Shown here one piece after another: positions 1-64,000 of a DNA stretch of 64,000 bases (position 1 is the first letter of the stretch; the number at the start of each line of letters is the position of its first letter). The translations under genes were made by a program, and so were the position numbers. The notes under the pieces were generated by a model that saw nothing but the letters and a program-made list of their open reading frames with translations, made no database searches and was not told the DNA's origin. This stretch comes from Phallusia mammillata (lineage: Eukaryota), in contig OZ281494.1 in assembly GCA_965637545.1 (NCBI GenBank), positions 16,740,001-16,804,000 of the forward strand, given 5' to 3'.

Positions 1-12
1 CCGTTTTGATAG

Positions 13-3000
13 GAAATAAATTCAGAGGTTCTTGGACAACGCGACAACATAGAATCGACGAAGGAGCATTTCAACAGCCTATGCAGAAAGTTTCAGACAC
101 CAGAGCTAGTATCGGTACAAGAGAAGGTTTCTGGATTGACCACTAAATACGACGAGATTAGCAAGCTGTTGACAAAAGGTATACGAACTTTTTATTCTCA
201 AACTTTTTTTGCAACCAGTGCAACTGTAATGAGCAATTTATCAACTTGATTCTTAACTTGCAAACTAAGCTATACAACTGGCAATAATTTGTACGTTTAT
301 TTTTAGTAATGGACAACCTTGAAGGAAGTTTGGATGATGACTTTAATAATGCTGTAAAAGATTTCTATGCTTGGTTTCGCTCGGCAAAGGAGGCGGTTGG
401 CGCATGCGCAGACACATCTGGTGACGTTCCGGCCTTGGAAGAAAAACTGGAGGTAAAGTTGAGAAGCATTTTTACTTTAAACATTACTTCTGATGTGCAG
501 TGGTGGGTAAATAGGCATAGGAGTTTGAAATACTTTTCATGCTTTTTATTCGTCAATGCCGTGTGAAGAGCATAAATATATAAAAGTGGCCAGAAGAGCT
601 CTTTAAACTTGATATAAAGGGTATGTTCGTTTTTTAGCTGCACAAACAATTAATCAAACGTTTGTGTACAGAAACTTCAAAACTTCGTTGCCAAAATCGA
701 GGATGGCGAAAACCGTGTAAATAAGGTGCAAACCAGCGGTGAAACGTGTTGCGATGCTCAGCTTTCCAGAGCCAGTTCTGACTCGATTCAACAGCAAATG
801 CAGAACGTAAAAGACGAATGGCACGACTTTCTTGCCCAAGTACAGGTATTAACTTGCAGCACTTGTGTCTTTGCTTACAAACGTTTCATTTCTGTTCTAA
901 AAAATTGGGCCTTGTTGATGGGACGATACCAGGTTTTGAAGCGAGTATCGATACCGAGTACGAGTACCACGTGTATATACCTTCGATACCGAGTACCGAG
1001 TACCATTACCGAGCACTTAGGTGTAGTGTTATACTTAGTTGTATATCACTGGCTAATTTATCTGCCATGGTCGGGGTACAGGCATGCACATACACATGCC
1101 GAAAAATGTAATCTCCACGTGGTAGCGAAAAAGATATGCGTAAACCGGCGGAACTTTTTTTCCAATTTCGTGCTGTCGAAAGCAAATATTGGCATAACGT
1201 TGCCCGTATTCTTATGGTGTAAATCGTCCTTCGGTACTCGCACGTTGTTATCGAAAACTGAGACAAAATATTTCGATGCCGAGTACGAGTATCGATACCA
1301 CTGAAATCGTTCGATACCGAGTACCGAGTACCGGGTACTCGTCCCATCACTACAGTGTATCGATGGTCATTTAAGAAGAAAAATACATAATTGTTTGTAA
1401 ATGTGTATCTGATTCACAGGAGCAACGATCGAGCCTGGAGTCGTCCCTCGCTGTGCTAAGGTCACTGGAAGACAATCGTAAGGAACTTGCGAAGTCCCTC
1501 AAGGTCATCGAAAGATCGCTTCGAGAAGAGGAAGAACCGAAAGATAACTTGGATGAAAAGACTGAACAGCTTGAAACTATACAGGTAAAAAATGCTACAG
1601 TTGCTGCTTGTGCTTGGACGCAAAATTAATGCAAGACAAATTCAGTTGCAACATTCAGAACTAATGCAGAATTTATCTTTTAAGATGGGTTGCTTCAATC
1701 TTGATTTTCTTGTGCTCAGGTCGGTCATTATTATTCAGAGAAATTATCACACTCAGATCAATAAAAATCACAGTACGCCAGGTGTGCCGTGATCGCTGGT
1801 CTGCATCGACGCTTCAGGGCTGATCCCAGTTATGAATTTATGTTCATCTTAACAGATCAATAAAATTTAGGAATCCATTGTTTTGACAAGGTTAACAAAA
1901 CAATCTAAGTTCCTATACATATTTATACTTCCCCAGGCTTTAAATAAGGAGCTGAACGGAAAGAGCAAGCAAGTGGAAAATCTAATGCAACAAGCTCATG
2001 ATTTGGTCGAAGGAGATTCCTCACAAGCTGGCAGTGCTCGCAAGGCCCAACAACTTATTACAATGTATCATGGTCTATGCCGAAAAGTTAAAGTAAGTGA
2101 CGCTGTATAAAAAGGTGTTGACTTTAAGGCTGTAAACGTCCCCGGTTTGTTATTCCACAAACGAGTGTTCATTTTGCAATTATTTCTATTTTAGGAGCGT
2201 CTACGGCTTTGCGACCAAAGTGTTTCCGATCAGCGTCAGTATGATGAAGCCTTGGCAGCCAGCAAAAATTGGATTCAATCAGCAGTGTCCAAATTAGAAG
2301 GCTGTATTGAGGCTACACAACAGGCAGTGGATAAAAACGAACTCGAAGCGAGGTATGTACTTTGTGCTGTAAAAAAACACTGCACCAAGTACCATGCCAA
2401 GGGTGTTTATCGTACATATCTACCCAGTAGTAATTTTCTGTCAAATAAATTTATTACATAATCATATTTGTAATGCAGAATTCTAGACGTCCAAACTTTG
2501 ATGTCGTCTCAACAAGAAGGTGAAGTGAGGTTGAATGTAGCACTCGGCAAGGGAGAACGCGCCTCACAAACGTCAACCATTGACGGAAAACACAAAATCC
2601 ACGAGTAAGATGTCATTTTTTGCTTGTATAGTCTCGAGTTTCGAAAATGTTACACTTATATACATGCATAATTGGAACCACAAACGTAAAATGATTTCCT
2701 TATATGTCGCAACGGATTCGGAGCTTTATTGGTGTAACACTCGAGTGCAAAGAATGCAAGTTTAGACAGGTTATTTGCACTGTAGAATATCAACTCTTGC
2801 ATTATACAGTGACCTCACGGAGCTGAAAGAAAAATACGACAACCATAGCGACAAGCTAGTTGAGAGCAAAACTAAGCTTACCCAGCAGCTTAACGACTGG
2901 TTGCAATACACGCAATCACGTGACGACCTTGTATCCTGGTTGGACGAGAACGACGCTGTATATGCCGGACGACCTGCTTTAGCTGCTGACCTCAAAGACA

Positions 3001-6000
3001 AGGAAGCCCAATTGGAAAAATATAAGTATGGGTTTCAATTGATGTCAATTGCTTGTGGTAATCACTCTCCTTTTCTATTGTAATAAAAGTAAAGTCTTTA
3101 TTTTCAGCTTAAAATATTTTATCTATTAAAATAAGACATTTGAATATGACACTGACCATAGCTTTTGTAGCGAATTCAGTATGTCGTTACTAAGAAAGAT
3201 AATAGATTTGAACCTGGAAGCTTGAATTTAAAACTTTACGTTACCAATTTGATCAAGTATGTACATCGATATTTTGTACTTGTTTTCAGACTGATTGAGG
3301 TCGATGTTACGTCCAATGAGGAGATGATAGAGTCGTTACGCAGTAAAGCAACGCGACTTAATCAAAACGAAGATTTTCGGGTAACGACGTGACCATTGGA
3401 AATAAAAATATTTTTTCATATTTTCCCAACTTGGTTCCAGATGATAGAGGAGCGTTACAGACAAGTACGAGATAACGCAGCGGAGCGTGTCGGTCAGCTG
3501 ACCCAATGTGTCGAAGAGCACGCAAGTTACTACGATGCGTCACGTGATTTCATGGACTGGTCAAACTCGGCCAAGGAGGAGCTCGACCGTTGGTCTGACG
3601 TCACTGGTACGGACAAGGATGCTATTCAAAAGAAACTGCAAAAAGTTCAGGTATGTACAACATGCAGTAAGCTAAACTTAACGCTAACATTTTTAAGTCT
3701 ACTCCTGCTGTTTAATTGAAAACTATTGGAGGTTTACGATATTTCCCAACATGAGCCTTTAGAACAGTGTTTCTCAACCTTTTAGTTATCGCGTACCACT
3801 TGGTGACTTTTTTCTATTGTTACGTACCACCACATGGTTCGACCGAAAAATAGGCCTATTTTTCCGGACTCAGTTGGCAAATTGTCGAAACCATCGAGGA
3901 AGTAATTTCAACAGAATGTGCATGACACACGTTTTACCCAATACCAGGGGTGTCCAACTCGAAAACACCGCCGTGCCAATTTTAAACGTCTTTACGGTAT
4001 GGGCTCAATCCGAAAATTTTGTCAATATGTAAAACCCTTTTAATTATTAAGAAAAAAATATGTCGTCCAATGCGAGAAAACTTGTGTATGATACTCCAGA
4101 ACCCTTTCATTCCAAATATGCGACACAAGATACAAATAGTTTGCAACTGGGCTCAATAAAACGACCAATTTAATTAGTGGGTTTGTGTAACCTTGACTGA
4201 TATCTTTACTAAATTTAAATAAAGACCAAAAAGAATCAATAGAAAATAAATTAATTACCTGACCTGCCCAATACCAATGTAGTTCAGACTAGATACCACT
4301 TGGAAACCTTGATGGATAGGGATTGAAAGCCGACTCAATAGTGATTTGTTGATATTCGTGATCTGTCAATAAATTACCACTTGGAAAGCTTCCTTACCAC
4401 AGGTTGAGAACCACTGGTAAGATGGTATTGGTAAACTTGTATATTTCGTGCTGCAGAGTTTAAAGGCAACGCGGACCTATGGTCGTCAGAAGCTCGACAT
4501 TGCCATCGAAATTGGAAATCACGTGATCGCCGAGACTGCCGAAACCGGACGTGACGTTATAAGGACTGAAATGGAAAGGCAAGTCAAAAAAATACGTTTT
4601 TTAATGCAATCTTTCAAAAAATAGCATTTGATAGCGTTACTGTAGCTCATTTTCGTGCACAAAATTAATGAATAAAAGCACTACATTTAAAAAACATACT
4701 CGTGTAAAAGCTTTGAATGATAGTGTTACTATTTGACAATGTTTGTTTTTTCAGTTTGAAAGAAGAATGGAGGTCGTGGGATCGAACCCTAATTGAGACA
4801 GAAATATCTCTCGAATCTCGTCTTTCACAAGTCACAAAATATGAAGAGAGTTTTGAAATCGAAAGAGCTGCCCTCGCCGATGCGCTTGAACGGTTTCGGA
4901 TACGCTTAGATGACCTTGATGTAGATCAACTGGTTGACGCTGGTGCCTCTGTTGATGAAGTGGATGGACAGCAACAGCCACAAAACACTACTGCAACCCT
5001 TAAACAGTGCAAGGTACATTTCGATGGCTTTTAGACAACCATGTTTGTTTTAGTGATAAACTGCCACAATAGTAGGGTTTTGTGTTTGAAACATCAATGT
5101 CCCTGAAAAGCTTAGTACAATAGAAAATTAAATTCAGTGATACAGTATAAAATTTGTTGGTTTGTTACGAATACTGCTAAAATCTAACTTATGGGTTTAT
5201 TTGATACATTACCCACAAAAAAACACAAGTAAAATCAGAAGGAACTGATTATACGACTCTATTACCTTATGTAAGTTTTCATCAGCTTTGCCTTGCGTTT
5301 GTGCTCAGGGTTTTACAATCGGTATTTACACATGGATTTACACACTAATTACGTGCAGGTGATCAGCCAATCACTGAACGAGCTCCAGGAGTCGGTAGAT
5401 ACTCTCAAGGCGCGACTAAATACTATGTGCCGCACCTATCAGGGACCGGAAATCGACCAATTGTCGAAAAACGTCACTTCCGCCCTTCAGAGGTTTGCTA
5501 CAGATTTTTATATTTATCACAGAATTACTGTAATATGCCCAGTTTGTTTTACGTATTTAGAAACCAGTGAATAAATTTAGATCTCAACCTTTCAGGGTAC
5601 TAAAAATTAACCAAACTGTCATTAGATACGACGGTTATCGCTTAAAGTGCGACAAATGTCGCGTTAATTGTGAACGTGCGTTGAACGAGACGTTCCAAAG
5701 CTCGGTCCGGAAGTTTGACATTTGGCTTAAGTCGAAAAAAGACGCTGTGCACAAATACGGAGAGATTTCAGGCGACCGGGAGGTGGCGCAAGAGAGACTT
5801 GAACACTTGCAGGTGAGTTCAAAAAATGGTTTACTCAGTGGTTTTATTTCTAAACATTTGGTAACACAGCATAGACGTTATCAAACAAAGCAACACCTTT
5901 TTCAGTAGGCTAATGGCGAGCAAACTTATCGAAAAGTTACTTACTCTGGTTTAAAAGACACACCAATTTAATTTTTGTTTCGGAGGAAGTAGCTATTACA

Positions 6001-9000
6001 AGCTTGTTTGTCAAATGAACGCCCTCGTCTTTATGTAACTGCCCACTCTCATGTTTTAGCAAATTTTTGAGTTGTGTTTAAGATAAGTAATCAAAACACT
6101 CCAGTATGTGGGCGTATGTAATCTTCCTTTTCTTTGTAGGCTCTTCTCAGTGGCATTGAGCCTGGCCAAACAAAACTTAATGCAGTCATCAACACCAGCG
6201 AATGCCTTCTTGCAGTTGTGGGGACAGAAATATCGGTCACCGTTCGACAACAAAGCAAACTATGCAGAGACAACTGGCGCAATTTTTTAAACGCGCTACA
6301 GGTAAAAAAACAATTTCTAATTCTTTTCCAAGAAATTCCAAACTAGAATGTTTCGGCCGATTGAGAATAACTACAATGATGTTGATGTTCAAAACTACTG
6401 TTTGGAAATGGAAACATAACACATAGGCCGCTTAAGTCTGCAATATATTGTAAAAATTGTATCCTAACTTAAAGCATTGCATTTCAAGCAAACTGTGTTT
6501 TTTTGCCCACAAGGATCGGGAGCAAGGTGTACGTAATCACGTGGAACAACTGAAGGAATTCGATTCAAACGTGAATGAGATTACTGAATGGCTGCAAGAA
6601 GTGGAAGCGAAATTCGAAGCTGAATCTGGTTTAAAGGCCACAATTGGTTTGAAGAAGTCGCAACATAATGCCTTTCAGGTAAGCTAGAATTCGTCTATTT
6701 TTGAATGTAAAAATGCTTTTTCTGCATACTAACGCGAAGCGCAGAGTCGAATGTTTTAATTATTTTGCAGGAAACTGGTTTGCAAAACACAATTTTGTAA
6801 AAAATGAAACCACAATTTTTGTGTTCCGTAGCAAATTAGGCAAAAATATTCCTACATGCCCAAGACCTGGGATTGGTGTCATATTTGTTCAAAACTATTA
6901 CAGACGATTTAAAACCTTAAAATTAAAAAAATATATTATTTTTGTTTACTGTGGAAAAATTAAATGAATTATATTCATAATTAAAGTCACGCAGCACAAT
7001 AAAGTTTACTATTGACAAAACAAAAAGTTTGGTAAAACGTACATGATAGTAATTCCGACAGCTGCAGATTAATTTGTAAAGTCGCATGTGTAAGCAAAAC
7101 TAAATCAACTGGCCAGCGTACAGATATGTAATTTCGCTTTTAATTTTTTGGTTTTTAGGCACTTGGTGGTGACATTGCCGACCATCAGTACAAGTACGAA
7201 CGGATGAAGAGAAAAGCCCAGAAGCTTGGTTCCTCGCTCGAGTTGACCAGACTAAACCATTTAATTACCAGATACCACACTATAACCAAACAAGTGCAAG
7301 TAAGTATGTTGCAGATAAGTATGATCTGTGCTTGAGTAACAAATGCTCATGTCTATAACTTATTGTTTGAAGGTCTCTTTTTTAATGTAAATGGTGCTAT
7401 ATTGACAAAAAATTATAACGGACAGAACTATTTTAAACTTAGGAACTAAGTTTTTAGGATAGTTTTAATGGTATTTTTAATATTTAGTCTTAAGACTCCT
7501 AACCTTCAGCATTTGCACACAATTTTGCTTTCTAATACTGGTTAATGAACTTGCGCTTAGTAACTTTACTCATAACTATCGATGGTTCTAAATGGTAGTT
7601 TGGTGTTGATTTCATCTGTTGTACCTGCCTAAACTTTGTCAAGCTGCTTGTAATAAGTTAAACCCTATTCTTTAGGACGCATTAAAGCGTAGCGAACAAC
7701 ACGTGTCAGAGCACCAGGCCTACCAATCGGCGTTCACCGAATGTCAGGAATGGCTGAATGACTTCGGACATGGTTTAGAATCTTATTGTAACTTGGCCGG
7801 TGGAAAAATCATGTTGGAGCAGAGATTAAACAAACTCGATCAGTTGCTGGCATCGAGACAGGATGGCGAAATTAAGACCAATGTTATGCTGGGTGAGTTT
7901 CTATACATTTGAATTGGAGTTCAGACGATCAAAAACTTCCAGTTTCTAAAAATTGATGTTTTTAAATATCAAAACATTGGCAATGGTGCAGCAAAAGGTT
8001 TCGAGGGGGAAATGCAACGAAAGGGATAAAAGTTGCAGTGAATTGTATAGTCCACAGTATATACTAGTGTATTTTGGTCTCTAACCTTTTGTCTAGAACT
8101 GTTTACATATGCACGAAATATTTTTGCCCAGAACTGTTTAAATCTGCATGAGGCACATTCATAGCTTATCAACCACTCATATACCCGCGGTACCTTTCCC
8201 AAAGTTGAACGTTTACCGTTTAACAACAAATTTGGCTAAAATTTCACCAACTAGTTTATGTGTGTTAGGTCGGGGCGAAAAAATCTTGGAGTCAACCGCC
8301 GCTAAGGGGCGCCATGCAATCGAAAGTCAAATGCAGACTCTCCAAGATTTGTGGGTGAAATACTCTTCACAAGCTGAACAGTGGAGGTATGTATACTTGT
8401 GTGCAATCTTACGGAAAAGGAGTTAACTGTATCACGTGACACAGGGGCAAGCTGGCGACGTGCATTGCATTGTGGGAGGAATACGATGAATCGGTGAAGA
8501 GCGCGCAATCCTGGTTGGAACAAGCGGAGGAAAGCATTAAGAATGAGCGGGAAGCCAGAGCCAGCCAGGTACAGTTTAATGATCAAACACAATAAAACAG
8601 AGCTAAAGAATGGGCCCCATCGTCATCATTGCAACATAACGGCATTTCCATCCACTTCTGGTTCTATTTACCACAGACTGAAACATAAAGTAATGAAATT
8701 TTAAGTGCATTATAAAGTAACTGTTATAGATGTTGGTGCGATTATCATTGCTTTTTATTAAGCTTACGAAAGATGGTCCCGTTTACATTGGTTTCCACCT
8801 TTTTTTAACAGACTGCAGCACCAGATTCGACCTTCGCTGACTTAGAAAAGTGTCAGGCGCTTTACCGTGACGTAAAGCAACGATCGGCTGTGATTGAAAA
8901 AGCTCAAATGTGTGCAAACAAGATAGCTGAGAGCACTGGAGATGCGGGAGGCACAAGAGTGGACACAGCTGAACTTCGGGACCTGTATCAGGAAACACTA

Positions 9001-12000
9001 AATGCCGCACAAGGTAAAAAACGATTTGTTTATGTGAAATTCAAAGTTAAACGCCAGTCCAAAACCTGAAAACAGAGTTGTCGTAATTTGTGATACCAAG
9101 CAGGAAAATTTGGGAAATATAAGTATAGATAAACGGAATAAGTATGAAAAAAACACCAAATTTACGTGTTATGTAGTGTTGCAACTGTAATCGCAAAGTG
9201 TAGTAATAAGATATATACTACACTTAGTAGTGTTGCAACTTTAATCGCAACTGTACTGTAATAAGATATATATATGTATATATATGGAACACAGCTTATA
9301 TTGGTCGCTAAAAATATTAGATTTTAGCATTTTTTATCCTAAATGCTTTATTTGAAATCGCATTTTCCAAAAGATACCACAAAATTGTTGCCTGGTACCT
9401 TCTAATGCCAAGAAATATTTATGCTTTGACTGCAATGTTAGTTTTTCAACTGATTTTATGGTGATTGGCAGAACTTCTTGATGAAGTGGAAAGTGCAGCG
9501 GAATCGGCTAAATCGTATCATCAAGCTTTGCACATCTTTACTGACTGGTTTTCCGGAAAACCTGTTGAATTATTCCGTCTGTCTGATCAAACCGGAGGCA
9601 AAGACAAACTGGATGAGAACCTAAAGGTGAGATTATGGACCTTTGACAGCCTGTTATGTCCAATATGTGTTCAATAAATACTGGCGTTGGAAAAACGTAG
9701 CAAACACACTATCGCATAATTAGCACTAGATTGGCCCAAGAATTGCAGATAACACCCTTCTGTGTTTTATCGCAATGAAAAAGGCATTTGATGAAAGGTG
9801 AATTTAAGAGCGTATATAACTTGTTAAATAACTTGTTAAACGCAGAGGAATTCTTCGTGTAGTAATTGTACAGTTAGTTAATGTTGACCACTTTTCCACC
9901 GTACAAATGTTCGAAGTGTGGTTTGTAGCTTTTTACCTCTTTAATTTGTTATTTAGACTTTGCAGCAAATCGAGAAGGAAATACCTGAAGGTGAAGAAAA
10001 ACTGAAGCAAGCGTTTAATGCCGGCAAAAAAAGCAGCTCGGATAAAACGGTCAAGCTACAACTACAGGTAACCACAATAAGTTATAACACATATCATTTT
10101 TTCAAGCGTTTTATGGGCGCTGCAGCAAACCACTCAGGACAAACTTCATTTGATTATGTTGTTTAGTAGGTTTTCTTTTTATATTGACTAACTCCCACAA
10201 GATTTTTTAAACCAGACCACTTTGCCTATAGACTACAACCAATTGCCCACAAAATTTATGATTGATTTTTTTATCTTTTCCAATCCGGTTGCCGTCTCAG
10301 TTTATTTACTGTGCCGACTGTAAATCTCTATCTTGTGTTTGTCTAACTCGAGAAATTGAATTCGTTATATCATGTATAACGACCAAAGGTCGGGGTGCCA
10401 TAACTTTCAGTGCCTAAGTAAATATTTTTAACCACAGAATTTAAGAGAAGAATGGAACAACTACCGCAAATCTTTAACGGACACCGTCAGTCAAACTCGC
10501 AAGCTAATCGATGAGTTGGAACGATATGACAAAATATGCGCTGGCTTTCAGGACTGGCTCAATGCCATGGAACAATGTCCTGACAATGAGGTACTAAAAT
10601 AGTTTTATTGAGTTTTACTTTATTGGTGCGCTGTGTGTTATTTATCATCAATGACTTTGTATACTTTAGTGCTTGTATATATGCAAGTGGTTTGGGGCTT
10701 TGCATGAAGTAACTATTTTAATTTTTGGATGTTATGAAACTGGTTAATGTGTCCTTTCGTTTCAAATGTTGTAGCGTAATGCGTTTATTTAAAAAAAAAA
10801 CTAATTGCTGAAGAAATGAAAACAATTTTGAAGAATTATGTCCACGTATCCAACCATGTAAACAAATGTATTTTCTACAGTGGCTATTATTTGATACTGG
10901 CCGTGATATTGCAAGTTTGTGAAGTGTATATGTCTTGTTAAGGTTTCACTTACCGGGAATCTGCAAGAAAACCGTGAATCTACCGAGAGATTTCGGCATT
11001 ATACTGATGAAATAGCAAATAACCGTCACAAGCTCGAGAAACTCAATAAGGCTGCTCAGAGTCTACTGGAATCGTGTGCGCCCTCAGATGGAAGCATGAG
11101 CAAGCAGGTTACAACTCTTTAACTTTTAAGTTAACTTTTCGTGGCTATTAAAATGGTATGTGATTTGCATTTTTATGGAAACAAAATTAGGGTGAGAGTA
11201 CCAGGTTTACAAAAACTGGTCTAAGATTGTTTTCACACATGAGATTAAGTTCGGTTGAAGCAATGTCATTTCAGCTTTTGCCTAAGACAACGCAAAAAAT
11301 AGGGTCAGATTTATCCTAGTCATTACAAGCAACTATAAATGATGTATACAAGCTTTATCTAAAACAGGGGTTCTTAAACTGGGGGGCGCGCCCCCCTAGG
11401 GGGGCGTGAAGGGTTCGCAAGGGGGGCGCAGCACATTACGACAGCAAAGTTTTCACTTGCAAACAATTGTAAATGAATGCATTGGAATAATGTGGGCGCT
11501 GATTTCGAACCTATTGTTTGAAGTAAACGCTTCATTACTCTGAAATGGAAGTCCAGTTGAGATACGCCAAGATACGGCCTTTTTAAAAACCCATTTAAAA
11601 TCTATTAAATAGTATAGTTAGTCTCATCCTACAAGGAATTCTTGTATATTACGTCACAAGTAGCACAATAAAGCAATTGTTTGCGCACAATTAACACTTT
11701 TTGTTTTGTCTGTGACGTTATAAACTGGCTTCGGATCAATCCTTGGCGTTGCAATCCTATGAAAGTCGGTAATGTTAATTTTACATGTCGTAACAGTAAA
11801 CTTTCGTAAGGATTAGATTAATTTTTGCCAGTAACAAAGGGGGGCGTGAGAAAAAATAAATTGTGTCAAGTGGGGCACGACCGAAAAAGTTTAAGAACCC
11901 CTGATCTAAAACGTTTGTCAACATTAAAACACGCAACTTACAACTTAAATACACTTTTTTATTTATCTGTATTTTCGCTAGGTGACGCAGTTAAGCTCAC

Positions 12001-13584
12001 GCTACCAGTCGTTATTGATGAAATGCAAAAGTCGCTTGAGGTCATACCAGAGTGCAGTGCAAATTCAAGCTGATTACCAGGAGCAAAGCGACGAATTTGA
12101 CCAGTGGCTAACAACAGCCACCGATCGCTTTGCAGTGTATGTGTCCCCAGCAACTGCTCACCCCGACACAACTGAGGTAAGTTATCGTTCTACAATTTAC
12201 AAGAAAAACCGTTCATAATTCATGGTATAGGATTTCGCTTAAACATGTCACGTAAAACAAAACATAAATAAACTTTATACTGGCGATCCCCTACTACAAA
12301 GCTGACATGTACAGTATACGAGGCAGGCAATGGTGCCTGTGATTCGACTTTCGGCGGGTTACCACTGAGCCTGTGTAACTCAGTTGGTAGAGCGCGATTC
12401 CCGAATCGGCTCCTGACGTGGGTTCGAATCCCACCGTAGATTTTTCTAGCCTTGGCCTGTTTGTGATAACCCGGCGTATTTTGACTCGAGTTTTTAAACG
12501 TTGCATTTTACTGAGTCAAATTTGCTATTTATTCTTGTTTAAAAATGATGACTGGTTTAGTTTTCCACTAAGTTACAGATACAATGTACTTCATGTCCTG
12601 TATACGAGTACATGATAAGGTTTTGCGACCGGCGCTTTTAAAAAAAATATTTTGACAAGTTTCCGACAACGTTTTGCCAAAATATGTTTTTTTTTCTCCA
12701 AATTATCCAGGAGCGGTGCGAGAAGCTTGATGATCTTTTAGTTGAATTTGAATCGAAGAAAGTTCAACTGTCACAAATATCGGAAAAGTCTAACAAACTG
12801 ATCCAGGCTCTCGGTTCTGAATATCAGCCACAAATCAGCGAGCAAACATCGACTCAACAAGACGATTTTCAGGTACTTTGTCATTTTATTGCAGCAAACA
12901 TTTATATGCAGGACACTTTTCAACTTTTTTTTCTGTATCACAGGAGTTGTATGCCCGAATTCAGACTGCTCAACGAACCATGCGACGTACGCTCCATCTC
13001 CAGAAGGAATACAGTAACGCTCTGGAGGCCCTGAAAAGCTGGCTCTCCGATGCTATGTCAAAAGTTGACAACAAACCTGAGATGAAATACGAACTGTTTG
13101 AAAAGAAAGCCCAGCTTGCAAGGTAATATTTCTTAAAACACAATGATTAGTTTCTTTTTAAGTGTTGTATTGATTTGAATTACTGTTTTTTTCTGTTTTG
13201 GCATTGATTTAAGATTTCTTTTTCACAATGTTTTTATGTGAAATTGTAGATACGTGGGATACCAGGAAGACATTGGTAAACACCAGGAGGCGTTGCGTGA
13301 CGTCGCCTACAAGTCGGACCGGTTACCAGCACAATCTCGCGATCCGCGTGACGTTGAACAAGCAAATGAAAAATACCAACGGGTGGCGCACTTGTGTCAA
13401 CAACGAATTGATGAGCTGAAAACTAAGGTACGTATGTTTGATTCTTGCATTTTTACTGTGTGTTTTTTTACCACCTCGATTCTCCGTTTAGGTGAAATCT
13501 CACCAGGAATACCACGACGCAGTGCAGTCAGCAGAGAAATGGTTGCTGGGAAAATCATCTCAGATAATGATGGTCTCTTCACAG
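13..13584 (+). CDS. SYNE1: Nesprin spectrin-repeat exons, block 1
   Basis: Hand-mapped, phase-consistent exons: 13-178, 307-452, 672-845, 1420-1584, 1937-2092, 2195-2352, 2479-2604, 2786-3025, 3290-3380, 3441-3650, 4457-4578, 4755-5013, 5359-5492, 5626-5812, 6140-6301, 6514-6678, 7159-7299, 7676-7892, 8269-8386, 8445-8568, 8812-9013, 9472-9626, 9957-10067, 10438-10590, 10943-11107, 11982-12176, 12711-12872, 12944-13122, 13250-13427, 13492-13584. Confidence 0.85.
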
Positions 13585-16500
13585 GTAGTTGTTTTATCGT
13601 CTTTTGTGTAGATATTGTCCCGCAAAGACCCCTGTCGTGGGCTGGATTACCACCGCAGGCTAGATTTTTCTAACCTACGCCTGATCATATGGGAATGTTT
13701 GGTGACCGGCTGATTCGGTTGAACGCCTTCAGTGGGCCGGGCGTATTATGATTTGTCTACATGCACTAACATCGGAAGTTTTCTCAACGGTATATCGTTT
13801 GTCGAGGCAAAACAAACAATAAAATGTTTGACAAAAATAGTAGAAATAGACAGTTTCTGTGTTTTGAATAATTAAAAATTTTTTTTATCAGGACTTTGGC
13901 GATTCTGGTTCCGAATCATCACCCGCTTCCGCGATGGAAGATCTATTGGTGGAATACAGAGGAGTGCAAGAAGAAATCTCAAACTTCCGAGGAGAAGTTC
14001 AAGCTGCATCAAGTCTTGGAAAGAGACTTTTAAATGAATACGATGACGGAATGAAGGAGCCTCTGGAAAGTCAAATACAAAACCAACTTAACGGACTCCA
14101 GGTTTGCCTTTGTCACGAAAACAAATCACAAGCGTAAATTGTCAGTTTATGTACATTTGTTCTACATATGTTACCTGTATCGTAAACCAATCAACCTAGT
14201 CCACATACATGTTAATCCGCAACAAGGTTTGTGATTTTTGAATATTTTTTTACAGGTTACCTATGACACTGTTCAAAACGCAGCAGCCCAATTGGTTCGT
14301 CGTCTCACGGAAGTTGTACACAAGCATCAAGATCTGAGCTTGAAACTGGATCAGATGGGAGCTTGGCTGGATGAACAGCAATCTTCTGTACGTGTGTCGT
14401 GCGCTTACCCACCGTCCAACCTTTACGAAGCGATACGTCGTGTTAAAGACGTTGCGTTACTGCTCGAAGATGTCAAAGGTACATTCCCGTGTTGAAACTT
14501 TGCGGAAATCAATTGTTGTTTCAAAACGTTGTGGTCTCCAACTGTATACCAAGCAATATTTCAGATTACCTGCTGGGAAATAAATGCTTGTTATTTCGGC
14601 GGCCTTAACTTATTCAAAATCGAATGAACTTATTATAATTGAATACAATTTACTGAAATGCTTTTAGGCCGAGAAATATTTATCGAGGACAGCATGTCAC
14701 GTGACGCCGAGCAGACAAGACCATTGGAGGAAAAGTTTGCTGAGTTTAAGAAGGAACTCGAGTCCATACTTGAACAAGCAGTGGAAACCGAAGCCGGTTG
14801 GCGAAACGCAGTGGACATACAAAATGACTTCAAGGTGAGGAAAACTTTTGTCAATATACAACAGATGATATATTGATTTGGATTGGTACTTACGTGTTAT
14901 GCTCCCAAAATACGCAAACTAAAAGACATTGTTTACAAAGGAATGGCTTTTGGACACTGAAAAAGCTTTACATCGGCTTGAGGATGCGCCGGCTGAAGCT
15001 ACGTCATCAGCTGCGAAAGAACACGCCATCAAGTGTAAAAAGATGTACGATGATGTGAGCGACAAGAAAGGAGTTCTCGCTTTGCTGGACGACAAATATC
15101 GTCAGTTGCTGGGCCAACGTAAGTTTACGAAAGCCTATCTATTTTAAGAACTTGTTCGCAAGTTTGTTTGTTTAGCGCCAGAGATAAACTAACTTTATAA
15201 GAGACGTTGTTTAAAACCAACTGATAAAGTCACAAATTACAAGTCGTCCAAGCAGCAATATGGTTGTTATATTACAGTTTTGTTTAAAAACATTCTATTT
15301 GTTTTTAATTTTTCGTTAATCTTTTGTGATAAACATGCAACTTATGTTGGTGCTATCGTTAATGAAAGATTTAAACTGTGAAGGTAACGGATTCGAAAAG
15401 TGTGGACCTACCGTTATACCACACAAACATTTATAATTTCAATTTCACCCCGCCTCCTTGAGTTTTCCCACCTATTGCGCTGACACAATTAAACGTCTTT
15501 TCCACGCCTATATTTGCTTTGTTAACATCCTTCAAAACTCGGTACGTGTGTGAACCTGAAAGGTGCTTAAGGGACGAACACCGTGTGTCTAGGTTACTTG
15601 AAATATGTTGATCCCAATGTATGAAGAAGCATTGTTGTATTCAATCAACACCGTATGATGTTTGGGATTAAAATGAGTTGTGTTATTATGTATGCAGTGG
15701 TTGTCCTGGGCATCAGACGTTGGTTTTTGTTGAGCCCGATATAGAAGTTGTGTTCGCATTTTTTGACAGAAGTAGAGTGCATGGAAAAAAAATATCTAGC
15801 TTTATGTCACAAATATAACAGACAAATTGTTAAGATGTTTTTTTTTTGAAACAGTTGACAATTTGTTCTATTAGTGCAAAGTTACTTTTAGCAAAGAAAT
15901 CTTATTGAGATTTTTTGTAACGAATGTAGATGATTGGTAGATAATATTTGTGCAGTTATAATGAATCAATCTGAGGAATGTTCGTTTATTGGTCTGGTGA
16001 GTATTTATTTTAATTCAGAAGTGAACGAGGACTCGGAATTTCACGATCTCGTTTCGCAATGGGAACGTCTTTACGCTTTGGCTAGCAACCTCAACACATC
16101 TCAAGAACGAAATCTGAACGCGACACAAGACTTTAACTTGTGAGTCGTTTGTGTAGTGGGTTACAACATCGACAAACATGCACAGATTTTAAATGTTCAA
16201 TGTGTCTTGATAATTCGCTACTATGCTATTTTTATTGTACGCAACAGAATTTGAATGACAATTCTATAAAGTCCAGATAATTATAAACCAAATCGTTATT
16301 GCTTTGAAAATCCAACTGCAAACAAAAAACAGCCCCTTACTCTTTGTCACCACAAATGGCATTTATCCTAATTCAACTATGATATGTAAACTATGCAATT
16401 TGTCGGCCAAGTCTAGTTATTTTTACCTTTGACACTACCGGTATCCCAATGTTTTACTATGTCCTTTCAAACTAGTAACCAATTTTGTAGTTACCTTAAC

Positions 16501-19500
16501 GAGGTAGAGTCTTTGACCCAACACTACCAGTCAGAAGCTGATCTCTTACTCCGCAACGTTGTGGATAGCACAGCAGAGCGATTGGAGCGGGCAAAGGTAA
16601 GTAATGTGATCTCTTAATGTGTGTTTCAAGTGTCCACTTGCCTCTGTATATTCGAGTGCATCTGTTCAAACTTGCCGCGTTCACATAATGTTGCGTTTCG
16701 TGTTTGCTATCATTTGGGGCACAGATGATGGATTGTAGAACAGGTTGTAGAAGAACGTAGTTCGTGTTGATTATGTAGTTAGTAAAATATACTACATTTA
16801 ATTGTCAAAAGAAAGTTAAGAAAATTAAATACCTTTATGTTTCAAATGTGAATTTATATGCAACATACGGGATTTAGTGCTATTAATTGTGTCATAACAA
16901 ACTTTGTAAACAAACATTGCAGTTTTAAACTTATAAATTTACTGATAGTTGTAGCGTTTTAGACTTTTGGTTGATCATAGGGTAGCACTGTGTGTTAAAC
17001 TTTTTATGACATAAACTGTAGAATGCCAGTTAGATTCTTAGTATTGTTGGACATGCAGACATTGGTGCTTGAGATGCAAGACAGCAAAAAGATGTTGGAT
17101 GCACTTAGTCAACGCTTGGATAATCTCACGCCACGCATGAGTGCTCACGATGCAGAAATGGTTGAAGACAAAGTCAGGTATGTGTTGAAGATCTACGTTT
17201 TTATTTTTTTAGATTATAAAGGAAATTTGGTTGAAGTGTTGTTAAGCGAGATGACAATACCATTGGATTTATAGGCATCTTAACCAGCGTTGGATCGAAG
17301 CTGAACAAAAGCTACAATCCCGTGCTCAGCTCTTGGAAAGCACGGCATGTGAGCATCGGGAATACCGCCGCCAGCTCGAGGCGACCCGATCCTGGCTTCG
17401 AGCTCTTCTTGACAAAGTAACCGACCCTGTACCTATGACCCTCAGCGTTGAAGACCTTAATGGGGCCCGGCAGAAACACAGTGTAAGTTATAAATAGTGT
17501 AAGTTTAACCTTCCATCACATTTCTTTCGCACCTTTAGCGTACAAAGGATTTAACCGAGGCAAATTTGGATGCTTAAATTTACAGATGTTGTGCAAAGAA
17601 TTGAACCAGAAAAAGGAGGAGTTTAGTGAATTAAGCAGTTGTCACCAAACCCTGCCACTCAGTCTAAGCGCACCAGAGCGTGACAGACTGCATGTTGACG
17701 TCACTGACCTACAGGCACTCTTTAGGAAAACCCAGTCCGCTGCTACAGAAAAGACAAACGCTTTAAATCATGCTATTGGAAGGAGGAAGGACTTGTGGGC
17801 TACGTCTCAACAGGTCAAACATCCATAAAAAAACCCAATTGCTTAATTGTGTTTTATCATTTGTCGCATTGTGAAAAAAAATCTTTTTACTTTTATAATT
17901 GTTCACACCTGTTTTGCTTTTAATCTGGAGTCTGGACTAATAAATAATTAAGTGTGACTTGATATTGTGCAGGCCTTGGCTTGGCTGGAACACATCAAAG
18001 AAAATCTCGAGAAGAGAAAACCTTATCCTCTGCATCCGGACGCGGTGGCAAAACTTATACAGGAACACAGGGTAACCGAATCAATGGTTTTCCTCATTTT
18101 ACAGACTTGATCTTTAGTGATGATTTTCCCCAGGAATAAACGAATTTAACTTTGCGCAGCGGCTGCTGCTTTATTGTGCGTGGTTTCATGTTCCAAATGT
18201 ATGTTGATCTGTGATTGCTATGCTGACTTACTAAAATCCATCAGTAACTGAACTGCAATTGTCCTAGCCTAAAGAAAATGGTTTTATTCAAAATAAACAC
18301 CAGTTAAATTGATGTTTAACACACACGATATTCATCACAGGCGCTTCACAAAGAGATTGTTCGACATAAGGTGACTGTGGACGAAGTTATCGCAACTGGA
18401 ATTCAAATCATCTACGAGGGAAAGCCGGAAAGCGTAAGCGTTCGAGGCAAGTTAACAGGTATTTGCGAAACTTGTATTCGTCATCAGCGGTGACGTAGAC
18501 GTGCTGTGACGTGGTGTTGGTCGTGGAATCTATAGAATTGGTGTCGTGGTGTCCAACGGTTTGTGGTCTGCACGTAGAGCTTTTCCAGTATGTGTCATTT
18601 TTGTGCTTTTTTAAAGTCTTGGTGTTTTTTTGCAGTTCGATGTATTGTTATGATTGCTTCGTTTTAATTCAATTCGTCAACTTAATTTTGTGTTCGCAAC
18701 TATGTAAATAAAAGAAAACAGGTAAAAAGAATAAACCCAAACTTCTATTAGAATCTTCTATTAAGAAACTGACGATGCCTGTTTATTTAACGGGAAATAT
18801 ATATTTCTGTTATTTAAAGAAAAAAATTATTCTTTTTACCTGTTTTTATGAAACAGTCTAAATATTCAACTGATCAGAAGCAAGAATCTTTCTTTAATAC
18901 ATTCTATTGTCTGTGGCAGATTCCTTAGGTAACAAAAGTGCTTCAGCTCATCTGTGTTATATATTACTATTCCCTAACAGATACAAAAAATTAACGTCGC
19001 AAAAATGTTTTTTTTATTGTGAAAATAACATTAATTTTGCTGCCTAGGTTTGGAAGATAGTTATGAAGAAGTGGACGCTCTTTGGCGCCAACGCCTGGAA
19101 GAGTTACAGCAGTTGTTGGCAAGTCGTGAACTTTTCCATGCTGATGTTGACAGATGCCTTCGTTGGCTTAAAGAAGCTGATATTGTCACATTTCCCGAAG
19201 TCAATCTTGCCGCGTCCCTACCTGATCTGGAAACCCACTTGGGCAGATATGAGGTACAGTGGCACCTTCCAATGATTCATCAACATCAGTGATTCTCAAT
19301 CTTATACGGACCGCGTACCACCTGACAACTTTCTCTATCGCTGCGTACCACCTATCTAAACCCTGTTTGAATGGATAGACCAAGAAATAGGCCCATTTTC
19401 TCACCATGACATAGTCTATCATATTCCGTAATTTCAAAAGACTGTACAATACACGAGTTTCGCCCAAACCAGGGCTGATCAATTGGGTCAGTTGAGTTGC

Positions 19501-22500
19501 AATTTTAGATCAGACTTAAATTAGGTATGACAGAAAGCTGCTCGCGTACCACCTGAAAAATCCTGGCGTACCACAGTTTGAGAACCACTGATCAACATTA
19601 TATCGAAGAAAAACTGATAATAATTTTGCAATGGGATTTGTTGGAGTAGTATAGATCTGCTAATGACTATGACTATTTTAAACAAATACGGATAAAACGC
19701 CGACTTAGGTCAAATATGTATGAAATCGATTGTTTTCTAAACTTCCTGCAATTTTTGTGGCGAGAGCTTGAAACACATGTTTGTTTTCAGGCGATAACAA
19801 GTGAATCGGTGAAATATCGCGACTTAGTGTCGAAGATCTGCGAAAAAGCCCAACAAATTCTACCTCAATTGTCAGACGTTGATCAATCATTGCTCACTGA
19901 AAAAATGAAGAACATTAAAGACCAGTTTGAACAGTAAGTCATGTTTCTCGTCCGCAGTTTGAGTATTAACTAACAATTTTGATCAGTTTTCCTTGTATTG
20001 AAATAAGATAAGAATAAGAAAGATAAGAATCAATAAGAAACATTTTTGTTATGCTTTCTGTTATTTTTGCTATTATATGTTGTTAACATGTAATATCATT
20101 GTTGTTATGTTGTGAAACTTTAAATTGCAGAATTTTAATAAACTTCTCTTACAGTCTGTTTCATATTGTATGTTATTGATATTGCATCCTTACAGTCCCC
20201 TGCATTTCAACAGATAGCGGTCAAAGCCACGTCGCTTATATTGTTTTTTTTTTCGCGCAAAATAACTGAATTAGACTTTGACATTGAAAGCATCCAACAT
20301 TATGTGTTGATTCCAGTGTGTGCAAATCTGCGGAGGACAAAGGCGACCAGATGCGAGATATGATGTCTTCCCGTCGCGAGTACATCCACTCATTGGAGGA
20401 GCTGGAAGATTATCTTGGAGTGGGCCAGACGATGCTTCGTGAACTTGACCATATGCCTACTGGACACACGGCTGGACAAGCCCGAATATTACTACATAAA
20501 GCCGAGGTTGGTTATTGTTTAATGTTTTTTTGAAGTTGTTAATTGACGTAACCACGGTGATTTGCCTATTTAACATATGCGGACATAAAATCCAGGACTG
20601 AATGTTCATAGTCATTAAAAAATAACTTATAAAACAGTATAGCACTGTTTATGTAACATACTGAAGATAACCAGCCGACAATCTCTTCTTTTAGAAAATA
20701 CAACACTCTTTGGCTGAACGCAAGCCGGGCTTGGAGAAAATCGAGAAAATGAGAGACTGCCTCAAAAGTTCTGGTCAACCATGGCAACCTGAGGAACTTC
20801 TGAAAGGTAGAGGCAAAATTTTGCTACAAAATACCAAATGTTCTCAGCAAAAATTTACAGGCAAAAGTTGTTACATTTTACATATTGTAGCTCAACATAC
20901 ATCGTTTGTGTATTCGTTTACGCAAAGTAATTGGTTAAGTTCAGGTTGCACGTTGTTTGCTCAATAAGGAATACATTTTCTTAATAGGGTCTAGTCTCTA
21001 GTATGACAAGTCTTAACAGTCTTTTTAACTTTTTTTTCAATAGTATTTTTACCTAAAAGAATGTTTTCTTTCTGTATCAACAGCTACTGCAATCTATCAC
21101 CGATTGGCGCAACAGAGCTCACAGCGCATTGACCGCTTCCGCGAGATGGCGCTATGCAGAGAGCGATTTGAACGTCGCATGATGGAGCTAGAGGAGCAAA
21201 TATCTGACTGCGACAGAGAGCTGAACACTGGGAGCCCGAGTAGAGTCGAACATAAATTATCAATGTCCCAGGTATCGTGACTTTAGTTTAGAACAGTGGT
21301 TCTCAAACATTTTTATTGTCGGGGCCAAATGGTAGTTTTTAAGTGTGTAAGGAGCCGCAAAAAAACTCGACTTCTTGTAAAACGACAATAAAATCAGTTA
21401 AACAAACTTACTTTTATGAAGCTTATATTTTAAAGGCTACTTACGTGTTCCCAAACTTGTCTCATTTAGATGCCTTGTTTACGTTTTAAGTAGAAAACGC
21501 TATACATTAGCCATCGAAAACCGAGCGTTGCGATTTTGTCCACATTTTGTTTTTGATAAAGCTTATTAAGATAGCAGCCGGTTTTGCTGAGTCGCATTTA
21601 GGTCTTTTTTAAAAACCTTAATTGCCTGCTTTGTAAAAACTTCCTAACCAAGCTAATTTAATACTTTCTGTGTTTTTTCCCACAGCAAATGGCAGCAATG
21701 TTGACAAGTTGTCAGATCGAGTTGAGATCAGTGAGTGGATTGGCTGAACAATTATGTGCGGACATGGACGAGCAGGACAAGATCCTCATCCGTGACAAGG
21801 TGGACGTCCTCCGGGAAGCTCTTCATCGCATGCAAGGAAACCTGGGAGAGAGGCAGCGAGACCTTGAGAAACGGTTGGTACAACAAAATTTATAGGTTGC
21901 TACTGATGGATGTTGAATTATTGACTGCGCATTTAAACTACTGATTCGCTAAAAAGGATATATGGAGCAAGCTTTAAAGCAACCTGACTTCAAAACATGC
22001 AATTAAAAATAACTACAATTAACTGTTCAGATCGCAAAATTTTGTTGAAGATCTAACGAATAATACACTTGTTTGAAAAGATATGTTTTTTTCTAGGTGC
22101 GAAGAAAAATTTGCAGAAGCGTGTCATATAACCATCCTATTGCTGTATGAAATGTGCTTTGAAAAATTAGTATAACTGTGAAAACTTTACTGGTTTGCAG
22201 GTTAGTGTCACGACGTGACTTTCAAGGCGACCTTGAGAAGGGAGTGCAGTGGTTGGAGGAAACGCAGAGCGCCCTCGAGTGTGAGACACCCCTAAAACTC
22301 GACCCACAAAGTGTTCAAGAGGAAATCAAGAAGTTGCAGGTTTAAACCGAATAAATTTGCTTTAGCGACCGCATGTTTTCACTTAAAGCAAGTTCATGTG
22401 TTGGTGACCGTGACAGGTTTTTAAACGCTTAATTTTAACGTTCATGATCGGTCATGTGAAAAGTTCCGCAAGCTTTTGTTTTTCTTTTTGACAAGTTATA

Positions 22501-25500
22501 AAGACTGAATTATTTTTGTTAAAAAAATCAAATTCGTTAAAAAAACTGCTTTAAGGCTGATGCAATTTCTAAACCAGTGTAAATACCGAAACACACAAAA
22601 CTACATTGCAAGTTGGATGTAAAACACAATTTCATTCGCAGATAACTAAAGAAGAAGTGGAATCCAAATTACGTGTTTTGGAAGCTCTTGGTGACAAAGA
22701 GGTAGAGCGCCACCTAGAGGAAGATGAAGAACTACCACATGCAGTAAAACACCAGCTTGAAGAACTTACAAAACTCAAGTATTCTCTCGCTACTGTCATT
22801 GAGGCGAAAGAGGTTCGTGATACTACACAATAATATTTTCAAATAAACCTTAAACAATGGTTTATAGCTAAACATCCTCCTGATAGGATACCATGGTAGC
22901 CCAAATTACTAATGTTGGATACCATGGTAACGCATATAACTCATAAATAGGGTATTGGCCATAAATCTTTGGTGACTTATTTTTAAACTGAGTACGACAG
23001 AAATATATTTTGCTTATTTTAAAGTTTTATTACCATAACCAGTATCAATATAATTTGACTGCTAATATGGGCATTTGTATTTGTAGTCATTTATAAAATT
23101 TACGTTTTCTATCACATTACACCTCAGCTTATTGAAAGAAAGGTGCAACCCGTTTTTCAACAATGTATTACCTTTTACACATGCAAATCTGAACTTGAAA
23201 TAATTCTGTTGATCTGTTTCACAGGGACACCTTGAGCAAGCGTTAGAATCACGTCAAAGGTACGCAGACTGCTTGGGTCGTGTGCAGAGTAAACTGGGAA
23301 GCGCCAGCGCCGAATTGCAGTTACTGGAAGCTGATAGCAATCCAGAACACGCTAGAGACTTACTTGAACAACATCAGGTGTGGCTAAAGTTTGTACAAAT
23401 ACCTAATTGCGTACGAATTTTTAACAATTCTTTGGATTTTTAATTTGGGTATAATTACGTTTGCTATGGTGTAGGTGTACAGTATTTTGACATCCAAAGC
23501 TCTAATTTGCTTTGTATTTTGATACTGTAGCTCAGTATGCGTCAAATGGATTTAAAGAAATAATTTCATTCCGTTTGTATGCTAAGTTACAAAACAAAAA
23601 TAGGATACAACTTAATTTAAAGATATAGATTACAATCTATAGTAGAAAATGTAATGCCACTTATCTAATTACTTTGTATTGTGAGACAAAAAAAGCGATA
23701 AAATAATTCGCAGTATGAATCTAATAAGATGATTATCAGATGACACTACGAAAATTGTACTGTGGATACCAAGATGTTTATCTGACATAACATAAGAGTT
23801 AATGACATAACACAACCATCTAATTTGTAACGATTAATACGGTTCTTCAGGCGGATTATATGATCCACCAGTACGAGGTAATTAAGCATGTCGTAAGGTT
23901 TTTCTTTAATGTAGGACCCAATGCATGATTCTGGGTCCCAATAAGCGTAGCTTTGTAGATGTGTAGAAGTACTTTCTTTAAAGATGACATGTAGAAATTT
24001 CATTACGAGCCCAAAGACTTTGTTAATAGAAATTGATAGAGAAGAATTGCGTAGCAACGTAAATGTAAGAATCTGACTTGTCAAATTAAACGATTTGGGA
24101 CACAAAAACTTTGTATATTTGAAAAAGTTTTTTTTCGGCATTAGGACACTCCTTCACAAAACGGTCATAAAGGCAAAATTTCTGTACATATTTTCTCCCA
24201 AAAACCACACTCAAGACCTCTGCGTTTTTTTATCATTATTTCCGCCTTTATGATCTTTTTTAAGGTCATAAAGGCATTCTATTGCCCAGCTCTTTTGTCC
24301 GTAATTTCGTAACGATTGTGAACAAATGAATTTGGCTCATGATACGCATGTCTTTTACCTCTGTTGCATTAAAGACTAGTGCATTTCACTACTGGACTAC
24401 TGCATTTTTTGCCAGCTATTCAAAAAAGGGAATAAAGCTGGAATCATTGAATAGAGTTATCAGTTTCTGCGTCATATTTTCTTTCTCTATGTTTCGAAAA
24501 TCTGTCGCAACATTTTCTTTTTGTTTTGTCGCAATCCACTTTTTTCGCAATTGCAAGTTTGTTATTTTAATTTCTCTTTGTTTTACTTGTTTAAACAAGT
24601 ACATTGTTGTCATGGTTGCCTAAGTTCTAGACTGTTCAAGCAGAAAATTTCCAACTGAGTTAGGCCAGTCTAACTTGTGTTTTCCGCACTCCTACAGGCA
24701 CTCTTTACTACCGAAGGTGAGATCTTGCATTATGTTGACGAATTGGAAGAAGTTGCAAAAGATCTCGATGAAATGTACGGACCCACAGGTCTCACCAAAA
24801 CTGCACGTGACACGCTTTCCACTGTGGTTGGCGGTGTACGCGAACGCGCTGAAAACCTACTTGATGCCGCTAAAGATATCCATCATAGCTTGCAGGTTTG
24901 TTATTAAAAGTAGCCCAGCGTCTGTCAATCTTCCAAATGTTAAAACTATTATTTGGGTTTACAAACCTACACAACTAAGGAATTATAGTTGCTCAAGAGT
25001 CATATTGAAATTATGTGTGTTAATACCAATCGATGGCCGACTTGACGAATTATACTTGCAAAGTCTTCCTGACAATAAAATTATTGTTTGGGTCTGCAAA
25101 CCTACACAACTAACGAATCGTGGTTACTAAAGTGTCCAATTTAAATTATGTTCGTTAATACCAATCGATACCCTTTTTGATGAGTTATAGTTGTAACATT
25201 TTGTCGTGCTCTTAGGCGGCCGCTATGAGCTGGGAGGGTTTTGACCTTGAGCTTGATCGCGTGACGTCAAAGATGACGCGCACAGAAGATAGGTTAAAAT
25301 TCGTTGATTGCTCGATGCCATCATCTCTTGAATCGGCCCAGGAAAACTTGAGAAGTTTTGAGGTAGAAAGTCTTCAAAGAGTTCTTGTTATATTTACTTT
25401 GGAAAAAATGCATTTTTAAACCATTTTCTGCAACATAATTTTGACGATTCCTAAGTTGGTTGTTTTCACATTTTCTATCATTCAATGACTTTCCACTAAT

Positions 25501-28500
25501 CAACATTATGTGGCACAGACCAATACAGGAAATACTTTTTAGTAAAGACAAAGCAGGAAACACTAAACTGACATACAGTGCGTTGTGTGCAGCCCTGTAA
25601 TTGTTTGCAGTATCAAACGCATTTTGGTAACTGCATTTTTACAACAGTTAATTGCTGGTGAAGTCTGGAACCTTGAAAGCAGTGTACAAGCGCTGCAAGA
25701 AGTTTCGCAAGCACTGGCGGCAGCCGACAGTGTAAGTGGAAGGATGGCTGTTGGAAGATCACTCACTGGTGTTAAGCAAAGACTAACAAGATTACAGGGA
25801 AGGTCCAAGGTATGTAAAAAGGTTTAAATATTTTACATCTAATAGAATTATTTTAAATATGTTAACAAGAACATTATGTTAACCTCATATTAAAAATAAA
25901 CATATTGTCCTTCCAACAAGATGCCTATTTTAACAGTAATGTATTTTTTTTATGATACTGTAGTTTATTTTTGTGAACGTAACATAAATTAAACTTTTAT
26001 TGAGCCGACTTACAATATTCCAAATGAAACCGGTGTACTCCAAATCTCATAACGTCAAGTTTGCATCACCTAACTATGGTGTTAATCTTAAAATAGATTA
26101 AAAAATACAATGAGAAAGCTTTTATTTGGTTTTTGTTTCGTTTCTAAAGTCTTTTATTGTCTCGGCTTGACTTTATGCTAATAGCTTTTTGTTTGGAAGT
26201 AATAGTTGGAGTTCATTTATATAACAAAAGTTTGTGAGCTCTTATTGTAAACCAGGACATGCAAAGAATACTGGAAAAGTGTATACAAGAATGGAAAACA
26301 TTCAATGAGGTGACGTCATCCACCGACAATACGTTAAACCGCGTTGAGGATAAACTCCCCTATCAAGCTTTGGAAAAATGCACGTTACAGGAATTATCCC
26401 AACAAAGGTATATGTTTTGCTAAATTATACAACTTTTGGTGGTACATTTTTAAACCTTGCCAATCACACCGAAAATTGTAGTTTTAAAACTATACTTTGT
26501 CGTGTCCCACGAAAGGAACGTATTTTTTGAAAAAAAGTAAGTGGTAACGAATATTGACAAAACGTCCTACTGAGTTGAAGCGAAATTACATATTTGAATG
26601 TTATGTATTAACAGATCCACCCTTCATTCCCTGCAAAACGACGTGTCATCGGTATCACGAAGGTTAAGCACAGTTCATGATGCAGCTCTCACCTTGTCTG
26701 GACGGCTCGAATCACCCAATAAACAGGCTGTACGCAACAAAGCAGATAACATAGAGGGACGGTGCCAAAAGTAAGTTAAGATATTTTTCTGTAAAGATAA
26801 ACAGTAAAAACTTTGTAATGTAACTGTATTTTTGTGGTGCTCAATTGTTTATTTTAAATATGTGAACAGATGTGGACGAAAAGTATGTATGACTAGGTTA
26901 TGTTTTTATATTTTTTCCTTATTTTTAAGGTTATCTGAAGCGACCATTGACAAACTGGCGGCAGTGAAAGCCGAAATGCAATCGAGAGAAACTTTGAATG
27001 CTGAGCTACGTGACATGCTGGAATGGGTAGAAGATATGAGGGAGAATGCAGATCGCACACTAGACATTGCCCCAGCACCTGGACATGTACAAGATAAACT
27101 GGACACCATGAGACAGGTAGTGTTTGCGTGAGACTTCAGCAGAAAAACGTCGTATGCTCCTTATTAAAATGAGTTTAAAAAAAGTTGATGTCACACAACG
27201 TTACACTTTTATTGACTTTTAATAATTTGTTTCTTAGTTGAAAGAGCAGCTTTCGAATAAAGAAGCCCACTTCAACAAGATATCGGAGGAACAAAGGCAA
27301 AAGTATTTGCAAAATTACGCGATCTTACCTGTCGAACTTTCATCCACTATTGCCAAGATCAGGATAGCTCTCGCCGCTTTGCATCAAGAACTGAAAGATA
27401 AAGAAAACGTAAGTCTGTCTGTTAAAATGTATGACAGAAAAGCAAGGCTTTGCATTCAAAACAGAAAGTGTACATTTTAATGTGCGACCGCAAGGTACAT
27501 CTGTTTTTTTAGTTTGTGTTTTTTCTGTTGGTCTGCAAACTGTTTTAAAGTGACCGGTTTATTTGGTTTTGCCAATTGCATTGCCATTTCTTTCTCCAGG
27601 AGCTGGAATCAGCCCGGGATCTTCGTGAGGATTATCACGTTGAGCTGATGCAGATATCAGCTCTTCTCACACAAACTGAGATGCAACTTACCGACGATCC
27701 TGCTGATCTTGTGGCTAGCACGAAAACGCACAAAGTAAGAAATCGAACAAAAAATTCTACCATGTATGTAAAGATATACGTGTTAGTTTTCAAAATGTAA
27801 TTTTTGCGAAAATAACACCAGCAGGAAGTCATGTTAGTTAAGTGATAAAATGCAGATTTGTAGTTTTAATGACTGAATAATTGTTAACGGCGATGCCAAA
27901 TACTCTATGACACTTTTTCGTTGCAACCTGGCACAAACATTTTAAACACAAGGTTTCGTTTTGCAGAAACTAGCTGAGAGTCTTGATCAATGTCACGTAC
28001 GTCTTGTGAACTTGGACGCTGTGGCGCAGGAGATCGCAGATCAAACATCACACGCTGGCAGCAAGGCATCACTAAACGCGGCAGTGAACGCTGTGAATGA
28101 ACATTACACCCGCGTACAGGAGTTGATGGACTCGAAAATACATGAAGCCAACCAGGTAGGAACCAAACATGTTTTTCGATTTAGTGCCACGTACATTTCA
28201 TGTCAGCACTTCACTGTGCTATATTATGTCTCACATGCAAGAAATTACATTAAGCTAAAGGTTCGAGGTATAATTTTGACTTTGAGTTTTACCAGAAACC
28301 GTATTTTTGTTTTGCTGAAGGCATCCGTTTATCTGGAAGAACTTAACGAAATGGGTGAATTTCTTGAAGAATGGAAAAGTAAGGCGCTTTCGACTATAGC
28401 CGGACCTCTAACTGTTTGCGATGCGAAAGACGCAAGAAGACAAATGCGTGATCACAAGGTTCGCAGCTCTCTAAATGAAAAGAAATATTTAGTTTGTACT

Positions 28501-31500
28501 AAACCTTTTTGTGGGCCGCCAAAATCCTAGACTAATTTTTCTAACCGAAAGATATTTGTAGTAACAATTATTTAAAGATTGATCCAAGAAAATCTTGTTA
28601 TTTGCATGCGCCAAACGTTTGTGCATGTGGTTTTACACAAACGTTCTGGGCCATTAGTTTTCTGAGCGTATTCTGTGCTTTTTTAGCCGGGAGTATGGCA
28701 AAAAATAAATGTATATGTAATTTATGTGTTCAGAACCTGCGGGAGCAATTGAGGAGATTACGTAACGAGCTTGAGAGAAAGAGAGATCGTTTTCCGTCCT
28801 CCAGCCCATCTGCATCGAGCAATGTGTTCAACAGAAAGATTGACGGGATGTTGGATGAGTGCAAAAGAGTTGAAGATCAGATCCGAGGTAGGGAAGATGA
28901 GCTCGGTGAAGCGGTTGCCGTGGCAACTGAAATGGAAGAGGAGGTTCAGAAGATTAATGAAGGTAAGTTTGCATGTAGATTGTGATTTAAAAAGTGTTAG
29001 TTTAAAGTTACTGGCATACGAATGAAATTGTAAACTTTTGGAGGGATCACATGGAACTAAATGACTCTTTCAAAATGACTCTGTGGTTTCAAAACTATCG
29101 TTTGAACGCCCAAAACTGCCTATGTTATATAAAAACTTTTGATACCTGAGTTTGTTGATCAAATGTTAACTTTTGTCAATCATTCTACTTCTTTTGTATC
29201 GAAAGCTGTTGCCAAACTGAAGGCTTCGTCTGAGGAAATGACCCCAGAGAAATCAATATTGCAGCAGATTGAAGGAAAGAAAAAGCTTTTGGAACGATTG
29301 CAACAATACAAGGAAAAGTTAGACAATGTAAAACAACATCATCCATACCAGCTGTCACCGACACCTTCACCGAGAAAAAGAGGTTCTGATAGTAAGTAAA
29401 ACTTAGGTTTGGGTAAACTGCCTAATTTGACCAAATATTTAGCTTTCATAAACCTACATTGCATTTTGTTTGATTTTATCTCACAACAAAAACATGGAGG
29501 TACTCCACTGCAGTCTGTTGGACAAACTGTCTAACTTATACCACCAATGTCTTATCATCTTAAAAACTGAACATTTTATCAAAATGGAACATTTAATTGC
29601 GTTCTCAAACCGCTGATGTATGCTCAAACCGAAGTTTGTGTTATTAATTTTGTTCACTGTTGTTTTATAATCGAAGCACCGATTTTGTAGGCTTATCAGT
29701 TTTGCCCAGCTAACCTCTTATCACAATGTGGTGATTACTATGATTTGCTTTCATTTCTATTTCTACTAACCAAACAACCATTTAATTACAGGAGGACAGG
29801 AAATACTTGGTGTACCCAAACTTGCTCTTCACACACTCCGTGAACCAGTAGAAGCAGTGAAACTGGCCAATGAAGTGGAACTGGCGATTGACGAGGTCGA
29901 ACTAGCCGCTACAGCGGATTTACTCGACCTTGAAGCGCGTGCACGTGACAATGACGTGTACGATGATGAGATCCGGCGATTGGCTGAGAAACTTGATGAC
30001 GCTAAAATGCGACTTAATCAGTTGCCAACATCCAAAAACTTAGGTGTGTTTGAATATATGACCTATAAACCCACAATACCCACTTTTCTGGAAGCACAAT
30101 TAAACCTAAAATAGAACACATGGTTTTAAAATTTCGTTTGTTTTGAAGTTTCTCCTCGTGTTTCCACGCCACGTGACGCTCGTGAAGAGTTGGAGGAATA
30201 TCGGAGGTTGACCGATGAAGTTGAGGAATATGAGAAACAAATTTCTGATCTTCGAGATCAAGCTGAAATGATGAAGTCCAGAAGTAAGTTGAAGCTGAAA
30301 TATTAAACGTTGACAGACTACTGATAAACCACTCGAATACATAAAGCAGTAAAATATATTTTTCTATTTTTTAGATGAATCAAGTATACTTACTGATGGA
30401 CTTGAATCTCCTCCATATGATTCATCAGGTCTTGGTACATTTGACTATGGTGGACCTGATGACGATGATTTTTCCACTCACGCTACACCACGTACCTCGA
30501 CCAGACAACGTAATTCGCCCTTTGTCACACCACGTGATCGCTCAACGAACCAATCACCATCGCCCAGGTCGGATCCAGAGAAAACGCCAACATTTGAAGA
30601 CATGTTGCGTGAAACCACCAAGAAAGTTCCTATTTCTCCAATAATGAAGTCTGATAAGTATGAATATTGCCTTCAGATTCCAGTATTTGTGTTGCTGGAT
30701 ATGTTAAAGATGGTTGTTATTTAAAACAGGTCGCCCGGTGTGAAGAGAAGACTAACGGAATTCCTTAGCGACAGTTTGAAAGGAAAAGAATCACCGGACG
30801 GGGCTTCCCCAGATTCGAAACTTTTTAACTCGGCTTCAAGTAAACTCTTTTAACTAAGCCATACTAACATGAACAAAAGACTCTAACTTGGACACCTTTC
30901 AAAATGTTTTTTGTTGTGGTAATTTAGATCTGTCATCATGCAGTACCAGCTCGCTGCTCTCTCCTTCTTTGGCAATGGGAATGGTCTCCACTTCTCCTGA
31001 CATTGCACCAGCGCCATCTGACGAATTAGATAGTGATAACACATACAGTATGTTTTAATGCAAAAAATTGTATAATCTCCAGCACTTTGGCAACAAATGG
31101 ATTTTTGCAGGTAACAAACAACTGCTGTTGCCTCGTCCAGTGCGGACTAGCAGTCCATTCATGGTGACGAGAGGGCGAGATAGCACTCTTTTCGAATCGC
31201 CGGACCAAAAACTTAATCTAGTTGACCAGTCGCTTTCCAAGCTGAAGGAACAAGTAGGAATTTGTGCACTGTTTCATTTTTTTGCCCTGTTAAAGTTTTA
31301 TACCAAAATTTCAGTCTAGCTATTTTTTATTACTGTGTCATAAATACCTTCTGCGCATGTTACTTGCAGAAGTGTTGAAAGTATTTTTTGACAACTTTGC
31401 TGTAAGCTAAACAACAAGCCTTCCTATGGATGTACATTGGCTGACAAAAGATTCAATTTTAAACGTTTCTAAATTGTTGATTGACAGCTCGGTGTGAAAG

Positions 31501-34500
31501 GTGAATCGTTTTTAAATGCGCTACAACACCAAGAAGATCTGCAGCAGGAAATACAATACGTGACTGCAAAACTTGACGAGTTCCAGGATCGGTTGGACGC
31601 TTCTGATGAAGAGGTTGATCTTCAGAAAACTCTCCAAGCAACACAGGTACAATTCGGACAATTTTATTTTATAACTTTATTTTTTTGCTAAACCTGTTTA
31701 AGTAGAAACAGTGTTCGTCTCTCACACGTTCTAACTGGGACTTACGTAGTAAATTTATCAGTGTAAAAAACTTAACTTTTTAAAACAGGAACTGCTTGAC
31801 GACATCAACCGAGTTATACCCAAACTGGAGTCAGTCGATCGCAAGGTGCGTTTCCTTGGCAACGAACACGCTGGTAAAGACGCCTTCCAAGCGACTGTGT
31901 CTGTGCTGTACGACAGATGGGACACACTAAGAATGCAAGCTACATCCAAACAAAACACTGTTGAGGTACGTTGGCTGTTTTGGCCAAACAACAAACAGTC
32001 TCATTGTTCAATTTTTAATTTAGTTTTATCTAGATTTCTTTGTGTGATATATTTGTTTTTGAACATTGGTCTAAATGACTGTTCTGTTTTCCACACATGA
32101 AGTTGCTTTTAAATTAGTTTCTTTTACAATACTGCTAGATCGATACATTACCAAGAACGACTAATTAGGATGCACTATTTTCACGAATATTAGACTGCCA
32201 GTGTATGAAGTAAAAATGCATTTTCGGTGCACTAAGCCTAAAAGACGAGTTTAGTCAAATGAAACGTGCAACTTACACAAACACATTGTAATTAACATCA
32301 GATCAAAATCCTGGAAGAGGAACAATACAGAAGGATGGTGGAAGCTTACAAAGCTGAACTCCAGCAAGTGACTGACTGGATGGAGGAAGCCAAGAGCAAT
32401 AATCCTCCTCATCATGAAGCACCAGACGGAGGACATCCCTCTCCTCCTGGTGGAGGTAGAAGGATGTCGTCTGACTCTTCTTCTGCATCCAGCAACATGA
32501 CATCTGTACACCAGCAGCTGAAACAATGCAGAAACACAGTTCTCGATATTGAAAGGAAACTTATTCTTCTTTCCGAGTTAAGCGGTAAGACAATTTGTTT
32601 TGGAAAACTTATGACATACAATATGCACTAGACTGAAGTAATGATTTTGGATAATGTTTTTCTTGAGTTTTGTTTATGTTTATGCTCTTTTCTTGAGTTT
32701 TTGTTTATACTTATTTAAAATTGCTAAAATTTTGCTAAAATTGTAACAGTTACAAAGCCTAAAACTGTCCAAAACAACTTTTTTTTTTTTGACATTACTT
32801 GATTTTTACTGCAAGATGATTACTCTGAATTGAATCTTTTTGTGTTGAATTAACACTACATTTATTCTACTTCTACCTGTACATTTCTAGAACGTTTTAG
32901 CAGTTTTTGGACTTTCAATTCCGAGGTATTCGGTATGTCGTCATTCGTTGACCAATACGCTTTTGCTTTAAAACTTAAACGCATTGCGCATTAAACTGCA
33001 TATAACATACCACTTTGACTTCAGGTTTACAAAAATCTTGTTTAAAATGGCGCTTTAAAAAATTGGATAGCCATAGACAATGAATGTGATAAAATATATT
33101 TTTATCGCATTTACCAGTTTCATTTTTTGAACCAACGCTTCACCAGGGAAGCGCATTTACGTTTAGTTGAATGTTAATTTTTTCCATCGAAAATCCTGAC
33201 ATTCTTAACTTCCAGTTTAATTGTAGTTTGGGGCCAGAACTGAAAAATACAAGCCCAAAACCTTGGCCCAAACTCTGTTTGAAAAAAGGCAAAAATCAAA
33301 CAGAGTGTAAAGTCAATCCCGAATCAAGCTATTTAAACTGCAGCCTGTACTCGGTTCGAAAAGTCCAGCCCGACTTACAACTCTGCTGTAGACTTTCTCA
33401 TCTTAGGCACTTTAGGCTCATCTGCAGGCCAGTAAAGCACAACTAAACCAGTCATTGCACTAACACCCACAAATAGGCACACCACGGCGTGACGTAGCCA
33501 TGACGTCAGACTCATCTCGTTCTCGCACGTCATCGACTTCATCCACATCAACCGTCGTTTCATCTGCTCTTCCCGCTACTTTCCGATCCTTGGCCATTTC
33601 GACTTCTCGTTCTGGAACACGTCGCGCTTCGGGTTTGCCCAGCGTGAAGGAGTTGTTGTGTGCTGGTGTGTTTGCTACTAACTATTTGAATATTTAACCA
33701 TAGTTGGTGAAGGTTGTGTAACAAATCGTTTGTTGTACATAACAATACAAAAAGTTGCCTCGGCTTTACAGTTTTGCAGCGTATGGTTATCATTTTATAT
33801 CTTTGTGACAGAGTGCGTATAGTGATAAACATTTAAACGCTTGCACTACTGCTGCATAGCTAGGGTGCTGCGTTAATATATTTTTTTATAAATTGCAAAA
33901 AAGTTTTAAGTTGAAAACGTAGGTTTTTTCTTATAAATCTATGTGTATGATACCACTAATACATGTTTCCGTGTCATGCTTTTCAACTTGCATGTTTTAC
34001 TTATCTTCATCATTGCATGTATTTCTTTTATTCCTGGCGTTCAATCGCTTGAAGAACATTCATTTTTAATAAATTTCGATATTTTGCATGCTTTACTAAC
34101 GCGAATTTTACCATTTCTTACACTCAAGCAAAAGCACCATTCCGTTTTTACATTGTTTATTCTTTCTGTTTTCCTTGTGACTTCTTGCTTTGTTCCTTTA
34201 GTTTCATTAACGTAAAGCATTCATTTTGTGTGCTTTGATCTTTCTATAAACAACTGTAATTTGTCATCATCATGCTTGACAACTTAACCTTCATAACATC
34301 AATACCTTAGCATGAACATTTCATCATTTGCAATTGTTCATTTCACTAAACTGTTTTCGTTCTTATTGGCGGTTGCTTTATTCTCTACCATCAAATACAT
34401 TTACACTAAATAATGCCTCTAGGTTATATTAGGCAATTTTCTAACTTTACTCGTATTTGATTTAGAAAAAAGTTCCAACCTTTCCCAAGCGGACCAGGAG

Positions 34501-37500
34501 CGGGACGCCCTCTTGCGGAAGCTCGAATCCGTAAAAGATGATTTGGAAAATCTGCAGAAGGAGACTCAGGACAGGGAGAAAAAGCTACAGGTTTTTCAAA
34601 TATTTTTTAAACAAAAAACACATGAGACAAATGTTGAAAACAAACTACCTGGTTTATCTTTCTTGAGGAAAACAAACTACCTGGTTTATCTTTCTTGAGG
34701 TTTATCTTTCTTTTAACTAATATGATAATTTGTAGGACGAAATTGACACGAAACAGGACGAATCGTTGTTCGAACAAGAGTCACGTGCCCAGCAAATGAG
34801 AGATTGGCTTCAATCTTTAGAGGTAAAACTCAGTGGCTTTTCATAAATTGCATTTGATCTCACACCCATGTGCATTTAGACCGACGCTGGTGACCCGGAT
34901 ATAATGTCACCAACCACACTACAACGTCAGCTGTCGGAGGATTTACGTGACCACCAGGAAAATTTGGAATTGGTAGCAAAGAAAGGAAGGAGCCGATCTG
35001 CATCACGTGACTCGTATAAATCACGTATGTAGAGTTATGCTTGCGAATTACGTAACTTTTTCATAACATTGCTAATGTTCCCGCCAAGGCAAAGCTTTTC
35101 AAACCTTTTACCTCATTTACCCGTTAAAAAATGAGAAAGTTTGTTACACTTAGCTTGAGATCCTAGTTTACTGACATTTACTCTCAAAGTATGTGTAATG
35201 TACATCGTGGGCCTAATTTAACATCTTCGTCATAAATATAAGCTAATGCTAACACGCACTAACAGTTTGTTCACGTGAAACGAGTCATCAACTGAACTTA
35301 CCAAAGCTTTCATTTTTAATTAAATTTTGTAGCGCTTTCGTCGGCAAGAGACAGTGATAATCTTAACCCATGGACTCGCCTCCGAAAAGAAGCGGAATCG
35401 AAAGCTTCTGAATCGGATGAGCTTACAGCAAAAAACCTTTGCCACAAAAACCATCTCACACTTGCTCATGCTGTGGATTGCGGCGAAAGAGTCAATCCTG
35501 AAAAACTGAAGGTGAGTGTTACTATATAAGACCTACCATCACTGTTTGTTGTAATGGTATGCTGTCGCTAAGCATACTGGTTCAATGCTAACGTTGTGTT
35601 TTGCAGAAATCGCTTGAAGAGATTAACAAAAAGTGGAAAGCGCTAAATCACACGCAGCAAAATGCAGAATCAGTCAACGAAAACTCTCAGCGTGTGCTAA
35701 AGGTCAGTGCTGCTACATATTTTTCAATACATATAAAACTGGAATCTAAGTTTTTTTACAAGTTTTGTTTTGTGTTGTGCACACAGCAAGTCTCCAAGTG
35801 GATGAATGAAACTGAGTTTGACATGATACTTTCTGATTGGACAACTGAGTGTGACGTCAATGTTCAAAAAGATAGTAAAAAATTGCAAGAAAGTTTGGGC
35901 ACACTGCTAAACACCTCCAAACAGGTTCCTTTTACTTTGTAACTCTATGCTAAAAATGATGATTTAAATACAAATTATGTTTAAGCTGCAGACAGTGCAT
36001 ACTGTTTCGACTTAAAAGGTATCATCGGTGCATCTGGTCACGAGATATAGGCCGTGTTTGCTAATGTAGCCATTCAACGGCACTCTGATTTGTTGGGAGT
36101 AACAGGCTAAGGTCGTATAGGTGGAAACAGCGTACACTGTCTGCAACATACCATCTATTGGCTTGATGCTTTTAAATTTATGTTTACATGGCAAAATTAA
36201 ATAAACCAAACGACAAAACTTTCACTTTTCAATTTTAGTTCTCTGTTGAAAATCCACTTACACAACATCAGCGAGACATCCAGACTGCCATCCGTTGCCT
36301 TGACAACCGACTTCATGCAGTTCTTGAGCAACAGCGAAAGCAGGAAACGGAATCACGTGAGAAGAAGAATGATTGGAGAAACATACAGGTACAGTAACCC
36401 ACAAGAAATTGTAAAACTAAACAATTTGATATATTTTCTTGCAAGAGGATAAACACATAATTATGCAAATGTTTATGAATGAAATGCTGTAATAAGCAAC
36501 TTTAATTTTTTTTTGTAGGTCGATCTGAAGATGGCGATGTCGCAACTGTCTCAGGTAAAGAAACAGGCGAAAAATTTGATCGCTTCAAAATCCTTGTCAT
36601 CGGATGATATGAAAGTAAACTGTGGAAAACTAAAATCGCTCCAAGAAGAACTAAAGGCATTAAAAGCAGAGTTTAAACCTCTACTTGGCAAGGCAGACAG
36701 AGTAAGTTGAATTTTCTGATCAACATGATATGATACCTGGGTAAAATTAAGTGTAAATTTTGCTACATTTAGTTTGCTTGTGAGTCGCACCCATCCCACA
36801 CGACAGATACACATGAATTACGATGCATGGTTAAAGATGTGGAGGAGAGTGTTCAGGCAGGTCTAAGGGACGTAAGAATGCATTTGGATGATGAGAAGAA
36901 ATTTGAACAGGTGTGAAAACCGACAACGGTATGTAATATTTGTACCGGTTAGTGTTGAATACCCGACATGTTTACAGATGTTGTCCGACTACAAAGCTCT
37001 CATAGAAGCTGGCCAGAATAAGATAGACCAGTCTGCAAGTGATGTACTGGATCTGAAAGATTTCAAACATCAGCTGTCTGAGCTAAAGGTTTGAATTTGT
37101 GAAACAACATTTTGTGCTTGTCTGGCATATCGCAAGCAAGTATCGATGTTGTGAGCAACTAAAAGCTTACATAAAACAGATTTTAAATAACGATAGCGAT
37201 TGTTATATTTACACCCCTTCAATGGCTTTTTAAACACATTCAATTCAAATTCATTCCAAAGCTGTGTGGTTGAGTATTTTTGTAATCAAATAATGATGTT
37301 TTGGCAGAAATTTGCTTCTACCGCCAAGAACCACCGTTCACTTTGTGTGGAAACCAGCGACAAGATACATCCTGTCATTCAGGAAAAACAACGTTCCCTA
37401 CTGTCAAAATTGCTCCACGACCATTTAACGCTAGATGGTGCTGTCATTAAAAGAATTGCGACGTTAGAAAAATGCATTAAGGTAAAGGGCATGTAGTAAT

Positions 37501-40500
37501 TTCATTTGGCATAGTGGGGACAATGCTGTTCAACATTAAAAATTACCAGCATCCAAACATAAATTTCTCACTGCAACTATCCCTTAAGTCTAATTTAACA
37601 TAATTTTGCAGGAATGGGAGAAAATAGATGCTGATGTGGCACTGGTCAGTGATGATTTGGAGACGGTCGAGTTTTTGCTTCCAGAGGAAAATGAGGGTGA
37701 TCCTGATGACCAAACTTCAAGAATCCACCTCCTGGAGAGTCTTCAACAGAAGCTGAATAAATGTGAAACCGGTAAGCATGTTAACATAAACGATAGGTAA
37801 CCTTTCTGGAGATTGCACAAGAGGTTACAAATATTAAAACTGCAGTCAGTTTTGTAAAACATGTGCTTTGTGTTCACGATTCAAGAAAATGACATATTTA
37901 CCGATGGTTCAACTTACAATATAGATAATAGTGCCTATTTTTAAATTCGTTAACCAATGAATTGATTTCACAGCTGTCAATCAAACAGCAAAGAATTGGA
38001 ACCGGCTTGCCGAGCAGCAGATCACCTGTCCACTTATGGACAAACGCTGCCGCGCAGTTGCCGACACTTGGCTATTGTACAGTTCAAAGGTCAACCAAGA
38101 ACTTCGAAGACTCTACGTTTTGCGTGAACTGAGGCCAAGGTATAACTCGGACGGTTTATTTATTTGGTTTGATCTTCTTGATGTAAATTAGTACTTGGTA
38201 CCTTGAAACATCCACGTTTGTTTAATAGACCTTACTTATCAGCTATCTACTGGTACTTGTTATCAGCTATCTACTGGTAATGTTAAACGGTTTGATGGGA
38301 GAACCTTTATCATAAAGCTTTGTGTTTTAAAATGTTATATGTGGTTGTTATCCTTCATGAGTAACTATCCGGTAATGTAGATACATGGATGGATTAAAAA
38401 CATTTCGTGCTGCAACCGAAGTTTTGTCTGAAAAGATCTCGAAAATTCACCCCCGATTCGGTGCTTTGCCCCCAATCGATGCAGATCTGCCAAATCTGTA
38501 AGTAAACCTCATCAGAACCTACTGTCCATGTTGTATGATTTCCGCAATAAACTATAGCGTGTTCTGCAATTGCAGTTCCAATGATGTAACCGCCATTGCA
38601 TCTGACGCACAACAAGCTCAAGTAATGCTTGATGACATCATGGAGTGCGTGGAAATCCTGACAAAAGAACAGCGATCGGGGTTGGGAAATATGAACACTG
38701 AAATTAAAAATATTCAGAGCTACTTTTTGACCGTGACAACTGGTGTTCAAACCGTACAGGAAAAATTGTCAGAGGTTTGTACTTTTTGATTGGTACGTAA
38801 ATATTTCCTTATGCTTTTTGTATGATGGTTAATATACCTATTTAGGCATTGTAGTTTTATGTTCCTTTCGGCAATAAACAAATTTCTATGCATCGTAAAC
38901 GGTAACATATTTTTCTGTACTTAACAGGCACAACGGAAGGCATTTTCGGACAAAGCACTAATCAGTGAAGTTACTTCTTGGATAACCAAAGCTAACTCCG
39001 CTCTAGACCAAGAAAACGTAAAGAATTTTGACACAGTGTCATCAGCTGGGTGTAAAGATCAACTGGTTACGTACAAGGTCAGCAATTATACTTTTATTCA
39101 TGATACATAAGTTGTGTAGGTTTGGTATTTTAACTTTTGTGGTATGCAGACTTTTAAAGGTGGCCAAGAAGCAATGGAAAAACATGTGGAACGTTTGAAC
39201 GGTAGCAGCTCTTTACGTTCGGTCGATTTAGCTTCCCTGAACCGTCAATGGGCTTTACTGAAAGCAAGGGTACGTAATGTCGTCAAAACTTTATTCACAT
39301 TTGAGGGCAGAAACTTGGCCTATAATGGTTCAATGCGCCTCGGACATATACAGATATAAACAAACTGATAATACTGACTAATTTGACATGGTTGTAACTG
39401 TAAAGATCTTTGATTGGACAGATTTCTCGATGTGTTGACCAATCAGAACGCGAGTACAAGAGATGGAAAGAGCACGAAAACCATGTCAGTGAAATGCAAC
39501 GTTGGATGGATCGAAAAATTCAGGTAACAACTTTGTATTCAGTGGTCGTTAAATGAATATGAATTCTTCCTTTTTAATAATGATGGGGCTATATTAAATA
39601 GGCTCAAGATGAAGAATCAGCAACGTCCAAAATTGGTTCACAAAGCGAAGTGACTTCTTCAATCGATCAATGCGAAAAATTTGAAAAGAAACTGAAATCG
39701 AAATTTCGCGAACTTGCTTCGCTGGAAAAAGATTACAAGGGTATATATTTTAGCAAACTCTAAACCCGCTTTAATGCCGCATGTACCACGACAAACGTTT
39801 ATTTCTTAGAACTTGTTTCGGATAAAAACAAAACATACCGATCAGCGACGCCCGAACCAGGATACGGAAGTCCACAACTGTTGAAACTAAATCAGAGCTG
39901 GGCTTTGCTGGAACATTCGCTTGCGAAACGCAGAAAGGACCTAAAAGAAGCCTTGAAACTGTGGAACAAGTAAATGTGCTAAATCATCTTTGCAAATAAT
40001 TTTTATCGTGACACCTGTTTAATGTATTTCGTACCATTATGCGCTAAACAAAATGGATTGGTTATTTTAATGATGGAAACTTATAGATACAAAACTGCTG
40101 AGAACATTGTGTCGGAACACCTGATGGCGGCAGAGAGCGCTCTTTTAACAGACAGGTTTTCATCCGAAAAGCCAGAAAAGAAAATATCGAAACTGCAAGG
40201 TATGAGTTTTGAAACCAACAGGTTTATGGATTTTTCTAACGCCATGTTTTTTAGGTGCCCTTTCCAACCTGGAAAGCCAACGATTACAGGTGCAGTTTTT
40301 AGCAGTGGAGGCTGACTGCGTCATCGCTGGGTGCCATGACGACGCTGCTGAAGCCGTCAAACGAATGTTGGATAACACTGAAGCAAGGTAACGTTAAAAA
40401 ACATTATTTTCCATATTGCTTGGGATCGGGTTTATGCAATTTTGTGGTCTTTAGGTGGAATGATATTTCAGCAAATATTACAAAACGCGTTGAACAACAC

Positions 40501-43500
40501 CACGAATGCATTGACATCATAAAAAGCTATGGCGAAAAAGTGACAGATATCGAAGACAAGTCGAACAACTTGAGATTAAGAGCGACAGAAGTGCTCAAGG
40601 AAAAATCCTACCTCGAAGACCCCCGCGCCTGTTTGCTAAAAGCTGATGTAAGATTGTCAAAATATTTAAAAAGATACTGATCGATCAAACAAAAAGGTGA
40701 CATCGCAGCCGTTTGCCTGTTGCATTTATTTCTTTGTTTCTTTGTTTGCCGTGCACTGTGTTACGCGTATTCAGTGTTATTTACCCTGATGAAGATGACC
40801 TGCATAGGACGTCGAAATGTCGGTATAAAAATATAATTTCCAGAAGAGCTCTATAAATTCGATATAATGCCAGGCAGCAACGGCTTATATATTAGAGAAC
40901 GTTCGTTTGTGCACATAAACAAAACACGTTTTTCTGGCCTGTTGCTGTTATTTGCTTTTGCCACACCAAGGTGCTAGTTGTTGATCTTGTCGCGGAGTTA
41001 CCGGGTGTTGTTGTTTGCAGGGCTTGGAACGGACGTGTGAAATTTTGCGCAACAACTTGGCTTCTCTTCCTGCCATTGCTGAAAGATTTGAACAAAGCGA
41101 ACCATCAGAAGCGGTGAAGTTAAATGCCAGCAATACAAGGTAACAGAACTAGCAGTGTTGAGTGTCTTAAGACACTTGCTAAAGCAACTGCTAAAAGCTT
41201 GCAAGAGGTATTTTGTCAATAGTATGCTAGAATTGTTTAATATTAAATCAATTACTAAAATTAGTTAGCTGTTTTACCATTTATTGAGAGAGTGTAGTTG
41301 TGTATAATTCTGATTTTGTGGTGGAAAATCACTTTTGCTGTCAAGTACTGGACTTACAACGTTAGTAGTTAAACACAGTGGTGAGAAAAACCTATTAAGA
41401 AATATATTACCAAACAGACTTTCCGCAAAAGTTGTGCAAACCATCCGACGAGCTAGAGTGGCGATAGAGAGCGTACGTGAGTTTGGTCGGAAATCAGGCG
41501 AACTCAGGGACAAAATGGGATACATGGATGCTTGGCTCGGTGAAGTCGAAGCAATTACACAAAAAGAGGGAAATATCACTGAACGCAAAAAAATCGAGGT
41601 AAGTCAACCAAATAGTGAAAAATTGTATCACAATTAAACTGCAGACAGTAAACTCTGTTTGGTCTTATCAGTACAACTCGTACCTAACGGCACTCCAATT
41701 TGTTGGGAGTGACTAGCTAAAAAATCAGTATTATTGTGTTCCATATCTCTTTTATACGTAATGCTTTCTACAGAATGGCTTGACCGAACGCAGAGCTCAG
41801 CTTCAAGCATTTAAAGCCTACTCAAGAACCATGGATGATATTAATGCTTTTGCAAATCAACTACCAATGAACGAAAAGCACATCAAGAAGCTGCAGTCCC
41901 TTAACGATAGGTGGAAAGGAGCTATGAAAACAACAGCTAAAAGGTAAAAGTAAATAAATACCTAACAAGGAATCACATCAAAAACTCTAGCTTGTGGCAT
42001 CTATACTGCTCTGTTTTCTTAAAATGCGTTGCGTCCAATTTTGAGACCAGGAGTCCTTTCTGAATTTACTTTGAGTTGTTCGGAGCACCACGATAAAAAA
42101 GTATCGGACAAAAGCAACTGTTCGCATAATCGAAATTGTATTATTAATGGAAAAGTAATAGTTTTATTCCACTACCTGAATGTAATCTTTTAGTGTCGTT
42201 ACCTGTTTATACAACTCTCTTTAGATATGGAGATCTCCAAGCATCGATGATACCTCTTCTAGAATTCCCGGAGAAATGTGAAAACTGGATGTTATTCGTC
42301 ACTCAGGCAGAACGAGGATTGGTTGCTGATCTTCCTACGTCATACGACGGGCTGACTGACCAAGCAAGGTTCGATCTAATTTTGAACTTACAAAGCACTA
42401 ATTTGTTGTCAGGCTGTATGACAATATGTACATTTGTTGCAGGGCGTACGACATGTTTATTGTGGAAAGTGGTGCAAGACAACAGTTGCTCCGTAATATT
42501 GTGAAGGAGGGGGAGGAAATGCTTTGCGAGGATATCGTTCCCAATCCGTAAGTAGTCGTGAAATGTTAGCAATGTTTTGTACTTTAAAGTTGTAGATTCT
42601 TTCGCGATAATTACTTCTGAACAATTTACCAGTGTGGTCATGTTATTGTGCACTATCAAAATAAATTATTGTTTATACTAATGTGTCACATACTTTGAAT
42701 ATCTGGTTTATTCTTAGTGAGGAATTCAATAGCAAACTGACAAATCTTGACAAGCAGTGGAGTTCTGTCCTCAAGAGGGCGCGCGAGCGTAAAACCGTGG
42801 TTGACGCTACCATGGAAACGTGGCGTACATACAAGCAACGCAATGCAGAAGTAGTGGCAGAAACCCGTTGCTTTGACGTCGAAATGTCAAAGTTTGATGG
42901 TGAAATGACAGTTGCAGGACTTGCCCCCACAACACTGGCTGAATTAATGGTTGGTGATTTCTTTTATGTATGTTTGATCATGGAAGTAATATTTCTCCCT
43001 TCGTGAATCCTAGGAACTTGAAGCTGCCGCTGACAACGATACTTGTTCAAATATGCTTGATGCCGGTCACCGCGTGATGGCGCTAGCACGGGGCGACCTC
43101 CATGCTCGTCTGAAAAAGGAAATTTCATCATGCCACGGGGATTACATGAACGCCCATCAAGCAGTGAAAGAAAAAAGGTACATATAAAGCACTCTACATC
43201 AGTGGTCTTCAACCTTTTTTAAAGGCGACCCCAATATAAAAGAAAATTAAATCAGCATTTACATACGACCCCATTTTTTCCGATAGTGAAAAAATGTTTT
43301 TTTAATGCCGAAACAGAAATTTTCCTGTAAATATGCCCGCCTAATTTTCAAGTAGAATTTAAATATTAGCATTCAGTGCGCAGCATTACGCTCAAATGAT
43401 AGAACCCATAAGTTTTATTTAATTTGGCCAACCTAATTCGCGTTAAAGCTCACCAGTTGGCAGAAATCAGTAAATTTATGAACCCTCCCATTCATGGGGC

Positions 43501-46500
43501 TTCATCACGTAACAATGGGTTGATCAACTTGTGTTTTATAGGGATTAATTATTGCATCACAATGATTAGATTGTGACATGAGGTATCAAGCTGTACTGCA
43601 AAACATTAGCAAAGGTTGCGAACTAGAAAAAAGTCCATTATTTTTTGGTAATAATTTTAACGCCAATAAATTAAATTTATAGCGACCCCAGAAAAAATTT
43701 AGGCGACCCCACTTGGGGTCGCGACCCACAGGTTGAAGACCACTGCTCTACATGATCCTTTTCGTTAACATACAAACAGTAACATATAAAACACAAATAC
43801 AAGGATCGTTTCTAAACAACTTTTCGGCGCATTCAGGCGAAAATTGCAAGCAAACGTCAACAAATGGAACGATTGTGACGACAAGATGAATGACGTAATC
43901 GCCTGGCTGATCGAAACAAAAGCAGCGACATCAGAAAAATTGCCCACTGCAATCGAAGATCTTCATGCGGAGGCGATAAAATGCCGAGACAGGGAAATCG
44001 TTTTCGAAATGAACCCTGATAAGTTGAAGTAAATATCAGTGTTTTGTTTTTGGCTTCAGGCGGTTGCATTAAAATAATGACTCTGAGCAGCACTGTAAAG
44101 TGAATACAGATTTTTACATAACATTTTGATTCTTGCAGATCGACTGAAAAACTTGTCCAGGGTCTAGTCGACCATGTGTCACGTGACGACATGTCACTTC
44201 AACGTGAAAGGCTTTCATTGGTCCGCGCATTGTGGCATGACGTGCGTAGTCGCCTGGAACAAAGAAGACGTTGCATTGAAACAAGGTCAGTATTGGAAAA
44301 ACAATTAGGTAGGGAGTAATTATCTGCTTCATCAACGCTAGAATAATTTTGGCATTCAAACTTACACAAAAATCGCAATATCGTAAATAAAAGCACAGCC
44401 TGATTAAGTTTAAAAGTTGACGAGTGCCATTACTTCATAGTTGTTTTAGTTCACAATAACCCAACTAAGCTGGCTCCTTAAACTGCAAGACTTTCGTTTG
44501 AATGTAAGCAAGCGACTTCTGGTCAACACTGCGCTTTTTTTTAAATTCGTTAAAAAAATCTCGCACATGTTGCTTATGAGAACAACTTAATTTGTCTGTA
44601 AAACTAAACAACTCAAGATAGATTCATAGTCCACTGTAAACGAAAGTTCTTTCAAGCGAAATCTAGTGAAGCTACGATTGTTATTTTTTCTGAACTTAAA
44701 TATTTGTTTGTGTATATTTATTACCAGACTTGGCGACTGGAACGATTTCGATGCGAAATACCGAAACTTGTGTGCGTGGTTGAATGACATGGAACGTAAG
44801 GTGGCGCACGCGAGTGATGCCGATGCTGAACAATTTCTTGAAAAACTGCACAAGGTGTGTGAAAAAATTTGCTATTCTTAATATCGAACGTTTTCATAAT
44901 GTTTCGCCCAGGTTTTTCATCACAAACCTTGCAACCAAAACAACTATCAATTTATTTAAAACAGGATTATTTGACGGGATCGGACGGTGAGGGTGACAGA
45001 CGGGCAGAACTTGCACTGCTTGCCGATCGTTTGGCGCCATCCAGCGATAAAAAAGAGATGGAGAAGAAGCTTGGAAAAATCAACGACCGGTGGCAACATT
45101 TGGAGGAACTCGTTCGTGCCAGGTATGAGTCGCAAATATGTATCACTCTCATTAGCTTTAATTAAAGTATATTCCTAATTGGAAATTTCCATGTCGATGG
45201 ATAAGCATTTTGCGGAGTTACCTGTTGTTATGTAGCTTGTTTTAATTTGGTGCATTTATTCACTGTTACACTGAAAACCAAGGCAAACCAAAAATGAGGC
45301 CAGTTGTGCTATTCGTTTCGTAAAGTCTTTAAAAGATTTTAAAAGGCTACAAAAATCTTTTGTTCACTATTTTTCCACCTAGTTAGCGCGTATCGAATCA
45401 CGCAAGTTGAATGAATTGACCGGCGAAAATCAACCGTGGTGAAAAATAGCGATAATTTAGTCAAGCGTGTTACGTTGTTTGCCTCGGGCTGTTACGCTTC
45501 GCGGGTTTTGCCTTTTCAGTCGTAACTAAATGCTGGATTCTACACTTTTTTTCCATTTTTCATACATCCGGTCGTTTGTTTTCGGTTTGTTAATGACTTA
45601 TGGTAGGTTCAACAGAAACAGACAGTGCACGTATGTTTAAGATATCTATCAGCAGTTGTCAGCACGTAAAGCAATGTACTGATACAGCAAGACGATCTGT
45701 TGATAAACCACAACTTTAAATGCAACTACTGCAAACTGAAATCATGGTTAGGTACAGGTAACTCTGGGAGGATTACTAAAATTCCATTGAAGTTTAGTAG
45801 TTATTTTTACCAAAATATGATGCTGAACGAAAGTTATAGCTTCTTAACATGATGTGACAGTTGTATTCATTAACCCTGAACTTTTATGACACTAAGACGT
45901 TCAATAACAGCAATTAAAGGAAAATAAGGCGCTCGATCTGCCAGAGCATTTGAACATTTCGAGTTTTAATTTTAATTTAAGTAATACGTATCCGTATACG
46001 GAAACAACAGTCTAATACAACAGTCTAATGTATGAGCACGGATGTGGGGGGAAATAAGCCAGAAAGAGTACTATTCGATCCCAATATTTTGGTGAAACTC
46101 AATAGTTCAATAAAGGCAAAATAGTTGGTGCTGCGGAAAAAGTATGGATGAAATATTAAATCGTGTCAGAACAATGGCACATGTGCAGTGCGAAAACTTG
46201 GACGATAAAATGGCCGTTTATTCAAACTGGTCCGAAAGCTACGAAGAAGATGTATTCGCACTGAAGTACACCGCCCCGCATCAAGCTGTCAAAATGCTTT
46301 ACGACGTCATAGACAATTATAAACTCGACGAAAACTGTGACATTATAGATTTTGCTGCGGGTACCGGATTGGTGGGTAAATGTCTTCGAGAGAGGGGATT
46401 CACCGGTTCGGTGGACGGACAAGACGGCTGTGACGCAATGCTAAGACGTGCCAAGCAATATCGGAACACATTCTGCTGTATTTTAGAGCCGGGTGCTAAA

Positions 46501-49500
46501 CTGCCAGCCGAACTTACATCAAACTCTTACGATGTTGCGACAATATCTGGGGCTTTAAGTCCTTCACAGGTCGACGTGGATTGCATACCAATAATAATCG
46601 GTGCCGTGAGACCGGGTGGTTACATTGTTCTCACGACCAGACTTAACCCTTCTAATCTGCAGTACGTGGAAAGACTGGAAAGCGAAATGAAAAGATTGGA
46701 ACTCGAAGGCGTTTGGGTTTCCCTATCCAAACGGCGTATTGAGGAGTTTGAACTTGCCACTGACGATTCCGAAAAAGTAAACGATTCAAAATACATACCA
46801 GGAGTGGTATACTGTTTCCAAAAACTGTAAAAGATTGTTTTTACACTTTATTTTGTGATGTCGTACTTAGGTTGGTGTTTTTGTGTTTCACTACCCATTT
46901 CATGAAAGTAAATGTTTTGACATTTTCGCATTTGTTTTATGCGTTTGTTAAAAAAAGATGTGAGGTGCATTAAATGTTGGTTTTGAAGAGTATACGATTT
47001 TGTACCGTATTTTGTGAAATATACACCAAGGTGTTTGACGTTACGATCTCAAATAACCTGTTACAAAAACTTTCAGCTGATAAACTTTAGTTGGTTGATA
47101 TTGTTTCCACAACAAACTACACTCAACAACATCTGTAAAATGTGCAAATCGTTTGGAAAACAACTAACACCCTGTTATTCATTTTTTAACACATATTCCT
47201 ATTATTGACCACTGGTGTCGCTCGGGAGCAAAGGGTGTATTTTTTCTTGCTCTCAGATATCGAACGCTGTTCTTCCTCACGCATGTCTAATTAAATGAAC
47301 ATGGTTGAGGCTGTTTACACAGGAAGTATAACAAGTACCTATACAAGTCTAACAAGGCGTGCATAGCGTTACGACGCCACGCGGAGACTGGACACTTAAA
47401 AGTAATGCGTGTCTTAGGGCAACCAGCTTGTCTACAACGTATAACACACCTAAATTTTGCAGTCAGTCAAGAACCGCATCTTACAACCTAAATTACATTT
47501 AAGGTACATATCAAAACGCTTGTTTAATACTGTTTTTAGCAACCGTGACTATAACATAGGATCAAAATAGGGGTGTGGGTCAGTTTAATCAAACCTTTTT
47601 ATTCAAGTTCGTTTTAATTTTTTCAAAAACTGCGTCTGGTTGACCGCATAAATTTCAGTCGAAAAGCCGCTTTTGTCGTCAAAGTAGCCAATCAGTTGAA
47701 GGCACGTTGAAATAAAGGCAACAGCCAATGTCAGGTTAAAAGGAATTTGTGGTTACTACGTTTACACAACAAGTGTAAATTCCTTGCCTGGATAAACTTT
47801 TGGAGAGGATAAGATTAGCAGAATCCCTGAGGCGAAGTGCGTTAATATTCTGAAACTTGTGTTTATGAAGGTGGATGAAATTTTAGGCTTCAAACTGTTG
47901 TAATCTTAACAATTTGTTGACAATTTTGGTAAAACTATCCAATTGTTTAATATTGATAAGGTGAGTGGCTAAAGTTTTATTGCAAATGTATGTTTACAAT
48001 AAAACAACAATGTATATGTTGCAAATTTCAGTCGTTTTCTTTGCTAGGACTGGTACACAAGTATTTACAAATACAAACTACCGTTCAACTTGTTTATGTT
48101 GTAACGTGAACGAAATGTTTGCAGTATGCTGTACATGATTTCGGATGTGTGTAAAACTTGTACGGCAATGTGAACACGCTGTTGTTTGTGACTCAGTCGT
48201 GTATGACGCGGCGGTTGAGAATTCCAATGCGAGGTTACTACAGTTCGAATTACGTAATTCCAAAACGAGCGCATCCAGTTTGAAATTTGCGCGGGAAACC
48301 TGACTATCTTTTAGGACATTACTTTTGCATTGTGTAGGTATAAAACGTGTTGTGTGTGCAAATTTAGTGGATAAACCGTACTAATGGTTTTAAGTTTTCG
48401 TAATAAATTTCTGCCCTTAAACAATTGTGAAGGAATATTGGTCACTGATTGGGGTTTCTGGTATTCACATGTTATATATTTGTGGTCAAAATTTACAGTT
48501 CAGAAAAATTGTAAAAACAAATCGTTTTTGTCACAAAAAAAAACACAAACTCGTGTAAACCTTCGCCGGGTTCGCCCCCAATCATTTATTTCTGCTTCAA
48601 TTGTTTGTCCATGGCCCACTGTTTGGATACGACTAAATTAGGGAAAAATCGTATGCTTTTTTTGCTCCTGTATCCCCATTAACTGGTTTACCGGAAGTCA
48701 GTGTTGTGCTGATTTAATGATGTATGACTCAAAACAGGCCACGTTGCGCGATAAATAATTCAGGCACGAGCTTGCTAATGTCGGAATCTGCATTGATCGA
48801 AACATTTTGGGTCTTCCTGTGTTACGTTACGCCCGATTATATCGTAAAGACAGCCCTATAGGTGTAATAAGGTTAGCTTGGACGCGGCCTGTAGGTCAAC
48901 CCTTACGTACCAAGCTTTTGACATATCACTCATACCAAACTTACATACTACCTCTTGAATTTTACCTGTTTTCAAATTTACATTTTTATTTTACTGCAGA
49001 GGCAAAAAGTTGAAAGAGACGATAGCAGCCGTTGCTCAACTCGATACAAGCATGACCGACCTTCGCGATTGGCTCAAGTTGATTGAGGGCAACTTGTCGG
49101 AACCGGTTGTTCATCAAAACTGTTCAGACGACGATGTGAGATCGAGGCTAAAAGAGCAAAAGGTAATTGCTTTTTGCTGTCTAGCTGTGTAAGCGGGTGT
49201 GAGGATTAACTGGTAAATAGGTAGGATAAAAAGCTAACTGAAATCATGTTAGGCTTATCCGATGTGACAACAACTCAAACTGTTTGGGCAGTTCAGTAAG
49301 ATATGCGATTAGCAACTTTTCCAGTTAACAGACGTTGATGCAAAACGGATGTACACTCGAACAAAAAAACGGATTATAACTTTCAGTTGTTATCTTTCAT
49401 ATATAATAGGCTACTTTTTGTCCCAAATAATGTATGTTTTATTTAGGGTTTAGCACAGTTAGACTGTAACTTATCTGTTTAGTTGCATTCTAAACAGCAA

Positions 49501-52500
49501 ATGTTTCAATTGGTTGCATGCATTCGCACTTGACATGTTTAGTTTTGAGCCAAGAGCGGACGAACAAAAAGAAAAAGCTGACAGTTATCGACTGCCTGCT
49601 GTTGCGCGATAAGCAAGATAAAACTGCTTTTGGCGCGAGGCGTTCGTTGCTGGAGTGATGGTGCGAGAAAAAGGCGCCAGTCTCTATAGCGGACAGCACA
49701 TGAGAAGACGCCGATGCCGGCAGTCGTGTTTTATAATGTTGTAAACCGCAGTTATATTTATTTTGTCTAAAGATTCAGATACAGAGTTACAGATAGTTTA
49801 GACTCGAGTTACATCTTTGACTTAAGTATAGCTTACAGGTATAGCAAGGCTCATTTTTATGTTGTATTGATCGCCAGTCTGTTACTGCTTTCGCTTGTTT
49901 AAATTTGGTATTGCGGCTAGATTATCGCTGTACATAACCCGGCTAAGGTCGGCACATGTACCTTGTGATACAGCTTTGAAGGTCGCCACTGTGTACAAAG
50001 TCTCAACAAGTTAGAACTCGTTCCTTTTTGTGTTAATCATATCGCTTTTCGTTTTTAGTTAAGTTACACTAAGGCGCTTTTGCGCTATAACAAAACACGC
50101 TAAACAAAGCGAATTAAGCCAAATTGTGGTTATTATTCTGTCTGGTAACGAAATGTAAGTCTTAATTAGAGCACTGTGCAAACATGTAACCCTTGCTGAC
50201 CAAGCCTATGCTTACAGTAAAGTTATATTTCGAGTTTATATTTGTCACGATCCTCATTGAATGTTTGAAATCGTTTAGGCTTGGCGCACGGGCACGACTA
50301 ATGATTGCAACGATCAACTCGACCACTGGCCGTTCTGTGTTATTTTAAACGTGAAACTGCGCGCCCTAACACGCTCTGTTGGGTACAGGTCGGTGTGTTG
50401 CAAAGCACAACACCAAGTTGTTGGTCTCTCATTTAAAGGCGCTGTAAAAAGTGAAGTAGGAAAACCTTGTTTGTTGCCACGTTACATGGCTTGCCTTTAG
50501 TTGCTGCGACAGCTTGGACCTGGACATAACGTTAGTAGTTTATACGCCGCAATTTTCCTTCTTTCTCAAATATCGTTTATGCTCAAGGAATTTTGTTTTG
50601 GTCAAACAGCGGGGTGTGGTGTAGAGTTGCGCTTCCAAAAACTGCCCAGTAGCTTTCGACTTCTTGGCTGCGTTGTTGTTTTGCAGACCTAATTACCAAG
50701 CACTTGATATCTGGCCTGCGCAACGCCAGTGATGGCCTGTGATTTAATCCCTTGAGAGACACGCGCGTTTTGCTCCATGTCTTAACTGGGGTCCGATGGG
50801 AAACCAAACAGGCGCTCTATCCACTGTGTGATTTTGTTAGGCCCTTCAAGCACTTATAGTGTTTGTTTATTAATTAAATTCCAGTCTGACCCGCAATGGT
50901 AGCTCCTATGGTTTGGTTCGATACAATTTTAACACCCTGCAGCTGCCTATGTAGCGAATGCATATTGTTTGACCTATCACTGATAAGCGAATCGCGCATA
51001 TATGTAATCTGAACTATATCCCACCCTAATGTTAACTCTGTGATCACTGGTAATTTCCAAGCTGATCATTATACCATTTATCACTAGTGGTTAAAACTTT
51101 TTGTCAAAAAATCGAGTGTCATATATAGGTTGAGACATTTAATTATATGGTCCCTTGAGAGATGTAAGTCACTGTAGTGAAGCAGTTCGTGCATTTGTAA
51201 CCACCATGGGACTTGTATATCGGTTTGTAAGTGGGATAGGGCTGACCCAAAATTTACACTGCTTTATGTCGTGTTTGCTAACCCGTCATTGTGCTGCATT
51301 ATAACAGTGCTGAAATATGACTGCATGTCAACTGATTTTGCAAACACCACTCAAAATGTGCTATTTCAAACAACGAACGCTTCAAGGCCTAATCATACAT
51401 TTCGGTCGCATGTCATCGATTAGCAGTCAGTGGGTCGTGGTTGCAAAATGAGGTTTACAAGAACACGAAATCACGTTGGTCATAACTAGTTGAGCGCGCG
51501 TATACTTTGCATTGCACAGTCATCAACCACGTGACATTACGATCAGCCCATCGCTGAACAAGCAGTCAAATCACGCTTGGTCTTTTAAACAGCATAACGA
51601 CATCGACTTCCGTTCATATTAACTCTATTGTATAGGAAGCTCTATCTGGTTTAGGTGCAGGTTTCGTATGTGTGCGCTGTTAGATGTTATTTGTCTTTTG
51701 TTTCCTCAGTCAAATTGACGATTGCCTTTCGGTTTCTAGCATCATGTTAATAACGACTAAGTCTTTGCGAATTTGAACTACGTGTCTTCATGTGTGTCCA
51801 AATAGAATCAACACCTTAGTCCCAGTTTGTGGAAAGAGACTTTTAACCACGCAAATCCAGGCACTGCGCACACTTCAGCTGCAGCCGCATATTTCCTTTG
51901 AAAATCCGCACTTGTGGCCTTGAGTGCTTCGAAGGAAAGAAAGGATATTGCCTTGGCTCTTGATAGCCTTGAGCTATCGCCAAAAGAATGCGACTGTTTT
52001 CACGCCACTTTCTCGCTTTAACGTAGCTTTATCACAGACATAAATCAGGCGGCAAGGAGGTTTAGATTTTAGGTCGCAGTTACTCTGCAAATGCGTCGGG
52101 TACGTCATTTCCGTTATGTGATGCATGGATGCGTCGAGACAGACAGCGAGGTTTTGTTTATGTAGTAGTAATGGGACAAGGCACAGTGCAGCACAAGTTT
52201 TGTCCCACCATTTAAGTGAAAAAAATGTTATTGCGCATGGTTTGCAATACGCATTTCTTTTTACCACGTTTGTGTTAGTAGCATCAGTTGGTCATTGTTA
52301 GGTTTGTGGTAAGTGCTAGCTTTAGGTCTACGCAGCATCAAGTAGCAATAGATGAACATTTGAGTGTTTAAGGTTGCCGTGAGTAGTTAAATTAATTGCC
52401 TAACATTAAAGATACTAGAACCAACACTAATAAGTTGTAAATGTGCTTTTATGCATAGCCAGACAGTGTTGCTTAATACAATCATAATAGCCATGTTTAG

Positions 52501-55500
52501 TCCTGAATATTTCGCCAAACAGTCAGCATACGTTGAATCGCTGCACAATGCTCTTGAAGTTGCATTGAACGGCTCGTGCGAGCTTGCCAACGAACCCAAC
52601 GCAAGACTGAAGATATGCAATGATTGTCAAAAACCTCAACTGTTCTACTCCGAATCGGCGCCAAATTCACCTTGTGCAATCAAGCGTCACCTCGATTTCG
52701 ACGAGCCTAAAGTGTCGACCGAGTCACCGGAGCGTGACAAAGGCACTTACGTCACGGCAGTTATGAACACTTTGATCAATACCCGCTCTCCGAACTCGAG
52801 TTACAACGAGAGTTTGTTGAATGAGTCGTCGAGATCAGATCGACAGGAATCGCCTATTTCGCACAAACAGTTCTTTCTCCACAGACGGCCGTCTATGCGA
52901 GCGGAAAACTCAAGGTCAAAGGGGTCACCTGCAAAATACTTTAGGCGGAGTTTGCGTTTGCAAAGAAACACAGTGCCTTTGGTTGAAAGCCCTAATTCCT
53001 CTAACAATGCGACTGAAACTCCACAGAGTACGTCAGATCCGGTACAAACAGACGTATTGAGCGGTGTTTCGCCGCTTGTGGATAATATTACACCGTGTAA
53101 TAAAGCCGACGGGCCGGGAAAAATTACAAGAAACAGTACTCTTGTAAAAAGGGATGCTCCAAATGGCAGTAATCCACAAACTAACAGTTCAGGAGTGCGC
53201 AAAGACTGCACCTCAAAACAAGATATTTACTACACTCTATCACCCCTGTTGCTGGACGAGACTGCAGACAAAGTAAAACCGGATTTTGATTCGCTCCATG
53301 CAAAGTCTAAGGACAAAACAGATTTTGTTGACACGCCTTGTGCAAAGCCAATGGAAGGAGTGTGCGAGTACGAAGGCAAAACTGCAGATCCAAGCGAAAG
53401 CGACAGCTGCAGTGAATCGTCATCAAGCGCAACATCAACATCTGGTGGCCGTCCCGAGTATTTTGCGGTGATCAAAAAGGGCGACCCCAAACGGAAACGC
53501 GACAAGAGTCGGGATCGTTCCATGTCGTTTGGTACTTCGTTTGGTCGTCATAGCAACTCGTTTCATAGCACGCATGCGCAAGTTATGTCTGTTCTGGGCG
53601 ACAGGACAAATATACCATCTGACTCTAACCAAGAAAAGCCCATGGAACAAACCAATAAAACCATATCAAGTTCCGTTAAATCAACCAGTATAAACCAGGT
53701 TGCAAATTTACACATCGAAGCAACTAGGAATCTTACTGAGACGCCTACAACCCCGAAATTGCCACCGCCTGAAACTCCAAACATTGGCTACGCATCACAA
53801 ATGACTACACCAGGACACGAGCCTGGCCTTCTTTCATTCTCCAACGTTTTCGAACTGGGTGATGTCAGTGGTTTTGACCTCACTGATTCCTACGTCGAAG
53901 AGACAGATTTCATGAAGGACGGTTACTGTCAGTGTAGTTATTGCAATCGTAACGAAGATATTTTTACCTCAACCCAACTAAAAGACTGGAGCCATGAAGA
54001 TGCGCTACATGAAGCAACTCACTGCAGTCGCCATAAACCAAGAGGGCGTGAGTTCGACACGCCACTTACCCGGGCTGATCTGCAATCCCCTCAGCCTATT
54101 GAAAAAAAGCCATATAAGCGAAGTCCGGAATATCAAGTTATCATGGATTTATTTTGTCAGTGCAGAAAACAAGCTGATATCGACCACGAGGTTGCTTTTA
54201 GGATCCAATAGATATTACATATATTTAGTTTATGTATAGCTAGTTTTGTTTTGTTTAATGAAAATAATAGTATACAAATACAATCTTACAAACCTCCGCG
54301 CGTGAATGCGTAGATACAAGCCTTGATCAATCGCAACCAACCTGACAAGTATTTTAATGTGCTTCTTTTTTTCAGGCTCTTCAGCTGGACATTGAGAAAC
54401 ACAGCACTGGAGTTGCCTCGGTTCTTAATCTTTGCGAAGTTCTCCTACACGACGGAGATGCTTGTGCCACAGAAACTGAACGTCAATCAATAGAGGAAGC
54501 CACGAAGAGTTTGGATAGACGATGGAGAAACATCTGTGCTCTGTCCATGGAACGGAGATTGAAGTAAGTAAATTTGTTGTAGTGTGGTGAAATAAAGCAA
54601 GGAAAATAATGCCAAAAAGCAGTGGCCTCGTCAGTTAATATCGTGTGTATGACAAAAGCAATGTAGGTCCAATGCAAAATAATGTACAAATCAAATACGT
54701 TTGCTTACTGTGCACAGAAAAAATCATAAACATTCGTTTCTGTACATCGTGCTTTTTTATTTACAGGATTGAGGACACACAAAGGTTGTGGCAGAAATTC
54801 CTCTCCGACTTTGCTCGCTTTGGTGAATGGCTTCATGAATGCGAATTGACGTCAGCAAATCCCAATACGTTATGTGTGGCGTACAAAGTCGCAAGAGAAG
54901 AACTTAGGACATTCGAAGTGAGTTTTTCCGTTTTTTGCGTTAAAAAAGTCTATTTTATCTTTGCTAGTCGCTATTTCAAAAAGATTGCGCCTACCAAGGC
55001 TTAATAGCTAACAAACTTTCGACCTTCTAGGCTTTCCAGAGAAAAGTACACGAGGGTTTGACTCAGTTGGAATTGATCAACAAACAATACAGAAGACTGG
55101 CGCGCGAAAATCGAACAGACACAAGCAACAAACTTAAACAACTTGTGAGTCCGAAATTGTCGCAATATTGTTTATTCCAACAGAGTAGCTTGCAATATTC
55201 TTACTTTAACCACCGCAACAATGCCCATATCTTTTAGACTTTTTTCGAAGCAATAAAACTTTAAATTAATCTTGTGTGACTTTTGCAGTTCCATGGATAT
55301 ATCGGTAAGCATCATCACAATGAAAATCACGCGATTTTTAATTATGCCCGGCGCCTCATGCAAACGACAATGTCCTGACATTAATTAATGGATCAGTTTG
55401 ATGTTTTCTTGTATGGCGACATTGCCGTTTATATCGTATTATTTCATATCTTTGAAACTCTTTTCTAACAAGTCTAAACTGTTGTTTATGTAGGTTCACG

Positions 55501-58500
55501 ATGGCAACATGCGCTGGGACGCTCTCTCACGACGAGTAAGTGGTATTCTGCGTCGACTCAAGTACGCCATCGAGCGGAGAGAGAGTTTCGAAGCACAGAG
55601 AGAGGCTCTTTTAGTCTGGCTAACAGAAACTGATTTGCAACTCACCAATCTCGAACACTTCAGTCCGAAGTCTAGCCTAGAGGAAAAAATGTCAAACGTT
55701 AAGGTAAGGATCAAAGACCAAAGTATACATCTTTGCCCTTGTAACTTGAACTTGGAATTTAGTGATACACTGATCGAATAGATATTAATACTATAGCGCA
55801 CTGATTTGGAAACATCTTTGTCCAACATTCATACGCTAATAAATGTACAGCGATAAGCTGGCTTTAGGTAACCTTCTCCCTGAAATCCATAGCTGGCTTT
55901 TTAAATGTAAACATTCGTAAAACCTGTTATGAAATTATGTTAGGTTAAAAAAATATAGTTGCAAGACCCAAATATGCGTTTGATAGGCGCAAGTGCGGTT
56001 TATCCAAGGTCATACCAGGTTACATTCATGTAGTGCTGCTTAGCAACGATTATGTTTGGCGGTTGTTTATTTTCAAACCTAATCGGTTCACCACGCGCAA
56101 GCAATTAGTAATTGCCTATCTCTCTCATCCGTCCCGATTTAAACCGGCCATAACCTCAATAAGATAGCTCGGAGCGCTTCGTTCTATGTCGGAGTTGTAA
56201 TACTTGTAATCACCCCCTACTTGAGTTTCATTAGTGACGCTGTTCGAGGAACGACTGTTATTGTTGTGATTCGTTAAGTGAAATCTGCCTATTCGTAGGT
56301 ATAGTTGAAAGTTGAGTTATGAGATGTAGCTTTTTTTTTAAAAAAGTGGAATTCAGTTAAATTAATTTGTTGAGTAATGGGAAACAAATAGTAGCATTCC
56401 TAAAATAGACGCCTAGCATTTGTGTGCTGGAGAGCCTGTGAAAAAGTCAATTCCTGTTGTGAAAAACGCTGATGACTCTTTCGATGCCTGATGTAGTATG
56501 CAGTCAGTCTGTGTTGTGTCGACAGCAGTTTGTTGTGAATATGTTTATCAGGCTTTTGAAAATCATTTGAGCATGTTTCGGTTTGTTGATTGATTGACAA
56601 GTATGGGGCGCTTCCCGTGGTGAAGTACCATCATACTTGTTTTGACAAGACTCCCGACCAGGCGTAGTGCAGTCGTTCAGTCCTTTTGTGGCTTTATATC
56701 GCCGTGCAGTTTTGTTGCTCTTCCAATACAAACAAATTTAAACAAGCGCTCGTCGTGTTTTGGGCGTTACGCTAACAACACAACACTAGAAGGAACGCAC
56801 AATATGTAGTCATTTGCAAGTGTCTAGCAGTACAGATTATGAAAGAACTGCAGTGCAGTACATAGTAAAGTGAAAGATGCTTAAAAGCTCGTTGGTTGAA
56901 GTTTCAGCTTATCATTTCCTGTTCTCAGATCCGCTGTATCGTATTGCTGCTAGTTTACCGATCATGCATATGTTTGCTAACGGTAAATTTGTGTGTGCTT
57001 TTGCTGCTGTTGTGTGCACGATGCTCCTACAGCATTAAGATTTACAAGCAACAATAACCGTGCTTCCAAAATCAGTGTTGTCTTAGATCCTTTTAACTTT
57101 TAGATTTTACGTGTTTTAAGCAGCTCACCAGCCTTATTTGACAGGTCACTATACAAAATCTCGCTTTGTAGGTCATTTGCTCATTAGCTATCCAGATGTA
57201 GGCATTCTATTATTATCAAGGTTTTATCATTCACTTGCCGAAGTTAAATGGCATCAGCAAAACTTACTGGTTTTCCACGCGTACGGGTGATCGTTTGAGG
57301 TCTACAAAGCAACAAATAACCTCAATTTGGCCTCAACAATAGCGAAAACGGAGCGAACAATGCTTGTTCCATGTTTGTCTCTGTGCTACGTGATTGGCTA
57401 TGTTTACTGAGCACAGGAGCACCATGTGTGTAGATGTACACGACCAATTGCGGCCTTTGTGAGTAGTCTATGGTTCATGCATGTTATCGGGATACAGCAT
57501 TGCTATAAAGGGAGTTCTCGAATGCCTGTGCAATTGTTTCAACAACTTCCGTGTCTAAAAAGTGTTTAAGCGAAAGGTTTCTGGAAAATATCAAATGTAT
57601 TTTGAAAGCCCGTCCGTCAATGGTTGTGGTTTCTTTGTAAAAATCTGGTTTTGCTTTGAACGTATTCGAAACAACATATGCAGTAGAGAGTTTTAGCTTG
57701 CAGTATGTGTTATTTATGTAACCTTACGCTGTATTGCTTAGCATTAAGGGGTTGTCCCCTAATCTGTAGCATCAATGCAGAGTTTTGCAGAAGGCCAAAG
57801 ATTGGCAGTTTACCTTGGTAGCGAACTCATAAGGTAACTCTACAGCCTACAAAAAAGTTTTGAGGGTTCCACGCAATACCGAGAGAGACTGAATTAGAGG
57901 CTGTGGAGCATGATGAGCAGTGGTTACCGTCTCCGGAGATATAACAGCGCCATTGTTTATCTGATAAAACGTCATTGGGCCGTGAACTAAGGGTGGTCGT
58001 GCGCCCTTTTTCCCGAGCCAACACACACCTGAAAGGCAAACACAAGGCCAAATTGGGAATGCTAGCGTTGTGGCAAAATGTGTGCGATCATTAAAACGTA
58101 CGCCAGTGAACGTGTGCCGGTGAGCCGCAATATTTAGCGATCTGATAGATCAAGTACCGTTCGCGCTGTTTCTGCCTAAACCGTTGGTGAACAAACTTCA
58201 GCTTGCGTGTTTGTTATGCTCACTAGAGTGTTGTATAGTGAACTGATGCGTATTGATCGCGGCTATTCAAAATGTGTCCAAGTGGTTTCAGCGTTGTCAC
58301 AGAACAGCTATACGTGGAGTTATTGGAAGTAAAAGTATTGTTTTAACTTCGTTTTGGTATTGGTTCGAATACAAAAGCATTGGTATAAAAAATAGGTTAC
58401 AATCGTTGGACGTGGTTTTAGACAGCAGTTTGGGACAGTAGCTAATAACGTTGTCGTTTCTAGGTTTCATGGCATAGGGTGGTTTACCTGTTAGTATGGA

Positions 58501-61500
58501 AGACAATTTGTCGTGTTGTCAAGTAATTAGGGATGAGGTGCAGCAGCAGCTTACTTTGCTCACGGTGAGAATTTACTCCCTCAATGAAAATCAAAAAATT
58601 GCTAACAAGGTGTTAACCATAGGTGCATTCATCACAAATATGAAACGAAATGTGCAAATATTAAAACATTTCAAAATTATTTCAGTGTTTAGTTATACGG
58701 ATTTTAACCAACTTGTCAGAAAATGTTAGTTTTGTAACACTTGGCTTGCTTTTTCCAGCTCTTTCAGGCAAAAATCGAGGAACGAATTCCATTACTTCGA
58801 GAATTGGACCAAAAAGGTCGCCTGTTGATAGAGAAGAGCGAGGAGCATGACTGTGTGGCGGTTGAAGAAGAACTGGAGGACTTCCACAAGTATTGCTGGG
58901 AGGTCATTTCAAGGTTGGACCGCTACCACAATCGACTTCTACGGTTGATGGTAAGAAAAATGCTTCGTTTCAACGATAAACAGTTATTTTAGGTATCAGT
59001 GAAACAATGCTTTATTAAGTGCCTTTGGTTTGATTTTGGCGTTTAATGTACTACAATCAGTAGAGCCATTATGTGAGAACTATACTGCAAAAACATTTGA
59101 ATTTTCCGCTCTTTTCACAGCACGATACCGAAATGGAAGCTTGCCAACAGTCCCTCTTCGACGATAGCGAGCTTCAAGACTTCTCTTGGTGGACTGCCAA
59201 CTGTATTCTTGACGGCAGTGACGTCAGCAACTCAGAATCGGAGGATAACACAACCCGAGACTTGCTGGCGACCCCCACTGGTGGTTCGTCTAACATGGCA
59301 AAGACAAAAAGAGATAAATGTAACGGCAGGTATGCAATAGTATTTGGTTTTAGATTCTGCGATTTAGAGATAATTGTCACCATATGCACACAAACTCAAA
59401 AATCCTTTGTTAATTTGTAGGACATCACCTCACAGCATTGGGTCATTAGAGTGGGACCATTACGATATCAGCCAATCAGAGATTGATGCTAAACTTGATG
59501 ATGGTGACTTGACAGGGGATGAGTCGATTTCAGGTCAGTTGCAAGTTTTCTTGGACAACTTTTAATAAACGCTAGCGCGATTTTAAAATGTTTACGCTTG
59601 TAGATTTGTCACCTGACATGTATGACGAGGAAAACACCGAACTTGAAAAAATCAACCTGGATTCCGATTCGAAAAAATCGTCACCGGAACCTGTAAGAAA
59701 ATTTGCTGTGCTTTATGTTATGATATAACCTTAAATATATCCTAACACTACAAATGATTTTATCGCTGAGCAAGCCAGCCAACCTTATTTTTACTTTGTC
59801 CGCAGATAACATTAAAAAGCAATTTAGCTGCAACGACCCGATCTAGACCGGAGGACAGCAATGCAGCAGGTAGCAGTACGTCTCAATTACTTTGATTAAA
59901 ATCTGCCTTAGTCGCCAATGAAGACAAAATTATGGTCAAAGTTTAACTGGAAAATGTTTTTGATTTTGTGTAGTTGACTCCGCATCCCCTAAAAGACGAC
60001 GGCAAGAGACCACCAAGCAAGATCAGAAAGAGAAACAGCGCGCCAGGCTTGAGCAAGATCTCGACGCCGTCTTGGCATGGCTGGACGCAACATCTTTCCC
60101 TTCCACCGAGTCTGTGGCTAAAATTGAGACAAAAGTGAAAGAACTCAAGGTAAAAACGCAGGAAAACAACAGTCTGAAGCGTTTGTAAAAGTTAAAGAAA
60201 AAAAATCTTCTAAATAATATTAATGTGTAGCCTATATGCTGAGGAATCACTTATGAGAATCACAGATTTACGGACGTATTTGTCACTTTTATAAATTTTC
60301 TACATTTACTTTCAACGTTTAGGCATAATTAAAAACACATGTATTTCAGACTTTGCAAAAGGAAATCGAAGCTCGAAAGCCCATCGTTCTCTCCATTAAT
60401 CTGGTTGCGGCGAGATTAACTGACGATGCCGTCTATGATAAAACTGCTGCTAAATCCAAACTAATGAGAGACGGGTGGAAGGAGTTAAACGCAAATGCAC
60501 ACAAACGGAAAGTGGAGCTTCAAAAAATGTTCGTCCGATGCGAGGTAAGTGTGAAAATTTATTTGGAAATTTTGAATTCTTGCACTGTTGCATATCAAAT
60601 TATTCGCTTTGTGCTTTTCCTAGGATGTGAGCCGATCCGCGAAAAAACTGAGGCATTGGATCGAGGAACAGGAAAAGAAGAGAGAGGAGCTTGCTGCTGT
60701 GTGTAGGTTCCACGATTCCCCTGTGCCTGTTTCTCTTCAGATGCTAAGAAAAGCTCACAAAGCCCTTATCCAACTTCGCGTCGAAACTTTAGAGGAACGC
60801 GTAAAGGTAAACAGAAAGCATTGTGTAAGTACACCCAAATCGACAAAAACAAGTATTTTGAGGTGTTTTGATACCAAATGACTATTTGATTGCAATCTCT
60901 TGCGCATGTTTTTATATGGCATTTTGTATCAATGTTCTTGTTCAGATTGCATCCCTTCAAGAGATCTCCAATCAACTTTTTTTCGCCGATGGACGATATC
61001 GTACTCCACAGTCGCCGCCGGTAGAGGGAGCAGCGGAGACCTCGGATCGTTTGGACGACATCGCCGACCGCCTAAAATCGCTTTTAGACCGTGTTGGCGA
61101 AGATATACGAGTGGCTGAAACAGCACTCAAGGAGGAGAGAGGGAGAATGGTAAGTAGAAAAAGGCACTACAACTCCTGAGAGGAAGGCCGGCTGCGGTTG
61201 GATTTACCGCGCCCGCGAAAATCGCCAAAGGGAACAAAAAACGTATCGATTTCGACTGCGTTTACGTTTCAATCAGCTTTTGTTGCATGGATTCACTTTA
61301 TCCCTGCGTCAGTTAGCTGGTCTAAGCATTTCTGTAGAAGTTTTAGATCTTTAGCTTTATCTAGCATAAGCGATGTTTTATGTATGAAAGCCTAAGCTTT
61401 GCATTCACTGAAGCGGAAAGATTTGGTCCGGTGCTTAGAAACTTCTTTTGTGTAATGTCGCATGTGCACAAAACCGTTAAATCTGAATAATTCGCTGACG

Positions 61501-63807
61501 TGTCTGCCAGACCCAGCTCCTCATATAACTGTAATGTCATCGTACAAACTAGAGGTCAGGATTATTTATCGTTGTGGGATAGCTTTACGGTACATATATA
61601 ACAAGATGTTCGTTTCTTTGTTTAACAGAGAGGGAGTGTTGGCTCGAATTCGGAGACGGATTCTGTAGCAAGTGAAGTTTCTCTACATTCGACAACTTCA
61701 ATGAAACTCAAGAAGCTTCGCAGGAAGGTAAAGTATAATGCATTACTTAGTCGGTTTATAAACTATAAAATTTTGACTTCTTCAATAAAAAAAATAATTT
61801 TATACAATTTAATTAAAATGTGCTAGTGCACGCAATAAAAGTAATTTAATCTTTATTAAAATTGAGATCTTATTACATACACTGAATAACAGACTATGTT
61901 GTTTATTTTCTCTCCCCACTTTTTTCTTCTCTCTCTTTTTGTGACGTTGCCGCTGTGCCTTTTTCTCGCGCCTTCTCTCGAATTTCTTAGGTGGATGATT
62001 CAAAGACGATGCACAGGTTAGTCGACAGACCGGTGGAAATCCCAGCATTTTGTGTTTGCCTGTTGTCCTGTATGTTTTACGTTTATGCCTTTGATCGCCT
62101 GCTTTACGTCCGCCCACTTTGCCTGCATACCTTAACTGTTTCCAAAAGGGATAGATTCAGAAGCGAAAGGGGAAACAGTCAAACTTTGCCGCGAAATGTC
62201 AGTCATATTACACGTATGGGCCAAAATTATAGCACACTTCTCATTAGGTTGATTGTAATAAGGCTGGAAATAATTTAAGGTAAGGAAACAACATGCATTA
62301 TATCCTATTGTAGCCGCAATAGAAAACACGTTACAATAGGCATTTCTTAGTTTTCACAGCACCAGAATGCAAGAATACAAACACTTTTCAAGAAAAATAA
62401 GGTACACGGTTCAAAAAATTACATACAAGTGTAGAATTAGTTACTGGCGTCTTTACTCTCGTGTCAAGTTTAAAGGCACGTGTTGGCTTTAGAAGTAAAT
62501 TATTGACTTACAAGATATAGCAAACACCTCTCTACTGCCGTCTAGCGGCAACAATGTCAAAAAACGCAATTACTGCTTATAAGTAATAAAAAAAATGTAT
62601 TTCCCTATAATCCTATTTACGCTGTTGTTGTAATTGGGGTATTTAATTCATATGAGTGTTCTATAACCAACATACGGCCACGATACATAATAAAATGAAA
62701 AAGGACAATTTTGTTAGGGCCTCACGAAACGATGAATGTCTCTTGGGACATTTTGCTAACTGCATGTTTGAAAGTCTGTCTATTATTTTGCATGTAAACA
62801 TAACAATGGTGGTATGTGGTGTGACATGTGTGCATGAGTGTCGGTCAAGAGACTGCTCGTCTTTTTCTTTTACTCTTATCTTTTTAACCCGTCCCCATGT
62901 GCTTTACAACTTATGATCAGTGGAACTCAGGAAATTTCTTTGATCGTATCTTTTCATTTGCGCCCGGCATGACTTAACAGCATTTATTAACTAAATCTTA
63001 TTGTTTCTTGCCCAAAGTGAGTTTTGAAACAAACTTTGTAAGTTACTTTGTAGTTTTTCAGAACTTGGATTCTAGCTGCCAAGCTTCTAAATGGATCTTA
63101 TGGTTTTGTAAAGCTGATTTAATTCTCAAAGACAATTAAGAATGCAAAGTTTGTTTCAAAACGCGCTTTACGCAAAAGCTGAGTCTGTACGAGTGTAGCC
63201 TATTATAATTTCAATCTTGATTTTGCTTTACAGCTTCGAAGAGACGACAAGAAGGCAATTTAACCACGTCTCATCCGACAAAGCACACACAAAACACGAA
63301 ACCTCAACTAACAATCGGACACACGTTGATACGACGACCGTTACCATGAAAACTTCAACTTATCGCAGCGAAGTCAGCCATTCTACACAAAAACTGCTTG
63401 TTGGGCACGAAATTAAACAACACAGCGCCGAAACCTCGGATGAATACAGACACTCGGACAGCGACGGCGAATCGGGCTATGTTGAATACGAAACTGATTA
63501 TCAGATCTTGTCTGACGCAATCAATTGGGCTGTTGAGAGGGAGGAAAAACGTGGCGTCGGGGATTACCCCTTTGACATCGACAACGATAAAGCCAGTTTG
63601 GACTTGTATACCCCAAAACCAGGTTATCTTCGACGTGCTTTCAAAGCCGCGTTACCTTTCTATTTTTTCCTTCTAGCAGTGTTGCTCTTTTTCCTGCTCG
63701 TCCCTCTCACGTGTTTGGATGAGCGTTATGCCTGTCTCCGAAAAAATAACCTTCATTTGTACATTAATCCATCACTTGCCTGGACCGATGGACCTCCACC
63801 GACGTAA
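13..63807 (+). CDS. SYNE1: Giant nesprin (spectrin-repeat, KASH-domain nuclear envelope protein), 5'-partial multi-exon gene, about 120 coding exons in window
   Basis: Successive short exons with GT-AG boundaries join in consistent phase and encode spectrin-repeat helices with the typical W/L pattern. The C-terminal exons closely resemble vertebrate nesprin-1 as I recall it: KKLKETIAAVAQLDTSMTDLRDWL, DIEKHSTGVASVLNLCEVLLHDGDACATE, LDRRWRNICALSMERRLKIEDTQRLWQKFL, QLELINKQYRRLARENRTD, LEWDH, and a KASH ending GPPPT. Probably the single pro-ortholog of SYNE1/SYNE2. Confidence 0.96.
913..1352. mobile_element. Non-autonomous DNA-transposon-like element with (GA)TACCGAGTAC subterminal repeats
   Basis: Terminal inverted repeat TGATGGGACGA (916-926) / TCGTCCCATCA (1339-1349). 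GATACCGAGTAC and ATCGATAC motifs are clustered at both ends. Lies in intron 846-1419. Confidence 0.75.
3765..4416. mobile_element. hAT-family MITE of the same family as 19287-19590, with a nested insertion
   Basis: TIR CAGTGTTTCTCAACCT / AGGTTGAGAACCACTG, with shared CGCGTACCAC and AAATAGGCC(T/C)ATTTT motifs. The outer TSD is not matched (CTTTAGAA vs GTAAGATG). Confidence 0.85.
3945..4266. mobile_element. Nested hAT-like insertion
   Basis: Starts CAGGGGTGTCCAACTC, ends GACCTG, and is flanked by the 8-bp direct repeat CCCAATAC (3937-3944, 4267-4274). Confidence 0.7.
9173..9275. repeat. Two-copy 54-bp tandem duplication
   Basis: GTAGTGTTGCAACT..TAATCGCAA...GTAATAAGATATATA at 9173 and 9227. 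Confidence 0.8.
11365..11903. mobile_element. hAT-family MITE (539 bp)
   Basis: Perfect 16-bp TIR CAGGGGTTCTTAAACT / AGTTTAAGAACCCCTG, perfect 8-bp TSD ATCTAAAA (11357-11364, 11904-11911), G-rich subterminal repeats. Confidence 0.93.
12369..12445 (+). mobile_element. tRNA-derived SINE head / tRNA pseudogene
   Basis: A box TAACTCAGTTGG, intact D arm, T arm GTGGG-TTCGAAT-CCCAC with B box, then T5. The anticodon arm has only a 4-nt loop and the acceptor stem is imperfect, so it is not a functional tRNA. Confidence 0.75.
13608..13672 (+). mobile_element. Degenerate second copy of the same tRNA-derived SINE
   Basis: cctgtcgtgggctggattaccaccgcag aligns to cctgacgtgggttcgaatcccaccgtag (22/28 identical), and both are followed by agatttttcta. 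Confidence 0.55.
13892..28962 (+). CDS. SYNE1: Nesprin spectrin-repeat exons, block 2
   Basis: Hand-mapped exons: 13892-14101, 14256-14478, 14668-14834, 14926-15118, 16019-16139, 16491-16596, 17059-17177, 17275-17482, 17586-17813, 17973-18071, 18341-18458, 19048-19253, 19791-19933, 20317-20506, 20695-20806, 21084-21271, 21686-21873, 22201-22339, 22642-22812, 23225-23377, 24698-24895, 25216-25362, 25648-25809, 26256-26407, 26615-26770, 26930-27116, 27238-27408, 27600-27734, 27967-28155, 28321-28458, 28734-28962. Confidence 0.85.
18715..18846. repeat. Perfect 20-bp inverted repeat with 92-bp spacer
   Basis: AAAACAGGTAAAAAGAATAA (18715-18734) / TTATTCTTTTTACCTGTTTT (18827-18846). Confidence 0.85.
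19287..19590. mobile_element. hAT-family MITE (304 bp)
   Basis: TIR CAGTGATTCTCAA / TTGAGAACCACTG, perfect 8-bp TSD ATCAACAT, subterminal GCGTACCAC repeats. Confidence 0.92.
21294..21365. mobile_element. Truncated hAT MITE left end
   Basis: CAGTGGTTCTCAAAC terminus after the GTTTAGAA target-like site, followed by GGGGCCAAAT...GGAGCCGCA. No matching right TIR found. Confidence 0.55.
24945..25195. repeat. Degenerate two-copy tandem duplication, 135-bp period
   Basis: AAACCTACACAACTAA at 24963 and 25098; TAATACCAATCGAT at 25021 and 25156. Confidence 0.85.
29206..35511 (+). CDS. SYNE1: Nesprin exons, block 3: Ser/Pro-rich disordered linker plus divergent spectrin repeats
   Basis: Exons: 29206-29391, 29792-30043, 30149-30283, 30375-30657, 30730-30839, 30928-31047, 31111-31253, 31488-31646, 31789-31965, 32302-32584, 34466-34590, 34736-34822, 34880-35024, 35333-35511. 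Translation includes LSPTPSPRKRG, VSPRVSTPRD, NSPFVTPRD and KSPGVKRRL, then TVSVLYDRWDTLRMQATSKQ and QLKQCRNTVLDIERKLILLSELS, which resemble the corresponding vertebrate nesprin-1 region. Confidence 0.82.
33477..33665 (+). CDS. Candidate in-frame Ser/Thr/Arg-rich alternative exon (63 codons)
   Basis: Phase-1 acceptor (aatag|GC at 33476, or gtag|CC at 33497) and phase-1 donor GCTG|GTGTGT at 33665 match the phase-1 flanking exons ending 32584 and starting 34466. Encodes GTPRRDVAMTSDSSRSRTSSTSSTSTVVSSALPATFRSLAISTSRSGTRRASGLPSVKELLCA. Confidence 0.55.
33989..34100 (+). promoter_or_regulatory. Intronic splicing-regulatory cluster (Rbfox TGCATG x3, Quaking ACTAAC)
   Basis: TGCATG at 33989, 34014 and 34085; ACTAAC at 34095 (and 33677). 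All lie downstream of candidate exon 33477-33665. Confidence 0.55.
34636..34711. repeat. Perfect 32-bp tandem duplication plus partial third unit
   Basis: GAAAACAAACTACCTGGTTTATCTTTCTTGAG twice (34636, 34668), then GTTTATCTTTCT. Confidence 0.9.
35607..45122 (+). CDS. SYNE1: Nesprin spectrin-repeat exons, block 4
   Basis: Exons: 35607-35702, 35787-35924, 36239-36388, 36519-36701, 36773-36910, 36978-37088, 37308-37481, 37612-37771, 37974-38139, 38381-38498, 38576-38774, 38928-39077, 39150-39269, 39422-39523, 39602-39740, 39810-39969, 40087-40199, 40255-40387, 40455-40647, 41021-41139, 41418-41598, 41774-41943, 42225-42368, 42443-42547, 42718-42949, 43014-43177, 43804(or 43837)-44028, 44139-44285, 44728-44854, 44965-45122. 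Confidence 0.84.
40782..40825 (+). ncRNA. Minimal type I hammerhead ribozyme of Penelope-like element type (probably degenerate)
   Basis: TACC-CTGATGA-A-GATGACCT(GCAT)AGGACGTC-GAAA-T-GTC|GGTA: core CUGAUGA and GAAA, stem II with 7 of 8 pairs, stem I TACC/GGTA, and a GUC cleavage triplet. The usual ACGT stem III palindrome reads ATGT. Confidence 0.7.
43200..43745. mobile_element. hAT-family MITE (546 bp)
   Basis: TIR CAGTGGTCTTCAACCT / AGGTTGAAGACCACTG, perfect 8-bp TSD CTCTACAT, subterminal GCGACCCC repeats and a GGGTCGCGACCC palindrome. Confidence 0.93.
46144..46830 (+). CDS. METTL27: Intronless class I SAM-dependent methyltransferase, METTL27/WBSCR27-like, nested in a nesprin intron
   Basis: 228-aa ORF with the N-terminal YSNWSESYEEDV...YTAP segment, motif I IIDFAAGTGLVG, an acidic beta2 end VDGQDGCDAML, YDVATISG and VRPGGYIVL. 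It lies wholly inside intron 45123-48999. The family assignment is from motif recognition only. Confidence 0.8.
   Translation: MDEILNRVRTMAHVQCENLDDKMAVYSNWSESYEEDVFALKYTAPHQAVKMLYDVIDNYKLDENCDIIDFAAGTGLVGKCLRERGFTGSVDGQDGCDAMLRRAKQYRNTFCCILEPGAKLPAELTSNSYDVATISGALSPSQVDVDCIPIIIGAVRPGGYIVLTTRLNPSNLQYVERLESEMKRLELEGVWVSLSKRRIEEFELATDDSEKVNDSKYIPGVVYCFQKL
48279..48298. promoter_or_regulatory. E2F site adjacent to a CHR-type hexamer
   Basis: TTTGAA-ATTT-GCGCGGGAAA: E2F core TTTCCCGC on the minus strand, with a short spacer to the TTTGAA/TTCAAA hexamer. Confidence 0.35.
49000..61727 (+). CDS. SYNE1: Nesprin conserved C-terminal spectrin repeats and adaptive domain, block 5
   Basis: Exons: 49000-49162, 54376-54563, 54767-54917, 55031-55144, 55494-55703, 58759-58950, 59121-59329, 59421-59533, 59604-59692, 59806-59869, 59974-60149, 60350-60544, 60624-60806, 60946-61149, 61629-61727. 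This is the region most similar to vertebrate nesprin-1. Confidence 0.92.
52493..54211 (+). CDS. Long low-complexity Ser/Thr/Pro-rich ORF in a nesprin intron; probable alternative 5' coding exon of a short nesprin isoform (or an independent nested gene)
   Basis: Uninterrupted 1.76-kb ORF (52451-54211) in AT-rich intron, with a good-context start gccATG at 52493. It has about 19 S/T-P sites and no recognisable domain. A phase-0 GAG|GTTGCT donor at 54190/54191 fits the phase-0 acceptor at 54376. Confidence 0.7.
   Translation: MFSPEYFAKQSAYVESLHNALEVALNGSCELANEPNARLKICNDCQKPQLFYSESAPNSPCAIKRHLDFDEPKVSTESPERDKGTYVTAVMNTLINTRSPNSSYNESLLNESSRSDRQESPISHKQFFLHRRPSMRAENSRSKGSPAKYFRRSLRLQRNTVPLVESPNSSNNATETPQSTSDPVQTDVLSGVSPLVDNITPCNKADGPGKITRNSTLVKRDAPNGSNPQTNSSGVRKDCTSKQDIYYTLSPLLLDETADKVKPDFDSLHAKSKDKTDFVDTPCAKPMEGVCEYEGKTADPSESDSCSESSSSATSTSGGRPEYFAVIKKGDPKRKRDKSRDRSMSFGTSFGRHSNSFHSTHAQVMSVLGDRTNIPSDSNQEKPMEQTNKTISSSVKSTSINQVANLHIEATRNLTETPTTPKLPPPETPNIGYASQMTTPGHEPGLLSFSNVFELGDVSGFDLTDSYVEETDFMKDGYCQCSYCNRNEDIFTSTQLKDWSHEDALHEATHCSRHKPRGREFDTPLTRADLQSPQPIEKKPYKRSPEYQVIMDLFCQCRKQADIDHEVAFRIQ
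58496..58564 (+). CDS. Candidate alternative first coding exon MEDNLSCCQVIRDEVQQQLTLLT
   Basis: ATG at 58496 with an in-frame upstream stop at 58475. Donor ACG|GTGAGA in phase 0 matches the acceptor at 58759 (194-bp intron). An upstream acceptor ctaat...gtttctag| lies at 58463. Confidence 0.5.
59446..59460 (+). other. LEWDH motif of the nesprin adaptive domain (kinesin light-chain W-acidic binding motif)
   Basis: TTA GAG TGG GAC CAT in the context GRTSPHSIGSLEWDHYD, matching the vertebrate nesprin GRDTPASVDSIPLEWDHDYD. LEWD binding to kinesin light chain is established for nesprins. Confidence 0.9.
61991..62016 (+). CDS. SYNE1: 26-nt nesprin microexon (VDDSKTMH+AG) required for KASH reading frame
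   Basis: Long pyrimidine tract then ttcttag|GTGGATGATTCAAAGACGATGCACAG|gttagt. It enters in phase 0 (matching the 61727 donor) and exits in phase 2 (matching the 63234 acceptor). Confidence 0.8.
62761..62836 (+). promoter_or_regulatory. Intronic Rbfox TGCATG cluster (x3) downstream of the 26-nt microexon
   Basis: TGCATG at 62761, 62789 and 62831 within 76 bp. Confidence 0.55.
63234..63807 (+). CDS. SYNE1: Nesprin terminal exon: Ser/Thr/His-rich linker, transmembrane helix and luminal KASH peptide
   Basis: Acceptor ttttgctttacag|C. Encodes YLRRAFKAALPFYFFLLAVLLFFLLVPLTCLDERYACLRKNNLHLYINPSLAWTDGPPPT*. Cys at -23, Pro at -11, aromatic at -7 and a terminal PPPX are all present. Confidence 0.96.
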
Positions 63808-64000
63808 TCGTTGCGTTTTTCGCACCTTTTTGTTCTTTCTAATGGTGCTGTGGAGACAAATTGAAGTCGGAAAGTTACCGGAGTCCAAGAGTTGATTTAC
63901 AGCAACAAGATTCAGTTTGGCTGTATTCCGAGGTTTCGTCGTTTCTGTATGCATTCGTACTTCGACTATTAACAATGAAAGAAACATGGACAGGAAAGTC

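What the first reader, a model, noticed from the sequence alone, without database searches (positions are those of the whole stretch)
52309..54375. A 566-codon giant exon that would give a short KASH nesprin a new disordered N-terminus
A strong orphan donor (TG|GTAAGT, 52308/9) and acceptors at 52418/52462 precede gccATG at 52493. The ORF runs 1.7 kb and offers a phase-0 donor at 54190, 185 bp before the phase-0 nesprin exon at 54376 (...RKQADIDHE|ALQLDIEKH...). There is no canonical AATAAA between its stop and that exon. The peptide has about 19 S/T-P sites, KRHLDF (RxL-like), RRSLRL, KRKRDK and Cys/His clusters (CNDC, CQCSYC, HCSRH, CQC), with no known domain. The predicted product is a novel LINC component: about 570 aa of disordered region plus about 900 aa of spectrin repeats, LEWD and KASH. 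If unspliced it is an orphan nested 572-aa protein.
Basis: partly seen in the sequence, partly recalled or inferred. Interest (0 to 1): 0.8.

Follow-up and report, generated by a model that had tools for sequence, protein, structure and literature searches.

The report
Long alternative first exon of nesprin
A 1.7-kb exon inside the nesprin gene of a sea squirt (Phallusia mammillata) is spliced onto the gene's last 16 exons, giving a short nuclear-envelope anchor protein with a long, mostly disordered head. The form is real and shared among sea squirts, but its sequence is already in public protein databases and nobody has studied its function.

Summary
The ORF at 52451-54211 is the longest in the window by far, with a chance probability of about 1e-14.

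RNA contigs from four runs of four studies all join 54190 to 54376 (GT..AG, phase 0) and leave no depth in that intron. This refutes an independent nested gene.

One contig carries the 16-nt ascidian spliced leader directly in front of 52459. The first AUG is then 52493 (MFSPEYF), the start shared by three species.

A 17-exon GT-AG model gives 1494 aa:
- 566 unique residues;
- 928 aa orthologous to vertebrate nesprin-1-alpha-type isoforms, with spectrin repeats, LEWD and KASH ending PPPT.

The product is not new to databases. It matches CAB3266757.1 (with KASH) and CAB3266756.1 (without KASH) of Phallusia mammillata, and it has Ciona orthologues XP_018666714.1 and XP_018666715.1. Two further unnamed, probably ascidian, contig sets keep the same exon in the same intron.

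The unique part has no Pfam, PDB or Atlas relative. AlphaFold predicts it mostly disordered, and it carries conserved short motifs. I found no paper on it. The function proposed here, a regulated adaptor head, is inferred.

The parts
49000..49162 (+). Last nesprin exon upstream of the finding. It belongs to the giant isoform and ends in phase 0. It is homologous to the vertebrate exon that follows the unique nesprin-1-alpha2 first exon.
   Evidence: Acceptor ttactgcag| and donor AAG|gtaatt were read. tblastn matches it to L001 3668-3859 (56% identity). Vertebrate VKKLKETLVAVQQLD... aligns here. No contig depth in any of the 4 runs.
50350..52458 (+). Possible outron (the part of the primary transcript removed by trans-splicing). 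The promoter is not located.
Evidence: Low-depth contigs (2-5x against 213-274x on the exon) in run X1 only, and none over 48950-50349. This reading is an inference, because contigs cannot show transcript starts.
52457..52458 (+). AG acceptor used for spliced-leader trans-splicing. The mature exon starts at 52459.
   Evidence: The X3 contig reads GAGTACGGG + ATTCTATTTGAATA + AG (52457-58) + exon. X1 and X3 contigs both end exactly at 52457. The 16-nt Ciona SL is ATTCTATTTGAATAAG (PMC7986045; PMC1488885).
52493..54190 (+). Coding part of the alternative first exon: 566 codons, from MFSPEYF to DIDHE.
   Evidence: ORF. The start is conserved in P0001 and Ciona P0006. An in-frame TAA lies at 52388, and the ATG at 52451 lies upstream of the SL acceptor. 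It is 95.8% identical to P0005 residues 15-580.
52493..52699 (+). Conserved N-terminal module: predicted helix aa 4-26, a hairpin with CxxC (aa 42-45), then [ST]P followed by RHLxF (aa 65-69).
   Evidence: Alignment A2, AF2. pN is 0.21 against a saturated pS of 0.73. The module is present in Phallusia, P0001 and Ciona and was not found in L007.
52883..52906 (+). RRPSMRAE, a conserved basophilic-kinase-type site.
   Evidence: Identical in Phallusia, P0001 and Ciona. The kinase assignment is inference.
53228..53470 (+). Two short motifs kept in all four species: YY(T/S/A)LSP (aa 246-251) and SG..(P)EYF(A/S) (aa 317-325).
   Evidence: Invariant columns of A2. Coordinates.
53822..54190 (+). Conserved C-terminal module: PGLLSFSNVFE.GDV, DF..GYCxCxxCN, DL.SP.P and SPxY....L..QC. 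The last ~22 residues form a helix that runs on into the shared spectrin repeat.
   Evidence: A2. pN is 0.26. AF2 predicts helix 545-565 (pLDDT about 70). The model of P0005:455-870 has one helix from model residues 105-151 across the junction at 126/127.
54191..54375 (+). 185-nt GT..AG intron that joins the unique exon to the shared exons.
   Evidence: The joint 54190->54376 is seen in X1, X3, X9 and X17. Depth in bin 54150-54349 equals only the exon's share of the bin, so there is no retention. A GAG|GT or CAG|GT phase-0 donor sits at the same aligned place in L001 and L007.
54376..61727 (+). 14 shared nesprin exons: 54376-54563, 54767-54917, 55031-55144, 55494-55703, 58759-58950, 59121-59329, 59421-59533 (LEWD), 59604-59692, 59806-59869, 59974-60149, 60350-60544, 60624-60806, 60946-61149 and 61629-61727.
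   Evidence: All introns are GT-AG and the frame is open. The shared part is 99.5% identical to P0005. The joints 54563->54767 and 54917->55031 are seen in contigs. 52% identical to mouse-type nesprin-1 short isoform, including LEWDH(D)YD.
61991..62016 (+). 26-nt microexon kept in the KASH form. The KASH-less deposited form reads on past its donor as far as 62275.
   Evidence: Exact reconstruction of P0005 1277-1340. P0002 matches 61991-62275.
63234..63807 (+). Last exon, with the transmembrane KASH domain ending TDGPPPT and the stop codon.
   Evidence: Pfam PF10541 KASH, E = 3.3e-14. Translation.

Best explanation
The window is part of the nesprin-1/2 (SYNE-like) gene of the ascidian Phallusia mammillata.

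Shown here:
- The 1.7-kb ORF is an alternative first coding exon lying in the 5.2-kb intron between giant-isoform exons 49000-49162 and 54376-54563.
- Its mRNA is capped by the 16-nt spliced leader, trans-spliced at AG 52457-58.
- The exon is cis-spliced from 54190 to 54376 in phase 0.
- Deposited proteins continue through 16 further exons. One form ends in a KASH domain (1494 aa counted from M at 52493). The other ends in a KASH-less tail after the 26-nt microexon.

Inferred:
- Translation starts at the conserved AUG 52493.
- The shared 928 aa act like vertebrate nesprin-1-alpha. KASH binds SUN in the perinuclear space, and the spectrin repeats and LEWD motif face the cytoplasm and recruit kinesin-1.
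- The 566-aa head is a largely disordered, fast-evolving tether. Its conserved short motifs dock and regulate lineage-specific partners. These motifs are an N-terminal helix plus CxxC hairpin, [ST]P-RHLxF, RRPS, YYxLSP, PEYF and GYCxCxxCN.
- The last helix of the head extends the first helix of the shared spectrin repeat.
- An internal promoter upstream of 52458 probably drives the isoform independently of the giant form.
For: - Splice joint 54190->54376 in contigs of 4 runs from 4 studies, with the next two introns also removed and no intron depth.
- Spliced leader on the X3 contig, matching the published Ciona SL.
- The ORF is improbable by chance.
- It is kept in the same intron, with a phase-0 GT donor at the same aligned place, in three other species sets: L001-L006, L007 and Ciona.
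- pN is 0.21-0.26 in the end modules against a saturated pS.
- The full 17-exon model is 95.8% (unique part) and 99.5% (shared part) identical to CAB3266757.1.
- KASH and spectrin Pfam hits.
- Orthology to vertebrate nesprin-1 short isoforms, including LEWD.
- AF2: the head has mean pLDDT 40, and a helix runs continuously across the junction.
- The upstream giant-isoform exon has no contig in any of the 4 runs, while the unique exon does.
Against: - All RNA evidence comes from assembled contigs whose RNA nature is guessed by the tool. It is supported only by their spliced structure.
- The SL is seen on a single contig.
- Contigs cannot show transcript starts, expression level or tissue, so the internal promoter is inferred.
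- The contigs run 2430-2466 nt past 54918, which fits either 3' end. The link between this first exon and KASH therefore rests on the deposited transcript-derived protein and the Ciona prediction.
- No protein-level evidence exists.
- The function of the head is inferred from motifs only. The AF2 alignments are shallow (4 and 12 sequences).
Confidence: 0.88

Rival explanations
1. An independent, intronless gene nested in a nesprin intron. It would make a 572-aa protein ending VAFRIQ, with its own polyadenylation before 54376.
For: The ORF has its own ATG and a stop at 54209-54211. Gene callers on metagenome contigs list it as a stand-alone 636-aa or 268-aa protein.
Against: All four runs splice 54190->54376. 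Depth in the intron is nil beyond the exon's share of the bin. There is no AATAAA or ATTAAA in 54191-54375. Sequence after the GT diverges at once between species, while the GT itself is kept.
Confidence: 0.03
2. An internal cassette exon of the giant nesprin, cis-spliced from 49162, so that the region is an insert rather than an N-terminus.
For: The upstream exon ends in phase 0, and the ORF exon lies between two giant-isoform exons.
Against: Reading in phase 0 from 52459 meets a stop after 5 codons, and the ORF frame has TAA at 52388. The contig 5' end carries the spliced leader. No joint from 49162 and no depth on that exon appear in 4 runs. In L001 a TGA lies 9 nt before the ATG.
Confidence: 0.02
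3. The exon is transcribed and spliced but serves as a long untranslated leader or a non-functional by-product. Translation would start further downstream.
For: No protein-level data. The middle of the ORF evolves almost freely (pN 0.5-0.58), and within-species amino-acid differences are about 8 times those of the shared exons.
Against: A 566-codon frame is kept open in Phallusia, P0001 and Ciona, with a shorter 247-codon version in a fourth species. All share a start, a phase-0 donor and blocks of near-identical residues. pN is well below pS in both end modules. AUG 52493 is the first AUG after the SL and has a purine at -3.
Confidence: 0.05

Closest known systems
Deposited Phallusia mammillata 'nesprin-1' proteins CAB3266757.1 (1508 aa) and CAB3266756.1 (1404 aa)
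   Same: The same gene and the same exon chain. Identity is 95.8% in the unique exon and 99.5% in the shared part. One form has KASH and one does not.
   Different: The deposited proteins start 14 aa earlier, at ATG 52451. That ATG lies upstream of the spliced-leader acceptor and is not conserved in P0001, and the Ciona proteins carry an unrelated 11-aa extension instead. It is most likely an artefact of an un-trans-spliced contig.
Ciona intestinalis XP_018666714.1 (uncharacterized LOC100187257 X1, 1468 aa, KASH) and XP_018666715.1 (nesprin-1 X2, 1272 aa)
   Same: An orthologous architecture: MFSPEYY head, the same motifs, then nesprin repeats with or without KASH.
   Different: About 42% identity overall, and the head is alignable only in blocks. 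These are computational predictions, and I found no publication on them.
Vertebrate nesprin-1-alpha2, a short KASH isoform from an internal promoter
   Same: A unique first exon joined to the last ~930-950 aa of nesprin-1. The shared part is 52% identical over the first 380 aa, including LEWD. It lacks CH domains. Internal promoters are well documented (PMC4924313, PMC3981789, PMC3388047).
   Different: The vertebrate unique part is only 31 aa (PMC4924313), and it joins one exon further upstream, to the homologue of window 49000-49162. There is no detectable sequence relation between the unique parts. Vertebrates have no SL trans-splicing (PMC7986045).
C. elegans ANC-1b and Drosophila Msp300 short isoforms
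   Same: Shorter nesprin-1/2 orthologue isoforms without CH domains, made from internal starts (PMC8139857 and PMC8616381, listed; titles and abstracts only).
   Different: No sequence relation to this head was tested or found. Their unique parts and roles differ.
KASH adaptors with non-spectrin cytoplasmic heads (KASH5, nesprin-4, ZYG-12, UNC-83)
   Same: The working analogy only: a KASH anchor carrying a lineage-specific cytoplasmic region that docks partners (my own knowledge, not tested here).
   Different: These are separate genes with no sequence similarity. Here the head is grafted onto nesprin-1 spectrin repeats.

Membership tests
Nesprin-1/2 (SYNE) KASH proteins | C-terminal KASH domain (a transmembrane helix plus a luminal peptide ending PPPT) | tested here: met
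   PF10541, E = 3.3e-14, on window:63235-63804. The sequence ends TDGPPPT.
Nesprin-1/2 (SYNE) KASH proteins | Spectrin repeats N-terminal to KASH | tested here: met
   PF00435, E = 4e-19, on P0005. AF2 predicts long antiparallel helices with pLDDT 70-92.
Nesprin-1/2 (SYNE) KASH proteins | Orthology of the shared region to vertebrate nesprin-1, including the LEWD kinesin-light-chain motif | tested here: met
   286 hits at E <= 1e-10; the listed named ones are nearly all called nesprin-1 or SYNE1. 52% identity to P0091, with SLEWDHYD aligned to PLEWDHDYD.
Nesprin-1/2 (SYNE) KASH proteins | N-terminal calponin-homology actin-binding domains (giant isoform) | tested here: not met
   Absent from this isoform by construction. 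The product starts at 52493 and has no Pfam domain in its first 566 aa. Short isoforms of the family also lack them (PMC4924313).
Short nesprin isoform with a unique alternative first exon (nesprin-1-alpha2 type) | A unique first coding exon with its own AUG, spliced in frame to the common C-terminal exons | tested here: met
Short nesprin isoform with a unique alternative first exon (nesprin-1-alpha2 type) | Transcription from an internal promoter independent of the giant isoform | tested here: inconclusive
   The upstream giant exon has no contig while the unique exon is covered, and low-depth contigs begin near 50350 in one run. However, contigs cannot show starts, and trans-splicing hides the TSS.
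Short nesprin isoform with a unique alternative first exon (nesprin-1-alpha2 type) | The same join point as vertebrate nesprin-1-alpha2 (positional homology of the first exon) | tested here: not met
   Vertebrate unique sequences precede VKKLKETLVAVQQLD..., which is the homologue of window 49000-49162. The ascidian exon joins the next exon, ELQRDIEKHSTGVAS.
SL trans-spliced ascidian mRNAs | The 16-nt leader ATTCTATTTGAATAAG at the mRNA 5' end, joined at a genomic AG acceptor, with the leader absent from the locus | tested here: met
   The X3 contig's loose end is ...ATTCTATTTGAATA followed by AG at 52457-58. The leader is not in the window. Its sequence follows PMC7986045 and PMC1488885. Seen on one contig only.

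The most novel reading that the evidence does not exclude
The 566-aa head may be an ascidian-specific regulatory and adaptor module that makes a nesprin-1-alpha-like LINC protein answer to the cell cycle. The conserved [ST]P-RHLxF stretch would act as a cyclin-docking plus CDK site, RRPS as a basophilic-kinase site, and the CxxC and CxCxxC clusters as a metal-dependent fold. Together they would couple nuclei or centrosomes to motors in eggs and cleaving embryos. This would be a functional counterpart of ZYG-12 or KASH5, built on a nesprin-1 chassis and created by an SL-trans-spliced internal start.
Probability: 0.1. Interest if true: 0.6.

Novelty: new member of a known kind. Interest (0 to 1): 0.33.

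Why it matters
Nesprin genes are known to make short, CH-less KASH isoforms from internal starts. In vertebrate muscle such an isoform (nesprin-1-alpha2) relocates microtubule-organising activity and kinesin to the nuclear envelope.

Ascidians, the sister group of vertebrates, make a comparable isoform that starts one exon further downstream. It carries a 566-aa lineage-specific head instead of 31 aa, and its 5' end is made by spliced-leader trans-splicing.

If the head recruits specific partners, it would give a tractable system for asking how short nesprins are specialised, since mRNA injection into Phallusia eggs is routine.

The practical points are modest:
- The gene model is already public.
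- The deposited start codon is probably 14 codons too early.
- The unique region defines an unnamed, ascidian-restricted protein module with a handful of testable motifs.

Tried and rejected
- Pfam on the ORF gave only a sub-threshold CbtB hit (E = 0.26), taken as chance.
- ESM Atlas by features: best score 0.76, not informative.
- PDB profile search with A2: no hit at E <= 1.
- The exhaustive HMMER profile search of 1.84 billion representatives found only four clusters. Two are named ascidian proteins and two are unnamed contigs with the same synteny. There is no detectable relative outside these.
- blastn of the upstream intron (49163-52492) against the homologous L001 intron found no conserved non-coding block, so a promoter could not be located by conservation.
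- An HMM of the N-terminal module against all + frames of L007 found nothing, so that species seems to lack the module within 10 kb.
- dN/dS proper could not be computed because pS is saturated (0.72-0.90). Only pN contrasts are reported.
- Literature searches by organism plus nesprin or KASH, and by accession numbers, found no paper on this isoform.
- The contig lengths beyond 54918 (2430 and 2466 nt) were compared with the model. The distance is 2447 nt from 54918 to the KASH-form stop (2448 nt of exon from 55031). For the KASH-less form I reckon by hand about 2136 nt plus UTR. The comparison is ambiguous and I do not use it.
- The tool codes organism names. The species was inferred from protein identity, not from the run records.


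Full report
**1. The observation**

The + strand holds an ORF from 52451 to 54211, 586 aa from the first ATG and 572 aa from gccATG at 52493. The next-longest ORF in the 64-kb window is 228 aa. With the window's stop-trinucleotide frequency of 0.054, 586 open codons have a probability of about 9e-15.

- the GAG|GTTGCT donor at 54190/1;
- the phase-0 acceptor at 54375/6;
- no AATAAA or ATTAAA between them;
- 19 S/T-P sites;
- the KRHLDF, RRSLRL and KRKRDK motifs and the Cys/His clusters.

Pfam finds no domain in the ORF.

**2. Is it spliced to nesprin?**

The run search returned about twenty small contig sets of one organism. Most of them, and all four laid here, hold about 0.7-0.8 of the sampled words, which is roughly the exonic share of the query. 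I laid four of them, from four studies, on 48950-54940.
- All four have a contig that joins 54190 to 54376 (GT..AG).
- Three also show the next joint, 54563->54767, cleanly. The fourth shows it with a 1-nt assembly wobble.
- All four continue from 54917/8 into sequence that lies at 55031/2.
- Depth in the bin 54150-54349 equals only the 41 exonic bases' share (for X1, 53.5 against 274 x 0.205). The 185-nt intron is therefore not retained.
- The introns and the region 48950-50349 are empty, so these runs behave as RNA even though the tool only guesses that.

**3. The 5' end**

The 4527-nt X3 contig begins with 23 letters that do not lie on the window: GAGTACGGG followed by ATTCTATTTGAATA. It then matches from 52457 (AG) onward.

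ATTCTATTTGAATAAG is the 16-nt spliced leader of Ciona intestinalis (PMC7986045; PMC1488885), and it is absent from the window. From memory, the preceding GAGTACGGG looks like the end of a template-switch adaptor, which would make this a true cDNA 5' end.

An X1 contig also ends exactly at 52457. The mature exon therefore starts at 52459 after SL trans-splicing at AG 52457-58.

It would run from donor 52308/9 to acceptor 52418 or 52462. An X1 contig (51883-52335) reads straight through the donor.

Two consequences follow:
- The ATG at 52451 is removed with the outron. The first AUG is 52493 (gccAUGu), the start shared with P0001 and Ciona (MFSP[ED]Y[FY]).
- The exon cannot be an internal exon of the giant isoform through this acceptor. 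Phase-0 reading from 52459 stops after five codons, and the ORF frame has TAA at 52388.

**4. Whose gene, and is it known?**

A word-based search found one relative, P0001 (636 aa, 35% identity, 99% coverage). It lies on metagenome contigs that carry nesprin exons on both sides of it, in the same order as the window.

The exhaustive profile search found four clusters in all. Their cluster members carry names:
- P0002 and P0005 are 'nesprin-1 [Phallusia mammillata]', CAB3266756.1 (1404 aa) and CAB3266757.1 (1508 aa).
- P0003 and P0006 are Ciona intestinalis XP_018666715.1 (nesprin-1 X2, 1272 aa) and XP_018666714.1 (uncharacterized LOC100187257 X1, 1468 aa).

Mapping P0005 on the window gives a 17-exon, all-GT-AG model from 52493 to the stop at 63807.
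- It encodes 1494 aa.
- It is 95.8% identical to P0005 in the unique 566 aa and 99.5% identical in the shared 928 aa.

P0005 and P0006 end in a KASH domain (PF10541, E about 1e-13 to 1e-16). P0002 and P0003 do not. In the window, the KASH-less form reads on past the donor of a 26-nt microexon (61991-62016), as far as 62275.

The deposited Phallusia proteins begin 14 aa too early, at the outron ATG 52451.

I found no paper on this isoform.

**5. Conservation**

A fourth species carries a shorter version. It is L007, a 1.1-Mb ENA contig. Its version is P0004, with about 247 codons up to a CAG|GTAAAC phase-0 donor, followed 1.3 kb later by the ELQRDIEQRETGVAS exon.

In all species the GT donor sits at the same aligned position, and the sequence diverges immediately after it.

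Alignment A2 shows a mosaic of conserved blocks and free sequence.
- N-terminal module (aa 1-101): helix, KIC..C.KPQLF, [ST]P-RHLxF and GTYVTAVMNTL.NTRSPN. It is shared by three species and was not found in L007.
- RRPSMRAE, shared by three species.
- Four motifs shared by all four species: YYxLSP, (P)EYF(A/S), DF..GYCxCxxCN, and SPxY....L..QC just before the junction.

Proportions of differences against L001:

| Region (aa) | pN |
|---|---|
| 1-60 | 0.21 |
| 441-566 | 0.26 |
| 161-240 | 0.58 |
| 331-440 | 0.50 |

pS is 0.72-0.90 everywhere, which is saturated. The ends are therefore constrained, and the middle is kept open but nearly free.

Within the species, the head differs from the deposited allele about eight times more often than the shared part does. 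Run X9 shows a cluster of non-synonymous variants at aa 264-295.

**6. Structure**

AlphaFold2 on A2 gives a mean pLDDT of 40. Its modest-confidence elements are:
- helix 4-26;
- a hairpin at 37-52 with the CxxC in its turn;
- helix 86-96;
- helix 545-565.

A second model covers the head's last 126 aa plus the first shared repeats, with 12 sequences.
- It shows one helix running from head residue 545 across the exon junction into ALQLDIEKHSTGVAS.
- The following spectrin-type helices have pLDDT 70-92.
- The Cys-rich module is not predicted to fold on its own.

The alignments are shallow, so 'disordered' is a supported prediction and not a fact. No PDB or Atlas relative was found.

**7. Comparison with vertebrates**

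The shared 928 aa retrieve hundreds of vertebrate nesprin-1 proteins. Many are 950-990-aa short isoforms.

Their unique N-termini are followed by VKKLKETLVAVQQLD... In human, the unique part is 31 aa and precedes giant exon 131 (PMC4924313). That exon is the homologue of window exon 49000-49162.

The ascidian head joins the next exon instead. The two lineages therefore start a short KASH isoform within one exon of each other, but in different introns and with unrelated unique sequences. This is convergence on the same region of the gene, or an old internal-start zone. It is not positional homology of the first exons.

**8. Mechanism**

Shown: transcription, SL trans-splicing, in-frame splicing, conservation of frame and motifs, and KASH, spectrin and LEWD in the shared part.

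Inferred:
- translation from 52493;
- anchoring of the KASH form in the outer nuclear membrane through SUN;
- kinesin-1 recruitment through LEWD;
- the head as a flexible, phospho-regulated docking region, suggested by its 19 S/T-P sites, the conserved RxLxF next to an [ST]P, and RRPS;
- an internal promoter. The hints are that the upstream giant exon has no contig in any of the four runs, and that low-depth contigs appear only from about 50350 in X1.

In X17 a separate contig starts exactly at 54374 with 4.6 times the depth of the head contig. Exon 54376 therefore also has another, more abundant 5' partner in that sample.

**9. Verdict**

However, it is an already deposited isoform of a well-known kind: a short nesprin made from an internal start.

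What is added here:
- the trans-spliced 5' end and the corrected start codon;
- the four-species motif map;
- the one-exon offset from vertebrate nesprin-1-alpha2;
- the absence of any relative of the head outside the ascidian and ascidian-like sequences found.

Interest is moderate to low unless the head proves to have a specific partner.

**Limits**

- The reads tool allowed a single call, and on contigs only.
- Tissue and stage of the runs are coded and unknown to me.

Noticed in passing
window 52451-52492: The deposited Phallusia proteins (CAB3266756.1 and CAB3266757.1) start at ATG 52451 (MHSQTVLLNTIIIA...). That ATG lies upstream of the spliced-leader acceptor at 52458/9. Ciona XP_018666714.1 likewise has 11 non-conserved residues before MFSPEYY. 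These annotated starts are probably too early.
   Followed up: partly
window 54374-54918 (run X17): In X17 a 2868-nt contig begins exactly at the acceptor of exon 54376, with depth 63 against 13.7 for the unique-exon contig. This suggests another, more abundant 5' partner in that sample, either the giant isoform or a second trans-splice. The upstream giant exon 49000-49162 had no contig in any run.
   Followed up: no
window 53282-53395: Run X9 shows ten variants within 114 nt of the unique exon (codons 264-301). Six of them are non-synonymous, all in codons 264-295. Overall the unique exon differs from the deposited allele at 4.2% of residues, against 0.5% for the shared exons.
   Followed up: partly
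window 54122-54190, and vertebrate proteins P0091, P0008 and P0025 (N-termini): Vertebrate nesprin-1-alpha2-type unique peptides end ...DLP(D/E)C(D/H/N)CDV(S/T)R just before their junction. The ascidian head ends ...DLFCQC... just before its junction. Both are a short D-L-x-C-x-C stretch. This may be coincidence.
   Followed up: no
window 61991-62275 and 63234-63807: The 26-nt microexon 61991-62016 is present in the KASH form. The deposited KASH-less form reads through its donor as far as 62275.
   Followed up: partly
window 59604-59692 and 59806-59869: Two small shared exons are present in the deposited Phallusia proteins, but tblastn with the L001 relative did not pick them up. They are either fast-evolving or lineage-specific exons between LEWD and the last spectrin repeats.
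   Followed up: no
L007 10001-10741: The most distant species has only a ~247-codon version of the unique exon. It lacks the MFSPEYF, CxxC, RHLxF and RRPS part and keeps YYALSP, PEYF, GYCHCSFCN and the pre-junction helix. The organism is not identified.
   Followed up: partly
window 50350-52335 (run X1): Low-depth unspliced contigs cover about 2 kb upstream of the trans-splice acceptor but not 48950-50349. This would fit an outron that starts near 50.35-50.6 kb.
   Followed up: no

What the first reader, a model, noticed from the sequence alone, without database searches (positions are those of the whole stretch)
61905..63263. A 26-nt frameshifting microexon acts as an on/off switch for the KASH anchor
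Exon 61629-61727 ends in phase 0 and the KASH exon acceptor (63234) is phase 2, so KASH is translated only if the 26-nt microexon 61991-62016 is included. Skipping gives ...MKLKKLRRK-LRRDDKKAI-stop (TAA 63261-63263). This stop is in the last exon and so is not expected to trigger NMD, yielding a soluble nesprin with a basic NLS-like tail. The microexon has hallmarks of regulation: an unusually long CU-rich tract (61905-61990), YGCY (MBNL-type) clusters on both sides, and three TGCATG within 76 bp downstream (62761-62836) in a 1.2-kb intron. KASH-less isoforms made by splicing are known for vertebrate nesprin-2; a single-microexon toggle here is my inference. Combined with the internal start exons, it gives a combinatorial isoform system.
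Basis: partly seen in the sequence, partly recalled or inferred. Interest (0 to 1): 0.85.

Follow-up and report, generated by a model that had tools for sequence, protein, structure and literature searches.

The report
Microexon switch for nesprin KASH anchor
A 26-base exon in an invertebrate nesprin gene decides, by being spliced in or left out, whether the giant protein ends in its nuclear-envelope anchor (KASH) or in a 9-residue tail; both RNA forms exist and a related species has the same design, which echoes a switch already described for human nesprin-1.

Summary
Exon 61629-61727 ends in phase 0. The terminal exon (from 63234) needs two extra bases to read the KASH domain (Pfam PF10541, ends ...WTDGPPPT*). 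The 26-nt exon 61991-62016 supplies them.

Three runs carry the microexon (joints 61727>61991 and 62016>63234). One run's only assembled path skips it (61727>63234) and so ends in LRRDDKKAI*. No other exon is used.

A related species (L002) has the same layout: a phase-0 exon, then a 271-nt intron. Next comes a ~90-nt pyrimidine, AG-free tract, a 20-nt microexon (also 2 mod 3) and the same GTTAGT donor.

The skip-frame tail is conserved (LRRDDKKAI*, LRRDDKKAS*, LRRNDRK*) while the overlapping KASH frame is not (simulation P about 0.003). UGCAUG is enriched in the microexon-to-KASH intron in all three species.

The principle is already known: skipping of human nesprin-1 exon 145 frameshifts away KASH (PMC3388047). 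This is therefore a new variant, a purely frame-setting microexon in a non-vertebrate, probably a tunicate.

The regulators, the fate of the protein and the NLS idea remain inferences.

The parts
59446..59457 (+). LEWD motif in an upstream constitutive exon. By established knowledge this W-acidic motif binds kinesin light chain in vertebrate nesprin-1/2. Both isoforms keep it.
   Evidence: The motif SLEWDHYDISQSE is conserved in L002 (71% identity over the exon).
61629..61727 (+). Constitutive 99-nt exon that ends in phase 0 (...MKLKKLRRK). Donor AAG|gtaaag.
   Evidence: Present in the contigs of all four RNA runs. Ortholog at L002 6406-6510 also ends in phase 0.
61892..61990 (+). AG-free zone of 96 nt that includes the 86-nt CU tract (61905-61990). 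It implies a distant branch point and a PTB/U2AF-type platform.
   Evidence: L002 has a 91-nt AG-free, 78-80% pyrimidine tract that starts at a TACTAAC.
61991..62016 (+). 26-nt cassette microexon (VDDSKTMH + AG). It sets the reading frame for the KASH exon.
   Evidence: Joints 61727>61991 and 62016>63234 in X1, X4 and X9. Skipped in X13. The L002 ortholog is 20 nt (6782-6801), also 2 mod 3.
62017..62022 (+). Microexon donor GTTAGT, with a suboptimal U at +3. Identical in L002.
62017..62140 (+). U/G-rich, YGCY-dense stretch downstream of the microexon. Candidate intronic enhancer.
   Evidence: 4.8 per 100 nt against 1.16 background. L002 reaches 2.4 per 100 nt.
62015..62278 (+). Frame that stays open for 87 codons if the microexon donor is not used (read-through into the intron). 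It holds a hydrophobic stretch.
   Evidence: The L002 equivalent is open for 104 codons. Peptide similarity is weak, E 0.078. Unspliced RNA contigs cover it.
62761..62836 (+). Three UGCAUG (Rbfox-type) motifs within 76 nt, lying 403-473 nt upstream of the KASH acceptor.
   Evidence: L001 has TGCATGGGTGTCGGT, matching 62831-62845.
63003..63180 (+). Strong intronic hairpin (31-nt arms) about 55 nt upstream of the KASH acceptor.
   Evidence: -57 kcal/mol, z -5.65. Not conserved in L001 or L002 and not a repeat in the window.
63234..63263 (+). Dual-read start of the terminal exon. The skip frame gives LRRDDKKAI + TAA. The KASH frame gives (S)FEETTRRQFN.
   Evidence: Substitution simulation.
63460..63501 (+). 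Invariant SDGESGYVEYETDY motif in the linker. The skip isoform loses it.
   Evidence: Also present in Ciona savignyi P0003 and TARA P0004.
63628..63807 (+). KASH domain (TM helix 63652-63708, luminal peptide ending PPPT) followed by the stop codon.
   Evidence: PF10541, residues 132-190 of the exon translation..
63808..64000 (+). 3'UTR shared by both isoforms. It runs beyond the end of the window.
   Evidence: contigs are colinear to 64000 and extend 146-338 nt further.

Best explanation
This is the 3' end of a nesprin-1/2-type gene, in which a 26-nt cassette microexon acts purely as a reading-frame key.

When the microexon is included, the phase-0 exon 61629-61727 is joined through it (+26 nt) to the terminal exon. 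That exon is then read in the frame that encodes a ~130-residue linker and the KASH domain, which inserts in the outer nuclear membrane and binds SUN proteins.

When the microexon is skipped, the same terminal exon is read one frame over. Translation stops after nine residues (LRRDDKKAI), giving a nesprin that lacks the linker, the transmembrane helix and the SUN-binding peptide but keeps the same 3'UTR.

Shown: the anatomy, both mRNA forms, a change in which form is the major one between samples, and conservation of the layout and of the skip-frame tail.

Inferred:
- the KASH-less protein is made and functional. The conserved tail argues for it.
- the choice is regulated through the long pyrimidine, AG-free tract with a distant branch point, the weak GTTAGT donor and UGCAUG (Rbfox-type) elements in the downstream intron.
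For: - Inclusion joints are in the main contigs of X1, X4 and X9 (depths 170, 58 and 37). The skip joint 61727>63234 is in the only contig of X13 (depth 9.2), with exact GT..AG ends.
- With the microexon the frame is open through 12 exons to PPPT*. KASH scores 53 bits on Pfam.
- The rod aligns colinearly with 5,900-7,500-residue KASH proteins at E 1e-20 to 1e-22.
- L002 has the same architecture: a 271-nt against 263-nt upstream intron, a 20-nt against 26-nt microexon, the identical GTTAGT donor, a 91-nt against 96-nt AG-free tract, and the same acceptor phase.
- The microexon peptide itself is not conserved (VDDSKTMH against VETEGE). What is kept is length mod 3.
- Skip-frame tails are LRRDDKKAI*, LRRDDKKAS* and LRRNDRK*. 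The KASH frame over the same bases reads FEETTRR in the window against FVEMTGS in L002. A random placement of the same 7 substitutions reaches the skip-frame score in 0.3% of trials.
- TGCATG density in this intron is 2.5/kb against 0.33/kb in the window. L002 has 4 in 3.2 kb against 4 in the other 17 kb. L001 has 2 in 835 nt.
- Unspliced contigs cover only the microexon-flanking introns, at about 10-18% of exon depth. The other nine introns have none. This fits slow, regulated splicing.
Against: - Only four runs could be laid, and only one shows skipping, at low depth. Contigs report only the major path, so no ratios are known.
- The tissue or stage of the runs is hidden, so regulation rests on one between-study difference.
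- There is no protein evidence.
- The skip mRNA has a 3'UTR of more than 880 nt, which could trigger EJC-independent NMD in invertebrates.
- The tail-conservation test rests on 22 nt and on a region chosen after seeing it. A purine-rich splicing enhancer could add to the nucleotide conservation.
- The UGCAUG sites in the window lie 745 nt or more from the microexon, outside the classical proximal zone.
Confidence: 0.75

Rival explanations
1. The microexon is functionally constitutive. The skipped mRNA is splicing noise or an unproductive product that merely lowers the KASH-isoform dose, and no KASH-less protein has a function.
For: Three of four runs show inclusion as the major form, and the skip run is shallow. 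Microexons are intrinsically hard to recognise. A long 3'UTR could make the skip form unstable.
Against: In X13 the skip form is the only assembled path, so it is the majority there. The skip-frame tail and its early stop are conserved in three species while the overlapping KASH frame drifts. The stop lies in the last exon.
Confidence: 0.15
2. The switch has three outcomes. Besides inclusion and skipping, failure to use the microexon donor (read-through, intron retention or intronic polyadenylation) gives a third C-terminus of about 87 residues with a hydrophobic, membrane-anchor-like segment and no SUN-binding peptide.
For: The read-through frame is open for 87 codons in the window and 104 in L002, while the other two frames are closed. 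Chance is about 0.02-0.03 and 0.014 respectively. Both start with a hydrophobic stretch. Unspliced contigs over 61807/61901-63064 reach 10-18% of exon depth in three runs, while other introns are empty.
Against: The peptides are barely similar (E 0.078) and have no Pfam match. U/G-rich enhancer sequence naturally lacks stops and encodes hydrophobic residues. The unspliced contigs also contain the upstream intron, which has an early in-frame stop, so they may simply be pre-mRNA. No poly(A) end was seen.
Confidence: 0.12
3. The skip contig in X13 is an artefact (assembly error or a genomic deletion allele), and no alternative splicing occurs.
For: A single contig from a single run.
Against: 31-mers across the joint cannot arise without reads that carry it. 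The joint removes exactly intron + microexon + intron with GT..AG ends (1506 nt), and the contig is otherwise spliced like the others. A de Bruijn graph builds no new words.
Confidence: 0.03

Closest known systems
Human nesprin-1 deltaKASH (skipping of SYNE1 cassette exon 145; Rajgor et al. 2012, PMC3388047)
   Same: Skipping of a cassette exon just before the last exon shifts the frame. The last exon is then read as a short new tail (11 aa, VHKRWLRFLPF) with a stop, and the 3'UTR is the same. KASH is lost and the product leaves the nuclear envelope.
   Different: By my own knowledge of the gene, exon 145 codes part of the KASH region itself and is not a microexon. Here the toggled exon is 26 nt (20 nt in the relative), codes nothing conserved and lies about 130 codons upstream of the transmembrane helix. 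The whole KASH domain sits in one exon. The intron positions differ, so the exons are probably not homologous.
Human nesprin-2 deltaKASH1 and deltaKASH2 (PMC3388047)
   Same: KASH-less isoforms made by splicing. DeltaKASH1 also works by a frameshift with the same 3'UTR, and it is tissue-restricted (brain, kidney).
   Different: DeltaKASH1 removes a block of exons (110-113). DeltaKASH2 uses an alternative 3'UTR. Neither is a single-microexon toggle.
Drosophila Msp300 and Klarsicht KASH-less isoforms (PMC8616381, PMC2733748)
   Same: An invertebrate nesprin or KASH gene makes both KASH+ and KASH- products that have separate functions.
   Different: In those genes the products arise through alternative poly(A) sites, terminal exons and promoters, not through a frame-setting cassette exon.
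Regulated microexons (27 nt or less) of bilaterian neural and muscle programmes (SRRM4/eMIC, Rbfox, PTB)
   Same: The size class, the long pyrimidine tract, the weak donor, the conserved flanks and the intronic UGCAUG.
   Different: By my own knowledge, most such microexons preserve the frame and fine-tune protein surfaces. This one is frame-shifting by design. No UGC motif lies close to the acceptor (nearest at -35 and -43).

Membership tests
KASH-domain protein of the nesprin-1/2 (SYNE1/2, ANC-1, MSP300) type | C-terminal KASH domain: a transmembrane helix plus a luminal peptide of about 30 residues that ends in PPPX at the very C-terminus | tested here: met
   PF10541 at 53.4 bits against a cut-off of 23, residues 132-190. 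The sequence ends WTDGPPPT followed by the stop.
KASH-domain protein of the nesprin-1/2 (SYNE1/2, ANC-1, MSP300) type | Long spectrin-repeat rod upstream of KASH, colinear with giant nesprins | tested here: met
   Residues 2-494 of the spliced product align colinearly with the last ~500 rod residues of 5,900-7,500-residue KASH proteins, at E 1e-20 to 1e-22 and ~25% identity. A LEWD motif is present. Pfam found no Spectrin hit in five large upstream ORFs, so the repeats are divergent.
KASH-domain protein of the nesprin-1/2 (SYNE1/2, ANC-1, MSP300) type | N-terminal calponin-homology actin-binding domains | not tested
   The 5' end of the gene lies outside or far upstream in the window and was not examined.
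DeltaKASH by frameshifting cassette exon (as in human nesprin-1 exon 145) | Cassette exon whose length is not a multiple of three, immediately upstream of the terminal exon | tested here: met
   26 nt in the window and 20 nt in L002. Both are 2 mod 3.
DeltaKASH by frameshifting cassette exon (as in human nesprin-1 exon 145) | Both inclusion and skipping mRNAs exist | tested here: met
   inclusion in X1, X4 and X9, skipping in X13.
DeltaKASH by frameshifting cassette exon (as in human nesprin-1 exon 145) | The new stop lies in the terminal exon and the 3'UTR is shared | tested here: met
   TAA at 63261-63263. The X13 contig is colinear from 63234 to beyond 64000.
DeltaKASH by frameshifting cassette exon (as in human nesprin-1 exon 145) | The protein product lacks nuclear-envelope anchoring | not testable with these tools
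   Needs isoform-specific tagging or antibodies.
Rbfox-regulated alternative exon | (U)GCAUG clusters in the flanking intron, conserved between species | tested here: met
   There are 3 in 1217 nt against 0.33/kb background in the window. L002 has 4 in this intron, two of them at +210 and +220 from the microexon. L001 has 2 in 835 nt, one inside a 15-nt conserved block.
Rbfox-regulated alternative exon | Exon inclusion depends on Rbfox | not testable with these tools
   Needs a perturbation experiment or CLIP.
SRRM4/eMIC-dependent neural microexon | UGC motif between the pyrimidine tract and the acceptor AG | tested here: not met
   The nearest TGC is at -35 and -43 in the window. None is in the last 40 nt in L002.

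The most novel reading that the evidence does not exclude
The microexon is the hub of a conserved three-way C-terminal choice.
1. Spliced in: a KASH/SUN-coupled nesprin.
2. Skipped: a free nesprin with a selected basic tail, RK-LRR(D/N)D(K/R)K.
3. Donor unused: a nesprin with a different hydrophobic membrane segment that cannot bind SUN. This would resemble the KASH-independent, membrane-dependent function reported for C. elegans ANC-1.

The start of the terminal exon would then be a true dual-coding sequence maintained by selection in two frames.
Probability: 0.12. Interest if true: 0.75.

Novelty: new variant of a known kind. Interest (0 to 1): 0.6.

Why it matters
KASH-less nesprins are increasingly seen as functional. 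Examples are the cerebellar KASH-less nesprin-1, the KASH-independent roles of ANC-1, and Msp300 at Z-discs. How and when cells choose between the anchored and the free form is still poorly understood.

Here the choice comes down to one 26-nt exon with conserved flanks, in a small-intron genome. That makes it easy to test: two antisense oligos, or a 26-nt deletion or fixation, would give animals that are KASH-only or KASH-less-only.

The same logic (a frameshifting cassette exon before the KASH exon) occurs in human SYNE1 with a different exon. That points either to repeated invention of the trick or to an old chordate feature. The conserved skip-frame tail is a small, clean example of dual-frame coding.

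Tried and rejected
1. I looked for another exon or acceptor in 61728-63233 that could supply the phase. None is used in any of the four runs.
2. L001 (Logan DRR090687) reaches only 815 nt upstream of its KASH exon. An 11-nt match to the microexon donor (TGCACAGGTTA at 361-371) has no pyrimidine tract and no acceptor giving 2 mod 3. I rejected it as chance.
3. L008 (TARA, P0004) is a distant KASH gene whose previous exon seems to join in frame without a microexon. It does not inform on this toggle.
4. The search for more species gave little.
   - The metagenome scan returned only the L002 species again.
   - The profile search of 1.84 billion representatives gave only P0001-P0004 as close kin.
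   - The P0003 (Ciona savignyi) contig is not on record.
   - P0091 is a vertebrate nesprin.
5. Organism identity was not recovered. The run and metagenome accessions occur in no paper and the protein atlas was uninformative. A tunicate is inferred only from the best named hit.
6. Rfam finds nothing in 61400-64000, so an intron-hosted small RNA does not explain the intronic RNA coverage.
7. A dilysine KKXX reading of the tail fits KKAI and KKAS but not L002 (NDRK), so I dropped it.
8. I could not fetch skip or inclusion ORFs of this species from the protein collection. The queries would have to be spliced sequences typed by hand, so I left that out.

Full report
**Observation.**
- Exon 61629-61727 is bounded by ..aacag| and AAG|gtaaag. 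It translates to ...HSTTSMKLKKLRRK and ends in phase 0.
- The 26-nt exon 61991-62016 is bounded by ..tcttag| and CAG|gttagt.
- The terminal exon begins at 63234. Read from 63235 it is open for 190 codons and ends ...WTDGPPPT*. Residues 132-190 match Pfam KASH at 53.4 bits against a cut-off of 23.
- Read from 63234 it gives LRRDDKKAI, with TAA at 63261-63263.
- Joining the exon chain seen in RNA gives one open frame of 707 codons with the microexon. Without it the product is 517 residues.

**RNA evidence.** I laid Logan contigs of four RNA runs from four studies on 58001-64000.
- All four runs share nine GT..AG introns upstream.
- In X1, X4 and X9 (contig depths 170, 58 and 37) the main contig has joints 61727>61991 and 62016>63234, so the microexon is included.
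- In X13 (depth 9.2) the only contig crossing this region has joint 61727>63234. It skips 1506 nt with GT..AG ends and continues colinearly beyond 64000.
- Contigs keep only the dominant path. The major isoform therefore differs between samples.
Neither was found.
- Contigs give no ratios, and the tissue or stage of the runs is hidden.

Unspliced contigs cover 61807/61901-63064 at about 10-18% of exon depth in X1, X4 and X9. The other nine introns, including the 479-nt one just upstream, have none. This fits slow or regulated removal of the two introns that flank the microexon. It rules out genomic DNA contamination as the source.

**What the gene is.** The spliced product aligns colinearly (residues 2-494, then KASH) with the C-terminal rods of 5,900-7,500-residue KASH proteins that end RYTNGPPPT, at E 1e-20 to 1e-22. 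It also carries a LEWD motif at 59446-59457. So it is a nesprin-1/2-type gene.

The nearest relatives of the KASH exon are two unnamed sequences, P0001 (54% identity) and P0002 (42%). After them come a Ciona savignyi KASH protein (35%) and a TARA plankton sequence. The organism is therefore probably a tunicate. This is an inference only.

**Conservation.** P0002 lies on 8-53-kb contigs (L002-L010, all one species) that carry the orthologous exon chain. The L002 layout is as follows.
- The exon homologous to 61629-61727 is 6406-6510. It reads ...SLKLRMMQRK and also ends in phase 0.
- After a 271-nt intron (263 nt in the window) comes a 91-nt AG-free tract that is 78-80% pyrimidine and starts at a TACTAAC.
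- Then comes a 20-nt exon, 6782-6801, with the identical donor GTTAGT.
- The KASH exon at 9991 has the same acceptor phase.
- 20 and 26 are both 2 mod 3. The encoded peptides (VETEGE against VDDSKTMH) are unrelated.

Selection therefore keeps the frame shift, not a peptide. In the window the AG-free zone before the microexon (96 nt) is the longest among the last 11 exons. The CU tract is in the top 0.02% of tiles.

**The skip-frame tail.** The first ~30 nt of the terminal exon are far better conserved than what follows.
- In the skip frame they read LRRDDKKAI* (window), LRRDDKKAS* (L001) and LRRNDRK* (L002).
- In the KASH frame the same bases read FEETTRRQFN, FAETTRRQVS and FVEMTGSEL.
- Between the window and L002 the seven substitutions are synonymous or conservative in the skip frame (BLOSUM sum 28). 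In the KASH frame they are mostly radical (sum 10).
- Random placement of seven substitutions reaches 28 in only 0.3% of trials. It reaches the observed difference between the frames in 2%.
- Between the window and L001 the KASH-frame residues change (FN to VS) while the skip-frame stop is kept (TAA to TAG).

This is a small sample and the region was chosen after looking. It nevertheless argues that the KASH-less product is translated and under selection.

**Regulatory marks.**
- TGCATG occurs 21 times on the + strand of the 64 kb. The total is not enriched, but three of the sites fall within 76 nt at 62761-62836.
- The microexon-to-KASH intron is enriched in all three species. The window has 2.5/kb against 0.33/kb. 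L002 has 4 sites, two at +210 and +220 from the microexon and two at -253 and -77 from the KASH acceptor, against 4 in the other 17 kb. L001 has 2 in 835 nt.
- One L001 site sits in a 15-nt block shared with the window.
- YGCY is dense on both sides in the window (top 0.6% of tiles). In L002 it is only about 2-fold enriched downstream and absent upstream.
- No UGC lies near the acceptor, so an SRRM4-type code is not supported.

Rbfox-type control is the best-supported guess and PTB is plausible. Both are untested.

**Comparison with what is known.** Rajgor et al. 2012 (PMC3388047) showed three routes in the human genes.
- Skipping of human nesprin-1 cassette exon 145 shifts the frame. It replaces KASH by an 11-residue tail and uses the same 3'UTR. 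The form is widely expressed, and a short deltaKASH construct moves from the nuclear envelope to the nucleus.
- Nesprin-2 deltaKASH1 removes exons 110-113 with a frameshift.
- Nesprin-2 deltaKASH2 uses another 3'UTR.

Drosophila makes KASH-less Msp300 and Klarsicht through alternative ends. No paper in the library links a microexon to nesprin or KASH, and none treats ascidian nesprin isoforms.

The principle is thus known. What is new here is the form: a tiny exon with no coding content of its own, placed ~130 codons before the transmembrane helix and conserved with its flanks in a non-vertebrate lineage, together with a selected alternative-frame tail.

- The basic cluster KLKKLRRK is in the constitutive exon, so both isoforms carry it. 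Skipping adds LRR..KK. An NLS function is untested.
- 'Last exon, hence no NMD' is the vertebrate rule. The skip mRNA has a 3'UTR of more than 880 nt, which could matter in invertebrates. Its dominance in X13 argues that it is stable.

**An unexplained extra.**
- If the microexon donor is not used, the frame stays open for 87 codons in the window (to TAA 62276-62278) and 104 codons in L002. The other two frames are closed. Chance is about 0.02-0.03 and 0.014.
- Both peptides begin with a hydrophobic stretch, but their similarity is weak (E 0.078). U/G-rich enhancer sequence could produce this by itself.
- I rate a third, read-through isoform at about 12%.

**Verdict.** The finding is real and its core interpretation is supported. 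It is a new variant of a known kind, of moderate to good interest, and it offers an unusually clean experimental handle.

Noticed in passing
window 62015-62278; L002 6800-7114: The read-through frame past the microexon donor stays open for 87 codons (104 in L002), while the other two frames are closed. Both peptides start with a hydrophobic segment. Peptide similarity is weak (E 0.078).
   Followed up: partly
window 61807-63115: Unspliced RNA contigs cover only the two introns flanking the microexon, at 10-18% of exon depth in three runs. Nine other introns have no coverage. This could be detained or retained introns, or intronic polyadenylation. AATAAA stands near 62585 and 62689.
   Followed up: partly
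window 63003-63180: A strong hairpin (31-nt arms, -57 kcal/mol, z -5.65) lies about 55 nt upstream of the KASH acceptor. It is not conserved in L001 or L002, is not a repeat in the window and has no Rfam match.
   Followed up: partly
window 63460-63501: The motif SDGESGYVEYETDY in the linker is invariant in the window, L001 and L002. It is recognisable in Ciona savignyi (VESGYVEYD) and in a TARA sequence (DESGYVDYD). It is a conserved acidic or tyrosine motif of unknown role, and the skip isoform loses it.
   Followed up: no
window 33989-34090: A second cluster of three + strand TGCATG within 102 nt lies in the same gene, at the place of another first-stage note (a hidden alternative exon).
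   Followed up: no
window 46144-46830: An intronless + strand ORF of 228 aa inside a nesprin intron has weak methyltransferase Pfam hits (Methyltransf_11 at 22.8 bits, cut-off 21.2).
   Followed up: no
L001 1-835 (Logan DRR090687): The only contig of this relative holds at least 815 nt of the intron upstream of its KASH exon joined to the exon and the 3'UTR. If that run is RNA, the intron before the KASH exon is retained there too.
   Followed up: no
window 59446-59457: A LEWD (W-acidic, kinesin-light-chain-type) motif lies in a constitutive exon and is conserved in L002.
   Followed up: no
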